From Oscillospiraceae bacterium (GTDB taxonomy: Bacteria > Bacillota > Clostridia > Oscillospirales > Ruminococcaceae): a stretch of DNA of 64,000 nucleotides. Position numbers and translations under genes: made by a program. The notes under the pieces are model-generated. The model was given only the letters and a program-made list of their open reading frames with translations. It was not told where the DNA came from and searched no databases. Each line of letters begins with the position of its first letter. The first letter of the stretch is position 1. The stretch spans positions 51,623 to 115,622 of the forward strand of contig JAISZR010000001.1 in NCBI GenBank assembly GCA_031284525.1, read 5' to 3'. Shown here in pieces: positions 1 to 64,000 of the stretch.

Positions 1-4
1 CGGG

Positions 5-208
5 GTGGATTTGTTTGTGGGACTTGCAGCTTACAAAGTTGGGAATGAAAAAAATACAGGGACAGCTGAGAGAGCTGAGTGGGTAAGTGGCGGAATAGAT
101 ACCCTAAAAAAACAAATCAAACTAATTCGAAGCAACCCAAAGTGCAGGGGATTTTATGTGTTTAGCCTTGAATCTTTGTTATCATTTAGTGAACTTTCTT
201 GGAATTAG
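5..208 (+). CDS. 3' end (last 67 codons) of a gene starting upstream of the window; product not assignable
   Basis: The open frame enters from the window edge and stops at 208. The fragment is too short for a family call. Confidence 0.3.
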   Translation: MDLFVGLAAYKVGNEKNTGTAERAEWVSGGIDTLKKQIKLIRSNPKCRGFYVFSLESLLSFSELSWN

Positions 209-289
209 TCAGTAAGCATGATAACTTGTACTTTAAAATAAGAATAAAGTTGAAAATAAATTTGTTGCTGTGGACTGGCGCTATAGCAC

Positions 290-318
290 TTGATTTTATT
301 GCGTGGTTGTGGTAGAAT
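290..318 (+). promoter_or_regulatory. Candidate sigma-70 promoter for the flagellar operon (TTGATT-17 nt-TAGAAT, with TGg extended -10)
   Basis: TTGATT at 290-295 and TAGAAT at 313-318, 17-nt spacer, TG two nt upstream of the -10. About 105 nt upstream of flgB. Confidence 0.4.
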
Positions 319-423
319 TACGACGGTGGTGTACGCTGAATGGTCATTTTAAACGGTCAATGTGATGGATTTCGGTATTGTTTTTGGTGTGTTGCTTGGT
401 AGTTCTTGGAGGTGTATTGGTGA

Positions 424-825
424 ATGGGAGATATATTCGGTGGTGTGGATGATGTCATAGCGAAGAGTTGGATTCTCAAAGATGAGGAGCAGATGTGGGT
501 CGTGACCGAAAATTTGGAGCGTAGCGACCTCCCTGGGTATAAAGCTAAAACGGTTTGCTTCAAAGACGAATTTTTGTCGAAGGCCGGGGGCTCTCGAGAG
601 ATGGATGAGAAGTGTCTCTCGGATATGTCGACGGGGAAAGAAAGTGGAACGGTTGTTTTTTGTAGCGAAATTAACCAAGATAATAGCACGTCTGTGTGTA
701 AGGACGGCAATAATGTTGATAAGACCAAGGAGATGGTCGATTTGGCTACATTGGAGAAAGAGATTCGGCTGCGTGATATGTGGATTTCTGGCCGGCTCGA
801 TGCCATGGAAAGCGTGTCGAGTTAG
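424..825 (+). CDS. flgB: Flagellar basal-body rod protein FlgB (divergent)
   Basis: GGAGGTG SD 9 nt upstream of the ATG. N-terminal VVTENLERSDLPGYKAK aligns to the rod motif (NIAN..TPGYK). C-terminal DGNNVDKTKEMVDLA matches the FlgB DGN.VD...E...L box. First gene of the cluster. Confidence 0.75.
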   Translation: MGDIFGGVDDVIAKSWILKDEEQMWVVTENLERSDLPGYKAKTVCFKDEFLSKAGGSREMDEKCLSDMSTGKESGTVVFCSEINQDNSTSVCKDGNNVDKTKEMVDLATLEKEIRLRDMWISGRLDAMESVSS

Positions 826-857
826 GGGCGGAGTTTGGTGATTAGGAGGTGGTTGGT

Positions 858-1382
858 TTGGCCGTAAAGGATTTCAGGTTAGTGGCGCGGCTTGGAACAT
901 TTGTTGAAACGAGCAAAGAGATGTTTGATAGAAGGGTCGAAAATTTGGTGAACAAGGATGTCTCTGGTTATAAGGCAAAATTCCCCGTGCTAGGCATACG
1001 GCCGTCGAATTCTGTGTTTGGCAAGAAGTTTCGTGGAGAGTTTGTGAGGGGGAGAAGTATGCGGACCGCGCGTGCAGCTGCGAATGGTGGTTTTGGCACT
1101 CTCGCGGACTCGATTGACGGCACAGGGTTTGACGCCGACGACGAATTGAGTGGAGCTGTTGTTATTGAAAAGATGCTCGAGGATCAGACGCCGTGTGAAC
1201 GTGAGTATGATCCAGAAAATCCTGAGGCCGATGAAGATGGCTGGGTTACAGGGTCGAATGTGAGTGAGACCAAAGAGCTTCTGGCGATGATTGATGCTGG
1301 AAGTGGTGTGGACGTGGGCCTTAGGGCGTTGAAGGTTGTTCTTGAGACAGGCGCGCAGAGTATCAACATGGGTAAAAGTTGA
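858..1382 (+). CDS. flgC: Flagellar basal-body rod protein FlgC (divergent, with internal insertion)
   Basis: The ORF-track start at 849 overlaps the AGGAGG SD; a TTG at 858 sits 8 nt after it. N-terminal ENLVNKDVSGYK and C-terminal GSNVSETKELLAMIDAGSG resemble the FlgC SNV..V.EMV.MI box. Position after flgB. Confidence 0.7.
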   Translation: MAVKDFRLVARLGTFVETSKEMFDRRVENLVNKDVSGYKAKFPVLGIRPSNSVFGKKFRGEFVRGRSMRTARAAANGGFGTLADSIDGTGFDADDELSGAVVIEKMLEDQTPCEREYDPENPEADEDGWVTGSNVSETKELLAMIDAGSGVDVGLRALKVVLETGAQSINMGKS

Positions 1383-1432
1383 TGGATAATGAGGAGCGAG
1401 GGAAGATTGGATGCGGATTGGGGTGATTAGTC

Positions 1433-1942
1433 GTGAGTTTGTTTTTTGATTCCTCTTTGGTTTCTCGAGGTCCTGTGAACGGTGCTGGTGGTAGTGTTGC
1501 CGCGGGTGTCAATCAGGAGGCTTCTGAGTGGCTAAAAGAGAAGGCAGCTTGGGATCGGGCCCTTTTTATGGCAAATCTTGTGCATGATTCCGGTGAATCT
1601 GCGACCGCGCTAGGCGGTGTTAGTGTGCCGAAAGATGTTGCCCAAGGGGCCGCCGCCCGGGAGTATTCAGAGGGCTCTGATGTTGTTGCTGCTGCCTTGC
1701 AAGAGCCGAGCCCTTCTGGTTCTGGTTTTGCGGATGCCATCAAAGACATTTTTGTGGATGCGAGTGCCGGCGAACAACAGCGCCTACAAAATGGCTGGGC
1801 TGCCATGTCGAAGCACGGGGATATTTCTGTGGCGGAACTGGCGCTTGAGCAAAGAAAGCAGTTTATAAGGGTTAAATTGGCGAAAATGGTGTTGGACAAG
1901 GCGGCTGGTGCGTTAAAGGAGATACTCAGCATACAGGTCTGA
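1433..1942 (+). CDS. fliE: Flagellar hook-basal body complex protein FliE (169 aa, N-terminally extended)
   Basis: C-terminal ...ELALEQRKQFIRVKLAKMVLDKAAGALKEILSIQV parallels the FliE end (...RNK..EAYQEIMRMQV). Position between flgC and fliF. Confidence 0.65.
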   Translation: MSLFFDSSLVSRGPVNGAGGSVAAGVNQEASEWLKEKAAWDRALFMANLVHDSGESATALGGVSVPKDVAQGAAAREYSEGSDVVAAALQEPSPSGSGFADAIKDIFVDASAGEQQRLQNGWAAMSKHGDISVAELALEQRKQFIRVKLAKMVLDKAAGALKEILSIQV

Positions 1943-2005
1943 AGAAGCTAAGTTTGGTGATGGTCTGGACGGCTTGGGTAAATTGCGCTTGGTGGGAGTT
2001 TGGGT

Positions 2006-3781
2006 ATGAAATTTGATCTGAAAAGCTATTGGCAAAAAGCGTTGGATTTCTGGAGTGCACAGGACAAGAAGAGGAAAATTGTGTATGCTTCGATTGCCGG
2101 TGGCGCGGTTGCCCTCTCGGTTTTGCTTCCTGTGTTGCTTTCCGGTTCTGGGGCGAATGTTAAACTCTATGCCGCTGGTTCTTTGAGTGCTACCGAGGCC
2201 CCCGCTGTTGTTGGTCGGCTTCAGGGTTTGGGGATGGATGCCGCTCTGGAAAATGATGGTAGCGTTAGCGTTCCTAAAAAAGATATGCCCAAGGCTACGA
2301 TGCAGCTTTCTGTGGCTGGTTTTACAAAGGTCCCGTATAGCTATGACCTGTTTAAAGGGAACACTTCGTTGCTTTCTTCAGAGAGTGATAAGAAGAACGT
2401 CCTTTTGTGGCAGACACAAGCTAGGTTAGAGGAAGCAATAGGATCGCTTGAGGGTGTTCGCAGTGCCCAAGTCCAGATTGTCCCCCCAGCGACCAGCGTG
2501 TATGTTTTGGAGGGCGACAAACAACAGGCTACTGCTGCGGTTTCTTTGAAGCTTGACGGTTTGGTGCAAACCCTTTCGCCGGAACAGATTGAAGGAATTG
2601 AATCTTTGATGGCGCACAGTGTGCCTGGATTAACGCGTGAAAACGTGACTGTGGTTGGGCCGGATGGCGTTGTTTTGAAGTCGAGGGCCGACGCAACCCA
2701 CGACAAAAAAAGTGATGACTTCACTCTAGAGCAAAGGTATGCAGCGTATATCCGAGCAAGCATAATGGATATCTTGGAAGATAGTTTTGGGAAAGGTAAT
2801 GTGCGGGTTTCTGTAAAAAGTTCAGTGGATTCTAATGCTGTGAAGGTTCACGATACGGCGTACACTCCGACGGTTGGCGAAGATAGAGGGATTTTGCAGA
2901 CTAGAGACGAGCGCACGGAGTCAAGGACTTCGAAGAAAGCAGAACCGGCTGCCCTTGGTAGTGTTGAGGGAAACGCCGAGGTTTTGACTTACCAGAATCA
3001 GGAAGAAGAATCCGGAACAGATTCCGGCGCAAAGCAAGATTTGCACGAGGATTACCTAGTGAACAAAAGAGAACAGGAGACAATCAGGAGCACACCCGCT
3101 GTGCAAGCAGTTTCTGTGGCTGTTATGATCAACAGGCCGACTATGACGCCGCAGGAAAAGGCGGATGTTAGCCGGGCAGCGGCGAAAACAGCCGGGATTT
3201 CTGAGGATGAGGTGGTGGTTATCAACATGGCATTTCCGAATGTTAGTGGGCTTGATACAAGCCTGACCTTCAGAGAATTCCTTGCAACACCGATCGGGAT
3301 GGTTGTTTTGGTTCTTTCTGTTTCGGTTGTTGGTCTGGCGGCTGCGATGGCGATTGCTTTCATCAGATCTAGGAAGAGGAATGCACAGCTGGCGGAGCCC
3401 GGTGGTCTTGCTCAGGGAGCTGGTTTGTCAAAATATGTGCCGGAATTCCCAGCGGTGAATGCCGCTGAAACTGGTCTTGCCCAAAACTTGGAAGAGATTT
3501 CCGGTAGGGAAGACGAAGGGGGGTTGGATACTTCTTTGCTCAGCACGATTCAGGAGGCAAAAGACCTAGGTGTTAGTGCCGCCTTGGCCGATGTTGCTTT
3601 GAGGCAGGAAGTGGCTGCCGAACACGAGGTAGCTGAGGATTCTTTGCCGGGATACAGTGCGTCGGAAGGTTTGCAGGAGAAAAAAGAACCAAGTCTTTTG
3701 GAGAACGTTTTGGAATTTGTCAATGAGAATTCTGAGATAGCTTCTCAGTTTATTAGGGTTTGGGTTAAAAGTGAGGAATAA
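2006..3781 (+). CDS. fliF: Flagellar M-ring protein FliF
   Basis: ATG at 2006 lies 7 nt after GGTGGGAG. N-terminal TM segment, large periplasmic region, second TM (IGMVVLVLSVSVVGLAAAMAIAFI) and acidic C-terminal tail. Position before fliG. Confidence 0.85.
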   Translation: MKFDLKSYWQKALDFWSAQDKKRKIVYASIAGGAVALSVLLPVLLSGSGANVKLYAAGSLSATEAPAVVGRLQGLGMDAALENDGSVSVPKKDMPKATMQLSVAGFTKVPYSYDLFKGNTSLLSSESDKKNVLLWQTQARLEEAIGSLEGVRSAQVQIVPPATSVYVLEGDKQQATAAVSLKLDGLVQTLSPEQIEGIESLMAHSVPGLTRENVTVVGPDGVVLKSRADATHDKKSDDFTLEQRYAAYIRASIMDILEDSFGKGNVRVSVKSSVDSNAVKVHDTAYTPTVGEDRGILQTRDERTESRTSKKAEPAALGSVEGNAEVLTYQNQEEESGTDSGAKQDLHEDYLVNKREQETIRSTPAVQAVSVAVMINRPTMTPQEKADVSRAAAKTAGISEDEVVVINMAFPNVSGLDTSLTFREFLATPIGMVVLVLSVSVVGLAAAMAIAFIRSRKRNAQLAEPGGLAQGAGLSKYVPEFPAVNAAETGLAQNLEEISGREDEGGLDTSLLSTIQEAKDLGVSAALADVALRQEVAAEHEVAEDSLPGYSASEGLQEKKEPSLLENVLEFVNENSEIASQFIRVWVKSEE

Positions 3782-3786
3782 AGAAG

Positions 3787-4794
3787 ATGTCGAATTTGTC
3801 CCCAAAGACGAAAGCTGCGATAGTGGTTGTGGCTGTTGGCCGGAAATATGCATCCGAAATTTATAAGCACCTTGGAGAGGATGAAATTAGGCGTTTGACT
3901 TTAGAAGTTGCACGTCTTGGTGATGTTACCGATGAAACGCTTCAGGAGACTCTGAGGGAGTTTTATTCCCTGTGTCTATCTAAGAAAATGTTCGCAGAGG
4001 GCGGTTTGGACTACGCAAGGCAGATGTTGGAAGACGCTTTCGGTCATAAAATTGCAGATGGATATTTGCGGCAGATTGAAGAGATGATGGACTCGAATTC
4101 TCTGAACATAATAAGAAACCTCGATGAGAGGGCTCTGATGAATGTTATTCAGGACGAAAATCCACAGACTGTGGCCTTTATTCTCTCGAATGCTAAGCCG
4201 GAACAAGTTTCGGCAGTTGTTTCAAAGCTTCCGAATGAAAAAAGGGTGGATGTGGTTTCTAGGATAGCTAGGATAGACAGGATTTCTAAGAATGTGCTCA
4301 GGGAAATGGAAAGGTTGATTGCGCAAAAGCTAAAGAGTGTTATGCAAGGCGGTAATAGCTCCGCGTTAGATGGTGTTGGGTATGTTGCAGATGTCATAAA
4401 TAGTGTTGATGTTAGGGTTGAAAAGAGCATTTTGGAGGGGATTGCGCAAAAGGATCCTGGACTTAGTGAAGAGATAATCAAAAGAATGTTTGTGTTTGAA
4501 GATATTCTTGCTCTGGATTCCGCTGCTGTTCAGAAGGTATTGCGTGATGTTGATAGGCGTGACCTAGCTCTTGCTGTTAAAGGAGCGAGCGACGAGATTG
4601 TTGAGTATATTTTTTCGAATATTTCTCAGCGCATCGTGGAAGAGATAAGAGAAGAAATTTCGTATATGACTAAAGTCAGACTTTCGGATGTGGAGGGGGC
4701 TCAGCAGAAGATTGTTCAGGTGATAAGGAACCTGGAAAAATCTGGTGAGATAGTGGTCGAAAAGTCCGGGGAAGGACGTGATTTGGTTGTCTAG
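3787..4794 (+). CDS. fliG: Flagellar motor switch protein FliG
   Basis: 335 aa. N-terminal AAIVVVAVGRKYASEIYKHLGEDEIRRLTLEVARL is typical of FliG, as is the MFVFEDI motif in the C-terminal domain. Confidence 0.95.
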   Translation: MSNLSPKTKAAIVVVAVGRKYASEIYKHLGEDEIRRLTLEVARLGDVTDETLQETLREFYSLCLSKKMFAEGGLDYARQMLEDAFGHKIADGYLRQIEEMMDSNSLNIIRNLDERALMNVIQDENPQTVAFILSNAKPEQVSAVVSKLPNEKRVDVVSRIARIDRISKNVLREMERLIAQKLKSVMQGGNSSALDGVGYVADVINSVDVRVEKSILEGIAQKDPGLSEEIIKRMFVFEDILALDSAAVQKVLRDVDRRDLALAVKGASDEIVEYIFSNISQRIVEEIREEISYMTKVRLSDVEGAQQKIVQVIRNLEKSGEIVVEKSGEGRDLVV

Positions 4795-5692
4795 GGTCAT
4801 AAAGTCGTCTCAGACTAAAGAAATTTGGGGAGATCTCGCGGCAAGGCGATTGGAAGTTTCGGATGTTGTTTTTTGCCATGAATTTGACGCTATTTTGGAA
4901 TCTGCGGGTGACAAGCCTTATACAACCAGTATAGAAGAACTCAAAAAACAGGCTCAAGGGGTGGAAAATGCGCAGTTAACACAGGATGTGGAGACCAGTG
5001 TTGCCGCGAGTAGAGATCTTTTGGGTGTTGCTGATAAACTTTTAAGTGATGCTAGGGTTGCATATAGGAAGGTGATCAAAAAAGCAGCAGAAGATGCTGC
5101 CGTTTTGGTTGCCAGAAAGAAGAAAGATCTTGTCAGGTTAGAGCGTGAGCTTAGAAAGAGATTGCGTGAGGGCTATAAGGCTGGGATGTGCAGTGGATAC
5201 GAAGAGGGATATAACCTTGGCCGAAAAGTTGGAATAGAAGAAAAGAAACAGCAAATGGGTGAAATAATTGCTGAATTGAAAAGTGCCGTTGACCGTATTA
5301 ATCTGAAACAGGCGGATATGTTGAAAAGATACGAAGAAGAAGTGGTGGATTTGGCGTTCAGTATAGCGCAAAAGGTTACAAGAACTATTGTTGACAAAGA
5401 TAAGAGTGTTTATGCGAATATTGCTAAAGCGGTCCTTAGTGACTTCAGGGAGCTCAAGTGGGTCTCGCTAACAGTCCCGGATGCTGAGGTTAAGGAAATG
5501 CTTTCGGTTGGTGAGAAGTTGCTGGGGGATGCGGTTGTAGGGCTTAAAAATGTGAGGATTAGCGTTGCGGATGACGCGGATGAAAAGGATTCAGAAGCGA
5601 CATTGCTGATTGATACCCCGATAGAGCTGATTGATGCGAGTCCAGAAACACAGATCAGAAATATTAGGAGCAGGTTGAAGATGGCTTTGTGA
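4778..5692 (+). CDS. fliH: Flagellar assembly protein FliH (export ATPase regulator)
   Basis: Charged coiled-coil central region. Position between fliG and fliI; overlaps the fliG stop. The start codon is uncertain. Confidence 0.7.
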   Translation: MIWLSRVIKSSQTKEIWGDLAARRLEVSDVVFCHEFDAILESAGDKPYTTSIEELKKQAQGVENAQLTQDVETSVAASRDLLGVADKLLSDARVAYRKVIKKAAEDAAVLVARKKKDLVRLERELRKRLREGYKAGMCSGYEEGYNLGRKVGIEEKKQQMGEIIAELKSAVDRINLKQADMLKRYEEEVVDLAFSIAQKVTRTIVDKDKSVYANIAKAVLSDFRELKWVSLTVPDAEVKEMLSVGEKLLGDAVVGLKNVRISVADDADEKDSEATLLIDTPIELIDASPETQIRNIRSRLKMAL

Positions 5693-5701
5693 GGGATTCG
5701 G

Positions 5702-7012
5702 ATGATAGATTTTATGACTTGCAGGGAAATGCTCAAGAGTAAAGAGTTCTATACTTTTTTGGGAAAGGTCGATAGAGTTGTTGGGTTGACTATCGAATCA
5801 ACCGGTCCTAGGGCGCGTATTGGTGATGTTTGTAAGATATATGGGAGCAAGAAAGATAGTCGGGTTTATCTTGCCGAGGTTATTGGGTTTAAGGCGGATA
5901 GAGTGTTGCTTGTGCCATATGAGGATATGAATGGTGTAGGGTTTAATTATTTTGTGGAAAACACAAGGCAAAAACTCGAGATTCCTGTTAGCGATGATCT
6001 CATCGGTCGGGTGATAAGCCCTCTTGGGAAATCGATGGATGAGAAAGGGGAGTTAGTTGCTGAGACGCGATATAGTGTTGAAGCTACAAACCAGAATCCA
6101 TTGATGCGATCTAGGATCAAAGAAGTACTTCATTTTGGGATTAAGGCAATTGACGGGATGTTGACAATTGGCAAAGGTCAGCGGGTAGGGATATTTTCTG
6201 GTAGTGGCGTTGGTAAAAGTACTTTGTTGGGAATGATTGCTAGAAATGCGAAATCTGACGTTAATGTGATTGCACTCGTGGGCGAGAGGGGTCGTGAGGT
6301 CCGGGAATTCATTGAGAAAGACTTGGGAAAAGAGGGAATGGAACGGTCGATTTTGGTGGTTGCGACCTCGGATCAGCCGGCGATGATGAGGGTTAAGTGC
6401 GCATTGACTGCCTCTGCCGTTGCTGAATATTTCAAAGATCAGGGCAGAGATGTTTTGTTGATGATGGATTCTCTGACGCGGTTCGCGATGGCGCAAAGAG
6501 AGGTTGGACTGTCAGCCGGCGAACCACCAGTTGCCAGAGGGTACACGCCCTCGATTTACGCGGCGATGCCGAAGCTTTTGGAACGAGCAGGTAGTTTTGA
6601 AAAGGGTTCTATAACCGCTTTGTATACAGTTCTTGTTGAGGGAGATGACACTAATGAACCGATATCTGATACTGTTAGGGGAATTGTGGACGGGCACATC
6701 ATTCTCTCGAGAGACATAGCGAGCAGAAACCATTACCCATCAATTGATATTTTGTCGAGTATCAGCAGGCTTATGAACGACATTGTTGTGCCCGAAGAGA
6801 AAGAATTGGCTGGCAGGATTAGGGAGATTATGGCGCTTTATTATGCAAATTATGATCTCATAACGATAGGCGCATATAAGCCGGGGATTAACGGCAAGCT
6901 CGATGGTGCGGTATCCCGGATTGAGCGGGTGAATGCCTTTTTGAGACAAGGTGTGGAGGAATCTTTTAGCAGGGAAGAAGTTGTCAACATGATGAGGGAA
7001 GTGCTTGCTTAG
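5702..7012 (+). CDS. fliI: Flagellum-specific ATP synthase FliI
   Basis: Walker A GSGVGKST, Walker B LLMMDSLTR, F1/T3SS-ATPase-like throughout. 436 aa. Confidence 0.97.
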   Translation: MIDFMTCREMLKSKEFYTFLGKVDRVVGLTIESTGPRARIGDVCKIYGSKKDSRVYLAEVIGFKADRVLLVPYEDMNGVGFNYFVENTRQKLEIPVSDDLIGRVISPLGKSMDEKGELVAETRYSVEATNQNPLMRSRIKEVLHFGIKAIDGMLTIGKGQRVGIFSGSGVGKSTLLGMIARNAKSDVNVIALVGERGREVREFIEKDLGKEGMERSILVVATSDQPAMMRVKCALTASAVAEYFKDQGRDVLLMMDSLTRFAMAQREVGLSAGEPPVARGYTPSIYAAMPKLLERAGSFEKGSITALYTVLVEGDDTNEPISDTVRGIVDGHIILSRDIASRNHYPSIDILSSISRLMNDIVVPEEKELAGRIREIMALYYANYDLITIGAYKPGINGKLDGAVSRIERVNAFLRQGVEESFSREEVVNMMREVLA

Positions 7013-7452
7013 TGGTGGGTTTCAATTTTCCGTTGCAGAAGGTTCTCGAATATAGAAGGCAGTTGCTTGGCGTTGAGCAGAGCAGACTAGCCACGATAAA
7101 GCAGGAGCTTCTTAAGCTTGAAAGTAAGAGGGAGCAGCTTTTGCAAAGCATTAAGGTTGCTGAGATGGTTTTTGCAGAAAAGTCGAGATGTGGCATTGAA
7201 GTGACGAAATATAAGTTACATATGGATTATGTCCACAGTATAATGCGGAGCCTCGACGTTGTGGATGCCGGGATTTCTGAGGTGAAAATTCGCAGAGACA
7301 GGCAGTTGGAGGCTGTTGTGAGGGCCAACAAAGATCTTCGGATGTTGGAGAAGTTGCGCGAAAAGGACTTTTTGGAGTATAATGAGGCGTTGGCCAAACG
7401 TGAGGAGCGGATGATCGAGGAGTTTGTTAATAATCTTAGCGTTGGCGGATGA
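7012..7452 (+). CDS. fliJ: Flagellar export chaperone FliJ
   Basis: 146-aa coiled-coil protein starting FNFPLQKVLEYRR (FliJ signature). GTG overlaps the fliI stop by 1 nt. Confidence 0.85.
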   Translation: MVGFNFPLQKVLEYRRQLLGVEQSRLATIKQELLKLESKREQLLQSIKVAEMVFAEKSRCGIEVTKYKLHMDYVHSIMRSLDVVDAGISEVKIRRDRQLEAVVRANKDLRMLEKLREKDFLEYNEALAKREERMIEEFVNNLSVGG

Positions 7453-7471
7453 AAAAATGCAGTGAAGGGAG

Positions 7472-8788
7472 GTGAGAATAGTGAATGGAATTAACGTAAA
7501 ATCAGAAATTTTTAGTGCTGATTTAGTAGCCTGTGTGTCGGGTAGGTCGCAGGGCTCGAGTGAGCGAAGTTTCGCTGAAGTTGTTGCAAGTGCCGGGAGT
7601 GTGTCTGCTGAACGCCGTGAGGTTTCGTGGAAGCAGTTGTTGGGGTCTGGTGTTGTTAGAGACAGTATGTGCGAGCGTCACAAAGATGTTGATGTTCAGA
7701 GGCCTAGCGGGAACGACGGTTCGTTGCGAACTGACAAGAGTTGTGATGACGCTACTGAGTCCGAGTCTTCGGCTGTGTGTGCTGACGAGGCCGCAAACGA
7801 CGAGGAGCGGGGTGCCGAGGAGTTAATTGCTTTGTTGGTTTTCAATAAAAGGCAGCCGGCGGATAGAAAAGATGATGTGCCGTTGGTGATGACTGTGTTG
7901 GATTGCCCTCGCGTGTTGTTACCCAAATCCCCAGATGTTTCGGAGCAGGAAGCTAGTGAGAGTCTAGCTAATGCCGCAATGACAGCGGCACAAGGGCCGG
8001 GAGATGGTGTGTTGCAAGGCGCGGAGTTGGCCGAGGTTTTGGCGCTGCAGCAGTCCTCACAGCCCGGTATCATTGAGCCGGCCGTGTTCAGTGAGTTTGT
8101 GAAAGAAGATGGGCTGAAGGTTGTGGTTAAGGATTCGCCGGAAAGCGATGATGGCTCGTTGTCTACCGCGGAGCAGCTGAGTCACAATGTGATGACTGTG
8201 TCAGAGACCGAAGCTGGGTTGGAGCAACAGGGTGAGGATGAGCAATTTGGCTTGGAGCATGACGGTGCGCAGACTTTCGAGTCTGATCTAGAGAGTTCTG
8301 ATGCGCCGAAATTGGGTGATGTAAATCCGCTGAGTTTTGAGCCAGTTGGCCACGCTGAGGTTGGGGCGGCAAAGCCTGAGTTGGTTGAGCCCGAAGTTAT
8401 CACGCGGCAGATTGTGGCTGAGGTTGAAAACGCGGTGAGGAATGCGGCCGAAACTGGATCGATTAGGCTCGAGATGAGTTTGGAGCCGAAGGAACTTGGT
8501 AAGCTGGTAATTGCGCTTTCGATGGAAAATGGAAGGGTTGCGATGCTCAGAATCCAAGCTGAAAATAGTCAGACTAGGGTGCTTCTTGAAAGGTATGCTG
8601 CGGGACTTGAGAAGAAATTTGAAGGCAGCACCGTTAAGATTGAAACCTTGGACGCGAATAGCTTTGAATCGGGCCATGCCAAAGACGCGATGGGAAGTGG
8701 GCAAAAAGATAACCTTGATGAGCAAAAGCAAAGGCAACGTACGATCTTGATGGAGCGGCGTGTTGAAGAATTTGCTTTGAGTTGTTAG
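7472..8788 (+). CDS. fliK: Flagellar hook-length control protein FliK
   Basis: Long acidic low-complexity N-terminal part. The C-terminal region IRLEMSLEPKELGKLVIALSMENGRVAMLRIQAENSQTRVLLE matches the Flg_hook domain. The true start may be the GTG at 7481. Confidence 0.8.
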   Translation: MRIVNGINVKSEIFSADLVACVSGRSQGSSERSFAEVVASAGSVSAERREVSWKQLLGSGVVRDSMCERHKDVDVQRPSGNDGSLRTDKSCDDATESESSAVCADEAANDEERGAEELIALLVFNKRQPADRKDDVPLVMTVLDCPRVLLPKSPDVSEQEASESLANAAMTAAQGPGDGVLQGAELAEVLALQQSSQPGIIEPAVFSEFVKEDGLKVVVKDSPESDDGSLSTAEQLSHNVMTVSETEAGLEQQGEDEQFGLEHDGAQTFESDLESSDAPKLGDVNPLSFEPVGHAEVGAAKPELVEPEVITRQIVAEVENAVRNAAETGSIRLEMSLEPKELGKLVIALSMENGRVAMLRIQAENSQTRVLLERYAAGLEKKFEGSTVKIETLDANSFESGHAKDAMGSGQKDNLDEQKQRQRTILMERRVEEFALSC

Positions 8789-8821
8789 GATTTTTTAGTT
8801 TAATGTAAAGGTGGTGATTTT

Positions 8822-9706
8822 ATGCCAAAGGTTTCTAGTGCAGAAAAGAAGCAATACCTAGATGACATTGTGAGTGATCCGGCTGCACGCGGCAAGCGAA
8901 ATGCGCACGGCACAAGGGAGCGCAGGGGGTCAAGCGAGATTACACCGGAGGACTTGTGGAAGATTCAGGCTGCCGAAATTAAGGGCAGGGCTGCGACTAC
9001 TCTTTTTGGTGATGGCGATAAAGGCGGCGGCGGTAGTGGCGTGTTGAGTGTGTTAGAGACTCAGCAGAAAGCTGTGGCGAACAAACTGGCAACCGAGAGC
9101 AACGAGATTCAAAAATTTCAGATTGCTTCTAACCTACTTGGCAAGGATGTTGTTGTTAGGGAGTTGCGTTCTGGAAAATTTGAAGCGGTAACCGGCCTTG
9201 TGGACTTTGTTCAGCTTTCAAACGATAAAAAGAAGGAAGCGCAGGTCAGCGTCAACGGAAAGTTGTATCCTCTGTCCGCCATTCGTGGTTTGGGTGATGT
9301 TGAGAAGGCAGCCGCAGCCAAAAAAGACAGTGTCTATGACGCCAAAATCAAGCGGATTGAGTCCTTGCTGGATGATGCAAAAATCGTATCAGAGGAAATC
9401 GAGTCTCATCGGGCCGAGTGGGGTACACAGTTCTATTGGTACAGGAAACGAGAGCTTGCCCGCATAAAACAAGACGCGAACAAGCAGCTGACAGAGCAAC
9501 GGCAGGCTGTCACGGCGGCGGAAGCTGCGTGTGCTCGTGACACGGGCGTTGGTGGAGCAGGCATGGACGAAGCGGCCAAGGCGAAAAAGAAAGAACTTGT
9601 CGATTTAATGGTTTCTGAGAGGCGAATTTTGCAACGCACTGAAGAGTGCAAGGCGGAGATAGATCGGCTGCACGACCAAGCAAGTCTTGCGCCGAAGGGA
9701 CCGTGA
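8822..9706 (+). CDS. flgD: Flagellar hook capping protein FlgD with C-terminal coiled-coil extension
   Basis: The central block NEIQKFQIASNLLGKDVVV...VTGLVDFVQL...VSVNGKLYPLSAI matches the FlgD core. Position between fliK and flgE. About 110 extra C-terminal residues. Confidence 0.7.
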   Translation: MPKVSSAEKKQYLDDIVSDPAARGKRNAHGTRERRGSSEITPEDLWKIQAAEIKGRAATTLFGDGDKGGGGSGVLSVLETQQKAVANKLATESNEIQKFQIASNLLGKDVVVRELRSGKFEAVTGLVDFVQLSNDKKKEAQVSVNGKLYPLSAIRGLGDVEKAAAAKKDSVYDAKIKRIESLLDDAKIVSEEIESHRAEWGTQFYWYRKRELARIKQDANKQLTEQRQAVTAAEAACARDTGVGGAGMDEAAKAKKKELVDLMVSERRILQRTEECKAEIDRLHDQASLAPKGP

Positions 9707-9764
9707 ACGCCACGTGAATTTGACTTTTGTGCGATAAATTGTTGAGGAAAGGAGGGGTTGGAAC

Positions 9765-10190
9765 TTGAGCGAAGGGCGGATTTCGGAAGATAGCACCCGT
9801 TTGGGGAATATTTCGGCTATTGGTTCCCAAAAGACCACTGAGACGGCGCATGGTTCATTCGATGCGGAGTTGAAGAGGGCTAAGCGGCCGACGCCTGAAT
9901 CTTTGAAACACGAGCAACAGCCCGGTTATGGTGTAATTTTGACGAAACACGCTAGTTTGCGGCTTACCGAACGAGGGAGAACGCTGACCGCGCAGGATGC
10001 AGAAAAGATTAGTGCTGTGTGTGAAAAAGAGAAGGAAAAATACGGCGCGAACGATCAGATTGGTCTTTGTTTGGGTGGCGATGTGTTTGTTGTCTTCCCG
10101 GGGGATAAGCGAATCAAAACGGTATTGACTGCCGACGGCAAAGAAGGCACATGGGTCGACGGCATTAAGGGTTTTTATTTGAGTAAGTAG
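9765..10190 (+). CDS. Small flagellar operon protein (TIGR02530-like) found between flgD and flgE in Clostridia
   Basis: TTG start 7 nt after AAGGAGGGG. ILTKHASLRLTERGRTLTAQDAEKIS...VFVVFPGDKRIKTVLTA resembles that family. Position. Confidence 0.6.
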   Translation: MSEGRISEDSTRLGNISAIGSQKTTETAHGSFDAELKRAKRPTPESLKHEQQPGYGVILTKHASLRLTERGRTLTAQDAEKISAVCEKEKEKYGANDQIGLCLGGDVFVVFPGDKRIKTVLTADGKEGTWVDGIKGFYLSK

Positions 10191-10281
10191 GGCTGGACCT
10201 TTTTAGGAAGCCCGGAGAAGTTTTGAACGACAGAGAAACTTCAAAAAGTGAGAAAATTGAAACTAAAAGGGAGATGTAAAA

Positions 10282-11646
10282 ATGGGATTAGAAGGTTTAG
10301 GAGCAGCTGCTCGTGCGCTGCAGAAGGGGATCGATGTTGCTGCCTATAACGGAGCAAATCAAAATAGCGGCGGCCATAAGGCGGATCAGTTTATTCTCAG
10401 AACAGGGGCGTATTCGTCAAGTGGCGTGGCACAAAGGGCCACAACGGTACGGGGTTCTGAAAAAACGACCCAAATCCCGCGCGGAATAGGCAAAGCGCGG
10501 ATGCATCAATCGCAGGAACAAGGTGCCTTGCGCGAAACAGGAGTGGCGGAGAACTGTGCGATTGAGGGGCTTGGCCACTTTGTCGTCGGCCAGGTGGACC
10601 AGATGCTTGGAGCTGATCCAATGAAATTACACCCGCTGCACCCAGACGCCTGCGTTGACGTTGGTCCTGGCGCCACCATTTTGCGAGCGTTTGGCGACGT
10701 CCAAGCGCAGACGGCAGCAAACGTTGCAATTGCTGGTGGAGACTTATACGACTCGCTGGGTAATCCTGGTGTTGGGGGTGTCGGTCCGGGAAATCCTGCG
10801 GTTGCTCCGCTGGTAGTCCTTCCCATAAAGCCTCAAGCGGACCGCGGTAATGCTTTTGGTGTAAATCGCATTGGTGCCCCAAATCAAGCGAGCGCCAACG
10901 GGACACTGCGTACTGTTTTGTCCCGTTTTGGTGATTTCGAGTGGTCGTCGGAAGTTCCGTTCACAACGCCTGGCGCTGTGTTCGGTCCGGGCGCAGCAGA
11001 TCGCACATCCACATTCAGCTGGCTGCAAACAATGGATGGCGATATCGTTTGCGGGTGGCCTAATTTAAATCTGTATCACCCAACAAACAAAACGCCGCAG
11101 TACAAGGACGGTCATATGGATGTTGCCGGCCAAACGGGTCACCAAGCCGCCGACCGGGCCGACGTTCCCGCGGGTGGTGGCGTGCCTCCTGCCGCGCCGG
11201 CCATCGGAGCTGCTGGGTTTGACAGGATAGGCTTTAAGGCCGTTCCTTGCAGCGCGGCCAACATGTGCTTTTTCCGAATTCCGGAAGTGCGCAAGTATGA
11301 GCCGATTGAAATAACGGCCGAAGGCGCTGTTGTGGGTATGGTTGGCACGGAAAAAGTAGAACTGGGGAGAATCGCCATAGCAAAGGTGAGCGCACCGCAG
11401 AATCTGAAAAAAATCGGAAACTCTCGTGTTCTTTACTCAGAACCTGCTGGTGATCTCTTGGTTGGAGCGCAGGCTGTGGCGGATGGCATTGGTGAAGTTG
11501 CCTCTGGTGTGGTTGAGCTTTCCAATGTGGATTTAGCCGAGCAATCCGTTTTCCTTGTAACTTATTCCGCGAATTATGGTTGGGTGCTTCATGCTTTATC
11601 AAAGGGCGCGTCCAACTTGGAAAGAGTGACGGAAATTATAAGGTAG
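10282..11646 (+). CDS. flgE: Flagellar hook protein FlgE (highly divergent)
   Basis: N-terminal LGAAARALQKGIDVAAYNGANQNSGGHK aligns to [26 protein letters not shown]. C-terminal VELSNVDLAEQSVFLVT aligns to LE.SNVDL.EEF..MI. 454 aa; position after flgD. Confidence 0.7.
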   Translation: MGLEGLGAAARALQKGIDVAAYNGANQNSGGHKADQFILRTGAYSSSGVAQRATTVRGSEKTTQIPRGIGKARMHQSQEQGALRETGVAENCAIEGLGHFVVGQVDQMLGADPMKLHPLHPDACVDVGPGATILRAFGDVQAQTAANVAIAGGDLYDSLGNPGVGGVGPGNPAVAPLVVLPIKPQADRGNAFGVNRIGAPNQASANGTLRTVLSRFGDFEWSSEVPFTTPGAVFGPGAADRTSTFSWLQTMDGDIVCGWPNLNLYHPTNKTPQYKDGHMDVAGQTGHQAADRADVPAGGGVPPAAPAIGAAGFDRIGFKAVPCSAANMCFFRIPEVRKYEPIEITAEGAVVGMVGTEKVELGRIAIAKVSAPQNLKKIGNSRVLYSEPAGDLLVGAQAVADGIGEVASGVVELSNVDLAEQSVFLVTYSANYGWVLHALSKGASNLERVTEIIR

Positions 11647-11657
11647 TTACCCTTTTT

Positions 11658-11693
11658 GCTGGCGGTGGCTAGCCATCGCCAGCAGGCCGCGGA
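11658..11693 (+). terminator. Strong GC-rich hairpin between flgE and fliM, without a T-tract (attenuator or mRNA-stabilising element?)
   Basis: gctggcg-g-tggc-ta-gcca-t-cgccagc forms an extended imperfect stem, 12 nt after the flgE stop. No downstream U-run. Confidence 0.35.
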
Positions 11694-11762
11694 TCTGGGT
11701 TCCGTTGTGACCTTGCACACGAGTTTGCAGGAAGCGAGTAGTTAGGGAGGAGTTTTTCTAAA

Positions 11763-12734
11763 ATGGCAGATACCTTGACCAAAGAAAACCGTGACAAACT
11801 TAAGAAATTGGGGTACGCTGTTGACTTGCTCGAAGAAGATAGCCGGCGGATACAGGAATATGATTTCAGGTCCCCGCGCCGATTCACACGAGATAATGTC
11901 CGGCTGCTAAATGGCGTTTACGATTGCTTTGCGAAAACTTTTGCAAACAAATTGTCGGGTCTATTTCGCATCCCTGTGCAGGTGGATCTGCTGTCTGTTA
12001 AAGAGGGCCAGTATGGCGATTTTTCGAGAGAAGTTGGTTCACGAGTAGTGATGCCCATCATCGAGACAAAGATGAAAGAGGGGACTGAATACGTTACCAA
12101 TCATTTCGCCATTTCCTTTCCAACTGAGGTTGTTCATTACGTAGTGAACAGATTGCTTGGCGGTGACGAAGGGGCAGTCAGGGAAGACCACGATTTCACA
12201 GAGTTAGAGCTTAATTTAATCAAGAACTTCGTCCTTGTGAATGTAACTCCCATAATAGAAGTCGCTTGGTCGAGTTACATAGATGTCATTACCACTTGTA
12301 CCGGTATAGTTTTGTCTCCTGGCTTGAATAAGTACTTCTCTTCTGATTTGCCGATTCTGAATATCGAGTTCGAAATAGTGATTGCGTCTATAACCAAAAA
12401 ATTCAGTGTTTGCATGTCGTTTGATTTGCTCGAAAGCATCTTCCGCAATTTTGGGAACCGGTTCATGGGCCTTGCAGATGATAGCAAGAGTAAGCAAAAA
12501 AAGAGTCTGATGTTGGAACACATAAAAGAATCTGAAGTTGACGTTAGTGTCGTTTTGGGTAAGACCGAGCTGGAATTGGGTGATATTTTGGCCTTGCACA
12601 CGGGTGATATTGTGATGTTAGATAGTTTCACGGACTCGTCGGTTAAGGTTATCATCAAAGGTAAGGATTGGTTTTCAGGGAAGATCGGACTGTATAGAGG
12701 CAGAAGAGCAGTCAAAGTTACAGAATTGCTGTAA
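11763..12734 (+). CDS. fliM: Flagellar motor switch protein FliM
   Basis: IQEYDFRSPRRFTRDNVRLLNGVYDCFAKTFANKLSGLFRIPVQVDLLSV is the conserved FliM N-terminal core. C-terminal SpoA-like domain. 323 aa. Confidence 0.92.
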   Translation: MADTLTKENRDKLKKLGYAVDLLEEDSRRIQEYDFRSPRRFTRDNVRLLNGVYDCFAKTFANKLSGLFRIPVQVDLLSVKEGQYGDFSREVGSRVVMPIIETKMKEGTEYVTNHFAISFPTEVVHYVVNRLLGGDEGAVREDHDFTELELNLIKNFVLVNVTPIIEVAWSSYIDVITTCTGIVLSPGLNKYFSSDLPILNIEFEIVIASITKKFSVCMSFDLLESIFRNFGNRFMGLADDSKSKQKKSLMLEHIKESEVDVSVVLGKTELELGDILALHTGDIVMLDSFTDSSVKVIIKGKDWFSGKIGLYRGRRAVKVTELL

Positions 12735-12774
12735 AAGAACATAAGGTCCTGCGAAGAATTTGAAAAGGGGGCTT

Positions 12775-13989
12775 ATGGATTTGCAAGTAACGGAAACGAA
12801 ATCTTTGATGGAAAGCAGTTTAACAAAGATTTTTGGTGCTGTGCGCGCGTGTTTTAGTAATGTTTTGTCTTTGGATTTGGATTTGAGCATAAGAGAGATT
12901 GTTTTCGAGGACTTTTCAGAATTTCGGGTTGGGCCAGGCGACGAGTTGATTGGTACCGATTTCTTTATAAACAACGGCAAGATGGAAAAATTTGGTTTGT
13001 TGTTTTCAAAAAAAGAAGATGTCAGGGTGCTTTTCAGCAGTGTGATTGGTATGCAGATTGCACAAGATAGCTTTGAATTTGATGTTGTGGCGCGTGAGAC
13101 GATCTTTGAATTGCTCAGCAAGGTTTTTCTGGAGATAAAAGAGAGCGCCCTTAGGGGCGGGGAGACTAAGCCGCTAGAGTTGAGAGCAGAGGATATCTTT
13201 TTGGTGGGTGATCTTAGGAAATATGTCAGGCGCTTTCGGCGAGAAAAACTGGCAAGGGTGACCCTCAATTTTTCTGTTACAACGCTTATCAATAGCGAAC
13301 TTTGCTTGTTTTTGCCCTGTGCGTTATTCCCGCAATCCAAAGCCCAAAAAAATTTAGTTACGGATGAGGCCTCGGGCGCGGGATTTGAAAAAGTAGAGAC
13401 CTCGCCTGATTTAGATAAAGCGCGTGGGTCAACTGTCCAAGAATTTAAAGCTCCACGGGTTGCTGATGTAAAAAAGGTGGAAGCTGCCGGTGAAAAGCGA
13501 GATGCTGTAAGTGGTCCGAATAAAATAATCTATGAAAGATCAGAAAGGAAGAGCAAAATGCAGGAAACTTCAGAAAATGCGGAGAACGTTGAGGCAAAGG
13601 TCAGTGAGCATGATCTTTCAGATACCACCAAGGAGGAGAGGTCGGATACGGTGGCTCCGTCAAAAGGATCTGGGATAAAGTTAGCTGAGTTTGAATCTTT
13701 TGAGGAAGAGGATAGCGCTAAGATAAACAACTTGTCCAATCTGAAATTGGTGATGTCAATTCCGGTTGATGTTCGTGTTGAATTGGGGAGGACTCAAAAG
13801 AAGATCAAAGAAGTGCTGGAATATGGCAAAGGGACCGTTATCCAGTTGGATAAGCATGCTGGTTCTCAGGTTGACATTATAATTAATGGCCAGAAGATTG
13901 CTAAAGGTGATGTTGTGGTTGTGGAAGAGAATTTTGGTGTGAGGATAACGGAGATTGCCAAGCCAAAAGATCTACTGGACATTTTATAA
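12775..13989 (+). CDS. fliY: Flagellar motor switch protein FliY/FliN (CheC-like N-terminal part plus FliN SpoA domain)
   Basis: C-terminal LVMSIPVDVRVELGRTQKKIKEVLEYGKGTVIQLDKHAGSQVDIIINGQKIAKGDVVVVEENFGVRITEI is a canonical FliN domain. ATG at 12775 follows AAGGGGG. Confidence 0.9.
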   Translation: MDLQVTETKSLMESSLTKIFGAVRACFSNVLSLDLDLSIREIVFEDFSEFRVGPGDELIGTDFFINNGKMEKFGLLFSKKEDVRVLFSSVIGMQIAQDSFEFDVVARETIFELLSKVFLEIKESALRGGETKPLELRAEDIFLVGDLRKYVRRFRREKLARVTLNFSVTTLINSELCLFLPCALFPQSKAQKNLVTDEASGAGFEKVETSPDLDKARGSTVQEFKAPRVADVKKVEAAGEKRDAVSGPNKIIYERSERKSKMQETSENAENVEAKVSEHDLSDTTKEERSDTVAPSKGSGIKLAEFESFEEEDSAKINNLSNLKLVMSIPVDVRVELGRTQKKIKEVLEYGKGTVIQLDKHAGSQVDIIINGQKIAKGDVVVVEENFGVRITEIAKPKDLLDIL

Positions 13990-13995
13990 AAAGGA

Positions 13996-14337
13996 TTGTT
14001 TTGTTTGAGTGATGTTTGCAGCGGACTGTTATCTTTTGTTGGCGTTGTGGGATTGTTTGCTCTCCTTTTCTTTTTTTGTAAAAAATTGCAATCGGGGAAC
14101 ATTGTCGGTGTAACATCGAGCAAGTATATGGTTGTGGTGGATAAGGTCGCGCTTGGTCCGAGTAGTTCTCTTGCTATTGTGAAAATAGGGGGCAAATATT
14201 ATCTTGCCTCCGTGTCGGGCGCGGGAGTGACTTTGCATGGCAACATTGAACAATCTGATCTTGTTGAAGCACAGAGGCGCACCGTGGGTCTAGGTAAGTT
14301 GCGGTTTCGCGGCAAAATGTCGAAGGGTGAGTTGTAG
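13996..14337 (+). CDS. fliO: Flagellar biosynthesis protein FliO (FliZ)
   Basis: Single N-terminal TM helix plus a small soluble domain (LAIVKIGGKYYLASVSGAGV). Position immediately before fliP. Start uncertain (TTG at 13996 or 14005). Confidence 0.7.
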   Translation: MFCLSDVCSGLLSFVGVVGLFALLFFFCKKLQSGNIVGVTSSKYMVVVDKVALGPSSSLAIVKIGGKYYLASVSGAGVTLHGNIEQSDLVEAQRRTVGLGKLRFRGKMSKGEL

Positions 14338-14361
14338 GTTACGATTGGGATGTGAATCTTT

Positions 14362-15093
14362 TTGAAAAAGCTTTTGAAACCTCTGCTTTTGCTGGTCTTT
14401 GGGTTTGTTGTTTGCAACAATTTGGCTTCCGCTGCAGGAATTTCTGTTAATGTGGATGGAAGAGACACTGGGCCGCTAGACATTCTTTTTCTATCAACGC
14501 TGCTTACGTTATTACCAACAATTGTCTTGCTGATGACCTGTTTCACAAGGATAGTGATTGTGTTTTCTTTTTTGAAAAATGCGATGGGGACGGCGCAGGT
14601 GCCGCCTACTCAAGTGGTAGTTGGCCTTTCACTTTGTCTCACTTTGTTCGTCATGTCTGGGCCTGTTAAGCAAATAGAAAACGAAGCTTACAGGCCGTAT
14701 AAGGCGGGACAGATTAATGGTGAGCAAGCGCTCTTAAAGGCGGCGGAACCACTAAAAAGATTCATGTGCAACAACACACGAAAAGAAGATCTAGCGTTGT
14801 TTATGAAAATTAGCAAAACGCCGCCGGTCAAGGATTTTAGAGATTTAGAGATGATAACTGTTGTTCCGGCGTTTGTTGTTAGTGAAATCAGAACGGCCTT
14901 TGTGATAGGTTTTAGTTTGTTTATCCCGTTTATCGTGGTAGATATGGTGGTTTCCAGCATTTTAATGTCCTTGGGAATGGTGATGCTGCCACCCGCGATG
15001 ATATCCTTACCGTTTAAGATTTTGCTGTTCATTTTGGCCGATGGTTGGGGGATGTTGATCAAGTCTTTGGTCGAGGGTTTTAAGATGGGTTAG
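14362..15093 (+). CDS. fliP: Flagellar export apparatus protein FliP
   Basis: Signal-like N-terminus, then FTRIVIVFSFLKNAMGTAQVPPTQVVVGLSLCLTLFVM and PAFVVSEIRTAFVIGF, both conserved FliP blocks. Confidence 0.95.
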   Translation: MKKLLKPLLLLVFGFVVCNNLASAAGISVNVDGRDTGPLDILFLSTLLTLLPTIVLLMTCFTRIVIVFSFLKNAMGTAQVPPTQVVVGLSLCLTLFVMSGPVKQIENEAYRPYKAGQINGEQALLKAAEPLKRFMCNNTRKEDLALFMKISKTPPVKDFRDLEMITVVPAFVVSEIRTAFVIGFSLFIPFIVVDMVVSSILMSLGMVMLPPAMISLPFKILLFILADGWGMLIKSLVEGFKMG

Positions 15094-15133
15094 GTAATTT
15101 TTTGATCAACGATTTAAAGAGGGGCGATAGTTA

Positions 15134-15403
15134 GTGACAGAAGATACAGTTTTGAATTTGTTTAACAGCGCGGTTTTGGTGGCGTTCAAGTTGTCACTTC
15201 CAATTCTTCTTTCTAGCATGGTGTTGGGGTTGATAGTCTCTATGTTTCAGGCAGCAACTCAAATTCACGAACAGACTTTGACGTTTATTCCAAAGATTAT
15301 TTTGCTGGGAGTGATGTTGGTTGTCTTGGGTCCGTGGATGCTGAGGCTGTCCACGGAGTTTTTTGGAGAGGTTTTCATGTTTATAAGAGAGACCAGCAAG
15401 TAA
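15134..15403 (+). CDS. fliQ: Flagellar export apparatus protein FliQ
   Basis: 89-aa two-TM protein. VSMFQAATQIHEQTLTFIPKI is the FliQ signature. Confidence 0.93.
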   Translation: MTEDTVLNLFNSAVLVAFKLSLPILLSSMVLGLIVSMFQAATQIHEQTLTFIPKIILLGVMLVVLGPWMLRLSTEFFGEVFMFIRETSK

Positions 15404-15413
15404 GGGATAGAAA

Positions 15414-16184
15414 ATGGATAAGCTTGTGGATAATTATCAACTGTTTCTGCTGATTCTAGCGCGGATGATTGGTTTTGTGTTCATGAATCCCTTTTTTGGA
15501 AAGAGCAACGTCTTCTCGCTGATCAGAGTTGGGATTGCAGGTATTTTGTCCTTTACGGTTTTTTTTAATTTTGATGTCACAGAAAATCTTTCAAATGGCG
15601 TGCTTGTGTTTGGGCTGATGTTTTGTTTGGAGTTTTTCTGGGGGTTTTTGCTCTCTTTTGTTGTTGATCTAGTTCTTTCTGCAATAATTTTTGGTGGTGA
15701 GCTTTTCGATATGCAGATGGGTCTTTCTATGAGCAAGTTTTACGACCCGTCTTCTGGTGCAGAGTTGCCAACAACAGGTGCGTTGATCAGAGTTTTGTTT
15801 ATGATTACCTTCTTTTTGACCAGCTCGCATGTTCATTTGATTGATATCATAATAAAGTCATATCAGGCGTTGCCGATTGGCAAATGGCCTGGTTTGGGTG
15901 CATTTTCCTACATACTGACGCTCAACAAAGATGTTTTGACTATGGGACTTAAAATGGCAATGCCAATGATTGCTGCCGTTTCAATTATGGATATCGGAAT
16001 CGGTGTGTTGATGAGGACAGTGCCACAATTGAATGTCTTTGTTTTGAATATATATATAAAGTTTGTGGTAGGGTTTTTGCTCTTGTTGAAACTAAGTCCC
16101 AGCTTTATAGGGTTTTCGCATATGTTAGCAGATAAGATGTTTTTAGGAATGGAAAATTTGCTAGCTTTGGCTGTGAAGGTGTGA
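15414..16184 (+). CDS. fliR: Flagellar export apparatus protein FliR
   Basis: 256-aa polytopic membrane protein between fliQ and flhB. FDMQMGLSM motif. Confidence 0.9.
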   Translation: MDKLVDNYQLFLLILARMIGFVFMNPFFGKSNVFSLIRVGIAGILSFTVFFNFDVTENLSNGVLVFGLMFCLEFFWGFLLSFVVDLVLSAIIFGGELFDMQMGLSMSKFYDPSSGAELPTTGALIRVLFMITFFLTSSHVHLIDIIIKSYQALPIGKWPGLGAFSYILTLNKDVLTMGLKMAMPMIAAVSIMDIGIGVLMRTVPQLNVFVLNIYIKFVVGFLLLLKLSPSFIGFSHMLADKMFLGMENLLALAVKV

Positions 16185-16216
16185 AAAATTGATTCTAAAA
16201 GCAAAGTTGGTGGATA

Positions 16217-17296
16217 ATGCCGCAACAAAATAAAACCGAAAAAGCGACCCCAAGGCGACGTCAGGAACAGAGAAAGGAAGGGCGAACTGCTCAGAGTCAA
16301 GATCTAACCCTTGTTCTTTCCCTGTTTGGTGTGTTCTGCACAATTAAACTGTTTATGCCATATGCAACTGTTTTCATAAAGGACTATTATGTTTATGTGA
16401 TGGAGAACCTGAGCTCCTTGGTGAAAGATGGGTTGGTGGGGCAGCGGCCTTTTTTGATCAAGACCGTTTCGTGTTTTTTCTTGTCGGCATTTCCCATTAT
16501 TTTGGTCGCGGGACTTTGCGGAGTACTTTTTACGGGGTTGCAGACTGGGTTTTTGGTTTCAAAAAAAGCGATGGCGTTTAAATTTTCGCATTTTAATCCT
16601 GTTAACGGGTTTAAAAATATGTTTTCGGGCAGGGCTTTTGTGAAGTTGGCTTCGGCGAGCCTTAAAACAGTAGTCGTGGGTTGGGTACTCTACTTGGGTT
16701 ATCGTAAATCAGCGGAATCGTTCGCTTGTTTGATAGATGTGGATTTGGGCTGTGGGATATTGTTCATCGTAAAAGAACTCAGTAGAATTGTGTTTAACCT
16801 ATTTTTGGCGCTGTTGGGGATTGCGGCCTTTGATTACTTTTATAATTGGTGGTCCTTTGAAAAGAGCATTAAAATGACGAAACAAGAAGTTAAAGAGGAA
16901 TATAAACAGCTCGAAGGAGACCCGCAGATAAAAGGTTTCATAAGACGTCGGCAGCGGCAGCTCGCACGGAGTAGGATGATGCAAATGGTCCCCAAGGCTG
17001 ATGTGGTAATAAGAAACCCCACTCACTTTGCCGTGGCACTTAAGTATGAGCAGGAAAAAGATTTTGCACCAAAGGTGATTGCAAAAGGAGCCGATAATGT
17101 TGCGCTCAAGATAATTGAGATTGCAAAAGAGAGTGATGTTCCGATTATTGAGGATAAATCGTTGGCGCGTACTCTTTATAAGAGTGTGAAGCTTGGAAAG
17201 ATGATTCCATCTGAAACGTTTAAAGCTGTGGCAGAAGTTCTGGTTTGGGTTTACAGGATGAAAAAAAAGAATCTTGAAATGGAAGAGTTGGTCTAA
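16217..17296 (+). CDS. flhB: Flagellar export switch protein FlhB
   Basis: N-terminal QNKTEKATPRRRQEQRKEGRTAQSQDL and the autocleavage site NPTHFAVAL (NPTH). 359 aa. Confidence 0.96.
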   Translation: MPQQNKTEKATPRRRQEQRKEGRTAQSQDLTLVLSLFGVFCTIKLFMPYATVFIKDYYVYVMENLSSLVKDGLVGQRPFLIKTVSCFFLSAFPIILVAGLCGVLFTGLQTGFLVSKKAMAFKFSHFNPVNGFKNMFSGRAFVKLASASLKTVVVGWVLYLGYRKSAESFACLIDVDLGCGILFIVKELSRIVFNLFLALLGIAAFDYFYNWWSFEKSIKMTKQEVKEEYKQLEGDPQIKGFIRRRQRQLARSRMMQMVPKADVVIRNPTHFAVALKYEQEKDFAPKVIAKGADNVALKIIEIAKESDVPIIEDKSLARTLYKSVKLGKMIPSETFKAVAEVLVWVYRMKKKNLEMEELV

Positions 17297-17325
17297 ACTG
17301 TGAGTAATACGAAAGGTGAGGGCAA

Positions 17326-19392
17326 ATGAGAAGGTTGACGGCATTGATTCCAGTATTTGTTGTCTTTGTTGTGTTGCTGATTTTGATACCGCTGCCAACT
17401 GGCTTACTGGACACCATGTTTGTGCTGAACATAACGGTGTCGGTGATTATGCTTTTAACGACTATGTACATTAGGGATACTCTGCAGTTTTCAATTTTGC
17501 CGACACTATTGCTTATCACGACGGTGGCGAGGATTGCACTCAATGTCTCTTCCGCCAGATTGATTCTTTCTAACAGCGGCAAGGCGGGCAAGGTTATCAA
17601 GACGTTTGGTGATTTTGTGCTTGGTGGAAACGTAGTGGTCGGTTTTGTTGTGTTTTTGATTATTATTGCCGTTCAGTTTTTCGTTATTGTTAAAGGTTCC
17701 GAAAGAGTTGCCGAGGTTGCAGCGAGGTTTACTTTGGACGCGATGCCAGGGAAGCAGATGGCCATTGATGCAGATCTTAGTGCTGGAATAATCAATGAGC
17801 AAGAAGCTGTGGCAAGGCGCCAGAAGGTTCAGCGCGAGGCAGATTTTTTTGGTGCTATGGATGGTGCTTCAAAGTTCGTTAAGGGAGATTCGATTCTTTC
17901 TATTCTTGTGGTGGTTGTTAATTTTGTCGGCGGGTTGATTGCCGGCATGGTTCAGGGAGGTCACAGCTTTAATGAGGTGCTGAATATCTATTCTATTGCC
18001 ACGGTCGGCGATGGGCTTGCTTCTCAGTTGCCGTCGCTCATGATCTCGATTGCAACAGGAATTGTTGTAACTAGGGCGGCCTCAAACGAAAGTTTTGATG
18101 TTGATATTTCCAGACAGTTTTTGTCGCAGCCATATGCGCTTATCATCACGGGTGGTGTTTTGCTTTGTTTTATCGCGATTCCTGGGTTCCCCAGGCTTGC
18201 ACCAATCACAATCGGAAGCTTGTTGATTTTCTTGGGTTTGCGTTTGCTGCGGGCTTCAAATGCTTCCGTGTCTGAGGCGGCTGCTGCTGATACCGAGTTG
18301 TCGCACCGGCCGCTCAGGGAGGCCGAGTACTACAAAAATCCAGAAAATATTTACGATTTGATTGCGGTTGAACCAATGGAAATGGAGCTTGGATATAGTC
18401 TCATTGCAATGGTAAATAAAAAGAATGGCACGAGCAGTTTTGTAGATCGGATTGTTATGTTGCGCAAACAGTTTGCGGTGGAGACAGGGATGGTATTCCC
18501 AACAGTAAGGCTGCGTGATAACAGTTTGATAAGCCCGAATCAGTATATCATCAAAGTAAAAGGTGAAGAGGTTGCAAGGGGCGAGGTTTTGATAGATTAC
18601 TACTTGGCGTTGGACCCCGGAAATGTTAAGGGGGAGATTGAGGGGATAGATGTTGTGGAGCCGGCTTACGGGATTCCAAGTAAGTGGATTTTGAGGTCAG
18701 AAAAAGAAAACGCGGAAGTTTTGGGTTACACCTTGATAGATCCGGTTTCGGTGATTATAACTCACCTGTCGGAAGTCATTAAGCATCACGCGTTTGAGTT
18801 GCTTGGCAAGAAAGATGTGGAGAATTTGCTCGAGAATGTTAAGAAGACGGGCCGGGCTTCTTTGGAGGGAGTTGTTCCAGATTATATCTCGCTAGTAGAT
18901 TTTCACAAGATACTTTCAAACTTGCTCAAAGAGTTCGTGCCGATAAAAGATATGGAAACGATCATTGGTGTGGTGGCAGAAAATGCGGTGACGGTAAAAG
19001 ATGTTGATGTGTTGACGGAATGTGTGCGACAGGCTTTGAAGCGGACAATAACGAGAACCTTCACAAAGGACGGAAGTTTGGTTGTGATTGCCCTTTCTCC
19101 TAGAATAGAAAAGCTTGTAATGGGGAATGTGAAGAGGGCGGAGAATAAAACTTATCTGCACCTCGAGCCGGAGATTGTGACAGAAATTGTGGAAGGCGTC
19201 AAAGCTCAGATTGATAAACATAAGAACCTGCTTACAACGCCGATAATTTTAACTTCTTCTGCTATCAGGGTTTATGTTAGCAGGTTGCTTGAACAATTTA
19301 TCCCGAATGTTGCTGTTCTTTCGTTTAGTGAAATTGAAAATTCGGTACAGATTCTTGCGATTGGCAATGTTGATTTGAAAGAGGCGAGTTGA
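17326..19392 (+). CDS. flhA: Flagellar export gate protein FlhA
   Basis: 688 aa. FVIVKGSERVAEVAARFTLDAMPGKQMAIDADL and the FHIPEP region are conserved. Confidence 0.97.
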   Translation: MRRLTALIPVFVVFVVLLILIPLPTGLLDTMFVLNITVSVIMLLTTMYIRDTLQFSILPTLLLITTVARIALNVSSARLILSNSGKAGKVIKTFGDFVLGGNVVVGFVVFLIIIAVQFFVIVKGSERVAEVAARFTLDAMPGKQMAIDADLSAGIINEQEAVARRQKVQREADFFGAMDGASKFVKGDSILSILVVVVNFVGGLIAGMVQGGHSFNEVLNIYSIATVGDGLASQLPSLMISIATGIVVTRAASNESFDVDISRQFLSQPYALIITGGVLLCFIAIPGFPRLAPITIGSLLIFLGLRLLRASNASVSEAAAADTELSHRPLREAEYYKNPENIYDLIAVEPMEMELGYSLIAMVNKKNGTSSFVDRIVMLRKQFAVETGMVFPTVRLRDNSLISPNQYIIKVKGEEVARGEVLIDYYLALDPGNVKGEIEGIDVVEPAYGIPSKWILRSEKENAEVLGYTLIDPVSVIITHLSEVIKHHAFELLGKKDVENLLENVKKTGRASLEGVVPDYISLVDFHKILSNLLKEFVPIKDMETIIGVVAENAVTVKDVDVLTECVRQALKRTITRTFTKDGSLVVIALSPRIEKLVMGNVKRAENKTYLHLEPEIVTEIVEGVKAQIDKHKNLLTTPIILTSSAIRVYVSRLLEQFIPNVAVLSFSEIENSVQILAIGNVDLKEAS

Positions 19393-19431
19393 TCGGTCCC
19401 TATTGAGAACTGTAAAGAGAAGTGAGACAGT

Positions 19432-20187
19432 ATGACGGAAGATGTTGCAACTGATAATGAGATGTGGAAACTTTATTGCCAGACGAAGGATGCTAAACTC
19501 CGAGATAGACTAGTGATACGATATGCAGGATTGGTGAAGGGGATTGTCCTAAAGATGCGGGGTATCTATAACGATTCGGATACTGATGATATTATAGGGC
19601 ACGGAATGATAACTCTTGTGGAGTGTGTTGATAGATTCGATTATGTCCGCGGGATAAAGTTCGAGACTTTTGCGTCAATTAGAATTCGAGGGAATGTTAT
19701 TGATTATTTGCGGCAACAGGATTGGGTACCAAGAAATCTTAGAAAAGAAGCCAAGAAAGTAGAAAAAGCTTTTACAGATCTGGAGTGTGATGATGATGAA
19801 AGGCTAGAAGAAAAAGTCGCGAGTTACCTAGGTACCACGGTAGAGAATGTGCGAAAGCTTATGAGTGAAATAAATAAATTCAATATTATATCTTATGAAG
19901 AGTTGGTTTATGATGCTCTCAGTGGTACGCAAGTGGAAATCCAAGATACAACGAATACGGGGGTTCCAGATAGTGAATTGCTCAAAAAGGAATTCTTAGA
20001 ATATCTGACAGCGGCACTTGAAGAACTTCGGGCGAGAGAAAAATTGATCTTGGCGCTATATTATAGTGAGACATTAAAGCTCAAAGAAATAGCCGAGATA
20101 ATAGGGGTCACGGAATCGAGAGTTTGTCAGATTCACGGCGAGTCACTAAAAAAACTTAAAGAATCCTTGGAGATATATTTGAAATAA
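19432..20187 (+). CDS. fliA: Flagellar RNA polymerase sigma factor (sigma-28, FliA/SigD family)
   Basis: Sigma-70 regions 2, 3 and 4 are recognisable (RLVIRYAGLVKGI..., FETFASIRIRGNVIDYLR, LKEIAEIIGVTESRVCQIH). Position after flhA. Confidence 0.88.
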   Translation: MTEDVATDNEMWKLYCQTKDAKLRDRLVIRYAGLVKGIVLKMRGIYNDSDTDDIIGHGMITLVECVDRFDYVRGIKFETFASIRIRGNVIDYLRQQDWVPRNLRKEAKKVEKAFTDLECDDDERLEEKVASYLGTTVENVRKLMSEINKFNIISYEELVYDALSGTQVEIQDTTNTGVPDSELLKKEFLEYLTAALEELRAREKLILALYYSETLKLKEIAEIIGVTESRVCQIHGESLKKLKESLEIYLK

Positions 20188-20206
20188 GAAATGAGGAGGA
20201 AATTTT

Positions 20207-20968
20207 ATGGCTATTCTAAGTAGTTTTTACCCTGTGGCCTCAGCAGTGCTGACTTATGAGAATGAGGTTGACAAGTGTATAGAAAATGCAGCGAACACGC
20301 ATACTATAGGATTTAAAGGTAGCATGTACAGGACAGAGTCGATGCCCGAGCATATTAGATTGCGGACGAATGGTTCTGAGCGTGTGCAGATTGGTGAGGG
20401 CAGTGACGGTATCTACAGCGGCAAGGTTGTTACCGATTTTTCGGAAGGTGAGCTTGTGGAAACCGCAAGGCCGCTGGACTTTGCTATCACCGGGAATGCG
20501 TTCTTTAGGTTAATTGGTGAAGATGATAAAATTAAAGTAACGCGAGCCGGAAATTTACATTTGGATGATGAAGGGTATTTGGTGGCCCCAAGTGGAGAAA
20601 AGGTGATGGGGGCCGATGGAGCCGCGATATTGCTGCGGACTGATCAAGTTGTATTAGGTGGGGATGGGGCACTGGTAGATAAGGACGGTCAGTCTCTGGG
20701 TAAGATTGGGGTTTGGGTGGTTAAAGATGAAAAAGAACTTGAAAGAACGGATGACAATTGTTTTATAGCAAAAACAATAGAGCTTGTTGAACTGCCGAGT
20801 AACGATGCAGCGCTCCGTCAATGTGTGCTGGAAGAGAGCAATGTTGATCCTGTGCCAAACACGCTCTCGATTGCGAAATATTCGCAGGGGTTAGGGTATT
20901 ATACAAACGTCGGGGGGATGACAAAAAAAATGGATGAAAGAATTAATGAGATTGTGTCACAAAGATAG
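20207..20968 (+). CDS. flgF: Flagellar basal-body rod protein, FlgF/FlgG family (divergent)
   Basis: N-terminal IENAANTHTIGFK and C-terminal LEESNVDPV... rod-protein boxes. Paired with the next gene, as in Clostridia. Confidence 0.7.
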   Translation: MAILSSFYPVASAVLTYENEVDKCIENAANTHTIGFKGSMYRTESMPEHIRLRTNGSERVQIGEGSDGIYSGKVVTDFSEGELVETARPLDFAITGNAFFRLIGEDDKIKVTRAGNLHLDDEGYLVAPSGEKVMGADGAAILLRTDQVVLGGDGALVDKDGQSLGKIGVWVVKDEKELERTDDNCFIAKTIELVELPSNDAALRQCVLEESNVDPVPNTLSIAKYSQGLGYYTNVGGMTKKMDERINEIVSQR

Positions 20969-20985
20969 TCAAAGGAGGCTACATA

Positions 20986-21726
20986 ATGATGAGTGGTATG
21001 TCTATGATTAGGAGCGGGGTACGGTTCCAAGAGGCTGCAATTGAGAATGCGGCTAACAATGGGGCTTCTTCGAACAGCGTAGGTTTTTCAAAAAGGTACT
21101 TCTTCTCTGTTGATAAAAAGCATGGCAAATTGACCGCGAGCAACAATGCGCAAGATAAGGGTACAAGTGTTGGAATTGACTCTTATTCGCCTTTTGAGCA
21201 GGGAGACTTAAGGGAAGTATCTAATCCTTTGTGTTATTCTATAACTGGGAGCGAAGGGTACTTTAAGTTGGAAGACGACGATGAGAATGTTCTTTTCACA
21301 CGGGCCGGGGATTTTGAGCTAGTGAAGGTAAAAGAAACAGATGAGAAAACTGGCGAAAAGAAAGAGGTCTTCTATCTTGGGCATGGCGATGGTTTCTTTG
21401 TGATTGGTTCAGATGGTAAAAGAATAAAATATGACCCAAACAACGATACAGAAGAGCTTGATATTGGAGTTTTTGACGTGGCGGAGCACTACAAGATGTT
21501 GCCGGTTGGAGAATCTAGATTTGTTTATAAGGGGTTGGGAGAACCCTCGTTGGATAAGAATGCTGAAATAGAACAGAATTCTTTGGAGATTCCTAGGGTT
21601 GACATGCCGGGTGAAGCTGTAGATTTGGCAAGACGCTCCAACGATTTTGCAGTTTTGCTGAGGGCGTTTGAGAAGAAGAGAGAAGCAGGTGATAAGATGA
21701 TTGGTGTTTTGGGTGGTGGCCGTTAG
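20986..21726 (+). CDS. flgG: Flagellar basal-body rod protein, FlgG family (divergent)
   Basis: N-terminal QEAAIENAANNGASSNSVGFS and a C-terminal LEIPRVDMPGEAVDLARRSNDF rod-type heptad region. Confidence 0.65.
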   Translation: MMSGMSMIRSGVRFQEAAIENAANNGASSNSVGFSKRYFFSVDKKHGKLTASNNAQDKGTSVGIDSYSPFEQGDLREVSNPLCYSITGSEGYFKLEDDDENVLFTRAGDFELVKVKETDEKTGEKKEVFYLGHGDGFFVIGSDGKRIKYDPNNDTEELDIGVFDVAEHYKMLPVGESRFVYKGLGEPSLDKNAEIEQNSLEIPRVDMPGEAVDLARRSNDFAVLLRAFEKKREAGDKMIGVLGGGR

Positions 21727-21834
21727 CCGCGCCCATTCATTAATTAGGAACGAATTTACTTCTTCGAATTTCCCTCTGTTTTTGAAGGAGAAAGTTCTAG
21801 AAGAAGCAAATTGGGGGACGGGAATTGGTTCTGG

Positions 21835-23127
21835 ATGAAAATAAGTTTTCATACCTTGGGATGTAAGGTCAACCAATATGAGACGCAGGTTTTGAAAGAA
21901 AAGCTTGGGGAGGCCGGTTTTGAGATTGCCAAAAAAGGAGAAACGGCAGATATCTGTGTTGTTAATTCCTGCACGGTGACCTCAGTCAGTGACAGAAAAA
22001 CACGGCAGATAATCAGTAAAGCAAGACGTGGCGGCGATGTTTTTCTTGTTTTAACGGGTTGTTTTGTGAGTGCGTTTGCCAAGGAAGCCGCCGGGCTTGA
22101 TGTTGATCTTTTGATCCCCAATGAAGAAAAGATGAAGTTACCCGAGCTCTTGAGTGAACGCTTTGGGGAACAGATAAATACAAGGGTCAAGGTTCCAAGA
22201 AATGCGTTGCCGGAGTGTAGGACTCGAGCTTTTTTAAAGATTCAGGATGGCTGTAATCGTTCTTGTTCTTATTGCATAATTCCGAAATCTAGAGGGATGA
22301 GTCACTCAAAAAGTTTGGATGAAATCAAAACTCAGGTTTCGAAGTTGGCAGAGCGTGGTTTCAAAGAAATTGTGTTGGTTGGGATCAACTTGTTGTTTTA
22401 TGGCGAAGATATCGGGTGTGAGTTGGCTGATGCGGTGGAGCTGGTTTGTGGGGATCCCAAAATTCAAAGAGTTCGCATCGGGTCGCTTGAGCCAGAAGTT
22501 GTGACACGGAGGCTATTAGTTAGGCTTTTGCAACAACAAAAGTTTTGTCCGCATTTTCACATCTCTTTGCAAAGCGGTTCTAATGAGGTTTTGCGCAACA
22601 TGAATCGCCACTACACGGCACAGGAATATGAGGCCAATGTTGGCATGATACGGGAATTGTTTAAAGATGCGTCTATAACCACAGATGTTATCGTTGGGTT
22701 CCCGGGTGAAACCGAATTGGATTTTGAGGAATCTTTGGAATTTGTGCGGAGGATGAAGTTCGCAAAGGTGCACATCTTCCCTTATTCGCGGCGCTTGGGG
22801 ACTAAGGCGGCCTTGATGGAACAGGTTGCGGCGGAAGTGAAAAAACGGCGTTTCGAAAGAATGAACGTGGTTGCGAAGGCCGGTCAACGGGAATTTTACT
22901 TGCGCATGGTTGGAAGGACGGAATCAGTTTTATTTGAAAGTGCTGTGGGGACGGCTGGTCAATTTAGAGGATACACTCCCAATTATGTGGGTGTTCTTTT
23001 TGCGTCTGGCGACGATCCTAGGAATGAGATTGTGAAATTGCGGATTGTGGCTGCGGATGAAAATGGTTGCGTGGGAGTGAAAATAACGAATGACTGGCCT
23101 AGAAAACAAAAAGGACGAGCATATTGA
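21835..23127 (+). CDS. mtaB: Radical-SAM methylthiotransferase, MtaB-like (tRNA ms2t6A37)
   Basis: MKISFHTLGCKVNQYETQ N-terminus, radical-SAM CNRSCSYCIIP motif, C-terminal TRAM-like region. The ATG at 21835 is preferred over the TTG at 21811. Confidence 0.75.
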   Translation: MKISFHTLGCKVNQYETQVLKEKLGEAGFEIAKKGETADICVVNSCTVTSVSDRKTRQIISKARRGGDVFLVLTGCFVSAFAKEAAGLDVDLLIPNEEKMKLPELLSERFGEQINTRVKVPRNALPECRTRAFLKIQDGCNRSCSYCIIPKSRGMSHSKSLDEIKTQVSKLAERGFKEIVLVGINLLFYGEDIGCELADAVELVCGDPKIQRVRIGSLEPEVVTRRLLVRLLQQQKFCPHFHISLQSGSNEVLRNMNRHYTAQEYEANVGMIRELFKDASITTDVIVGFPGETELDFEESLEFVRRMKFAKVHIFPYSRRLGTKAALMEQVAAEVKKRRFERMNVVAKAGQREFYLRMVGRTESVLFESAVGTAGQFRGYTPNYVGVLFASGDDPRNEIVKLRIVAADENGCVGVKITNDWPRKQKGRAY

Positions 23128-23644
23128 AGTCGGAAAGATTATGGGTTTGCATGGTCTTAAGGGGGACATAAAGATTTACCCTTGGTGTGATGACCCTGCA
23201 CAGATCTTGGATGCCAAGGAGCTTTATGTTGATGGGGTAAGGCAGGATTTTTTTGATAGGCGCGAACACAAAAGAGTAGTTTTAACCAAGATTGAGGGAA
23301 TAAATACCCCGGAAGCGGCGAGAAAATACGTAAACAAAGTAATATATATCAGGCGCAGCGAAATTAAGCTTGAAGAAGGTGAATTTTTAATTCGGGATTT
23401 GCTTGGTCTGAACGTGATTGATGACCAGACTGGCGTTGTTTATGGCAAGATTTTTAATGTGATTAAGACGGGATCGAATGATGTTTATGAAATTAAAAAC
23501 GAAGGTGGAGCCGCAGATGGGAGCGGAAAAGTTTTTTTAATTCCGGCGATAAAAAGTGTTGTAAAGATTGTCGATTTGGAGCAGAATGTGATGAGGATAA
23601 CGCCAATTAAAGGGTTGTTTGATGATGAAAACAGTGAGGATTGA
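23090..23644 (+). CDS. rimM: 16S rRNA processing protein RimM
   Basis: IEVGKIMGLHGLKGDIKIY is the RimM N-terminal signature, with a PRC-barrel-like C-terminus. Directly followed by trmD. Confidence 0.88.
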   Translation: MTGLENKKDEHIEVGKIMGLHGLKGDIKIYPWCDDPAQILDAKELYVDGVRQDFFDRREHKRVVLTKIEGINTPEAARKYVNKVIYIRRSEIKLEEGEFLIRDLLGLNVIDDQTGVVYGKIFNVIKTGSNDVYEIKNEGGAADGSGKVFLIPAIKSVVKIVDLEQNVMRITPIKGLFDDENSED

Positions 23645-24347
23645 TATCGCAACGTTATTTCCAGAGATGTGTGATGTTGTCCTTAGCGAAAGCATTGTCG
23701 GCATGGCAAAATCGAAGGGCATCATTGAAGTGCACACGCATAACATAAGGGATTATGCGAAGGGTTGTTACCGAAAAGTAGATGATTATCCGTATGGTGG
23801 TGGCTTTGGAATGCTTTTGCTGGCCGAGCCGATCTATCAGTGCATTCGGTCGATAAAGGATTCTTTAGCCGGTGTGTCCGCAATCGTGCTTTACATGTCT
23901 CCCAAGGGTGAGCGGTTGACCCAACGTAAAGTGTTTGAACTTGCTAGAGTTCCGAATATAATTATCCTAGCTGGTCATTACGAAGGAGTTGATCAGCGCG
24001 TTTTAGATTTGGTCGTTGACGAAGAAATTTCGGTTGGGGATTATGTTTTAACGGGTGGCGAGTTGCCAGCGCTCACTTTGGTAGATGCTATTTCACGGTG
24101 TTTGCCGGGTGTCCTTTCTGATGAGGAATGTTACATTAATGAAAGTCACAGCAACAACATGCTAGAGTATCCACAATACACAAGGCCTGAGGTTTGGCGA
24201 GGGTTAAGAGTTCCCAGAGTGTTGCTTTCGGGAGATCACGCGGGGATTCAGAGTTGGCAAGAAGAGGCAGCCTTAAAAATCACAAAAGAAAAGCGACCGG
24301 ATTTGTTGGGTGAAATGGAAAAGATGGTGAACAAGAAGGGAGGATAG
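23625..24347 (+). CDS. trmD: tRNA (guanine37-N1)-methyltransferase TrmD
   Basis: RIDIATLFPEM..., DDYPYGGGFGMLL, GHYEGVDQRV and VLLSGDHAGI are conserved TrmD blocks. Confidence 0.96.
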   Translation: MKTVRIDIATLFPEMCDVVLSESIVGMAKSKGIIEVHTHNIRDYAKGCYRKVDDYPYGGGFGMLLLAEPIYQCIRSIKDSLAGVSAIVLYMSPKGERLTQRKVFELARVPNIIILAGHYEGVDQRVLDLVVDEEISVGDYVLTGGELPALTLVDAISRCLPGVLSDEECYINESHSNNMLEYPQYTRPEVWRGLRVPRVLLSGDHAGIQSWQEEAALKITKEKRPDLLGEMEKMVNKKGG

Positions 24348-24352
24348 CTTTT

Positions 24353-24898
24353 ATGGAGGGGCTCAGGGCGGGTGTGGGTCCTTTGGGTTTTACAGATTTG
24401 TCAGAAATTAAGCTGGTAATTTGCTACTTGCTCAGTTGCTGCAAGGAGCCACTTAGTAAGGAACAGATATTTGATATACTTGATTTGAACAAAATTGTGA
24501 ATTATTTTTATTTTTCCCAAGCCTTGGAAGAATTAACTCGCTGTGGGCAGGTAAAAAGGGTTGACGGTCGCTATAGCCCCGAAAAAGAGGGAATTGAGTC
24601 GGCGCGGACATTGAAGGAAACTCTTGCCAAAAACATAAGAGAACTTTTGGCAAATTCTGCGATGAACTATGACGAGAAAATAAACTTTGAAAAATGGCAT
24701 GACATCCAGGTGGGGAAAAATGAGTTTGGATATACGGTTACGTGCGAGATCGCCGATGAAACTGTGAAATTGATGAGTATTACATTGTTTGTCCCCGAAG
24801 AAAAGATGTTAAACACGGTGAAGAAGCGGTTCAAAGAGGGTTCGCAGGAGATATATAAAACTATAGTCAATCTTTTAACGGGGGAAGATTTTGACTGA
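24353..24898 (+). CDS. Conserved hypothetical protein (DUF4364-like, Clostridia)
   Basis: 181-aa soluble protein with good coding character. The family assignment is from memory only. Confidence 0.45.
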   Translation: MEGLRAGVGPLGFTDLSEIKLVICYLLSCCKEPLSKEQIFDILDLNKIVNYFYFSQALEELTRCGQVKRVDGRYSPEKEGIESARTLKETLAKNIRELLANSAMNYDEKINFEKWHDIQVGKNEFGYTVTCEIADETVKLMSITLFVPEEKMLNTVKKRFKEGSQEIYKTIVNLLTGEDFD

Positions 24899-24935
24899 AT
24901 GGCCCGAAAAAAAAAAACAGAAGGTGGTGATGTGA

Positions 24936-25349
24936 GTGGAAGATAACTTTAACGATGCAGTGAGAAACATTATGTTAAAATTTAAGGAATTGATTGAAAC
25001 CGAGGTAGTAATCGGCGAGCCGATGAACGTTAAAGAGGGTACGGTTGTAATTCCGATTTCAAAGGTTTCACTCGGTCTTGCGTTGGGTGGATCTGATGTG
25101 ACGAAAAAAGAAAAAAATCCGGGTTATTCCCTTGGCAGCGGTGCGGGAGTGAGTTTGACCCCGATTGGATTTTTGGTTGTTGATGAAAATGGAGTGAAGC
25201 TTTTGGAATTTGGGAGTTCAGGCCGGTTGCAGGACTTGCTTGCAGAAATTCCGGGGCTGTGTAAAAATATAGCTGCACGTTTCAATTCAAAAAAAGATGG
25301 TAAGGGAGCAAAAAAGGACAAAGAAAAAAAGAGTGAGAATGATGCCTGA
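24936..25349 (+). CDS. ytfJ: Sporulation protein YtfJ (GerW family)
   Basis: GEPMNVKEGTVVIPISKVSLGLALGGSD...GSGAGVSLTPIGFLVV is the YtfJ core pattern. Confidence 0.75.
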   Translation: MEDNFNDAVRNIMLKFKELIETEVVIGEPMNVKEGTVVIPISKVSLGLALGGSDVTKKEKNPGYSLGSGAGVSLTPIGFLVVDENGVKLLEFGSSGRLQDLLAEIPGLCKNIAARFNSKKDGKGAKKDKEKKSENDA

Positions 25350-26118
25350 TTTTGACGCCGTTTTGCTCCAAAAAGCGTTTTCAACATACAGAATAATGAG
25401 CCGGAGAGCTGCTGAAAAAGCTATTCGCGGCGGGCGCGTTGCTGTGAATAAAAAACCAGCAGCAGTCGGAGTGCACGTGTGCATAAAACGTGATTTGGTC
25501 GAGCTTGATGGGCAGCCAGTAGAGTTTGACACCCCCAAAAAATTATACATTATGCTAAACAAGCCAAGAGGGTATGTTAGCAGTCTTCATGACGAGCATT
25601 GTAAACGTTTTGCGGTGGACCTATTGAGCGACATTAGGGAAAGGGTGTATAATGTTGGAAGGTTGGATAAAAATTCAGAAGGCCTCCTTCTTTTTACAAA
25701 CGACGGCGATTTCGCCAACAAAATTATGCATCCCAGAAACAAAATAGTTAAAACCTACAAGGTTACAATAAAACCGAGAGTGCGAGAGGCGCATCTGATA
25801 AAGCTTTCGTCCCAGTTCATTTTGGATGGCAAAGAGGTTTCTCAGGCTCAGGTGATGGTGGAACGGGAATATACCGATAGATCGGTTTTGATTATAAAAA
25901 TAACACAGGGAAAGAATCGGCAAATCCGAAGAATGTGTGATCTCACTGGGCTTGAAGTGGTAAGATTGAAGAGGATTGCTTTGGGTGATTTGAAGCTCGG
26001 TGTTCTCAAATTGGGGCAATATAGGTACCTTGCGCGCAGCGAGGTGGAGAGCTTTGATTTCTCTCTCTCGTCACAATTAGCCGTAAAAGGGCACTCCAAT
26101 CACAGATTTGTAAAGTGA
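25339..26118 (+). CDS. rluB: Pseudouridine synthase, RsuA/RluB family, with N-terminal S4 domain
   Basis: S4 motif (SRRAAEKAIRGGRVAVN). Catalytic block VGRLDKNSEGLLLFTNDG. KNRQIRRM motif. Confidence 0.85.
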   Translation: MMPDFDAVLLQKAFSTYRIMSRRAAEKAIRGGRVAVNKKPAAVGVHVCIKRDLVELDGQPVEFDTPKKLYIMLNKPRGYVSSLHDEHCKRFAVDLLSDIRERVYNVGRLDKNSEGLLLFTNDGDFANKIMHPRNKIVKTYKVTIKPRVREAHLIKLSSQFILDGKEVSQAQVMVEREYTDRSVLIIKITQGKNRQIRRMCDLTGLEVVRLKRIALGDLKLGVLKLGQYRYLARSEVESFDFSLSSQLAVKGHSNHRFVK

Positions 26119-26140
26119 AAAGTGAATCGAGGCGAAGATT

Positions 26141-26812
26141 TTGAGAGTGGTCATTGTGGGTGGTGGCAAGGTGGGTTATTACCTTGCTAAGACGTTGCTT
26201 GAACATGATCATAATCCGGTTATTGTAGAGATTAACAAGTTCATCTGCCACAAACTCGCGGATGAATTGGATATCCCGGTGATTTCAGGGGATGGAACAA
26301 CAATCCAGATGCTTGAACTTGCAAAGTTGGGAGAGGCTGATATCCTTGCAAGTGTAACTGGCAAAGATGAAGACAATCTGATTGCTTGCCAACTAGCTCA
26401 AAAACGTTTTGGGATTGAACGCACGGTTGCGAGGGTGAACAATCCCAAAAACATAAGGATAATGAAGGAGTTGGGAGTGGATGCTCCGGTGAGCAGTACC
26501 GATAACATTGCGAGGCTTATTGAACGGGAACTAAACACAAATGTAATTACGCAACTGCTCAGTCTAAACGGCGGAGAAGTTTCTTTGATTGAATTTAATG
26601 TACCCTCGAATTTTGAGTTTGATGGTACCACGTTGACAGAATTCAAGATGCCATCAGAAGCGGTGATTGTTGCAGTTTATCACGCCGGTGAGTTGGTTAT
26701 TCCAAGGGGAAATACAAAGCTCTTTGTGGGAGATCGGGTTGTTATTTTGATAAAGGATGAGATGATAAATGAACTTTATGAAACATTTAGCTTAAAAGAA
26801 GAGGATATATAA
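26141..26812 (+). CDS. trkA: Trk/Ktr potassium uptake protein, NAD-binding subunit (TrkA-N plus TrkA-C)
   Basis: Rossmann motif VVIVGGGKVGYYLA. 223 aa. No membrane subunit is adjacent. Confidence 0.8.
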   Translation: MRVVIVGGGKVGYYLAKTLLEHDHNPVIVEINKFICHKLADELDIPVISGDGTTIQMLELAKLGEADILASVTGKDEDNLIACQLAQKRFGIERTVARVNNPKNIRIMKELGVDAPVSSTDNIARLIERELNTNVITQLLSLNGGEVSLIEFNVPSNFEFDGTTLTEFKMPSEAVIVAVYHAGELVIPRGNTKLFVGDRVVILIKDEMINELYETFSLKEEDI

Positions 26813-26821
26813 TGAGGGTGT

Positions 26822-28636
26822 ATGATGCCAGAGAATAGAATAAGAGTTTTAGATGAAAACATTTCCAAGCTCATTGCAGCCGGCGAAGTCGTTGAAAGAC
26901 CGGCATCAGTGGTCAAGGAACTTGTTGAAAATTCAATCGATGCTGGTAGTAGATTGATTCAAATTGAGATTGAAAATGGTGGGATTTCAAAAATCAGGGT
27001 CTCGGACGACGGCTGTGGGATTAAGAGAGATGATGTAAAAACGGCATTTTTACGTCACGCGACCAGTAAGCTTTGGACTGAAGAGGACCTTACAAACATC
27101 ACGACTTTGGGGTTCAGGGGCGAGGCGTTGGCCTCGATTGCCGCTGTTTCAAAAGTAAAGATTGTGACTAGGGTCAAGGGTGAAGTTGCAGGGACAAGAC
27201 TTGAACTTGAGGCGGGTGAGCAAAAATACCTAGATGAGGAAGGCTGCCCCCAAGGGACAAGCATTGTTGTCCGTGACCTCTTTTTCAATTTGCCGGCTAG
27301 GATGAAATTTTTGAAAAAAGATCATTCGGAAGCTGCCGCCGTCGGCAGTTTGATTGAAAAACTAGCCCTTTCTCACCCGGAAATTTCGTTTAAATTTGTT
27401 AAAGACGGGGTTTTGAAATTCCGGACACCTGGCGACGGGAAGTTGATCACAGTTATCCGCGAGATTTTGGGTAAGGAGATAGCCCAAGTTATGTTGCCGG
27501 TTGCACTGGAACAAGATGGTCTTAAACTTGATGGGTATACCGTCCATCCCAGCCACACAAGGGCAAGCAGAAGCGCCCAGTTTTTCTTTGTAAATGGGAG
27601 ATGCATAAGAGTTCAAATTCTAACTGTTGCACTTGAAGAAGCGTACAAAAACTTGGTGGTGGTTGGTAAACATCCGATATGTGTTCTGAATCTCGGCCTG
27701 CCCTGCTCTTTTGTTGATGTGAATTTTCATCCGGCAAAAGTTAGCGTTAAATTCTTGGATGAAAAACTGGTTTATAACTTGATTTATAGTGGAGTTAAAC
27801 CCGTGGTTACCCATGCTTTGCAGCCGACTGTGACAAAAAGTTCCCAAGAAATTTTCGGTGGAGAGGCTCTTCGATTTAGAGTGCCAGTTGCACCAGAGAT
27901 AAAAATTTACAAAGACGAAGAGAGTCTTGGTGGTCCCGAAGCGCCAAAAGGGCGCGTGGATGCGATACTATGCTGCGACGAAGGGTTGCCAAAAGAGGAA
28001 GCGGCCGGTGAAGTCGCGGAGGAAGCGCGGCAACTGAGTTTGTTCGCAAGTAACGGCGGAAAAGGCATCAACGGCGAGTTGCTTGTTTTCAAAGGCGAAG
28101 TCCTAGGTACGTATATAGTGTGCCAGGCGGGAGAAGATGTGGTACTGGTTGATAAACACGCGCTACACGAAAACTTGATTTTTGAGAGCTTAAGGGAGCA
28201 AAAAGCTGACGCCGTGCAGATGTTACTGGTGCCGAATGTTGTGATGCTGAGCCCGCGTGAACACGACCTTGCAATGCAAAACAAGGAACTCTTTTCTGGT
28301 TTGGGCTTCGAAATAGATGATTTCGGAGATAATACAATTGCCGTAAGAACATTACCAATTGCCCTATGTGATGAGGATGTCGCGGCTTTGGTGACTGAGA
28401 TAACAAAAAACATAGCTGCCGGCAAAAATGATATTTCACCGGAGCAACAGGAAAAAATACTGTACACAATAGCTTGTAAGGCCGCCATAAAAGCCCACGA
28501 CAAGAATGACGAAGCGGAGTTGCAGGCTCTAGTTTCAAAGCTCAACCAAAAAAGCGGGTTGGTTTGCTGCCCACACGGGAGGCCTGTGTACTGTGTTTTG
28601 AAGCGCCAAGAAATCGAAAAGTGGTTCAAACGCTAG
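26822..28636 (+). CDS. mutL: DNA mismatch repair protein MutL (endonuclease-type)
   Basis: GHKL ATPase N-terminus (IAAGEVVERPASVVKELVENSIDAG), endonuclease motif DKHALHENLIFE, C-terminal CPHGRP. Confidence 0.96.
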   Translation: MMPENRIRVLDENISKLIAAGEVVERPASVVKELVENSIDAGSRLIQIEIENGGISKIRVSDDGCGIKRDDVKTAFLRHATSKLWTEEDLTNITTLGFRGEALASIAAVSKVKIVTRVKGEVAGTRLELEAGEQKYLDEEGCPQGTSIVVRDLFFNLPARMKFLKKDHSEAAAVGSLIEKLALSHPEISFKFVKDGVLKFRTPGDGKLITVIREILGKEIAQVMLPVALEQDGLKLDGYTVHPSHTRASRSAQFFFVNGRCIRVQILTVALEEAYKNLVVVGKHPICVLNLGLPCSFVDVNFHPAKVSVKFLDEKLVYNLIYSGVKPVVTHALQPTVTKSSQEIFGGEALRFRVPVAPEIKIYKDEESLGGPEAPKGRVDAILCCDEGLPKEEAAGEVAEEARQLSLFASNGGKGINGELLVFKGEVLGTYIVCQAGEDVVLVDKHALHENLIFESLREQKADAVQMLLVPNVVMLSPREHDLAMQNKELFSGLGFEIDDFGDNTIAVRTLPIALCDEDVAALVTEITKNIAAGKNDISPEQQEKILYTIACKAAIKAHDKNDEAELQALVSKLNQKSGLVCCPHGRPVYCVLKRQEIEKWFKR

Positions 28637-30627
28637 GTCGCCGGTGAGTCGCCATCCCTCATCATCCGCTCAAAACCTGCTGCATCGATCTTTTCGTGTT
28701 CTATTAAATATTCCGCTAACTTTTTGAGCTTAGCTTTGTTTTTAGTTAAGATTTCGATGGCTCTTTCGTATGCAGCGTCGATTATCTTTTTGATCTGCTC
28801 GTCTATTTTTTTCATGGTTTCCTCGGAATGTGAAAGTGGATCCATGTAGCCCTGGATTCCCAAAACTGAGTTGTCATACACCACGTGACCGAGCTCGGAG
28901 TTGAAACCATAGATCGTAACCATGCTCCGCGCGTTCAGGGTTGCATTGCGCATATCCGAAGATGCCCCCGTTGAAAACTCGTTAAATTCGAGTTTTTCAG
29001 CTGCTTTCCCACCCATCGCCACAACAATATCCTCAAACATGGCTTTGTCGGTTCTGTACATATCGTCTTTTTTCGGCATAGATAGGGTGAACCCACCCGC
29101 GCCGCCTGTCGGGATAATTGACACCATATTGACGTCGTCATGGTCTTCGCAATAATAAGCGCAAATTGCGTGGCCTGCTTCGTGATATGCTGTGGATTTT
29201 CTGTTGCTGGCTGTCACCCGTTTTGATTTTTTTTCTGTTCCCACGATGACCCTTATAATCGCATCATCTATATCTTTTGACCTGATTGCCTTTTTCTCGT
29301 TTTTGGCGGCAAGAAGAGCCGCTTCGTTTAACAAATTTGCCAGATCCGCCCCGGTGAAACCGATTGTCGCCTTTGCCACGGTTTCTAGGTTAACATCTGG
29401 TGCCAGTGGTTTATTTCTGGCGTGCACATTCAGGATTTCCTCTCGGCCTTTTATGTCCGGGTACCCAATATAGATCTGCCTATCAAACCTGCCGGGTCTT
29501 AGCAACGCTTTGTCTAGCATTTGGCTCATGTTTGTTGCCGCCACAACAATAACCCCGGAATTGGGTTTAAACCCGTCCATTTCCACGAGCAATTGGTTGA
29601 GTGTTTGATCCCTTTCATCGTGCCCGCCGAATGATCCACTTTCTCTCCTTTTGCCAACCGCATCAATCTCATCTATGAATATTATGCATGGAGAATGCTT
29701 TTTCGCTTGCTCAAAAAGGTCACGAACTCTTGAAGCACCAACACCAACGAACATCTCCACAAACGCAGAGCCGGAAATGAACAGGAACGGAACGCTTGCT
29801 TCACCGGCAAGGGCCCTCGCCAAGAGTGTTTTCCCGGTTCCAGGTGGCCCAACAAGCAAAACGCCAGAGGGAATCCTTGCACCGATTTCATTGAATTTGT
29901 TTGGATTTTTTAGAAACTGGATCAAATCCTCGATCTCTTCTTTTTCTTCACTCAACGCCGCAACATCACTCATGAGGACTTTGGGCCCTTTGTCCAGATA
30001 TCTGATGTTTTTAGATTTAAAGCCACCTATATTCTGTCCAATGGAGCCTTTTGTCATGTATCGGAACACGAAAAATATCAACACGAGCGGCAACACCGAA
30101 CTTACGATGAACTCTAACGAACCCATCATGAATGTCGAAGGGTGCTTATAATCGCTTTTGATTGAGTTTCGGTAGGATTCTATGTCTTTAAGAAACAATC
30201 CGGTGTCTGGCACTTTATATTTTATCGATTCTATCACCGCAGGTTTCTTGATTTCGCTTACCCGAATTACACCGTCAGCAATAAGTCTAACACTCGTAAC
30301 CACATTCTTCGAGAAGAGATCCATAATTTCTTCGTACTGCTTTGCGCAAAGCTCGAGATTCGTGGGATCTTCTGCCAACAATGTGGATGGTAGCTTGAAT
30401 TGGCGATCAGCTATGTGGGCTTTTGCGTGTTCAACCACGAGATCAAGATTCCTATTTTCGAGGTTTAAGTTAAACCCCAGGACCTCGCCTTTTTTAAAGT
30501 AACTTATGATCTGGTAGTATTTAATTGTGTCTTTGTTCCCGCTCCCAAAGAACAAAAAAGTTGATAGAACTAAAAGGACACAAATCGTCAGATATAAAAT
30601 AAAATCACTAGATTTTTTGTTTTTCAA
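28633..30627 (-). CDS. ftsH: ATP-dependent zinc metalloprotease FtsH
   Basis: Walker A GPPGTGKT, Walker [10 protein letters not shown], Zn site HEAGHA. N-terminal TM plus extracytoplasmic domain. Confidence 0.98.
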
Positions 30628-30651
30628 AGATCTACATCTCCCATAAACTTA

Positions 30652-31215
30652 TCACTGTTTTTGATAGATTTCTTTCTTCAGCACTCCTATGTATGGCAAG
30701 TTTCTGTACCTTTCGCAATAATCCAGCCCATACCCAACAACAAATTCATCAGGGATGACAAAACCGCAATAATCCAGCTTAACCCCTTCGAGCCGTCTGC
30801 CTGGTTTGTCAAGCAACGCTGCAATTTTGATGCTGCGTGGGTACCTTTCGCCAAGGATGTTAATCAGGTAATTCAGGGTCATTCCGCTATCTAAAACGTC
30901 CTCAACAATCAAAACATCATACCCTTCAAGTGCTGTGTCTAGGTCCTTAACTATCCTCACAACGCCCGAGGTCTGTGTGTTTTTGCCATAACTCGAAACT
31001 GCCATGAAATCGACTTCAGTGTGAATCGAAATTTCGCGCATCAAATCGGCGAGAAAAACAACTGCACCTTTGAGAACGCTCATCATAAGCAGGTTCTGGC
31101 CTTTATAATCTCTGCTTATTTGGGCGCCCATTTCTTTCACTTTGTCCCGGATCTCTTTTGCCGTTATCAGAATTTCACATAGATCGTTTTCCATTTCCAT
31201 TTTCTCGCCACCCAT
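30652..31215 (-). CDS. hpt: Hypoxanthine phosphoribosyltransferase
   Basis: PRPP-binding motif VLIVEDVLDSGMT. Immediately upstream of ftsH, as in most Firmicutes. The start may be the ATG at 31200. Confidence 0.93.
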   Translation of the reverse strand: MGGEKMEMENDLCEILITAKEIRDKVKEMGAQISRDYKGQNLLMMSVLKGAVVFLADLMREISIHTEVDFMAVSSYGKNTQTSGVVRIVKDLDTALEGYDVLIVEDVLDSGMTLNYLINILGERYPRSIKIAALLDKPGRRLEGVKLDYCGFVIPDEFVVGYGLDYCERYRNLPYIGVLKKEIYQKQ

Positions 31216-31364
31216 TCTATTACTGATTTTTGACCGTTACGGCAACATATTTTGGTTGCCAGCACAAATCTGCAACTGGGCCATTTGGCAAGATCCTGTT
31301 ACTCACTTGCCGGGCAAAATCACCTTCCGCTAACTGTTATCCCCGAACTCCAATGTACTTCGCG

Positions 31365-31757
31365 TCAAGGGCCGCGGGACTGGGTTTTTACAATTTCAAC
31401 AGCAACATAGTCAAAATCCGCTTCAATCGGCGCTTGTGGTTTTTTGACCAAAACGTCAACCCTAGCAATGTCTGCAAAATCGGCCAAAAGCTGCTCTGCA
31501 ACGCGATCTGCCACTTTTTCAATCAGGTTATAGGATTTTTCAGTGGCTGTTTTGATGACGGTATGCACGGCCTTCGAATAGTCTATGGTGTCGCTGACAC
31601 CGTCGGTTTTGCGCGGCAAGCTCAGATCGGCGTATATGCGCAGATCGAAGATGAAATTCTGCCCGTTTCTCTTTTCTTCTGGATTAACGCCGTGATAAGC
31701 AAATACCTTTAGCCCTTTGATTACTATCTCATCTAGTTTATCCAACTTAACTGTCAC
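31365..31757 (-). CDS. folB: Dihydroneopterin aldolase FolB
   Basis: IVIKGLKVFAYHGVNPEEKRNGQNFIFDL is the FolB signature. Overlaps the folE stop. Confidence 0.9.
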   Translation of the reverse strand: MTVKLDKLDEIVIKGLKVFAYHGVNPEEKRNGQNFIFDLRIYADLSLPRKTDGVSDTIDYSKAVHTVIKTATEKSYNLIEKVADRVAEQLLADFADIARVDVLVKKPQAPIEADFDYVAVEIVKTQSRGP

Positions 31758-32346
31758 CTTTCCGGGTTTTTAAGTCCATCAACAAGTTCATAGTTTCGTT
31801 TCGCAAGTCAAGGTTTGTTTTCATGTCTCCTTTGAAGATTGCAGTCTTAGTTTTGGAGCCAGATGCCTTAGTTCCTCTTATGGTTATGCAAAGATGTTCA
31901 GCTTCTATTATTACCGCGACGCCGGAAGCATCCAAGTTATCATGTAAAAAGTTGGCTATCTCATTGGTAAGTCTCTCTTGTACCTGCAAACGTCTTGCAT
32001 AGTGCTCCACTATTCTTGAGAGCTTCGAGAGTCCAATAATCCGGTTGCCTCTTGGCATATATGCAACATGTGCCACTCCCAAAAACGGTAGCAGATGGTG
32101 CTCGCACACGGAGTGCACCGGTATGTCTTTAACGGCAATTATTTCTCCAGCAACTCCGGATCCGTCAAATAGCTTCACGTGTTGCTTTGGGTCCGCGCCA
32201 TATCCCGAAAACATTTCAGGGCACATCTCAGCCACACGCCTAGGAGTTTCTTGCAACCCTTTTCTTGTGACATCTTCACCAAGTGCTTCTAGGATCTCTT
32301 TCACTGCATTTTCTATTTTTGCTTTATTTATTGCGAAAACCACCAC
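31747..32346 (-). CDS. folE: GTP cyclohydrolase I FolE
   Basis: LGEDVTRKGLQETPRRVAEM, SVCEHHLLPF and the HLC motif are conserved. GTG start. Confidence 0.95.
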   Translation of the reverse strand: MVVFAINKAKIENAVKEILEALGEDVTRKGLQETPRRVAEMCPEMFSGYGADPKQHVKLFDGSGVAGEIIAVKDIPVHSVCEHHLLPFLGVAHVAYMPRGNRIIGLSKLSRIVEHYARRLQVQERLTNEIANFLHDNLDASGVAVIIEAEHLCITIRGTKASGSKTKTAIFKGDMKTNLDLRNETMNLLMDLKTRKGDS

Positions 32347-32390
32347 TTTAACATATCTTTACCCCCCGTGCGAGGGTCTCTATGCAAGAG

Positions 32391-32419
32391 ATTTTACCAT
32401 CAAAATGCTAAAAGTGCAA
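32391..32419 (-). promoter_or_regulatory. Candidate sigma-70 promoter of folE-folB (TTGCAC-17 nt-TAAAAT, TGg extended -10)
   Basis: Read on the minus strand: ttgcac ttttagcattttgatgg taaaat, about 45 nt upstream of the folE GTG. Confidence 0.5.
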
Positions 32420-32621
32420 GCTGGTAAAAAGGCCTTGTAATTTCATGATTATATGTGCTGCCAAGGGTACCGCCGAATGAGAAGCGGATGATGGGGAAGG
32501 CAAGCGAAGGTAGTGCGCTCCAAGGCAGCCAAGAGCAGCACACGGATGGGCAGCGGCTTTTGTTGCCGGTTCAAAGAATTATACCCGCGAAGGCAAATCA
32601 GTGAAATAGGGTAACTTGGTA

Positions 32622-34955
32622 CTAAAGATTTTTTCGGTTTTGCATTTCTAACCATTCCCGTTTGGAGATCATCACTTTTCTGGCTTTGCTTCCGTCACTT
32701 TCGCCCACAATTCCTCTTTCTTCCATTTCGTCAATCAACCGTGCCGCGCGCGAATACCCGATTTTAAGTCTTCTTTGCAACAACGAGGTGGATGCTTGCC
32801 CCATCTCGATAATGCACCTGATTGCGGTGTTTAGCATATCATCTCGCTCCGATGTGGGGGCTTTGGGGAGATCTTTTTCTTTTACTGCAAGCCTTTCGAT
32901 TTCTTGCTCAACTTCGTCGCTGTAATCAACTTCCTGCTCCTCTTTGATGAATTCAACCACGCGCTCCACTTCTTTGTCTGTTACTAAACATCCCTGCACC
33001 CGAATGGGTTTGCTGCCTCCCATTGGCAAAAACAGCATATCCCCTCTGCCAAGCAGTTTTTCGGCCCCGGATGAATCCAAAATCGTCCTTGAATCCACTT
33101 GTGAAGAGACTGCAAAGGCAATCCTACTTGGGATGTTCGCTTTGATAATTCCGGTAACCACATCGACGGAGGGCCTTTGGGTTGCAACCACCAAATGCAT
33201 TCCGGCAGCTCGTGCCATCTGCGCTAGCCGGCAGATTGAATCCTCAACTTCACTCGGTGCAACCATCATCAAATCTGCCAATTCATCAATAATAACCACG
33301 ATCTGCGGTAGTTTTTCCAAGTCATCACGAACACTCGCCAATTTGTTGTATTTCTCAAGGTCGCGAACTGAATTCTCTGCGAACAACTTATACCGATTGA
33401 GCATTTCACAAACTGCCCAACCGAGCGCACCTGCCGCTTTCTTTGCATCTGTTACTACCGGGACCAAGAGGTGTGGAATCCCGTTATAAACGCCCAATTC
33501 TACTACTTTAGGGTCAATCATCAACAATTTCACGTCGTTTGGAGATGATTTGTATATTAGACTTATGATAATTGAATTGATGCAAACCGATTTGCCAGAC
33601 CCGGTTGAACCGGCGATTAACACGTGTGGCATTTTTGCAATGTCAGCAACTGTAAAATTCCCGGCGATATCCTTGCCAAGCGCAATTGTCAGATTGCTTT
33701 TGTTTTTTTCAAACGGCTCTGATTCAAGCGCTTCCCGGATATTTACGAGTGTCGTTGTTTTGTTTGGCACCTCGATTCCAACAGCTGCTTTGTTTGGAAC
33801 AGGTGCTTCTATCCTAACGCCGACTGTTGCTAGGTTCAGTGCAATGTCGTCCGAAAGCCCTGTAATTTTATTGATCTTAACGCCGACTGAGGGCTGCAAT
33901 TCATATCTTGTCACTGAGGGTCCTCTTGAGATGTCCACGATTGTTGCACCAACACCAAAACTCTTTAATGTCTCAATCAACTTGTTTGCAGTTACCTTTA
34001 ACTCTTCGTTCAGTTTTGTTGTATTTTGCGGCTTGGGTTGGTTTAGTAAATCTAGTCCTGGCAACCTGTAACCGTCCTCTAGAGCGGCATTTTCTTCTTT
34101 GTCGGCGTCAAAGGGAGACTTGCCCTTTTCTGCAGTGGCTGGGCCTGCAGATTTCCAAGAGCGCTTTTTATCCACAAGGCTTAAAAACTTGAGCTGATTT
34201 TCTTCAATCTGATCGAATTGCAAATCATCTTCAAATTCAAAGGCCTTGGCATCAGCCTCCTGTTCCAACACTCCGAATTCATCAGCTTCTTTTGCAATCT
34301 GCCTAAACCACGTCTTGTTCTTTTTCCCCGATTCTTCTTGCTTAGTGCCAGATGATTTGGTTGGTCCCTTTGGCGCCTCTTTTGCAGTCTGTCTGACCTT
34401 TATGTGTCTATATACATCTATGATTGTGATGCGAAAGACCAACATAACGAGGAGAAGAATCAAAATGCCAGTGACAATTCCCGCACCCCAAATGCCGCAA
34501 AATTTCACCAATGGCAGTGCCAAAATTCCGGAGAGTGCGCCGCCGCCATGTTTTGCGCCTTGTTCATAAAATTCAACGAAACGGCCCATCCAATCTGTGT
34601 TTTTATCGGATTCTTCGAATTGAATAATGTGGGTTACGATTCCGAGGAGTAAAATAAGCGCAAAACCTTGATTCACTTCTCTTGCAATCGAAATTTTTCG
34701 CTTTTCTCCCTCCACTATCACCGAAATATACATTAACAATGGTCCCAAAATAATCGCACACCAACCAACCAACCCACAGATGAAGTTGTGGGCAATCGTC
34801 CACCCCGAATCTCCCTTTAGTAGTGCAAGCAAAAGGAAAAGCAGGCCTAAAGCAAACAAAACAATGCTCCAAGTTCGATTATTTGTTTGCCTTTGTTTCT
34901 TTTTCATCGCCGCACTCGCCGTTATCGTGCCCCTTGCAACTTTTTTTCTAGCCAT
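32622..34955 (-). CDS. ftsK: DNA translocase FtsK/SpoIIIE
   Basis: N-terminal TM helices, linker, motor domain with Walker A GSTGSGKS, and a C-terminal gamma winged-helix (GYSRAARLIDEME). Confidence 0.96.
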   Translation of the reverse strand: MARKKVARGTITASAAMKKKQRQTNNRTWSIVLFALGLLFLLLALLKGDSGWTIAHNFICGLVGWCAIILGPLLMYISVIVEGEKRKISIAREVNQGFALILLLGIVTHIIQFEESDKNTDWMGRFVEFYEQGAKHGGGALSGILALPLVKFCGIWGAGIVTGILILLLVMLVFRITIIDVYRHIKVRQTAKEAPKGPTKSSGTKQEESGKKNKTWFRQIAKEADEFGVLEQEADAKAFEFEDDLQFDQIEENQLKFLSLVDKKRSWKSAGPATAEKGKSPFDADKEENAALEDGYRLPGLDLLNQPKPQNTTKLNEELKVTANKLIETLKSFGVGATIVDISRGPSVTRYELQPSVGVKINKITGLSDDIALNLATVGVRIEAPVPNKAAVGIEVPNKTTTLVNIREALESEPFEKNKSNLTIALGKDIAGNFTVADIAKMPHVLIAGSTGSGKSVCINSIIISLIYKSSPNDVKLLMIDPKVVELGVYNGIPHLLVPVVTDAKKAAGALGWAVCEMLNRYKLFAENSVRDLEKYNKLASVRDDLEKLPQIVVIIDELADLMMVAPSEVEDSICRLAQMARAAGMHLVVATQRPSVDVVTGIIKANIPSRIAFAVSSQVDSRTILDSSGAEKLLGRGDMLFLPMGGSKPIRVQGCLVTDKEVERVVEFIKEEQEVDYSDEVEQEIERLAVKEKDLPKAPTSERDDMLNTAIRCIIEMGQASTSLLQRRLKIGYSRAARLIDEMEERGIVGESDGSKARKVMISKREWLEMQNRKNL

Positions 34956-35315
34956 CTCATTGCCTCATTTAAACACAAAATTACTGAATTCCAGCCTTTA
35001 TTTTATCATGTTTATTCGTCGCATGCAACTTGTTAACTTTCGGCGGGATGACAAGATGGTTTTGCTTCCGTATACGGATGCCTGTGCGTGTGTTTGTTAC
35101 GGAGGGCTGTTGAGTACATAGTTGCGGAATGGTTCGGCAGATCCCAAGTCTTATATATGTTCGCCATATGAGAGCGATTTCTTTGCAGGCAAAAATTTCA
35201 GAACAAAAAGCTTTTGACTTCAGGAACAGAGTAGAATTTAGGAATGTTTTTTCGAATCTAAAAACGGCGACGGCATGCGGTTTTAAAGTTTGTTTGTTGG
35301 TGCGGATGCTGATTA

Positions 35316-35344
35316 TTGACATCCATGCTGATTCATAGTACAAT
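35316..35344 (+). promoter_or_regulatory. Sigma-70 promoter of the str operon (TTGACA-17 nt-TACAAT)
   Basis: Perfect -35 at 35316-35321 and TACAAT at 35339-35344, 37 nt upstream of rpsL. Confidence 0.65.
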
Positions 35345-35381
35345 TAGCTGGTTAATTGTGTGTTTGAGGGAGGTGTAGAAG

Positions 35382-35813
35382 ATGCCAACATTTAACCAGC
35401 TTGTGAGAAATGGGCGCAAAACAACGGCAAGGAAGCCTACGGTTCCGGCTCTTTTGAGAGGGTTCAACTCAAAGAAGAAGATCATAACACAAGAGGAATC
35501 CCCGCAAAAAAGAGGCGTGTGTGTTGCAATCAGGACTCAAACGCCCAGAAAGCCCAATTCTGCCTTGCGCAAAGTTGCAAGAGTGAGGCTTTCTAACGGG
35601 ATGGAAGTGACTTCTTATATCCCGGGGATTGGCCACAATCTGCAAGAGCACAGCGTGGTTCTTATCCGTGGGGGTCGTGTTAGAGATTTGCCCGGGGTGC
35701 GATATCATACGATTCGCGGGGCGCTTGATGTGCAAGGGACTGCCAACAGGCAGCAGGGGCGCTCGAAATATGGCTCCAAGAAGCCAAAAGCTGGTACTGC
35801 TAACAAGAAATAG
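35382..35813 (+). CDS. rpsL: 30S ribosomal protein S12
   Basis: [13 protein letters not shown]...KRGVCV...[19 protein letters not shown] is unmistakable. Confidence 0.99.
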
Positions 35814-35936
35814 GATCTGTTTTTTGCTAATGTGGCATTTTCGTGCACGCACATGCCTCGATGTTAGCGACTTGTCGGGAGTTTGTTTCTTTCGAGTACC
35901 GAAGAATTCATTTTTATGGTGGAGGAGGGAAGACAG

Positions 35937-36407
35937 GTGCCAAGAAGGGGCAATGTTCCCAAACGCGATGTGTTGCCGGACCCTATCTATGGGACCAAGT
36001 TGGTAACAAAACTTATAAACAATATTATGTATGATGGTAAGAGGGGAATTGCGCAAAATATAGTTTATGGGGCGTTTGGAATTATCAAAGAGACAACAGG
36101 GCGTGATCCGTTGGAAATTCTTGATGAAGCGATGGAAAACGTTACGCCGGTTCTTGAAGTTAAAGCTAGGCGTGTTGGTGGCGCAAACTATCAAGTGCCG
36201 CTGGAAGTAAGGCCAGAAAGAAGAGTAACGCTGGGGCTCAGATGGATAACGGCGGCGGCGAGGAAACGCTCTGAAAAAGTGATGAGAGAACGTCTTGCGA
36301 ACGAGCTTATGGATGCTTCGAACAAAACGGGTGCCGCGTACAAAAAGTGCGAAGATACGCATAAGATGGCGGAGGCCAATAAGGCATTTGCTCATTATAG
36401 GTGGTAA
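35937..36407 (+). CDS. rpsG: 30S ribosomal protein S7
   Basis: GTG at 35937 follows [28 protein letters not shown]... and a C-terminal AFAHYRW. Confidence 0.98.
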
Positions 36408-36462
36408 GTTTTTGATGAAGGGGGCGAGTGTCCATTGGGTTTATACCTGGTGGAATTTATAG

Positions 36463-38541
36463 ATGCCTAGAGAAGTTTCGCTGGAGTTAACTCGTAACAT
36501 AGGGATTATGGCGCACATTGATGCTGGAAAAACCACGACAACAGAAAGAATTTTGTTTTATACCGGGAAGACTCACAAAATCGGTGAGGTTCATGAGGGC
36601 GAAGCGACCATGGACTGGATGGAACAAGAGCAGGAGCGTGGAATTACGATTACCTCTGCGGCGACTACAACTTTCTGGAAAGGTCACCGTATAAACATAA
36701 TCGATACACCGGGGCACGTGGATTTTACGGCAGAAGTTGAGAGATCGCTCAGAGTGCTTGACGGTTCAGTCACTGTGTTTTGTGCAAAAGGTGGCGTTGA
36801 ACCGCAGTCGGAGACGGTTTGGAGGCAAGCTGATAAATACAAAGTTCCGCGGATGGCCTATGTTAACAAAATGGATATAATTGGCGCTGACTTTTTTAAT
36901 GTTGTTGCGATGATGAAACAGAGGTTAGGGTGCAATGCTGTCCCGATTCAGCTGCCAATTGGCAAGGAAGATACCTTCAGGGGTATTATTGATCTTGTTG
37001 AGATGCGCGCTTGCATTCACTATGATGATCTGGGTAAAGATATCAGAATTGAAGAAATTCCGGCAGATTTGCTTGAATTGACAAAAGAGTATCGCATGAA
37101 CATGCTTGAAGTTGTTGCTGAGCAGGATGAGGAACTCATGCACAAATATCTTTCGGGCGAGGAGCTGAGTGTAGCGGAGCTCAAGAGAGGAATTCGAAAG
37201 GGGACTATTGCAAATGATATGGTCCCGGTTTTGTGTGGGTCTTCGTATCGCAACAAAGGCGTGCAAGAGCTTTTAGATGCCGTTGTTGATTATATGCCGG
37301 CTCCTGTGGATGTCCCGGAGATAACGGGGATTAACCCTGAAACGGGTGAAAAGGGGATAAGAGAATCCGGCGACTCCGAACCGTTTGCAGCGCTGGCCTT
37401 CAAGATTGCGACGGACCCTTATGTTGGGAAGCTTTGTTTTTTCCGTGTTTATTCTGGCACTGTTAGCGCAGGTTCAACAATTTATAATGCCACCAAAGGC
37501 GAATCGGAAAGAATAGGGCGGATTTTGCAGATGCATGCAAACAACAGAAAAGATATAGATGTTTGCTATGCGGGTGATATTGCCGCTGCTGTGGGATTTA
37601 AGAACACGACGACGGGAGATACGCTTTGTGATCAGAAGCAGCCGATAATTCTGGAATCTATGGAATTTTCTGAGCCCGTTATAAGGGTGGCGATTGAGCC
37701 AAAGACAAAAATTGGGCAAGAAAAGATGGGAATTGCCCTTTCGAAATTGGCAGAAGAGGACCCGACTTTCAGAATGTATACGGATGAGGAAACAGGGCAG
37801 ACTATTATTGCCGGAATGGGTGAACTTCACCTTGAGATTATTGTTGATAGGTTGCTTCGTGAGTTTAAAGTTGAGGCCAACGTTGGGAAGCCGCAAGTTG
37901 CGTATAAAGAAACTGTAAAAGGGACTGCAGACGTTGATCACAAGTACGCAAGGCAGTCTGGTGGTCGCGGGCAATATGGGCATGTTAAGATCAGGCTGAA
38001 ACCCAACGAAAGTGGTAAAGGCTATGAGTTTGTCAATAAAATCGTTGGTGGTGTGATTCCAAAGGAATATATTCCCGCTGTTGATGCCGGAATTAAGGGT
38101 GCAATGCAAGCTGGAGTTTTGGCTGGGTACCCTGTTGTTGACTGTATTGTGGAGCTTTATGATGGTTCTTACCACGAGGTTGACTCTTCTGAAATAGCTT
38201 TTAAGATTGCTGGTTCAATGGCTTTTAAAGAGGCGATGAGGAGGGCAAATCCTGTCATCTTGGAACCGATCATGAAAGTTTGTGCCATAGTTCCAGAAGA
38301 ATATATGGGTGATGTTATGGGCGATCTTAATGCAAGGCGTGGGCAGATTCAGGGGATGGAATCTAGAAACGGTGCTAATCAGATAAACGCGTTTGTCCCT
38401 CTTTCTGAAATGTTTGGGTATTCAACAGATCTGCGTTCAAGAACTCAGGGAAGGGGACAGTATGTAATGGAGCCGAGTCATTATATTGAAGCTCCAAAAT
38501 CTGTTGCAGAGGGAATTATTAGCAGCAAATCGAAAAGCTGA
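36463..38541 (+). CDS. fusA: Elongation factor G
   Basis: [29 protein letters not shown], 692 aa. Position in the str operon. Confidence 0.99.
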
Positions 38542-38582
38542 AAAGCTAATATCATTACTATTTGTAGGGAGGATAAAAAAAG

Positions 38583-39782
38583 ATGGCCAAGGAAAAGTTT
38601 GAGAGGACCAAGCCGCATGTAAATATCGGGACGATTGGACACGTTGATCACGGCAAAACGACGCTTACTGCAGCAATAACGAAAGTTTTGGCTTTTCAAG
38701 GGAAGGCTGAAGCGAGGGCTTATGACCAGATTGACAAAGCTCCAGAGGAGAGAGAGCGCGGAATAACAATTAACACAACGCATGTTGAATATCAGACGGA
38801 TGCGCGGCATTATGCGCATGTTGACTGCCCAGGACACGCTGACTATGTTAAAAACATGATTACAGGTGCGGCTCAGATGGATGGTGCCATTTTGGTGGTT
38901 TCCGCTGCAGATGGACCGATGCCACAAACACGTGAGCACATCGTTCTTGCTCGGCAGGTTGGCGTGCCGCACATCGTTGTCTTTATGAATAAAGTTGATC
39001 AGGTTGATGATCCCGAACTTTTGGACTTGGTAGAAATGGAAATTAGGGACTTGTTGACAAGCTATGATTTCCCGGGTGATACTACACCCATAATTAAGGG
39101 TTCAGCTCTTAAGATGTTGGAAGGGACGGCAACAGATGCAAATGACGCTTTATATGCACCTGTGTTGGAATTGATGAAAGCCGTTGATGAATATATTCCA
39201 ACGCCAGAGCGCAAAAAGGACTTGCCGTTTTTGCTGCCGGTTGAGGATGTTTTTACAATTACCGGGCGCGGTACCGTTGCAACGGGTAGAGTTGAACGGG
39301 GGCAGGTTAAAGTTGGCGACGAAGTCGAATTGGTCGGGATTAAGGATACACAAAAAACAACGGTGACTGGCGTTGAAATGTTTAAGAAAATTCTCGATTA
39401 TGCAGAGGCTGGGGATAATGTCGGCGTTTTGTTGCGTGGAATTCAGCGGACTGATATTCAACGCGGACAGGTTCTTTGCAAACCAGGTGTGGTAAAACCG
39501 CACACCAAATTCAAAGGTCAGGTTTATGTTTTGAAGAAAGAGGAAGGTGGGAGGCATACACCATTCTTTAACAATTACAGACCGCAGTTTTATCTGCGGA
39601 CAACTGATGTTACTGGTGTTGTTAGCCTGCCAGCTGGCGTTGAAATGTGCATGCCTGGTGATAACGTGGAGATTGATGTTGAGCTCATTACGCCGGTTGC
39701 AATCGAGGCAGGTCTTCGCTTTGCCATCCGTGAGGGTGGGCGGACTGTTGGATCTGGTGTTGTTGTCTCCGTTAGCTCCTAA
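38583..39782 (+). CDS. tuf: Elongation factor Tu
   Basis: [28 protein letters not shown]..., [12 protein letters not shown]. 399 aa. Confidence 0.99.
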
Positions 39783-39854
39783 GAGCAGGTGAATTTGTAG
39801 ATTGTATTGAAGTATTTGGGACGTTGGAGAAAGATCTCTTTTAGGGGTGAGGTC

Positions 39855-39890
39855 CAGAGAGGGGAAGTTACAATCCTCTCTCTGTTTTAC
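39855..39890 (+). terminator. Rho-independent terminator of the str/tuf operon
   Basis: 10-bp stem ccagagaggg/cctctctctg (one G-U), 10-nt loop, followed by ttttactttt. Confidence 0.7.
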
Positions 39891-40025
39891 TTTTGGTGAA
39901 TGCCTTGCCCCATTCGAGTGAGAAACTGAGAAACTCCGGAGCGTTTGCCGGTTGGCAGACACGAGGGAAAATGGTGACGTTGGATGTCATTTGGGTTGCT
40001 ATGGTTTTTGTGGGGAGGGGTTTTA

Positions 40026-40469
40026 ATGTCCAAGATAGATTTGGTTAGAGCAGAAATGATGAAGTCTCTTAAGGAAAAAAATATGCCAAGGAAGGAAGCG
40101 CTTTCCCTGCTACTTTCGGCACTAAAGGCTAAATTCATTGATAAGCGCGAAGAACTCACGGAAGCGGAGGAAAATGCAATTGTTATGAAGGAAATCAGGC
40201 AGGTGAGAGAAACCCTCGAAACGGCTGATAACAGGCAAGATTTGATTGATGAGTGTAATCTCAAAATAGCGATTTATTCTGAGTTTGCGCCTCAGCTGAT
40301 GAGTGAATCTGAAATTGAAAAAATGATTAACGAAACGTTGATCAATCTTAAGATATCTGACCCTGTGGCGAAGGATAAAGGGTTGATTATGAAAAATTTG
40401 CCAGCGGAACTTAAAGCTCACGCCGACATGAGGTTAGTCAATAAAATTGTTGAAAACTTACTGAAGTGA
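40026..40469 (+). CDS. yqeY: GatB/YqeY domain-containing protein
   Basis: LVRAEMMKSLKEKNMPRKEALSLLLSALK...IVMKEIRQVRETLE matches the YqeY family pattern. The internal ATG at 40026 is preferred. Confidence 0.8.
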   Translation: MSKIDLVRAEMMKSLKEKNMPRKEALSLLLSALKAKFIDKREELTEAEENAIVMKEIRQVRETLETADNRQDLIDECNLKIAIYSEFAPQLMSESEIEKMINETLINLKISDPVAKDKGLIMKNLPAELKAHADMRLVNKIVENLLK

Positions 40470-40784
40470 TGTCTTACTGTTAGGAAAATAAACTATTAGT
40501 TCACAAAAATGTTTCATTTGGCCGTGGGGCTAAAGACGCAACGTGTTGGTGGTAGGCGCGTCAACTTTGAGAACAAATGCCAGTGAGGCTTGCTTATGGC
40601 CGTAATAAATGTGGTATAACAACATAAACTAGTAAATTTAAGGTCGAAAATATAATATACTGCCCAAAATTACAGGCATTCTGCAAGAGGAATTGAGTTG
40701 TAAATTAGTACTTGAAAGAATGCTAAAAATGGGGTACCATTGGCGTATTATATTCCGAATAGATTTAGGGGGAGGCATTTCGAA

Positions 40785-41045
40785 GTGGAGATACTTAAAG
40801 TTTCAGCAAAGTCCAGTCCAAATGCAGTAGCAGGTGCAATAGCAGGAGCCATAAGAGAAAGAGGGGAAGTAGAAGTGCAAGCCGTTGGGGCCGGAGCTGC
40901 AAACCAAGCTATAAAAGCGGTAGCGATAACGAGGGGATATTTGGCGCCAACCGGCATTGATGTGATTTGTATTCCTGCTTTTACAAATGTTTTGATTGAT
41001 GGTGAGGAAAGGACGGCAGTTAAATTACTTATTGAACCTCGATGA
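40785..41045 (+). CDS. spoVS: Stage V sporulation protein S
   Basis: GTG at 40785 follows AGGGGGAGG. The 86-aa product EILKVSAKSSPNAVAGAIAGAIRERGEVEVQAVGAGAANQAIKAVAITRGYLAPTGIDVICIPAF...LLIEPR matches SpoVS end to end. Confidence 0.95.
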   Translation: MEILKVSAKSSPNAVAGAIAGAIRERGEVEVQAVGAGAANQAIKAVAITRGYLAPTGIDVICIPAFTNVLIDGEERTAVKLLIEPR

Positions 41046-41362
41046 TATTGTTTTTGCGGAGAATGGTAGATACGATTGAACATGGAGCAATTTGCTGCGT
41101 TTACTGTGGCAAGTTGCTTCGTTTATATCTTCCAGATCAAATTGTTATTGGCCCTAGTAAGATTGCGCAAATTGTGAAGTTACCAGGAATAAGGCGCACG
41201 AAACACACAAAAAGGACACGCCGGAGTGTTGTTCCGACATGTCCCAGTTACTGAGGAAGTAAACGATTAACAAGGAAATCGACGCGCACATTCTACCACA
41301 TAAATAGTTAAATGTAAATCTTCGTAACCCTAGATTTTCGACAAAATTCAATTCATTTTATT

Positions 41363-44197
41363 TCAGGGCAGATATTTTTTTAGGTATTGCCCGGTATATG
41401 AAGAACTGCACGCAGCGACCTCTTCTGGAGTCCCTTGGCAAATAATGTTGCCACCCAAATCACCGCCTTCGGGTCCGAGGTCGATTGTATAATCGGCATT
41501 TTTTATAACGTCAAGATTATGCTCTATAGTGAGCACTGTGGCACCGCTGTCCACGAGTTTATGCAGCACGCTGATTAATCTATCCACATCAGCGACATGA
41601 AGACCCGTTGTCGGCTCGTCAAGGAGATACAAGTTTAAATTTGTGAAATGTTTTGAAAGTTCAGTTGCAAGTTTCACTCGCTGCGCCTCCCCACCCGAAA
41701 GCGTGGTTGCCGGTTGCCCAAGCTTGATATATCCTAGGCCAACATCAAACAGACACTGTATTTTGCGTTTTATTTTGGGGAAGTGTTTGAAAAAATTTAG
41801 GGCTTCTTCAACGGTCATTTCCAAGATGTCGCAGATATTTTTGTTTTTATATTTTATCGTCAAAGTTTCTTGATTATACCTCTTGCCAAGACAAACTTCG
41901 CATGGGATAAAAACATCCGGCAAAAAATGCATCTCAATTTTTGTTATGCCGTCACCTGCGCAAGCTTCACATCTGCCGCCCGAAACATTAAAAGAAAACC
42001 TACCCACATTATACCCTTTGGATTTTGCGTCAACTGTTTCGGCAAACAGCGCGCGAATGTCCGTAAACATCCCTGTGTAAGTTGCCGGATTCGAGCGTGG
42101 CGTGCGCCCGATTGGTGATTGATCCACGTTTATTATTTTTTTGATGTTACTGAGCCCCTCGATTTTTTTGTGCTTCCCCGGTGAAATATCGTACCCGTTG
42201 AGCGCACTATACAGTGCTTTATATAAAATTCCGTTGATTAATGTGCTTTTGCCAGAACCAGAGACTCCCGTGATCGCGACGAATTTGCCGAGCGGAATGG
42301 TAACATCTATGTTTTTGAGGTTGTTTTCTGCGGCGCCCCAAATTTTGATATATTTCCCATTGCCCGCTCTTCGCGTTGTTGGAACTGGTATTTTTCTTCT
42401 TCCACTGAGGTATGTGCCAGTTAATGAATCTTTGCAGGCTTTAATTTCCTCAATAGTCCCCTGACAAACGATTTCACCGCCGCTTATTCCCGCACTAGGC
42501 CCGATGTCAACAATGTGATCTGCTGCATACATGGTTTCTTCGTCGTGCTCAACAACGATGACGGTGTTTCCGATATCCCGCAGGTTTTTGAGTGCTGCGA
42601 TGAGTTTATCGTTATCTCTTGGATGAAGCCCGATGCTCGGTTCATCGAGTATATATATGACCCCAACCAGACCGGCACCAATCTGTGTTGCAAGCCGCAA
42701 TCTTTGGCTTTCTCCACCGGAAATCGTTGCTGCTGAGCGTGAAAGGGTCAGATAAGAGAGCCCGACGTTTTGCAAAAAAGTGAGTCTGCTCTTAATTTCT
42801 TTGATTATTCGGCCTGCAATTAGCAAATCCGTTGGGGTCAGCTTGAGTTCGTCCATGAACAACAGGGATTCTTTGACTGACATATTGCAGAATTCACCGA
42901 TGTTTTTGCCACAAACCGTCACCGCCAACACTTCATTTTTAAGACGGGCTCCATTGCAGGTTGGGCAACTGACTTCCCGCATATACTTTCTGAGTTCATC
43001 TTTGATCAAATCGCTTGTTGATTCTTTGAACCTGCGTTCGATATTGTTGATGACGCCTTCGAATTTTCCAATGAAAGGAATCAAATTTCCGCCTATCTGC
43101 CTGCAAAACGCAATTTTTTCTTTTGTGCCATAGAGGATGGCATTCATCACTTCGGGGGAGAGTTTAGAAACTGGCACATTGAGGGAAAACTGAAGGTGTT
43201 TTGCAAGACCTTCAAGATATGCACTAGCTATGCTACCAGTTGCAAAAAGCCAGCCAGAAACTTTAATTGCGCCTTCGTTGATGCTGAGCTCTTTGTTTGG
43301 AATTATCATGTCAGGGACTACTTTTAGCAACGACCCGAGACCAGTGCAATCGGGGCACGCACCGAACGGATTATTAAATGAAAACATTCGAGGCTCAAGC
43401 TTTTCGATGCAAACGTTGTGTTCTGGGCAGGCATAATCTTTTGAAAAAGAGATATTATGCTCACCCACTTCGTCTTCACCCGTGACGTTGATGACGACGG
43501 AAGAGGCCTTTAGGTTGAAGGCATGTTCAAGTGCTTCGGCAATTCTAGATCTTAAGTCATCCTTGACAATCAAGCGGTCTATTATTACCTCGATTGTGTG
43601 CTTTTTGTTTTTTTCTAATTTGATTTCTTCGTCGAGGTCGAAAATGCGGCCGTCTATCCTAGCGCGTATGTACCCACTTTTTTGAGCATCAGACAAAACA
43701 GTTTTGTGTGTACCTTTCTCACCTTTAACAAGTGGCGCCATTATTTGAATTTTTTTGTTGGCGGCAACAATAAAAATTTGGTCTATTATTTGATCTATTG
43801 TTTGATGATGAATTTCTCTGCCGCAAACGTAACAGTGTGCCACCCCGATTTTGGCGTAAAGGAGCCTCAAATAATCATATATCTCGGTTATTGTGCCAAC
43901 CGTTGATCTGGGATTGTGTGAGGTTGTTTTTTGATTGATTGAAATGGTTGGCGAAAGTCCCTCGATTAGTTCGACATTTGGTTTTTCTGCTTGGCCCAAA
44001 AACAACCTTGCGTATGAAGACAAACTTTCGATATATCTTCTTTGACCTTCGGCATAAATTGTGTCAAATGCCAGTGATGATTTGCCTGACCCAGAAACTC
44101 CAGTGAAGACAATTAATTTATCCCTTGGAATAGATAAATTTACATTTTTTAAATTGTTATCTTTTGCACCTTTAATTACTATGTCGTTCTTCGGCAT
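41363..44197 (-). CDS. uvrA: Excinuclease ABC subunit UvrA
   Basis: MPKNDIVIKGAKDNNLKNV..., two ABC modules (GVSGSGKSS, GVSGSGKST), Zn fingers. The start at 44197 is preferred over the ORF-track 44326. Confidence 0.97.
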   Translation of the reverse strand: MPKNDIVIKGAKDNNLKNVNLSIPRDKLIVFTGVSGSGKSSLAFDTIYAEGQRRYIESLSSYARLFLGQAEKPNVELIEGLSPTISINQKTTSHNPRSTVGTITEIYDYLRLLYAKIGVAHCYVCGREIHHQTIDQIIDQIFIVAANKKIQIMAPLVKGEKGTHKTVLSDAQKSGYIRARIDGRIFDLDEEIKLEKNKKHTIEVIIDRLIVKDDLRSRIAEALEHAFNLKASSVVINVTGEDEVGEHNISFSKDYACPEHNVCIEKLEPRMFSFNNPFGACPDCTGLGSLLKVVPDMIIPNKELSINEGAIKVSGWLFATGSIASAYLEGLAKHLQFSLNVPVSKLSPEVMNAILYGTKEKIAFCRQIGGNLIPFIGKFEGVINNIERRFKESTSDLIKDELRKYMREVSCPTCNGARLKNEVLAVTVCGKNIGEFCNMSVKESLLFMDELKLTPTDLLIAGRIIKEIKSRLTFLQNVGLSYLTLSRSAATISGGESQRLRLATQIGAGLVGVIYILDEPSIGLHPRDNDKLIAALKNLRDIGNTVIVVEHDEETMYAADHIVDIGPSAGISGGEIVCQGTIEEIKACKDSLTGTYLSGRRKIPVPTTRRAGNGKYIKIWGAAENNLKNIDVTIPLGKFVAITGVSGSGKSTLINGILYKALYSALNGYDISPGKHKKIEGLSNIKKIINVDQSPIGRTPRSNPATYTGMFTDIRALFAETVDAKSKGYNVGRFSFNVSGGRCEACAGDGITKIEMHFLPDVFIPCEVCLGKRYNQETLTIKYKNKNICDILEMTVEEALNFFKHFPKIKRKIQCLFDVGLGYIKLGQPATTLSGGEAQRVKLATELSKHFTNLNLYLLDEPTTGLHVADVDRLISVLHKLVDSGATVLTIEHNLDVIKNADYTIDLGPEGGDLGGNIICQGTPEEVAACSSSYTGQYLKKYLP

Positions 44198-44432
44198 GAT
44201 TCTCTCCCATCTAGGCTTGTTAAAGACAAAATCTTGCTTTATTATATCATATCTTTGAGTGCGTGCACAAAGACACAAGCGGAATGGAATATCCAGTAAT
44301 TGGGAGAAATGTGAGCAAATATACAAAAATGTAATTAATATGTACAGTTATTTAAGGATATATTTGACTACATTACAAAAACAAGATAATATTAATATAA
44401 AGTACGTGTCTGGGAAAAAGGAAGAAAAAAAC

Positions 44433-45548
44433 ATGATTTCGAAGAGTTTAGAATCAGCTTTAAACTTGGTGAGTCTGAATGTCCACAACCCTATGGTGTT
44501 GGTTAATACAAAATTTGAAATATTTTGGTTGAATCGAAGCTACGAAAACATTTTTGGGCAGGAAGTGGGGGCAACAGTCTCTGTCTTTTGTGAAAATTCA
44601 ATTAAATTCGAAGAAATAAAATGGGGTGAGCCGTTTATTTTAGAATGTGGCGTTCCGGTAACTGGGATTAGGTATGAAGTACGTGTTCATGCAGTTATTG
44701 ATGAAAATATTACTTATTATATGTTGGAGTTTGTTATGTCATCAGAGGTTGCTAAGATTGTTGAAAATAGCGATATGGAGGATATCCTAAGTACGTTTTC
44801 TTTTCAGTTTCGTTTTCCGATAAGCAGGATAGCAAATGTTACGGAATTCTTGGGCGAGAAACTAAAAAACATGGAGGAACCTGAAAAAACTGAGGCCTGT
44901 AAGCAGTTGGATGCGATTGATGGTAACTGTAGGCATTTGTTAAGAAGCTTTATGAATTTTTTGGATGTTGTAAAATATAGTGCCGGAATACACGAACTGG
45001 AACTTGGTATAGTTGAGATTAACGATTTTGTTTCGGCGTTGGTTAATGAATGTTCTGAATTAGTTCAGTTAAAGGGATTGACAATTGTTTTTAAACCTAG
45101 CCCTCGCCGGATATTTGCCGGGTTAGATAGCAATAAAATTACCCTCGCTCTAGTGAATGTTATTGTTAATTCCTGCACATACACGAGAGAGGGGAACCGA
45201 ATTGAAGTTTCTGTTGCTGCCAATGACGGGAAGGGATCGTTTTGTATATCGATAAAGGATTTTGGAATAGGCATGAGTAAAAAAGTGTTAGAAAGGGCGA
45301 CAATAGCGTATTATTCGGGGAATAGCGGGAACAGACATTATTCTCAAGGGCTTGGTTTGACTTTGGTAAAATATATAGTGGCGCTTCACAATGGCCAGTT
45401 ATTGATTGACTCAGAGGAAAATGAGGGGACTTTGGTGAAGATAGAGTTGCCATTTAACACGAGTGGGAATGATCCGCTTATCCTGCGTAGCCCAAACAGC
45501 GATCGCACTGGGGATAAATATTCGATAGTAAATGTGCAGTTTTCCTGA
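44433..45548 (+). CDS. Cytoplasmic histidine-kinase-like protein (PAS-like N-terminus, DHp-like helix without His, intact HATPase_c)
   Basis: N box LALVNVIVNSCTYT, G1 DFGIGMS, G2 GLGLTLV. At the H-box position it has SFQFRFPIS instead of SHELRTPL. No TM segment and no adjacent response regulator. ATG at 44433 follows GGAAAAAGGAAG. Confidence 0.7.
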   Translation: MISKSLESALNLVSLNVHNPMVLVNTKFEIFWLNRSYENIFGQEVGATVSVFCENSIKFEEIKWGEPFILECGVPVTGIRYEVRVHAVIDENITYYMLEFVMSSEVAKIVENSDMEDILSTFSFQFRFPISRIANVTEFLGEKLKNMEEPEKTEACKQLDAIDGNCRHLLRSFMNFLDVVKYSAGIHELELGIVEINDFVSALVNECSELVQLKGLTIVFKPSPRRIFAGLDSNKITLALVNVIVNSCTYTREGNRIEVSVAANDGKGSFCISIKDFGIGMSKKVLERATIAYYSGNSGNRHYSQGLGLTLVKYIVALHNGQLLIDSEENEGTLVKIELPFNTSGNDPLILRSPNSDRTGDKYSIVNVQFS

Positions 45549-45601
45549 GTTTCATACCCATTACACCGCCGAGATTACCGTCTAGAGTTAATATTACATT
45601 C

Positions 45602-45633
45602 GGATAGCCGCTTGCTGATGCGAGCGGCTATCC
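45602..45633. terminator. 11-bp perfect hairpin between convergent genes (possible bidirectional terminator)
   Basis: ggatagccgct-N10-agcggctatcc. No clear U-tract on either side. Confidence 0.45.
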
Positions 45634-45678
45634 CCCTATGTGGTCAAAAGGTTTTCTGCTGTTTTCCCCCTCGAAGAT

Positions 45679-46953
45679 TCAAATCACATTTAAAGCCACT
45701 TTTCCCCCGCTGCTAATAAGATTCTCAAAATTGAAGGTTTTTGCAAGTTTTTTCCTCATCTTTTCTGCCATTTTTGCCGCTTTGCCGGCCGTTGTCACGA
45801 GGTCACCAGGGCGGACCCAAGTATGATTGTATTCCGTGTAGATAAGGCCACTTGGACCCACAGGGCCCCAAGAACTACTTTCGAGATTCCCATTGCAGGT
45901 CTTGTTAATCAGATCTGTGTCGCCGCAGAGAATAATAAGCCCTTCAAGTGGATTAAAATTTCCGAAGGGAGGGTTCCAAGTAAAGCCATCTAGGTTAATT
46001 TTTTGATGGTCCCGTGATTTCATCTTAATTCGGATTGTGGGATTCGATGTTGTTGTGGTCGGTGTTACCGGATTTGGAGAGGATCCAGGTGAGGCCGAGG
46101 GTGTACGCGGCTTGAGTAATTGTGTGAATAAATCTTGATGTGTTGAATCTGAACGCACAGTCCGACTCAGTTCTTGTGAATACATTTCTCGTTCCTGTTG
46201 AGGAATTAACGATGAAGGTGCGGGAGATGTAGCTCTGGAGAGTGGTATGGGAGACACTTCTGTACTAAGGGAAGCGGGAGGTAGATATGAATGCGAAGAT
46301 AGAGACGAAGACGAAGAAACAAACGATTTAGATTGAGAGCCTCTTGGAGAAGAAACTTGTTTGTCATTTTCTGTTACAGCATACGAAGTTGGTGAATGAT
46401 AAACAGAGCAGGTGCTAAGGGAGTTACTAAGGGAAAGGCTGTTAAGGACGGGGGCGAGAGATTCCGGTGCCGGCTCACTAAGGTTGGGGAGAAGAGAAGT
46501 CGATGACAAGTTGACCCTTGGCGAATTTGGAATGATTTCATAGAAATCTGGTGGAACTTCTTGATACTCATACCTAGCTGGCCCACAAATAAAATATACA
46601 CAATGTTTATCGAGGTCCAATATAGAGTGCGCATGCAGAACATAGAAATGGGCGACATCAGTAAGTAAATATATTTCAAGCTTTTCTCTATACGCCATAA
46701 ATCTCCGTTCCAATTCACTTTTCACTGCCCGGGGGCAAATTTCTCTGGCCCTTTCTATTGTCATCTTGCAAGATCCAAAATGGCGATTGACTTCTGCAAT
46801 CTTTTCCATGAGTTCTTCCTTTGTAAATTCTTCATCACAACAGCTACAACAGTCAAACGGACCAGCGTGAGTGGGTACAGACATTTCTGCAAAGACAAGT
46901 AACCCGAGTACAATGCCCAGAATAGATTTTTTCGGTTTGTGATAGGCATACAT
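45679..46953 (-). CDS. Secreted protein of unknown function: signal peptide, CCSCC cluster, N-terminal domain, long Ser/Pro/Thr-rich linker, C-terminal domain
   Basis: N-terminal KKSILGIVLGLLVFAEMSVPTHA signal-like sequence. Low-complexity S/P/T stretch over roughly residues 150-325. I recognise no family motif. Confidence 0.6.
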   Translation of the reverse strand: MYAYHKPKKSILGIVLGLLVFAEMSVPTHAGPFDCCSCCDEEFTKEELMEKIAEVNRHFGSCKMTIERAREICPRAVKSELERRFMAYREKLEIYLLTDVAHFYVLHAHSILDLDKHCVYFICGPARYEYQEVPPDFYEIIPNSPRVNLSSTSLLPNLSEPAPESLAPVLNSLSLSNSLSTCSVYHSPTSYAVTENDKQVSSPRGSQSKSFVSSSSSLSSHSYLPPASLSTEVSPIPLSRATSPAPSSLIPQQEREMYSQELSRTVRSDSTHQDLFTQLLKPRTPSASPGSSPNPVTPTTTTSNPTIRIKMKSRDHQKINLDGFTWNPPFGNFNPLEGLIILCGDTDLINKTCNGNLESSSWGPVGPSGLIYTEYNHTWVRPGDLVTTAGKAAKMAEKMRKKLAKTFNFENLISSGGKVALNVI

Positions 46954-47433
46954 AAGTAACCCCTCCTTTAAGGCAAACTAACTACTGGCTAAATCCCTGT
47001 GCAAACACATCTAAAACAAATTTAGATTGTGTCAGTAAAATTATATCAAATACGCTTTCTTGTGTCTATGGAATTATTAGACAATTTTTTTAAATTATGG
47101 GAACTGTTAAGCGCTATTCAAACAAAAAATATCGTCTTGTTTCTTGTTGCAGGTATTTCCCCGTTGGATCACCTTGCTTGCTCCCCAATGCTTTTTAATA
47201 TTTCGTGCATATAAAACAAAAAATATCATAAAATAGCAATATAAATATAGGAAAACTTTATTATTTTGCCGCTTTTTATTTTTCAAGTACCTGTTCGTTC
47301 CTTTCACTCTCCGCGTATCCTTAGGACCCTTCAATTGCTTTCCTGCCGCATCTCGTAGTGCCTCATTAATCCCTTTATGTCGGGAATGCCGTTCCTTCCC
47401 AGCGACTCAAAAGCCGGCAAGAACAACGGCTGC

Positions 47434-47466
47434 AAAAAAAATAGGCCGCAGCTGCATAGCTACGGC
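47434..47466 (-). terminator. Rho-independent terminator closing the AAA+/small/Gly-rich operon
   Basis: Minus strand: gccgtagc-tatgca-gctgcggc (8 bp, one G-U), followed by ctaTTTTTTTT. Confidence 0.6.
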
Positions 47467-47571
47467 TCATCAGAATTTTGTAATGCGCCTACATAGGCGA
47501 ACATCCCCAACGACACGGTTAGTGTGATTGCATGGCATTCACAGTCAGTTGGCCCGTTTGGTTGCGCCTTT

Positions 47572-47946
47572 TTAGTTGCCCGTCAATCCTCCCACTATTT
47601 GCATGATACTATCTACCAAGCCGCCGTTTTTGCTGTTGCTAAAATCTCCGATCTTTCCTTGTATTTTATCTAGGAAGCCTGTTCCTACACTTTCTAGGCC
47701 ACCGAGTTCCTTATCAAAAGCGCCGCCGGTCGCTTCGTTAATTCCTCCTCTTGCACTATCCCAGCCGGCACTCAGTGCGTTTCGTCCTTTTCCAAAAGCT
47801 CCTTTCAGACCACCACCCAATAGTTTTCCACCGCCGAATGCTTTTTTCGCTGCTCCAAAGGCGTCTCCTCCAACTTTTTTTACTGTTTTCCACGCACTAG
47901 AGGCGCCTTTCTTTACCTTTCCTACCATGTCAGAAAACCAACTCAT
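47572..47946 (-). CDS. Gly/Lys-rich 124-aa protein of unknown function (repeated xAFG/GG motifs)
   Basis: Strong SD AAAGGGGGAAGG 4 nt before the ATG. By hand count 30 of 124 residues are Gly and 15 are Lys, with no Cys, Pro, His or Tyr. No signal peptide or TM helix. Same strand and operon as the ATPase. Confidence 0.65.
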   Translation of the reverse strand: MSWFSDMVGKVKKGASSAWKTVKKVGGDAFGAAKKAFGGGKLLGGGLKGAFGKGRNALSAGWDSARGGINEATGGAFDKELGGLESVGTGFLDKIQGKIGDFSNSKNGGLVDSIMQIVGGLTGN

Positions 47947-47984
47947 AAAACCTTCCCCCTTTGAGTGATTTATTTAGTTTCCGC

Positions 47985-48173
47985 TCAACTCTCCAAAATC
48001 TTTTGCTTTTCCCGCTCGAATGCCTTTCCCAAGGAACTCAAGTAATAGACAAATTCGCTGTTTTTCCAGGATGTGCACTCTTTCATTAAAAAATGTACAT
48101 CGGCAAAAAATTCGCTATCAAAGGCTTCTAGCAGTTTACTCTGTTTTTCTGTCATCCCCCTTTGCAATCTCAA
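47985..48173 (-). CDS. Small (62-72 aa) predicted helical protein of unknown function
   Basis: Lies between the ATPase and the Gly-rich gene, in frame with the ATPase stop. The start is uncertain: TTG 48173, ATG 48155, or a rare ATT at 48203 that sits 8 nt after a GAGGAGG SD. Confidence 0.45.
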   Translation of the reverse strand: MRLQRGMTEKQSKLLEAFDSEFFADVHFLMKECTSWKNSEFVYYLSSLGKAFEREKQKILES

Positions 48174-48221
48174 AATGTTTCTGAAAAAGGCTAACGCATT
48201 AATTAATATCGCCTCCTCAAG

Positions 48222-50432
48222 TTAACCAAAGTCGAAAACCTCGGCTGGAACAATTCTCCCAAGCTTTTGACATTCATATCTTACTGCATCGAGAATAAGA
48301 TGCATTGTTATTTCTTCATTTTTGCCGGCAGCCGAATACGCCGCAAGGATCGCAATTGATTTTATACTGCTACCATTTAATTCGAACTTTTCCGCCAAAT
48401 TGGATGCATCAAAATCTGAACAAAGAGGTGCTTTTTGCGGGAAGACTCTCTCCCAAAGCAACCTTCTCATCTCAACAGAAGGTGCTGGGAAGTTAACTAC
48501 AAACTTAATCCTTCTTCTAAAAGCATCATCGAAATTATTGAATTTGTTCGTTGTTAAAATTGAAACGCCATTGTATTCTTCCATTTGTTGAAGCAAAAAT
48601 GATATCTCATTGTTTGAGAATTTGTCATTGGAACTCTTAACATCTGTCCGTTTTCCAAATAAAGAATCCGCTTCATCAAACAACAAGATCGAATTACTTG
48701 TCTTTGCCTCTGCGAAAATATCTTTGAGGTTTTTTTCGGTTTCTCCAACATATTTATTCATAATCTGCGACACATCGACCTTGTAAAGTTGCAGATCTAG
48801 TTCATTTGCAATAACCTGTGCTCCCATTGTTTTCCCAGTTCCCGGCGGACCATAAAATACCATGCTAAGTCCTCTACCATATGCCACTTTGGAACCAAAA
48901 TCCCAACTTTCATAAACAACGTCTTTGTATTTGATATAGTTACATGCGTCCATCAATACTTTTTTCTGACTTTCCTCAATAACGAGATCATCAAAAGTGT
49001 ATTTGCAATTTATCAGTACTGCTTTTCTTTCGAGGTTGTGCACAGAGAATGTTTTACACACATCTGTTAATGCATCACTCTTTATACCACTGTTTGCTTT
49101 TCCAAAAGAGAGAGCTCTCGCTTTTTGCAATATGGTTTTCATTTGTCCAGCCGTATAGTTGAATTTGTTCGCTATGTTTTTGAAGTCGACCTCATCCTGA
49201 AACGTGTGCTTTTGCGATAAGTTATTCCACATCTGCAAACGCTCAGCCAAATTCAATGGTTTAACTTCTAAGTCAACAAATGGTTTATATCTGCTATAAT
49301 TTGAGATTGGGAACTTAGGAGAGTTATTCAAAGCAAAAACTAAATTGTCAGAGCCAAACAACATGTCAAAAATGAGCCCCAGCCCAGCCATGTCGCTTTC
49401 TGCAATATTCACATTATAAAGGCATATCAATTTTTTGAAGACTGCCTCAAATGCCAAAACTCCTGACAGATAAACCGCTCTATCGAGTCCAACACTGAGC
49501 AGATACGCAAAATCGACAAAAACAACCGACATGCCCAGCTTTTTTGCAACATGCTGCACATGGAATTTTTTGCCTGCGCCCTCTTCCCCAAAAATGTGGA
49601 TTAATTTATTCGGCACCTTAGTATCCAAGATATTTTCAACCGTCTGAAGAAGGAAATTGTTAAATTCTTTCCCCACAACGAGGTCTTCTAACGCATCTGA
49701 AGGCGAACAACAATAAACAAACTTTTCGGTTGTAAGGTCTACCCCAGAATCACCTATGAATAGGCTAACAATCCGGCGTCTCAGTGATATTTCTATCATC
49801 AGTGACGATCTTGGCCTTTCTTTATCCAGATCCACTAGCATATGTGAAACCAAAGAGTTATTCAATGTTTTGTAGATATCTAAAACATCAAGTTGTTCTG
49901 TCATTAGGGATAACGCAAGTGCAAGTCCGTATGTGGGCAATTTGGCGGTATTATCATCTTGGATATATGCGAACAGTCTTTCGTACTTTCTGTCAAGCTC
50001 AATTGCCAAACCGGTCAAAATACATAATTTTTCAAGCAGCGAAAGATTATGGCAACTAAAAAATTCCGCCATTGGCAAGCGCACATTTGTGGTTTTTTGA
50101 GTTCTGTTTTCAAGATGCTCCCACGCGTGTTTTAAACTTTTCACCATGATGCTTGGAACTTTGTTTTCCCTGTTCTTGAGCTGAGATGCGAGTACAATGT
50201 TCTCCACTTCGTCGTCGGTTATAACTATCCCTCTGAAGGAAAACGACTTAATCATCTCCGCACCGCCGCTGACCTTCCTGTTTTCATTGCGCAGCTTCAG
50301 CGCGACATCAACATAAAGATCCAGTAGTGCTTTTATATCACGCAGATATTCGTCATTCGAAGAATAAGCCTTGCCAAAGTCAGCGTTATTAAAATAAAGC
50401 TCATAAAGTTCCGTGTCGCCAAGGAATCTCAC
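48222..50432 (-). CDS. Tandem AAA+ ATPase (N-terminal helical region, degenerate D1, canonical classical-clade D2)
   Basis: D2 has Walker A GPPGTGKT, Walker B ILLFDEAD, sensor-1 TTN and arginine fingers AFRRRI. D1 keeps GEEGAGKK but has no hhhhDE. GTG start follows GAGGTG. Confidence 0.85.
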   Translation of the reverse strand: MRFLGDTELYELYFNNADFGKAYSSNDEYLRDIKALLDLYVDVALKLRNENRKVSGGAEMIKSFSFRGIVITDDEVENIVLASQLKNRENKVPSIMVKSLKHAWEHLENRTQKTTNVRLPMAEFFSCHNLSLLEKLCILTGLAIELDRKYERLFAYIQDDNTAKLPTYGLALALSLMTEQLDVLDIYKTLNNSLVSHMLVDLDKERPRSSLMIEISLRRRIVSLFIGDSGVDLTTEKFVYCCSPSDALEDLVVGKEFNNFLLQTVENILDTKVPNKLIHIFGEEGAGKKFHVQHVAKKLGMSVVFVDFAYLLSVGLDRAVYLSGVLAFEAVFKKLICLYNVNIAESDMAGLGLIFDMLFGSDNLVFALNNSPKFPISNYSRYKPFVDLEVKPLNLAERLQMWNNLSQKHTFQDEVDFKNIANKFNYTAGQMKTILQKARALSFGKANSGIKSDALTDVCKTFSVHNLERKAVLINCKYTFDDLVIEESQKKVLMDACNYIKYKDVVYESWDFGSKVAYGRGLSMVFYGPPGTGKTMGAQVIANELDLQLYKVDVSQIMNKYVGETEKNLKDIFAEAKTSNSILLFDEADSLFGKRTDVKSSNDKFSNNEISFLLQQMEEYNGVSILTTNKFNNFDDAFRRRIKFVVNFPAPSVEMRRLLWERVFPQKAPLCSDFDASNLAEKFELNGSSIKSIAILAAYSAAGKNEEITMHLILDAVRYECQKLGRIVPAEVFDFG

Positions 50433-50605
50433 AGTGTCACCTCACATATGCCACAAAAAAACATCACTTTAAAAAATATCAAATGTTGTTTTCATACAAA
50501 ATACTGCTGTATATGGTAACACATGTTTAAGGATTTCGCAAGTGCAGTGGATGCTAGTATATGAACATATTATTAATTTTTATTCTGTGAAAGGCACTAA
50601 TTCAG

Positions 50606-51637
50606 TTATGTTGCAATAAGATTTAACATTTCCAATGCAATTAAGTGAGTGCCACTACCATCCGTCAATCCTCGCATTTTTTTTGAAAAATTGGCGCGCA
50701 GTGATCTATCTTGTGCCAATTGCCACAGATTTTCCGCCATATTATCTAAAGTTTCTTCTTTCAGGGTTCTCAGGTCGCCAACACTGATCATTATCTTCCT
50801 GTTATGCATAACTTTGGTGCAAGCAATTTGGTTATCTGCAAACGAAAAACAGATTGTTGGCACCCCGCACGCGCAAAGTTCATGTAAAGTTGTTCCACCT
50901 GCAGAGATCACAATATCGCCCCAGACCATCAGTTCAGAGATTTTATTTGGCGCAATCCGTAAGGTTACATTGCTTGTCGCCAAACTTTGTAATTCCGCCA
51001 AATTGGGGTTTAAGGGCCCAACAACCACAACAAAATTCAGGTCGCGAAAGCGTTCGTCATTACAAAATCTTTTTAGTATTTTTGATGAGATGTTAAGGCT
51101 ATCGGTTCCACCTGTTGTTATCAACACATTCTTTGCAACTTTTTTTATTTCTTTTGGTTTGATGCCTTTGAACTCACTGCGAAGTGGGCTGTATTCCGTT
51201 CCTAAAAGAAGCTTTGTGCGGTCTTTTTGATAAAGTTTTCGGTAACTATCTTTATCGCACTCTATCATGTAGTTTATTACCATGTCACAATTTTCTATGT
51301 GCTCTTGCAGATCGTCTATGTAAATCAATTTTGTAAAGTTATTTAACTTTTTAAAATATTCGGGTGGCGCGAAATAGCTGTCTATTAGCATTGCCCTTGG
51401 TTTGTATTTTTGCAAGAGGCCAGATACATCATCAATTTCCTTTTCTAAGTTGTTCCATGTGCTGTGCAGACAGATGGTGCCAAATCTTTTTTCTTCGAGC
51501 ATCCCTTGCGTTGTTTTATCCGCCGTAACAAAGATGCATTCTTCGCCCATTTCTCGCAGTTCAATCGCAATTGTCAAGCACCTCATAACATGCCCAGACC
51601 CAATTTCCGCATTTCCATCGACTCTGAAAAAAAGCAT
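50606..51637 (-). CDS. pseG: PseG-like UDP-sugar hydrolase (pseudaminic acid pathway) / glycosyltransferase-28-type protein
   Basis: FRVDGNAEIGSGHVMRCLTIAIEL matches the PseG N-terminal signature (RAD....IG.GHVMRCL). The ATG at 51637, 8 nt after GAGGA, is preferred over the ORF-track 51715. Confidence 0.6.
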   Translation of the reverse strand: MLFFRVDGNAEIGSGHVMRCLTIAIELREMGEECIFVTADKTTQGMLEEKRFGTICLHSTWNNLEKEIDDVSGLLQKYKPRAMLIDSYFAPPEYFKKLNNFTKLIYIDDLQEHIENCDMVINYMIECDKDSYRKLYQKDRTKLLLGTEYSPLRSEFKGIKPKEIKKVAKNVLITTGGTDSLNISSKILKRFCNDERFRDLNFVVVVGPLNPNLAELQSLATSNVTLRIAPNKISELMVWGDIVISAGGTTLHELCACGVPTICFSFADNQIACTKVMHNRKIMISVGDLRTLKEETLDNMAENLWQLAQDRSLRANFSKKMRGLTDGSGTHLIALEMLNLIAT

Positions 51638-51698
51638 TAATAGATCCTCATTTTCACCAAATTTGCCAGCATCTGTTCGCAAAAAGCTGCTATGTTTT

Positions 51699-53072
51699 TT
51701 AAAGTCGGCCATCAATGGTGATTAGCAATATTCTTTTTGTGTCCTCACCAACTGCAACTCTCGTCGCGCAACCAAACTCTTCGATCCAAACTAGTCCCTT
51801 TTCGTCCTCTAACAACTGGTATTCGTCCCTCTTGCTTTTTGGGATTTTGTGCTCTAAAAACAGATTTTTTAGGGTTTTTGTGCATCCGTAGCGGTTCAAC
51901 TTAATTTTATCGCCAGGCTGCCTGGTTCTGAGTGTAAGTTTTCCTACCAGCTCATCACAGCTCAGGACGTTTGCTCGAACATCCGTTTGTACTGCTATTT
52001 TTTCGTATTCTTGCCTATCGATGAACTTAAATTCTATCTTCTTGTTTCCGAGCAGCTCGTAACTACCCGGCAGATTTATTTCAATTTCTGCAGGCTGCCT
52101 TTTTTTATCATCGACTTTTTTGACTTTTTCAACCGTCAGGAAGCTTTCGGAAGCACGGATAAAAAGGTCCTTCCCAACTGCCAATTTTCCGTTCCCAGAT
52201 TCGATCATCTGCTCGATAAGTTTTATCTTCGCTTCGTCACAGGGAACGCCGGCATCTTCCAAGATTTTTTTCACTACTCGGAATTTTAGGCTGTTATGAA
52301 GGGATTTAATGCTGCTCAAATCATATTTTCCGGCACTCAAGGAAATATTGGCCCAGATTTTTTCTGCGTGCTCTGCGATAAACTTTTCATCCTCTTGCAA
52401 GTTTCGGCACATCCGCCTGAAAAGTGGCTCAAAGGAAGCATTCAAATCATAAAATCGGGGGACAATGCACTGCCTTATGAAATTTCGGGTGTAGCCCGTG
52501 TCGTTGTTGGAGCTATCTTCTATGTGAGATAGGGCATTTTCTTTTGCGTATCTTTCGATTTCTTTTCGCGAAACTAAAATAAACGGCCGGATAATATTGT
52601 CTCTTACTGGCGGGATCCCGCACATTCCACAAAGTCCGGTCCCTCTCCCTATGTTCAAGAAAAACGTTTCCATGCTGTCATTTAAGGTGTGGGCAGTTGC
52701 TATTTTGGCCTTTAGTTCCTTGGCTAATTCCCCCAAGATTCGATATCTTTCTTTTCTTGCGCACTCTTCAACAGAAAGCTTTTGATTTTTAGCCATCTGG
52801 GGGATGTTTGCATGCCGAACAAAAAATTCTACTCTGAGTTCCCCGCAAAATTTTGCAACAAACATTTCGTCTCTTTTTGCTTCTTCGCCCCTGATTTCAT
52901 GATTAATATGGCAAGCCAACAAGTTGAGCTTTAAATCACGTTCTAAGGTGTAATTGACCAAAAAATGCAAAAGAGAAACAGAATCTATCCCACCAGAAAC
53001 GCCAACCACAACATTCTCGCCTTCGGTTAGCATATCAAACTTCGAAATAGTTTCTGTTACCCTAAGTTTCAC
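51699..53072 (-). CDS. tilS: tRNA(Ile)-lysidine synthase TilS
   Basis: PP-loop VVVGVSGGIDSVSLL and a C-terminal TilS substrate domain (...GDKIKL...KTLKNLF...IPK..R). A GTG near 53072 is preferred; the longer ORF overlaps dnaB. Confidence 0.88.
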   Translation of the reverse strand: MKLRVTETISKFDMLTEGENVVVGVSGGIDSVSLLHFLVNYTLERDLKLNLLACHINHEIRGEEAKRDEMFVAKFCGELRVEFFVRHANIPQMAKNQKLSVEECARKERYRILGELAKELKAKIATAHTLNDSMETFFLNIGRGTGLCGMCGIPPVRDNIIRPFILVSRKEIERYAKENALSHIEDSSNNDTGYTRNFIRQCIVPRFYDLNASFEPLFRRMCRNLQEDEKFIAEHAEKIWANISLSAGKYDLSSIKSLHNSLKFRVVKKILEDAGVPCDEAKIKLIEQMIESGNGKLAVGKDLFIRASESFLTVEKVKKVDDKKRQPAEIEINLPGSYELLGNKKIEFKFIDRQEYEKIAVQTDVRANVLSCDELVGKLTLRTRQPGDKIKLNRYGCTKTLKNLFLEHKIPKSKRDEYQLLEDEKGLVWIEEFGCATRVAVGEDTKRILLITIDGRL

Positions 53073-54405
53073 GCTTGTTCCACTCCACGTTCTCGAACTT
53101 CGTATATTGACCATCCCAACTGAGGGCCACCTTGTTTGTTTCTCCGTGCCTATTTTTTGCAATAATGCATTCGGCTATATTTGGGTGTTCACAGGCCTTG
53201 TTGTAATATGATTCGCGGTAGAGGAACATCACGACATCTGCATCTTGCTCGATTGATCCGGATTCGCGGAGATCAGAGAGTCTTGGTTCGTGTTCGTTTC
53301 GGATATCGGGGCTGCGTGAGAGTTGAGAAAGAGTTAGCACCGGCAAGTTTAGCTCCTTCGCCATAATTTTTAGGCTTCTCGTTAACTCCGACATCTCTTG
53401 CACGCGGTTATCGTTCCTTCGTCCACTGGAAGCCATAAGTTGTAGGTAATCAATAATTACCAAATCTACCCCGCCAAGCCGTCGAACCTTTGCCTTTATC
53501 TCTGGAACGGTGATGTTAGCGGTGTCATCTATATAGATCATTGCGCTAGAAAGTTCATGAGCTGCCGCCGCAAGACTATTCCAATCTTCAACCTCAAGTG
53601 CTCCTGTTTTTAGTGCGCGGCTTGGAATCCTGGCGGTGTAAGAAAGGATTCTTGTTACTAACTGTTCTTTGCTCATTTCTAGTGAGAAAATCGCGACCTT
53701 CTTTTTTTGAGAGAGTGCGATGTTTGTTGCAATGTTAAGAGCGAATGCAGTTTTTCCCATGGCAGGCCTTGCCGCGAGCAGGATTAAATCCGATTTGTTA
53801 AGCCCCATCAATATGTTATCGAGTAACTTATACTCTGTTGCGATTCCTAGGTAGTCGCCATCGCCGGCTCCCTGGACAATTTTTTGTAGTCTGTCATACG
53901 TGCCTACAATTATCTCACCGATTACCTGCAAGCCCTTGCCGCTGTTATTGCGTCTAATTCCATAAATCAACTGCTCTGCCCAATCAAGCAGCGCTCTGGC
54001 GTCATTGCCTGCAGTACTTGAGCGATCTATAATTTCCCGCGCCGCATCGGTCAAACTTCTGATATAATATTTTTCTTGGAGTATATTGGCGTAATTTTCG
54101 ATGTTTGTTGTTGTTGGCACAAAATTGGCAAGGTCTGTCAAATAGATTTTTGCCTCTGCATCACTTTCAAAGATCTTTGCAGCACTCACGCCGTCTAAAA
54201 CAGTGACAATATCTATGGGGGTGCCCATAGTAAACATGTTAACAAAAATTGAATAAATTTCTCTGTTTACGTGCACATAAAAATAATCAGGCCTTAAGAT
54301 TTCCATAACGTTTAGAAGTGATTGGTTATTTAATAAAATTGCGCCTAAAACCGACTGCTCGGCTTCCACGCTAAATGACTGCAGACCTAGATTGTCGTCA
54401 TACAT
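53062..54405 (-). CDS. dnaB: Replicative DNA helicase DnaB
   Basis: EAEQSVLGAILL N-terminus, Walker A ARPAMGKTAFALN, IIDYLQLM. 447 aa, no intein. Confidence 0.97.
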   Translation of the reverse strand: MYDDNLGLQSFSVEAEQSVLGAILLNNQSLLNVMEILRPDYFYVHVNREIYSIFVNMFTMGTPIDIVTVLDGVSAAKIFESDAEAKIYLTDLANFVPTTTNIENYANILQEKYYIRSLTDAAREIIDRSSTAGNDARALLDWAEQLIYGIRRNNSGKGLQVIGEIIVGTYDRLQKIVQGAGDGDYLGIATEYKLLDNILMGLNKSDLILLAARPAMGKTAFALNIATNIALSQKKKVAIFSLEMSKEQLVTRILSYTARIPSRALKTGALEVEDWNSLAAAAHELSSAMIYIDDTANITVPEIKAKVRRLGGVDLVIIDYLQLMASSGRRNDNRVQEMSELTRSLKIMAKELNLPVLTLSQLSRSPDIRNEHEPRLSDLRESGSIEQDADVVMFLYRESYYNKACEHPNIAECIIAKNRHGETNKVALSWDGQYTKFENVEWNKRET

Positions 54406-54447
54406 CTTAGAACCTCATTTTTTCGAATGTTTCTTTCCGTGCCTTTG

Positions 54448-54888
54448 TTATTCGGTAACAAAAACAAAAAACTTTGCTTCCACCCCTGGCATAAACTTGG
54501 CAGTTGTCTCAAAGCTGCCATAACTCTTGATTTCGAGGCTGAGTGATAACTTTTTCTTATCTACATCGATTCCCAATGTCTCTTTGATTTTCACGGCGAT
54601 ATCTTTGGTGGTCACGGAACCGAATAACTTTCCGTTTGCTCCCGCTTTCATTGCGATTTTGACGGTCTGCCCATTTAATATTTCAGCCACCCTTTGGGCT
54701 TCTTTTCGGATTTCTTCTTTTTTGAAGGTTTCTGCTTCCTTCCAGCCCTTTAGATCGTTAATATTTTTTGCTACTGCCGGTACCGCAATCCCCTTGGGGA
54801 ACAAGAAGTTTCTGGCGTATCCATCAGAAACTTCAATCATATCTCCCACTTTTTTCCCGCCAATAGCTTCTTTTAAAATCACTTTCAT
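54448..54888 (-). CDS. rplI: 50S ribosomal protein L9
   Basis: MKVILKEAIGGKKVGDMIEVSDGYARNFLFPKGIA. Precedes dnaB, as usual. Confidence 0.97.
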   Translation of the reverse strand: MKVILKEAIGGKKVGDMIEVSDGYARNFLFPKGIAVPAVAKNINDLKGWKEAETFKKEEIRKEAQRVAEILNGQTVKIAMKAGANGKLFGSVTTKDIAVKIKETLGIDVDKKKLSLSLEIKSYGSFETTAKFMPGVEAKFFVFVTE

Positions 54889-55577
54889 GTTTCAGACTCC
54901 CTTGTTTCCCAATAATTGATTAAATCCGCAAGTTTGATTTTTTTGATTTCACGGGCTTTCTTGCTGCCACCACATGCGGCGACAAAATAGTTCCCAAACT
55001 TGAGCTGTTCAAAAAAACAAAGCCTCTTGCCTATTACCATCTCAAACGTTTGTTTTGTCTGTTGCTCGGCAAAAGAAATCTTCCGCGGATTCAGTGGCTG
55101 GTTACACATCTTGAAAAAACTTTCTTTCAATGTCCAAAGTCTTAAAAGCTGCCCGGATTTTTCCGGATCAGGAATTTGATTTAACATTTTGGATTCGGCG
55201 AACGAAAAAAAACGCTTGGCCAAACTCTCTGCCCGTTCAACCACTCGCATTTTTTCAACGTCAACACCTACCGGCTCACTTCCCAAAACACAGGCAATCA
55301 AACTGCCACTGTGTGAGAGATTAAACTGCAAATTGCTTGGGGAATGACCGGTGGACCAGAGCTCCGGCTTTCCCCTTTCTTTGGGGGCGATGCGAACTGC
55401 CTTTAGCCGCAATTCAAGCAGGTACCTTATGAGTAGATCACTCACAATACTGTTTGCCATCGATCTTGGCTTTAACTCCCTAATTCGATCTCGCTTATAT
55501 TCACTAATGAGGTTTATGTATCTAGTGTAGTCAAGATGAGGCAAATCAGCTGAATCAACTACATAAACAAAATCCAT
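54885..55577 (-). CDS. 4'-phosphopantetheinyl transferase, Sfp type
   Basis: FNLSHSGSLIACV, GVDVEK and WTLKESFFKM are the three PPTase motifs. 230 aa. Confidence 0.75.
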   Translation of the reverse strand: MDFVYVVDSADLPHLDYTRYINLISEYKRDRIRELKPRSMANSIVSDLLIRYLLELRLKAVRIAPKERGKPELWSTGHSPSNLQFNLSHSGSLIACVLGSEPVGVDVEKMRVVERAESLAKRFFSFAESKMLNQIPDPEKSGQLLRLWTLKESFFKMCNQPLNPRKISFAEQQTKQTFEMVIGKRLCFFEQLKFGNYFVAACGGSKKAREIKKIKLADLINYWETRESET

Positions 55578-55579
55578 TC

Positions 55580-56131
55580 TCAGTCTACGATCGGAGTAGC
55601 TTCGATGAGACCGTAGCCCCCGTTGCGCCTTTTGTAAACAACATTTAGATCATTTGTCGCAACATCTACGAAAACATAAAATTCGTGCTCAATCAAATTC
55701 ATTTGCAGGATTGCTTCTTGCACATCCATCGGCTTAATAATGAACTTTTTACTTTTAACAACGTTGTAATCTGGGGTCGTTTGTTCTTCATTTTCCTCTC
55801 GTGGGAGAAGTTCTGCGTAATCTTTTTCGTATGCTCTGGATTTGAAACGCTTTTCTAACCTCGTTTTATTTTTCAGCAACTGTCGCATGATTGCGCTAAG
55901 TGCCAAATCAAACGATTCAATAAAATTTAACGTTGTTTTTTGGGCACGGAAAACCATCCCCCCCGATCGGATTGTAAGTTCTATGGTCTCCCGTCCCTTT
56001 TCCTCAATGGCAACAATATTCGCCACTGCACTATCTTTAAAAAACCCATCCAAATGCCCTAGCTTTTTGTTGACCCTCTCCTTGAAGGTCTTGTTTAGAT
56101 AAGCTCTTCTCGACGTAATATTAGTTTCCAC
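55580..56131 (-). CDS. hpf: Ribosome hibernation promoting factor, long form (HPF/YvyD)
   Basis: S30AE N-terminal domain plus the C-terminal dimerisation domain KPMDVQEAILQMNLIEHEFYVFVD...VVYKRRNGGYGLIE. GTG at 56131 follows GGGAGG. Confidence 0.88.
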   Translation of the reverse strand: METNITSRRAYLNKTFKERVNKKLGHLDGFFKDSAVANIVAIEEKGRETIELTIRSGGMVFRAQKTTLNFIESFDLALSAIMRQLLKNKTRLEKRFKSRAYEKDYAELLPREENEEQTTPDYNVVKSKKFIIKPMDVQEAILQMNLIEHEFYVFVDVATNDLNVVYKRRNGGYGLIEATPIVD

Positions 56132-56201
56132 CCTAAACCTCCCGCTTCCTTCTTGTTGCTTCCAATTCATTCGAGCAACAATCCAAACCAGCTGCACACT
56201 C

Positions 56202-56231
56202 ATTATAACATAATTAACTTTTCAATTTCAA
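56202..56231 (-). promoter_or_regulatory. Candidate sigma-70 promoter of hpf (TTGAAA-18 nt-TATAAT with TGt)
   Basis: Minus strand: ttgaaa ttgaaaagttaattatgt tataat, about 70 nt upstream of the preferred hpf start. Confidence 0.55.
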
Positions 56232-56474
56232 GTCAGTCTCTGGGGAAGAAAAAATAAAAAGCCAAAGGATTATGCTTCCAAATATATGAGATATCTATAT
56301 AATTTTCAGGACGGCGGTAGGTATTTTGCGATAAGCTTTAAATTGAATGCAAGTATAATGGGACCAGAGCAGAGAAGGGAAGAGGGGAAATGCAATTGCT
56401 TCGAGAGTTGAAAGAATGATCTTGAAACGTCTGCTTGGCAAATGCAAAAAAATAAAAAATTCTCCCGTGGGGTA

Positions 56475-56502
56475 TTGACAAATCCAAATAAAGTGATATA
56501 CT
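56475..56502 (+). promoter_or_regulatory. Sigma-70 promoter of hsp20 (TTGACA-16 nt-TATACT)
   Basis: TTGACA at 56475-56480 and TATACT at 56497-56502, immediately upstream of the CIRCE element. Confidence 0.6.
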
Positions 56503-56513
56503 ATGATTGTGAA

Positions 56514-56540
56514 TTAGCACTCCACTGGTCTGAGTGCCAA
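56514..56540 (+). promoter_or_regulatory. CIRCE operator (HrcA binding site)
   Basis: TTAGCACTC-CACTGGTCT-GAGTGCCAA against the consensus TTAGCACTC-N9-GAGTGCTAA: one mismatch and the correct 9-nt spacer. Confidence 0.8.
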
Positions 56541-56581
56541 TTGAACTGAGTAACATAAATAACGCAAAGGAGATGGTAGTT

Positions 56582-57049
56582 ATGGCGAGGTTAACCCCGT
56601 TTACTAGGAGGCGTCCTGACCTTTTCAAAGAAGCTCCTGAGGGCTTTTATAACGCACTCGATAACTTTTTGGGTGATGTGTTACCCTCATTTGGTGGGTT
56701 TTGGCCTGCGAGCAGGAATCTTATGAGAGACACTTTCAAAATTGACGTGAAAGAGACCGATAAGGAGTACTCTATTGAAGCAGAACTTCCCGGAGTGAAC
56801 AAAGAAGAGCTTAGTTTAAACCTTAACGAAGGGAATCTTTGTATTTCGGTTTCCAAGAACTTGCAGGTGGATGAGAACAACAAGGATTATATCCACAAAG
56901 AAAGACGTGTCAGTTCAATGAGTCGGTCGATTTACCTGCCGGACGCAAACCCTGAGGAAGTTAAGGCGAAGCTGAAAGATGGGCTTCTTGCCGTTACGAT
57001 TCAAAAGCAGGATAAGTCGGGGAACTCCATCAACATCGATGTAGAATAG
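56582..57049 (+). CDS. hsp20: Small heat-shock protein, Hsp20/alpha-crystallin family
   Basis: Alpha-crystallin domain (FKIDVKETDKEYSIEAELPGVNKEEL...ERRVSSMSRSIYLP...AKLKDGLLAVTI). ATG at 56582 follows AAGGAGA. Confidence 0.9.
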   Translation: MARLTPFTRRRPDLFKEAPEGFYNALDNFLGDVLPSFGGFWPASRNLMRDTFKIDVKETDKEYSIEAELPGVNKEELSLNLNEGNLCISVSKNLQVDENNKDYIHKERRVSSMSRSIYLPDANPEEVKAKLKDGLLAVTIQKQDKSGNSINIDVE

Positions 57050-57387
57050 CTTTAAGTGGCGTTCTCGTGTTAATGACATGGGGGCGCTTCTCTTGTTGAC
57101 GCTAGGCCTAAGATTCGTAATTCCAATCCGTTTTTGGAGATTGGAGTTTGGTGGCTGGTGTCGAAAAGTCGAAAAACGTCGAAGTTGTTTTTTCCTTTCG
57201 GCGAATGATGGGTTTTTCAGGAATGGGGGAATGGAAATCTATAAAAGGGCATTGGCGGGCTTAGACTTAAAAAGCCATTACCGGTTGTGAGTGCCAAAGG
57301 AAGATTCGGATGGGAAAATTTGCCAAGCACGAAGTTGCGGTATGTTTTTTGAAAAATTCAAAAAACAAAATTTTACTGGGCGAGATG

Positions 57388-57416
57388 TTGTAATTTTTTT
57401 TAATCCGTGATAGAAT
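57388..57416 (+). promoter_or_regulatory. Candidate promoter of the LPXTG gene (TTGTAA-17 nt-TAGAAT with TGa)
   Basis: TTGTAA at 57388-57393 and TAGAAT at 57411-57416. Confidence 0.45.
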
Positions 57417-57490
57417 GGTCACGTGGCAAGCTTGGGCGGTTGTTTCGCCCATTTGTTGCTAAATATTTTTGTTCGTAAAGGAGATTTTTT

Positions 57491-57823
57491 ATGAAGAGAC
57501 TACCTTTGTTGTTGATTTCAGCTGCTTTGATGTCACTTTTGACACTGTCTTTTGCCGGTGCGGCAGACACAAAAGCGCCAGAGCAAGTGACCACTTCGAC
57601 AGCAGAAACTGCTGTGCCATCGGCTCAAACGAAAGGTACGGAGTCGACAACCAGCGCCACGGAGGCGGCTGTTTCTGTTCCGGCTTTGGGTGAGGGCGGG
57701 AATGTTGACGCGTTAGGTTCGTTGCCCTCTACGGGATCTGTCAACAGCTTCCTTGCTCCTTCGATTATGCTGGTAGCTTTGGGTTGCGGAGTTGCCGCAA
57801 CTTATGGCGCAAAAAAGAAATAA
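57491..57823 (+). CDS. Small cell-wall-anchored surface protein (LPXTG sortase substrate)
   Basis: Signal peptide (...LTLSFAGAAD), Thr/Ser/Ala-rich stalk, LPSTG, hydrophobic segment and a KKK tail. AAGGAGA SD. Confidence 0.7.
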   Translation: MKRLPLLLISAALMSLLTLSFAGAADTKAPEQVTTSTAETAVPSAQTKGTESTTSATEAAVSVPALGEGGNVDALGSLPSTGSVNSFLAPSIMLVALGCGVAATYGAKKK

Positions 57824-57839
57824 GAAGTCTCTCCAATTA

Positions 57840-57870
57840 GTGACGGTCACCAGCAGGTGGTGGCCGTCAC
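57840..57870 (+). terminator. 12-bp hairpin after the LPXTG gene (no U-tract)
   Basis: gtgacggtcacc-agcaggt-ggtggccgtcac (one G-U pair). Confidence 0.35.
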
Positions 57871-57958
57871 GGTGCGTGGATACGACCTTTATCATGGGGG
57901 CATCCCTTTCGGTTTTTGAACTGGATTTTTTACGATAGTCTTATTTAATTGGGTACCT

Positions 57959-58035
57959 GGCGGTATAGCTCAGCTGGTTAGAGCATTCGGTTCATACCCG
58001 GAGGGTCGTTGGTTCAAATCCAACTACCGCTACCA
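57959..58035 (+). tRNA. tRNA-Met (CAT), elongator type, CCA encoded
   Basis: Folded by hand: acceptor GGCGGTA/TACCGCT, anticodon arm TTCGG-TTCATAC-CCGGA, T arm GTTGG-TTCAAAT-CCAAC. No initiator features. The loop GGTTCATACCC matches Bacillus elongator tRNA-Met. Confidence 0.9.
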
Positions 58036-58043
58036 CAGCGTTT

Positions 58044-58118
58044 GGTCCGTTGGTCAAGAGGTTAAGACACCGCCCTTTCACGGCGGAATCGGGGGTTCAA
58101 TTCCCCCACGGATCACCA
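58044..58118 (+). tRNA. tRNA-Glu (TTC), CCA encoded
   Basis: Acceptor GGTCCGT/ACGGATC, anticodon arm CCGCC-CTTTCAC-GGCGG, T arm GGGGG-TTCAATT-CCCCC. Confidence 0.9.
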
Positions 58119-58229
58119 TTGGAGCGCTGGTAAGATGAAGAAAGAGCGTAAAAATGCCTAGAGAACTGTTTTTTTGAATTGCGCTATGGCGGTTTGATCT
58201 TTAATTTGGTTTGGAGAGTGTGATTAGTT

Positions 58230-58457
58230 TTGACTGTTTTTGAAAAATTAAGCGACTTGCTCGTTGATCAGTTTGGAATCTCGCGAGAACGTATCAATCC
58301 TGAGTCCACAATTGAAAGCTTGGAGTTGGACTCTTTGGAGGTTGTGGATTTGGTCGGAATTTTGGAAGATGAATTCCGCGTTACTATAGATGGTGATGGG
58401 TTTGGTGAACTTAGCTGCATAAGTGACATAGTCAAACTTATTGAACAGGTTGATTAG
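58230..58457 (+). CDS. Acyl/peptidyl carrier protein (orphan ACP-like, 75 aa)
   Basis: LELDSLEVVDLVGILEDEF matches the ACP phosphopantetheine attachment helix (DSL). TTG start. Confidence 0.6.
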   Translation: MTVFEKLSDLLVDQFGISRERINPESTIESLELDSLEVVDLVGILEDEFRVTIDGDGFGELSCISDIVKLIEQVD

Positions 58458-58556
58458 TCCCGCTATCATTCTCTGACCAGTCTTGTGGTGGCTTTGTGCT
58501 GCCTTGGTGTTGATTGGCGGTGAAGGCGGTATAGTGTCCGAAAGAAAGGGATTTTT

Positions 58557-59564
58557 GTGGCTTCGCTTATCTGTTTGGTTACAAAAAACAAACTGCCGGA
58601 CTTGATAGAAATTCAAGCGCACAACCAGAGAGAGGGTCTTGCTGACAGTTTGGTGATTTTCCCGGAAAGAACACATTTGAATTATCGGCTACATGATGTT
58701 GCGGGCGTAGAACTAAAATATGAGGCGGAATATCGGGGAGTTTTGAAAAAATACTACAGTGGGCAAAAGGCTGTTCGAAAAGATGCAACAGTCCTCTGCT
58801 CTCTGTTTGTCAGCTCAAATAAGAGCTTTTTTGAGGTCAAGGAAGAATCAGAAGTTAGGCGTTTTTTTGAGTGCAATTATAATTTTCTGAAGAACTATTT
58901 CGGCGAACATAAGGTGGTTGATGCGGTTGTCCATATGGACGAACGTGTTCCTCACATGCACTTTTGCTTTGTTCCAATCACCAAAGACGGTCGGCTTTCT
59001 GCTAGGGAGATATGTGATCGCAGAGGACTTACTCTTCTTCACGCAAAGGCTCTTGCCAGCATAAGAGAGTGTGGGTTCGATATAACGAAGTCTGACGACA
59101 CCTATAGCCCCCTTAAAATGGCGGAGGATCTCAAACGAAATATTCTGATTAAGGAAGTCCAAAAGCTGGAGGAAAAGTTTGCCGACTGTAAGAACATAGA
59201 TAAATCAATCAAGTCAATCGACGAAATCCCGTTTAAACGCAGTAAGATGCCGTTTAGGGATGAGATGGTTTCTTTGACGGATGAAAATTTTGCTAAGATA
59301 AGAAATGTTGCGCGTTTCGGCGTTACTGTGCAAGGTGAATTTGACAGACTCGCGAGAGAAAACGAACGACTGCGTAATCGTTATAATGATCATGTTGTTT
59401 TGATTAATGAGCTAAGAGTGCAAATTGCCGAAATAAGCAAAAATCGCGACGAACTGCTGCGCGAGGGGATGGAAATGTTGAAGGTAATAAAGTCCCATAA
59501 CGGGTTAAACGAATTATATAATTATGTGAAAAACGCACTGGAGGCAAAGAAGACTAGGAGATAA
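58557..59564 (+). CDS. mob: MobV-family relaxase (plasmid recombination enzyme, Mob/Pre)
   Basis: Motif I AHNQRE (HxxR) and motif III HMDERVPHMHFCFVP (HxDExxPHxH). Coiled-coil C-terminal half. GTG start. Confidence 0.8.
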   Translation: MASLICLVTKNKLPDLIEIQAHNQREGLADSLVIFPERTHLNYRLHDVAGVELKYEAEYRGVLKKYYSGQKAVRKDATVLCSLFVSSNKSFFEVKEESEVRRFFECNYNFLKNYFGEHKVVDAVVHMDERVPHMHFCFVPITKDGRLSAREICDRRGLTLLHAKALASIRECGFDITKSDDTYSPLKMAEDLKRNILIKEVQKLEEKFADCKNIDKSIKSIDEIPFKRSKMPFRDEMVSLTDENFAKIRNVARFGVTVQGEFDRLARENERLRNRYNDHVVLINELRVQIAEISKNRDELLREGMEMLKVIKSHNGLNELYNYVKNALEAKKTRR

Positions 59565-59628
59565 CCACTCAAAGTCCGGGAGGTGGCGTTTTCGTCGGCG
59601 CGGAAAATGGATTGCTCTCCCAAAAAAA

Positions 59629-59663
59629 CCAGAGGAAGGAGGCTCGAAGTTCCCTTCCTCTGG
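59629..59663. terminator. Bidirectional Rho-independent terminator between mob (+) and the CAP-domain gene (-)
   Basis: 11-bp perfect stem ccagaggaagg/ccttcctctgg with a 13-nt loop. Flanked by an A7 run upstream and a T-rich run downstream. Confidence 0.75.
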
Positions 59664-59715
59664 CCTTTATTTTCCCCTTTTTCCGAAAATTTGAGATGCT
59701 CGCTGGGAATTTGCT

Positions 59716-60375
59716 CTAGAAGAAAGTCACAAAGTGCTGGGTCAAATACCAACGATAATACTCCCCTTCTTTTTTGCAATAAAATCCTACTCCAAGGTAA
59801 TCAAAATCGCCAATCATGTTTTTGTAATGCTTTGGACTTTTCTTGAATTTATCAAATATCTCCTGCGGGGTTGGCATGCAGGGACTTTCCCCACATTGTA
59901 TGTTTTCTGCCCGCTTTTCTTGTTTGCCTTTTATCTTGTATTTGGGCTCATCTAAAAGGGTCCAAAACGGATCCCCATTGGGGCGTTCATGTGCAAATTT
60001 GTTGGACTTATACATCTCTTTTGATTTCGCTCGTGCTGTGCTTTTCAAAACGTTTTTGACTTTTAAAATTTTAAGTGGTGTCTCTTCGTTTTCTTCCCGC
60101 TCCTCGTTGACCTCCTCGCGCTCTTGATTCACTAGTTCAACAACTTCGCGTTCAAGTTTTGGACAGTTCCCTTTACTATTTAACTTGTAATTCGATTTGG
60201 CCAACGCTTGCGCTTTTCTGTCCTCGGTGTTTCTAACTATTGCTTTCGCTTTGTCATCCAAACGCTGCGAAAAGCCTGCAAAAGATAAATCCACGGGGAC
60301 AAATATCATAAAACACGAGATTGCCACACAAAGGCTTTTCTTTGGATTCATCATCACGAACTTCCTCGCCTTCAC
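59716..60375 (-). CDS. Secreted CAP/SCP (PR-1-like, YkwD-type) domain protein
   Basis: Signal/TM N-terminus. C-terminal FAHERPNG...KSPKHYKNMIGDFDYLGVGFY fits CAP-domain motifs. Confidence 0.6.
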   Translation of the reverse strand: MKARKFVMMNPKKSLCVAISCFMIFVPVDLSFAGFSQRLDDKAKAIVRNTEDRKAQALAKSNYKLNSKGNCPKLEREVVELVNQEREEVNEEREENEETPLKILKVKNVLKSTARAKSKEMYKSNKFAHERPNGDPFWTLLDEPKYKIKGKQEKRAENIQCGESPCMPTPQEIFDKFKKSPKHYKNMIGDFDYLGVGFYCKKEGEYYRWYLTQHFVTFF

Positions 60376-60409
60376 TTTTATTTTTGGTGATGAGCCGTGC
60401 TAAAGTGCG

Positions 60410-61654
60410 TTAAAGTGCTCTCTCTTCAAATAAGTTAGTACTTTTAATTACAACCTCATCTAAACGCTCAAGATATTTTCTGTCTGTTGGAACAGGTTCT
60501 GAGATAATAATGCTTTCATCTTCATAAACAACTTTGATTTTTTTGAATTTAATGAGGTTGCCCTCTTTAACAAAAACACCCTTTTCCCCATTTAAAAACC
60601 TAACTGCAGAAACTGGGCACTTAAGACCATGTATCCTTTCTGTACTGATATTGACTTTGGGCATCCTGAGTCTTGCGAGCCCACTATTCATATAGTTACT
60701 CCTAAACACCAAAATCTGTTTGCTAGGAGTTCCGGCGGCTCCGTAATCTATCGGTGTAGCGGGGACTTTTTGTCCGCCTTTAAAACCAAAATTCAAAACT
60801 ATATTGTCTTTGTGTTTAAGAATGTTTTTGGCAACAGCTTCATCAATCAGGGCCACCATATACCAATCGTAATTTATTACTATCTTGGCGCCAAAAGCGT
60901 CCTTCTTTGTCTTCATTTGTTTTTTCGTGTTTTCATAAAGCTCTTCCAGATTGGGTTTTGGAAATCTTGTAAGAATTTCACTTGCCTTGAGCGATTCATA
61001 GCCATCCATAGATTTAAAAAAACATCCCGTGAAATTTGTTGATTCACTCACAGTTTGTCCTTTTTTGCCTTCAAGGTCCCGGATCTTTGAATCTAAATCC
61101 GCGACTCTTTTTGCATAACCACTCTCTCTCCCGGTTGCCAGCTGCTTTTTGTTAATCAGATTCAAAATTTTCAGGGCGCTTTCTCTTGCTTTGCCCAAAT
61201 CCATATCTTTCACATTTTTTACCAGTCTGAGTAGGGAATCTGAGGGAGATTTCATCAAAATTTCGGACGAGTTATAGATACTATCGACGTGTTGCGTCAA
61301 TTCAAATAACTGGTCGCGCTGCCCCTTTAAGTCGGCAATCTTGTTGGCAACACGCACGCCAGATTCGCTCTTATAAACGGTCAACAGACGATCTCTCATG
61401 CGGATGTGTTCGCCGTCTTTTTTGGTATACCCAATTGTTGTGCTGGCCCCGTATTTCTCCACAAGGTTTATGGCCCTTTCGTCTCTGATTACCAGCCCTA
61501 TCGTTTCGAAAGAAAGTGGACGGGTGTCTTCATACACTACGGCGGTCTCGTAATTTTTATTAGACAGAGCCCGATAAAAACAGGTTACAACTACAGCAGA
61601 TCCAACTACCACTACCAACATTTTGAATTTGAAGTTTTGCCTGCCGCTGGACAT
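60410..61654 (-). CDS. HlyD-family-like membrane-anchored protein (barrel-sandwich plus coiled coil)
   Basis: N-terminal TM helix, central coiled coil, beta-rich C-terminus, as in Clostridial proteins annotated as HlyD family periplasmic adaptors. No partner transporter is adjacent. Confidence 0.5.
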   Translation of the reverse strand: MSSGRQNFKFKMLVVVVGSAVVVTCFYRALSNKNYETAVVYEDTRPLSFETIGLVIRDERAINLVEKYGASTTIGYTKKDGEHIRMRDRLLTVYKSESGVRVANKIADLKGQRDQLFELTQHVDSIYNSSEILMKSPSDSLLRLVKNVKDMDLGKARESALKILNLINKKQLATGRESGYAKRVADLDSKIRDLEGKKGQTVSESTNFTGCFFKSMDGYESLKASEILTRFPKPNLEELYENTKKQMKTKKDAFGAKIVINYDWYMVALIDEAVAKNILKHKDNIVLNFGFKGGQKVPATPIDYGAAGTPSKQILVFRSNYMNSGLARLRMPKVNISTERIHGLKCPVSAVRFLNGEKGVFVKEGNLIKFKKIKVVYEDESIIISEPVPTDRKYLERLDEVVIKSTNLFEERAL

Positions 61655-61686
61655 AAAAAATCTCCTTACAAGTTAAACCTTCAAGT

Positions 61687-62703
61687 TTATGTTTTTTCTA
61701 AACTTTCTATAAAATTTGCGATGAGTTGACCGGTCATTTCCACATCTTTCAAATTTACGCATCCGACTGGCAAATGCATGTATTTGATAGGGATTGAGAC
61801 AAGCATTGCTTTTTGTGAAGCTGAAAAACCATCCGCGTTTGTTCTTGTTTTCCCGCCCATAACTTCAGACTGAAAGGGGATTTTTCCCTTTTTTGCCAGT
61901 TTTTCAAGTTCACATTTTAGTTCGTGATTAAGCACAGGCGAGATTCCTAGAGCAGGCCCCTCTCCCAGTTTGAACAATCTGAAATCTTCACCGTTACTCG
62001 TTCCAAAGGTCGTATCCACAACAATCACATGGGTCGGGTTCAAGCTGTTCACAGCGCATTGATATGCTTTGCTTCCAATTTCTTCCATCGCGCTGAATAT
62101 AACGTTGACCTCTGTTTTTCGAAGTTTTTTCTTCCTGAGTTTTTCAAGGGCATAAATAAGGGCGGCACAACCGGCTCTGTTATCCATAGCCTTGCCGGAG
62201 TAAATGTTACCCGCAAGCTTCAAAAATCTCGATTTCAAAATAATTTTACTTCCGATTGGAATAAGTTCCGTGACCTTTTCAAAACTATACCCAACATCAA
62301 CATAAACGTCAGTCACACCGGGTAGCGCCCATCTTCCCCTTTCCTCTGATTGCAGATGAGGCGGAACTGTGCAAACCACGCCGGGGTATTTTTTCTCCCC
62401 CAAAACAATAACATCGGCACCAAAAATCACTTTGGGATCGAGCCCTCCGCAAGGGGCAATTTTTAAGAAGCCGTCTTTCGTTATGTTGGTCACTATCATT
62501 CCAACTTCATCAAAATGAGCATCCAAAACAACTTGAAACTCCGGTTTGTCCAAGACATTCCTTTTTAGAATAACGTTCCCAAGGGCATCTTTTTTTATCT
62601 CGCCGTAAGGTTCAACAAGTGGGGAAAGGCCGGTTTCTTCGATTTCATCGCCGGGAACGCAAGTCAAAGCACACAACTTTTCAAGAATGCTTTCGATTTT
62701 CAT
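61687..62703 (-). CDS. M42 family metallopeptidase (glutamyl aminopeptidase / CelM-like)
   Basis: VVLDAHFDEVGMIV, DNRAGCAALI and MEEIGS fit the M42 metal-binding blocks. 338 aa. Confidence 0.8.
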   Translation of the reverse strand: MKIESILEKLCALTCVPGDEIEETGLSPLVEPYGEIKKDALGNVILKRNVLDKPEFQVVLDAHFDEVGMIVTNITKDGFLKIAPCGGLDPKVIFGADVIVLGEKKYPGVVCTVPPHLQSEERGRWALPGVTDVYVDVGYSFEKVTELIPIGSKIILKSRFLKLAGNIYSGKAMDNRAGCAALIYALEKLRKKKLRKTEVNVIFSAMEEIGSKAYQCAVNSLNPTHVIVVDTTFGTSNGEDFRLFKLGEGPALGISPVLNHELKCELEKLAKKGKIPFQSEVMGGKTRTNADGFSASQKAMLVSIPIKYMHLPVGCVNLKDVEMTGQLIANFIESLEKT

Positions 62704-62854
62704 GGGGACCCTTCCTCCACATACTTTTTCCTTGTGGTGTTCACAATTATCATTCGTTATTTTGTCGGCGAATTCCGGAATGTTTGCAAATTGAATTAAG
62801 ACGAATTTGTTTCAAATTTGGAGGAGGCTTTTGGGGTATGGGGGGAGAATTCAG

Positions 62855-63607
62855 TTAAGACTTTGGGGTTTGTGCGGGCTGCTGTTCCAGATTCCAAAAC
62901 TGCTTAAAATGGACCAGTGTTTTAATCTCGCACTCTAATCTGTCAATCAGATATTTTTCGGTTAGGTTTCCGAGTTTATTTAAATTCTCTTCAGAAAGCT
63001 CAAAAGAAAACATCTTTTTGCCAGAAGAACGGATAATAAAACTCATTGCCGCCAAAATGTCACCAGAAATTAAAAAGCACTCGTCATCTCTCGAATTAAC
63101 CAAGCAACCGTGCTGCGAAGAAAAAAACTTCCCGTCACCACTAATATCCGGTAAAAACCCCAGCAAACATGCAATTTTGAGTTCAAATGCCGCTTTAACT
63201 AACAGAAAATTCTTTTTTTTTAATGCCAACAAATGAAATGAGCAAATAATTAACTCCGAGAACGCTTCAAAATTATCAGGGGATGTTGCTTCGCAAAAAA
63301 CCTTACAAACAACCTCGCAAAAATAAGAGGCTAGGACAAAAGAGACAATGTCGCTCCTCAACCCCCAAAAAGCTTCTTTTATTTCTGCTAAATTGACCCT
63401 GAATGCTTCCTTACCCCTGAACAAAACAAAATCGGAACAACAAAACAGTTCGGTTGCAACAAATCCGCCGCCATTGGTTCTCTCTTTGTCAAAAACACGA
63501 ATCAATCCACGGTCATTTGTTAAAATCCAAAGTAAGCGACTATCGTTTCCGAATTTTTTGACTTTTACAATTACTCCAGATGTCTTAACTAGCACTCGAT
63601 TCCCCAA
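62855..63607 (-). CDS. recO: DNA repair protein RecO
   Basis: N-terminal OB-fold pattern (TSGVIVKVKKFGNDSRLLWILTNDRGLIRVF), 250 aa. Divergent, and the Zn-finger cysteines are not obvious. Confidence 0.65.
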   Translation of the reverse strand: MGNRVLVKTSGVIVKVKKFGNDSRLLWILTNDRGLIRVFDKERTNGGGFVATELFCCSDFVLFRGKEAFRVNLAEIKEAFWGLRSDIVSFVLASYFCEVVCKVFCEATSPDNFEAFSELIICSFHLLALKKKNFLLVKAAFELKIACLLGFLPDISGDGKFFSSQHGCLVNSRDDECFLISGDILAAMSFIIRSSGKKMFSFELSEENLNKLGNLTEKYLIDRLECEIKTLVHFKQFWNLEQQPAQTPKS

Positions 63608-63889
63608 TCTTCAAGCGATTTAAAAAATTCCAAAACGCCACTGACGACTCTGACTTTTTCTTGCCAATTTAAGTACTACCAACCCAAGTACCTGCTACTG
63701 TTTTGGGCTCGCGATTTAATTATACTCTAGGTTCCTACTGATTGCAAGAGTGTATTGCCGACGCATGAACAAACCTTTTGACACGTTTGTAATTTTGCTG
63801 TTTATGTGGTGGCGATGATGTTTGTGGTTCCAAATTCATTACATTTATCGTGAATTTACTATTATCTGTGGTTATGCCTTTAAAAAGAC

Positions 63890-63918
63890 TTGCTTTTTGG
63901 AAAAAGTTGTTGTAGAAT
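63890..63918 (+). promoter_or_regulatory. Candidate outward-facing promoter (TTGCTT-17 nt-TAGAAT) at the window edge
   Basis: TTGCTT at 63890-63895 and TAGAAT at 63913-63918. No ORF begins in the remaining 80 nt, so it may drive a leader or RNA extending beyond the window. Confidence 0.3.
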
Positions 63919-64000
63919 GAAGGGGTGTGCCCCAAAAAGGGAGAGGTCTGCGGTAACGCTTTGGATTGAGTTGGAACTGGGAATGCTGTTGTGAGGGAGC

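What the first reader, a model, noticed from the sequence alone, without database searches (positions are those of the whole stretch)
47434..50432. Unassigned three-gene operon (tandem AAA+ ATPase, 62-72 aa helical protein, 124-aa Gly/Lys-rich protein) set among housekeeping genes
**Seen in sequence**
- Three co-directional minus-strand ORFs with short gaps: at most 48 nt, then 38 nt.
- Each has a strong purine-rich SD: GAGGTG before 50432, GAGGAGG just after the ATPase stop, and AAAGGGGGAAGG before 47946.
- The unit is closed by a hairpin plus T8 terminator at 47434-47466.
- Flanks are core genes: dnaB-tilS-pseG upstream, and a secreted protein, a kinase-like gene and uvrA downstream.
- No integrase, transposase or phage gene is nearby.

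**Established knowledge**
Classical-clade AAA+ proteins are substrate-specific unfoldases or loaders. ATPases with this layout (N-terminal helical region, dead D1, live D2) are known from extracellular contractile injection system (eCIS) loci (Afp15/Pvc15), where they load cargo.

**Inference**
- The ATPase may act on the co-transcribed Gly-rich protein (remodelling, loading or release), with the small helical protein as adaptor, chaperone or immunity factor.
- Alternatively the trio is a toxin or defence module.
- I know no described system with this composition, so this is my top candidate for novelty.
Basis: partly seen in the sequence, partly recalled or inferred. Interest (0 to 1): 0.8.

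Follow-up and report, generated by a model that had tools for sequence, protein, structure and literature searches.

The report
Stand-alone injection-system ATPase with two partners
A gut Clostridia genome carries the cargo-loading motor protein of phage-tail-like injection machines without the machine nearby, always paired with two unknown small proteins, so the motor may have been recruited for a different, still unknown job.

Summary
The three co-directional minus-strand genes are real and end at a strong terminator. They are under purifying selection.

**The ATPase.** The 736-aa protein belongs by sequence to the Afp15/Pvc15/Alg15 family, the cargo-loading AAA+ unfoldases of extracellular contractile injection systems (eCIS). 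It has a PF22977 N-domain, a degenerate D1 and an intact D2. It is 27-31% identical, over most of its length, to ATPases inside genuine eCIS operons.

**A detached clade.** It falls in a small clade from Oscillospiraceae and Ca. Soleaferrea (42-99% identity within, 24-38% to all others). No member has an eCIS structural gene within 8-10 kb, nor does the 64-kb window. The clade sits in several housekeeping neighbourhoods.

**The partners.** Both are found only in this clade:
- a ~56-75-aa helical protein with an invariant Asn-Ser motif;
- a 52-242-aa Gly/Lys/Ala-rich protein with a conserved N-terminal tag (MGF-x-x-K-I-K-G) and a basic front half.

Neither matches Pfam, NCBIfam, PADLOC or PDB. 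The Gly-rich protein has two relatives among 1.84 billion proteins.

**Reading.** Most likely this is an eCIS-derived unfoldase acting on its own tagged, disordered client, helped by a helical cofactor. I could not test whether an injection system lies elsewhere in the genome. Verdict: a new variant of a known kind.

The parts
50433..50605 (-). 5' intergenic region holding the likely promoter and leader of the operon, and the GAGGTG Shine-Dalgarno at 50443-50438
   Evidence: About 170 nt are strongly conserved against L002 even though the upstream gene differs. The region contains TTGCGA-N17-(TG)T-TACCAT (read by eye, inference). The consensus scan lists a different weak site at 50591-50564.
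48222..50432 (-). 736-aa eCIS-type (Afp15/Pvc15/Alg15 family) tandem AAA+ ATPase
   Evidence: Pfam PF22977 and PF00004. 31% identity over aa 37-728 to the Nostoc eCIS ATPase (E 4e-110) and 27% over aa 130-728 to a Serratia Afp15 homologue (E 4e-65). AF2 model with mean pLDDT 70, aligned over about 540 columns to p97/Cdc48 D1+D2. dN/dS 0.06.
49749..50381 (-). N-terminal winged-helix-variant domain (aa 18-228) with the family motif LDRKYERLF (aa 146-154)
   Evidence: PF22977, E 8e-19. The motif is shared with eCIS-linked relatives. No PDB sequence relative for aa 1-470.
49083..49625 (-). Degenerate D1 AAA domain (about aa 270-450): Walker A-like GEEGAGKK (282-289), with ICLYN (336-340) in place of a Walker B acid
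   Evidence: Alignment of 99 family members. Secondary structure of the AF2 model. The same deviation is described for Pvc15 D1 (PMC11495950).
48486..48863 (-). Active D2 AAA domain (aa 524-649): Walker A GPPGTGKT (K534), Walker B LLFDEAD (E587), pore loop K560-Y561, sensor-1 N629, Arg fingers R640/R641
   Evidence: PF00004, E 3e-33. All motifs are invariant in the 10 clade members.
47985..48203 (-). Small helical protein, proposed 72 codons (ATT 48203); annotated as 56 aa from ATG 48155; 62 aa from TTG 48173. Hydrophobic N-terminus (INALAFFRNIL) and invariant N-S in KNSEFVYYL
   Evidence: The family HMM hits only loci of this ATPase clade. dN/dS 0.05. No match in Pfam, NCBIfam, PADLOC, PHROGs or PDB.
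47572..47946 (-). 124-aa Gly/Lys-rich low-complexity protein with the N-terminal tag MSWFSDMVGKVKKG, a basic N-half (+10) and an acidic C-half (-3)
   Evidence: The family HMM and the tag pattern are found only in this ATPase clade. Two relatives in 1.84e9 proteins. AF2 single-sequence model is all helical at pLDDT 57. Weak tape-measure PHROG hit, E 9e-5. dN/dS 0.31.
47434..47466 (-). Intrinsic terminator closing the operon
   Evidence: 9-bp stem with 6 G-C pairs, 4-nt loop, then a T-run.
45679..46953 (-). Possible accessory gene: 424-aa Cys-rich secreted or anchored protein with its own promoter. It co-occurs with the trio only in the closest sub-clade.
   Evidence: Homologues lie next to the trio in L002 (two copies) and L004. 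Absent in the prmC-linked sub-clade. No Pfam family. Promoter-like site at 47068-47040, 11 of 12 matches.

Best explanation
The operon encodes a self-contained protein-unfolding module descended from the cargo loader of extracellular contractile injection systems.

**Proposed mechanism**
- The ATPase forms a p97-like double-ring hexamer. D1 only binds nucleotide or scaffolds the ring, and D2 hydrolyses ATP.
- Through its N-domain and D2 pore loops, the ATPase recognises the conserved N-terminal tag (M-G/S-F-F/L-x-K-I/V-K-G) of the co-encoded Gly/Lys-rich, largely disordered or amphipathic protein.
- It threads that client, either keeping it unfolded and soluble or dismantling or handing over its assemblies.
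- The tightly conserved helical protein acts as cofactor or adaptor on the ATPase.
- In this lineage the module works without a neighbouring contractile particle, and probably independently of one.

**Shown:** family membership of the ATPase, intact catalytic motifs, clade-specific and conserved linkage of the three genes, absence of eCIS genes nearby, and purifying selection.

**Inferred:** which protein is client and which is cofactor, tag recognition, independence from an eCIS, and the cellular purpose.
For: **ATPase identity**
- Pfam gives PF22977 plus AAA.
- The best annotated relatives sit inside eCIS operons, with baseplate, tail, DUF4157, tape-measure and DUF4255 genes around them.
- By blastp clustering, 49 of the 80 genome relatives had a core eCIS gene in the flank: Pvc16_N cap, sheath, gp19 or CIS tube, Tail_P2_I or DUF4280. 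HMMs built from the clusters added further loci.

**Separate clade**
- Identity is 42-99% within the clade and 24-38% to all others.
- No locus of the clade has a hit to any eCIS-cluster HMM, and neither does the 64-kb window.
- Members lie in different core-gene contexts: tilS/uvrA, Asp23/FakA, prmC with rpsO-pnp, and murA.

**Partner genes**
- The helical family is present in 10 of 11 lineages.
- The tagged Gly-rich family is present in all 10 lineages where downstream sequence exists.
- Neither is detected in about 90 eCIS-type loci.
- In L003 the helical gene has moved upstream but stays attached to the ATPase.

**Function retained**
- D2 motifs are invariant, and D1 lacks the Walker B acid as in Pvc15 (PMC11495950).
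- dN/dS is 0.06, 0.05 and 0.31 for the three genes.

**Analogy with characterised loaders**
- Pvc15 and Alg15 are non-structural unfoldases. They recognise disordered N-terminal loading sequences that are not conserved between systems and are thought to be specific to each ATPase.
- The third protein has exactly such a conserved N-terminal tag on a low-confidence, low-complexity body.
- In L010, the closest eCIS-linked relative, the ORF just after the ATPase starts MNEFFSKLFKSK. This resembles MGFFSKIKGKAK.

**Distribution**
- No copy was found in viral contigs.
Against: - There is no direct evidence that the three proteins interact.
- The only demonstrated role of this ATPase family requires a contractile particle. 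I could not scan the rest of any host genome, so an eCIS encoded elsewhere is not excluded.
- The AF2 model of the Gly-rich protein is low confidence (pLDDT 57), so 'disordered client' is not established.
- L004 lacks the helical gene, and L003 has only a 52-aa third ORF.
- The N-terminal resemblance to the L010 ORF rests on a single case, and no significant alignment supports homology (BLAST E 2.1, hhalign probability 0.1).
- About 19 other family members also lack detectable eCIS neighbours, several of them on short contigs. Detachment is therefore not unique to this clade and may have a mundane cause.
Confidence: 0.4

Rival explanations
1. Trans-acting cargo loader. The biochemical step is the same, but the ATPase serves an eCIS encoded elsewhere in the genome. 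The Gly/Lys-rich protein is a small cargo (or lumen filler) loaded into the tube through its N-terminal loading sequence, and the helical protein is its chaperone.
For: - Cargo loading into the tube is the only demonstrated function of the family.
- The third protein has the hallmarks of a loading sequence: N-terminal, low complexity, clade-specific.
- It gives weak but recurrent tape-measure-type profile hits. These are the window's phrog_8462 at E 9e-5, L002 at 0.025, L005 at 0.043, and L091 Pfam Pre_tape_measure at 0.064. This fits a protein that occupies a tube lumen.
- Oscillospiraceae do carry eCIS (L019, L025, L075).
- According to PMC6899500, more than 85% of eCIS-like loci encode at least eight core subunit types including Afp15, so a minority may lack one.
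Against: - No eCIS gene lies within 8-10 kb in any of about 11 contexts, or in the 64-kb window.
- The module is stably placed next to core genes (prmC or tilS) across lineages. From general knowledge, eCIS are patchily distributed accessory loci.
- The eCIS of related Clostridia carry their own in-operon ATPase.
- For the two species representatives that hold the trio (L008, L009), no second family ATPase appeared among the best 80 of 580 hits.
- The third protein has no effector domain.
Confidence: 0.25
2. Toxin or defence module. The cationic amphipathic Gly/Lys-rich protein is a membrane-active toxin or bacteriocin-like peptide. The helical protein is its immunity factor or antitoxin, and the ATPase activates, exports or neutralises it.
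For: - The N-half is strongly basic (+7 to +10) with amphipathic segments (muH up to 0.56), and the C-half is acidic, like a pro-peptide.
- It evolves faster than its neighbours (dN/dS 0.31) and varies in length and repeat number.
- PADLOC's best hit for the ATPase is IetA.
- From memory, the N-terminus resembles leaderless bacteriocins and frog antimicrobial peptides.
Against: - The PADLOC and NCBIfam hits cover only the generic AAA domain. IteA scores 101.6 against a cut-off of 510, and no IetS-like partner is present.
- There is no bacteriocin Pfam match.
- There is no transporter, protease or mobile-element gene in the unit.
- The setting is the core genome with an apparently vertical pattern, not a defence island.
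- The helical protein is far more conserved than the supposed toxin.
Confidence: 0.12
3. Cell-biological remodeller. The Gly-rich protein coats or bends membranes through an N-terminal amphipathic helix, as PspA/Vipp1 and ESCRT-III do. The ATPase then recycles it, as Vps4 does, for example during sporulation or envelope stress.
For: - The N-terminus (MGLFSRL, MGFFSKIKG) resembles membrane-targeting amphipathic helices of PspA/Vipp1 (from memory).
- The ATPase is of the classical clade, with CdvC/Vps4-type hits.
- The module is a conserved core-genome operon in spore-forming Oscillospirales, with spoIIR a few genes upstream in L099 and L101.
Against: - There is no sequence or profile similarity to PspA or ESCRT-III.
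- The ATPase N-domain is the eCIS WHD type, not MIT.
- The hydrophobic moment of the first 18 residues is only moderate, 0.32-0.56.
- The spoIIR proximity is not part of the operon.
Confidence: 0.1
4. Decaying remnant of an eCIS locus, or an operon of convenience: the small ORFs have no functional tie to the ATPase.
For: - L003 has a shortened third ORF, and the window's helical gene has lost its canonical start.
- One member (P0003) abuts degraded phage-tail genes.
Against: - Purifying selection is strong on the ATPase and the helical gene (0.06 and 0.05).
- Catalytic motifs are invariant across 42%-identical members.
- The linkage survives several rearrangements and changes of genomic context.
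Confidence: 0.05

Closest known systems
Afp15 / Pvc15 / Alg15 (Cis15), the AAA+ cargo-loading ATPases of extracellular contractile injection systems
   Same: - Same three-part architecture: PF22977 N-domain, degenerate D1 without a Walker B acid, and an active D2 with a DEAD Walker B, a K-Y pore loop, sensor-1 Asn and a double Arg finger.
- 27-31% identity over nearly the full length to members inside real eCIS operons (PMC11495950).
   Different: - It is not encoded in or near an eCIS operon.
- It forms a separate clade (no more than 38% identity to eCIS-linked members).
- It is fixed next to housekeeping genes.
- It is always linked to two small proteins that are not found in eCIS loci.
eCIS cargo proteins with N-terminal disordered loading sequences (Pnf, Pdp1, Afp18, AlgoCIS Cgo1/2)
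   Same: - The third protein has a conserved N-terminal tag on a low-complexity, low-confidence body and is encoded just downstream of the ATPase.
- Published loading sequences are disordered, 50-70 aa long, and specific to each system.
   Different: - It is only 52-242 aa long, with no effector or DUF4157 domain.
- No injection particle lies nearby.
- The tag is conserved across the clade, whereas known loading sequences show little conservation.
p97/Cdc48-type tandem AAA+ unfoldases with N-domain cofactors
   Same: The predicted fold aligns over D1+D2 with p97/Cdc48, Afg2 and Rix7. A small dedicated cofactor binding the N-domain is a plausible role for the helical protein (inference).
   Different: The N-domain is unrelated (a winged-helix variant, not a double-psi barrel). 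D1 is catalytically degenerate. No ubiquitin-like system is involved.
Phage and eCIS tape measure proteins
   Same: Similar Gly/Ala/Lys-rich helical low-complexity composition. Weak profile hits to tape-measure PHROGs and to Pfam Pre_tape_measure in four family members. In eCIS operons the tape measure gene sits next to the ATPase.
   Different: - It is five to ten times shorter.
- phmmer found no tape-measure relative among 1.84e9 proteins.
- The family HMM hit no ORF in any of the eCIS loci.
- The signal may be purely compositional.

Membership tests
eCIS AAA+ ATPase (Afp15/Pvc15/Alg15, 'Cis15') | N-terminal domain of the PF22977 (WHD variant) type preceding the AAA modules | tested here: met
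   PF22977, E 8.4e-19, 68.5 bits against a cut-off of 27, aa 18-228. The motif LDRKYERLF is shared with eCIS-linked members.
eCIS AAA+ ATPase (Afp15/Pvc15/Alg15, 'Cis15') | Tandem AAA with a catalytically degenerate D1 and an active classical-clade D2 (Walker A GxxGxGKT, Walker B DEAD, K-Y pore loop, sensor-1 N, two Arg fingers) | tested here: met
   D1 has GEEGAGKK and ICLYN. D2 has [24 protein letters not shown] and FRRRI, all invariant in the clade. The AF2 model aligns to p97 D1+D2. This matches the Pvc15 description.
eCIS AAA+ ATPase (Afp15/Pvc15/Alg15, 'Cis15') | Near full-length sequence similarity to ATPases encoded in verified or typical eCIS operons | tested here: met
   Nostoc pn3: 31% over aa 37-728, E 4e-110. 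Serratia proteamaculans Afp15 homologue: 27% over aa 130-728, E 4e-65. The operon contexts were checked.
eCIS AAA+ ATPase (Afp15/Pvc15/Alg15, 'Cis15') | Encoded within an eCIS operon (next to cap/Pvc16, tape measure, sheath, tube, baseplate genes) | tested here: not met
   No eCIS-cluster HMM hit in the 64-kb window or in any of the clade's loci with 8-10 kb flanks. By clustering, 49 of the 80 genome relatives had a core marker, and HMMs added more.
eCIS AAA+ ATPase (Afp15/Pvc15/Alg15, 'Cis15') | Required for loading tagged cargo into the tube lumen of a contractile particle | not testable with these tools
   This needs genetics and biochemistry.
eCIS cargo with N-terminal loading sequence | Disordered N-terminal signal of about 50-70 aa, recognised by the cognate ATPase | tested here: inconclusive
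   There is a conserved N-terminal tag and a basic low-complexity N-half. The AF2 model has pLDDT 57 and is helical at low confidence. Recognition was not tested.
eCIS cargo with N-terminal loading sequence | Effector or toxin domain (for example DUF4157/eCIS_core or an enzymatic domain) and a location downstream of the structural operon | tested here: not met
   No Pfam, NCBIfam or PADLOC family. No structural operon nearby.
Tape measure protein | Significant profile match, and a length of several hundred residues that scales with tube length | tested here: inconclusive
   The window protein hits phrog_8462 at E 9.3e-5 and phrog_1535 at 5e-3. Other members hit at 0.025-0.064. However, the proteins are only 93-184 aa, and phmmer against 1.84e9 proteins found only two orthologues.
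IetA/IteA (IetAS defence), SpoVK, CdvC/Vps4, PAN, FtsH | Whole-protein score above the curated equivalog cut-off, plus the cognate partner or domains | tested here: not met
   Scores against cut-offs: IteA 101.6/510, CdvC 96.6/650, SpoVK 29.7/423, FtsH 60/600. All matches cover only aa 476-717, the generic D2. There is no IetS, MIT or protease domain.
Leaderless bacteriocins / cationic amphipathic peptides | Match to a bacteriocin family, and 40-55 aa mature size with an export or immunity gene set | tested here: not met
   No Pfam or NCBIfam hit at E <= 1. The resemblance (MSWF...KKGASSAWK) is from memory only. No transporter is present in the unit.

The most novel reading that the evidence does not exclude
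A hallmark component of contractile injection systems has been domesticated in gut Oscillospirales as a particle-independent, chromosomally fixed unfoldase system. It has its own N-terminally tagged, membrane-active or polymer-forming disordered client and a dedicated helical cofactor. That would make it a new cellular AAA+ pathway, for example tail-less protein handling, membrane remodelling or a sporulation-linked process, rather than a secretion accessory.
Probability: 0.3. Interest if true: 0.75.

Novelty: new variant of a known kind. Interest (0 to 1): 0.6.

Why it matters
**For eCIS biology.** Afp15/Pvc15/Alg15-type ATPases are treated as signature genes of extracellular contractile injection systems. 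Their only known job is to unfold tagged cargo for loading into the tube.

A conserved clade that has left the injection operon, and has instead acquired two private small partners, would have two consequences:
- The loader can work, or has been re-used, outside a particle. This would caution against using the ATPase as an eCIS marker in Clostridia.
- It would offer a minimal three-protein system in which to study how this ATPase family recognises N-terminal loading tags. That question is currently open and limits the engineering of eCIS as protein-delivery tools.

**For gut Clostridia.** If the Gly/Lys-rich client proves to be membrane-active or polymer-forming, the module would also be a new piece of cell biology in uncultured gut Clostridia.

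Tried and rejected
**Known family names for the ATPase.** SpoVK, IetA/IteA, CdvC/Vps4, PAN and FtsH were rejected. All score far below their curated cut-offs and match only D2.

**Family searches for the two small proteins.**
- Pfam, NCBIfam and PADLOC gave nothing for either protein.
- PHROGs gave only weak tape-measure hits for the Gly-rich one.
- PDB profile searches gave only chance coiled-coil matches.

**Searches for relatives of the Gly-rich protein.**
- The word-index search found only the protein itself.
- The exhaustive phmmer search found two orthologues.

**Structure predictions.**
- The single-sequence AF2 model of the Gly-rich protein is low confidence, so I ran no fold search on it.
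- The fold search with the ATPase model returned only p97-type AAA proteins. No eCIS ATPase structure is available.

**Collection scans.**
- The metagenome scan with the N-terminal alignment yielded only one more clade member.
- The viral-contig scan found no clade member.

**Possible links that did not hold.**
- Homology between the third protein and the 600-aa ORF after the closest eCIS-linked ATPase (L010) is not supported statistically.
- A link to the neighbouring HATPase_c gene rests on only generic 23% similarity to kinases in other loci, so I dropped it.
- Rfam found no RNA element in the locus.
- No specific sigma-factor motif could be assigned to the promoter region.

**Literature.** Searches for PF22977, for orphan Afp15-like ATPases and for eCIS in Oscillospiraceae found no description of this module.

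**Not possible.** I could not scan the remainder of the host genomes for eCIS genes.

Full report
**1. The observation**

The minus strand of the window carries three consecutive ORFs.
- 48222-50432: 736 aa, GTG start.
- An ORF ending at 47985: 62 aa from TTG 48173.
- 47572-47946: 124 aa, 24% Gly and 12% Lys.

A hairpin with a 9-bp stem and a T-run lies at 47466-47434. The window comes from an Oscillospiraceae MAG. In NCBI the three proteins are MDR2817195.1 ('ATP-binding protein') and MDR2817194.1 and MDR2817193.1 (both 'hypothetical protein').

The flanks are housekeeping genes: tilS, dnaB, rplI, a GT28-like glycosyltransferase, uvrA, and a flagellar operon further away. None of the window's ORFs matches the profiles I built from eCIS structural proteins.

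Two refinements follow.
- **Start of the small ORF.** Its true start is probably upstream of the annotated ATG. Ten further codons are conserved against the orthologue in L002, with only synonymous differences. L002 starts at a TTG that has become TTA in the window. That leaves ATT 48203, 8 nt after GAGGAGG, as the likely start, giving 72 codons.
- **Antisense ORF.** A longer ORF at 47576-47968 (+) is a shadow of the Gly-rich gene. The two frames share wobble positions. Only the sense frame stays open in all homologues.

**2. What the ATPase is**

Pfam finds PF22977 (winged-helix variant, aa 18-228, E 8e-19) and one AAA domain (aa 524-649). NCBIfam and PADLOC hits (IteA/IetA, CdvC, PAN, SpoVK) cover only that AAA domain. 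All are far below their curated cut-offs.

A tblastn search against plasmids gave a Nostoc ATPase as best hit, at 31% identity over aa 37-728. It lies among baseplate, tail and DUF4157 genes. The search also found the Afp15 homologue of Serratia proteamaculans, which sits between the tape measure gene and the DUF4255 cap gene.

An alignment of 99 family members shows two things.
- D2 has every catalytic element: [15 protein letters not shown], the K-Y pore loop, sensor-1 Asn and two Arg fingers.
- D1 keeps a P-loop-like GEEGAGKK but has ICLYN where the Walker B acid should be.

This is the pattern published for Pvc15: an N domain, an inactive D1 and an active D2 with a DEAD box (PMC11495950). 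The AF2 model (pLDDT 70) aligns over about 540 columns with p97/Cdc48 D1+D2. The N-terminal 470 residues have no sequence relative in the PDB.

By sequence and architecture, the protein is a member of the Afp15/Pvc15/Alg15 family.

**3. How it differs from the rest of the family**

I fetched 80 genomic relatives with 10-kb flanks, called ORFs, clustered them and named the recurrent clusters with Pfam. The named clusters were the Pvc16_N cap, sheath, T4 gp19 tube, CIS_tube, Tail_P2_I and DUF4280.
- 49 of the 80 loci show a core eCIS gene by clustering alone. Cluster HMMs add more.
- The relatives at 44% identity or more behave differently: window/L001, L002, L003=L008, L004, L005, L009, L088-90, L091, L093, L099/100 and L101.
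- None of them has any eCIS hit.
- They are 42-99% identical to each other and only 24-38% identical to every other family member.
- Their nearest outside relatives are eCIS-linked ATPases of Bacillota: L010 and L014 (Pelotomaculum).

The neighbourhoods of these relatives are core genes and they vary.
- tilS upstream, with the kinase-like gene and uvrA downstream.
- Asp23/FakA.
- prmC upstream, with rpsO-pnp, a Na/Pi transporter or other genes downstream.
- murA downstream.

The clade is rare. The word-index searches found about a dozen 90%-identity clusters, and one further contig turned up in the JGI metagenome scan. It is absent from viral contigs.

**4. The two partners**

Profile HMMs of the helical protein and of the Gly-rich protein, together with a pattern for the N-terminal tag, were run against all ORFs of at least 30 aa in all 102 loci. 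They hit only this clade.

*The helical protein*
- It is annotated at 56-75 aa across lineages.
- It has a hydrophobic N-terminus (NIFSVIF, NLFSFI, ALAFF).
- It has an invariant Asn-Ser within [KP]NS[DE][FY][VI].
- dN/dS is 0.05.
- It is missing only in L004. In L003 it has moved to just upstream of the ATPase.

*The third protein*
- It is 52-242 aa long.
- It begins M-[GS]-[FWLG]-[FL]-x-[KDN]-[IVM]-[KV]-G.
- In most members the N-half is basic (+7 to +10) and the tail acidic.
- The body is Gly/Ala/Lys/Ser-rich and varies by repeats. L101 has three copies of a 28-residue unit.
- It evolves faster, with dN/dS 0.31.
- It has only two relatives among 1.84 billion representative proteins.

Neither protein has a family in Pfam, NCBIfam, PADLOC or the PDB. 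The AF2 single-sequence model of the third protein is helical but of low confidence, pLDDT 57.

Four members give weak hits to tape-measure profiles. The best is E 9e-5 for the window protein. Given the composition and the negative exhaustive search, I treat this as a lead and not as homology.

**5. Mechanism**

Published work shows that Pvc15 and Alg15 are non-structural unfoldases, and that they are needed to load cargo into the tube lumen. The cargo carries a disordered N-terminal loading sequence, which is not conserved between systems and is thought to be read by the cognate ATPase (PMC11495950; bioRxiv 10.64898/2026.05.27.728243).

The simplest reading of the trio is the same biochemical step on a private client.
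- The hexamer recognises the N-terminal tag of the Gly/Lys-rich protein and threads it.
- The tightly conserved helical protein acts as cofactor.

One observation supports this. In L010, the closest eCIS-linked relative, the ORF immediately after the ATPase starts MNEFFSKLFKSK. It also contains similar Gly/Ser-rich segments. No significant alignment exists between the two proteins.

What happens after unfolding is unknown. I prefer a particle-independent role (0.40) for three reasons.
- The module looks vertically inherited next to core genes.
- Related Clostridial eCIS have their own ATPase.
- No second family ATPase from the two species-representative genomes appeared in the scan.

A trans-acting loader for an eCIS elsewhere (0.25) cannot be excluded, because the rest of the genomes could not be searched. 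Three further readings rank lower: a toxin or defence module (0.12), a membrane remodeller (0.10) and a decaying remnant (0.05). The reasons are given under the rival explanations.

**6. Comparison with what is known, and novelty**

The ATPase is a member of a known family. Three of its defining features were tested and met. One, residence in an eCIS operon, was tested and not met.

The two small proteins belong to no described family. I found no paper describing a stand-alone Afp15-like ATPase with such partners, within the limits of the open-access library.

I classify the locus as a new variant of a known kind. The predicted conserved linkage is there and the eCIS analogy is right. The functional roles, and independence from an eCIS, remain inferences.

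**7. Verdict**

The feature is real and conserved, the motor's family is well established, and two partners are of unknown function. Interest is 0.6. A specialist in contractile injection systems would be moderately surprised by a hallmark loader fixed in the core genome without its machine. The module would be a compact system for studying tag recognition by this ATPase family. The ordinary explanation, a particle encoded elsewhere, remains open.

Noticed in passing
window 45679-46953 (-): A 424-aa protein with an N-terminal signal or anchor, a CCSCC motif, a long Ser/Pro-rich linker and a conserved C-terminal domain. It has no Pfam family. Homologues sit beside the trio in L002 (two copies) and in L004 (216 aa, opposite strand), but not in the prmC-linked sub-clade. 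dN/dS is 0.22.
   Followed up: partly
window 48155-48224 (-): The small helical gene lies in the same reading frame as the ATPase, behind a single TAA. The TTG start used in L002 is TTA here, so the gene needs a non-canonical start (ATT 48203) or the shorter ATG 48155 form. Stop-codon readthrough is formally possible but was not examined.
   Followed up: partly
window 47576-47968 (+): A 130-aa Pro/Ser/Ala-rich antisense ORF exactly overlaps the Gly-rich gene and shares wobble positions with it. It is open only in the window and L002 and is judged a shadow ORF.
   Followed up: yes
L010 4395-6197 (+), then 6166-7315: In the closest eCIS-linked relative, a 600-aa ORF directly follows the ATPase. 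It starts MNEFFSKLFKSKSEDKEKED, continues with an acidic disordered stretch, and then has Gly/Ser/Met-rich segments reminiscent of the orphan clade's third protein. Two YbjN-like genes follow it. No significant alignment to the window protein (BLAST E 2.1).
   Followed up: partly
L037, L042, L044, L045, L068 (also L059, L079): Other family ATPases have no detectable eCIS structural gene within 10 kb. Several of these loci carry two ATPase paralogues. Detached loader genes may therefore be more widespread than this clade.
   Followed up: no
L046, L048, L067, L032, L040, L042: Lachnospiraceae and Oscillospiraceae eCIS-type loci carry regulatory genes next to the ATPase: a STAS anti-sigma antagonist-like gene (~100 aa), an HATPase-type kinase, a response regulator (~229 aa), HAMP- and MORN-containing proteins, and a conserved 70-77-aa ORF just upstream of the ATPase.
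   Followed up: no
L090 1-2433; L088 1-3900: The identical ATPase P0003 occurs in two settings. In L090 it abuts fragmented phage genes (Baseplate_J pieces, a head-tail adaptor). In L088 it lies 6-9 kb from a capsid gene and a diversity-generating retroelement (RVT_1 plus bAvd).
   Followed up: partly
window 2000-21700 (+); 57959-58115 (+): A large flagellar export and basal-body gene cluster with a sigma-factor-like gene, identified only by eye from ORF N-termini. Two adjacent tRNA genes (Rfam).
   Followed up: no
window 50433-50605 (-) versus L002 9830-10000: The roughly 170-nt region upstream of the ATPase is highly conserved between two genomes, although the gene upstream differs (glycosyltransferase versus tilS). 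This suggests a conserved promoter or leader. No Rfam match.
   Followed up: partly
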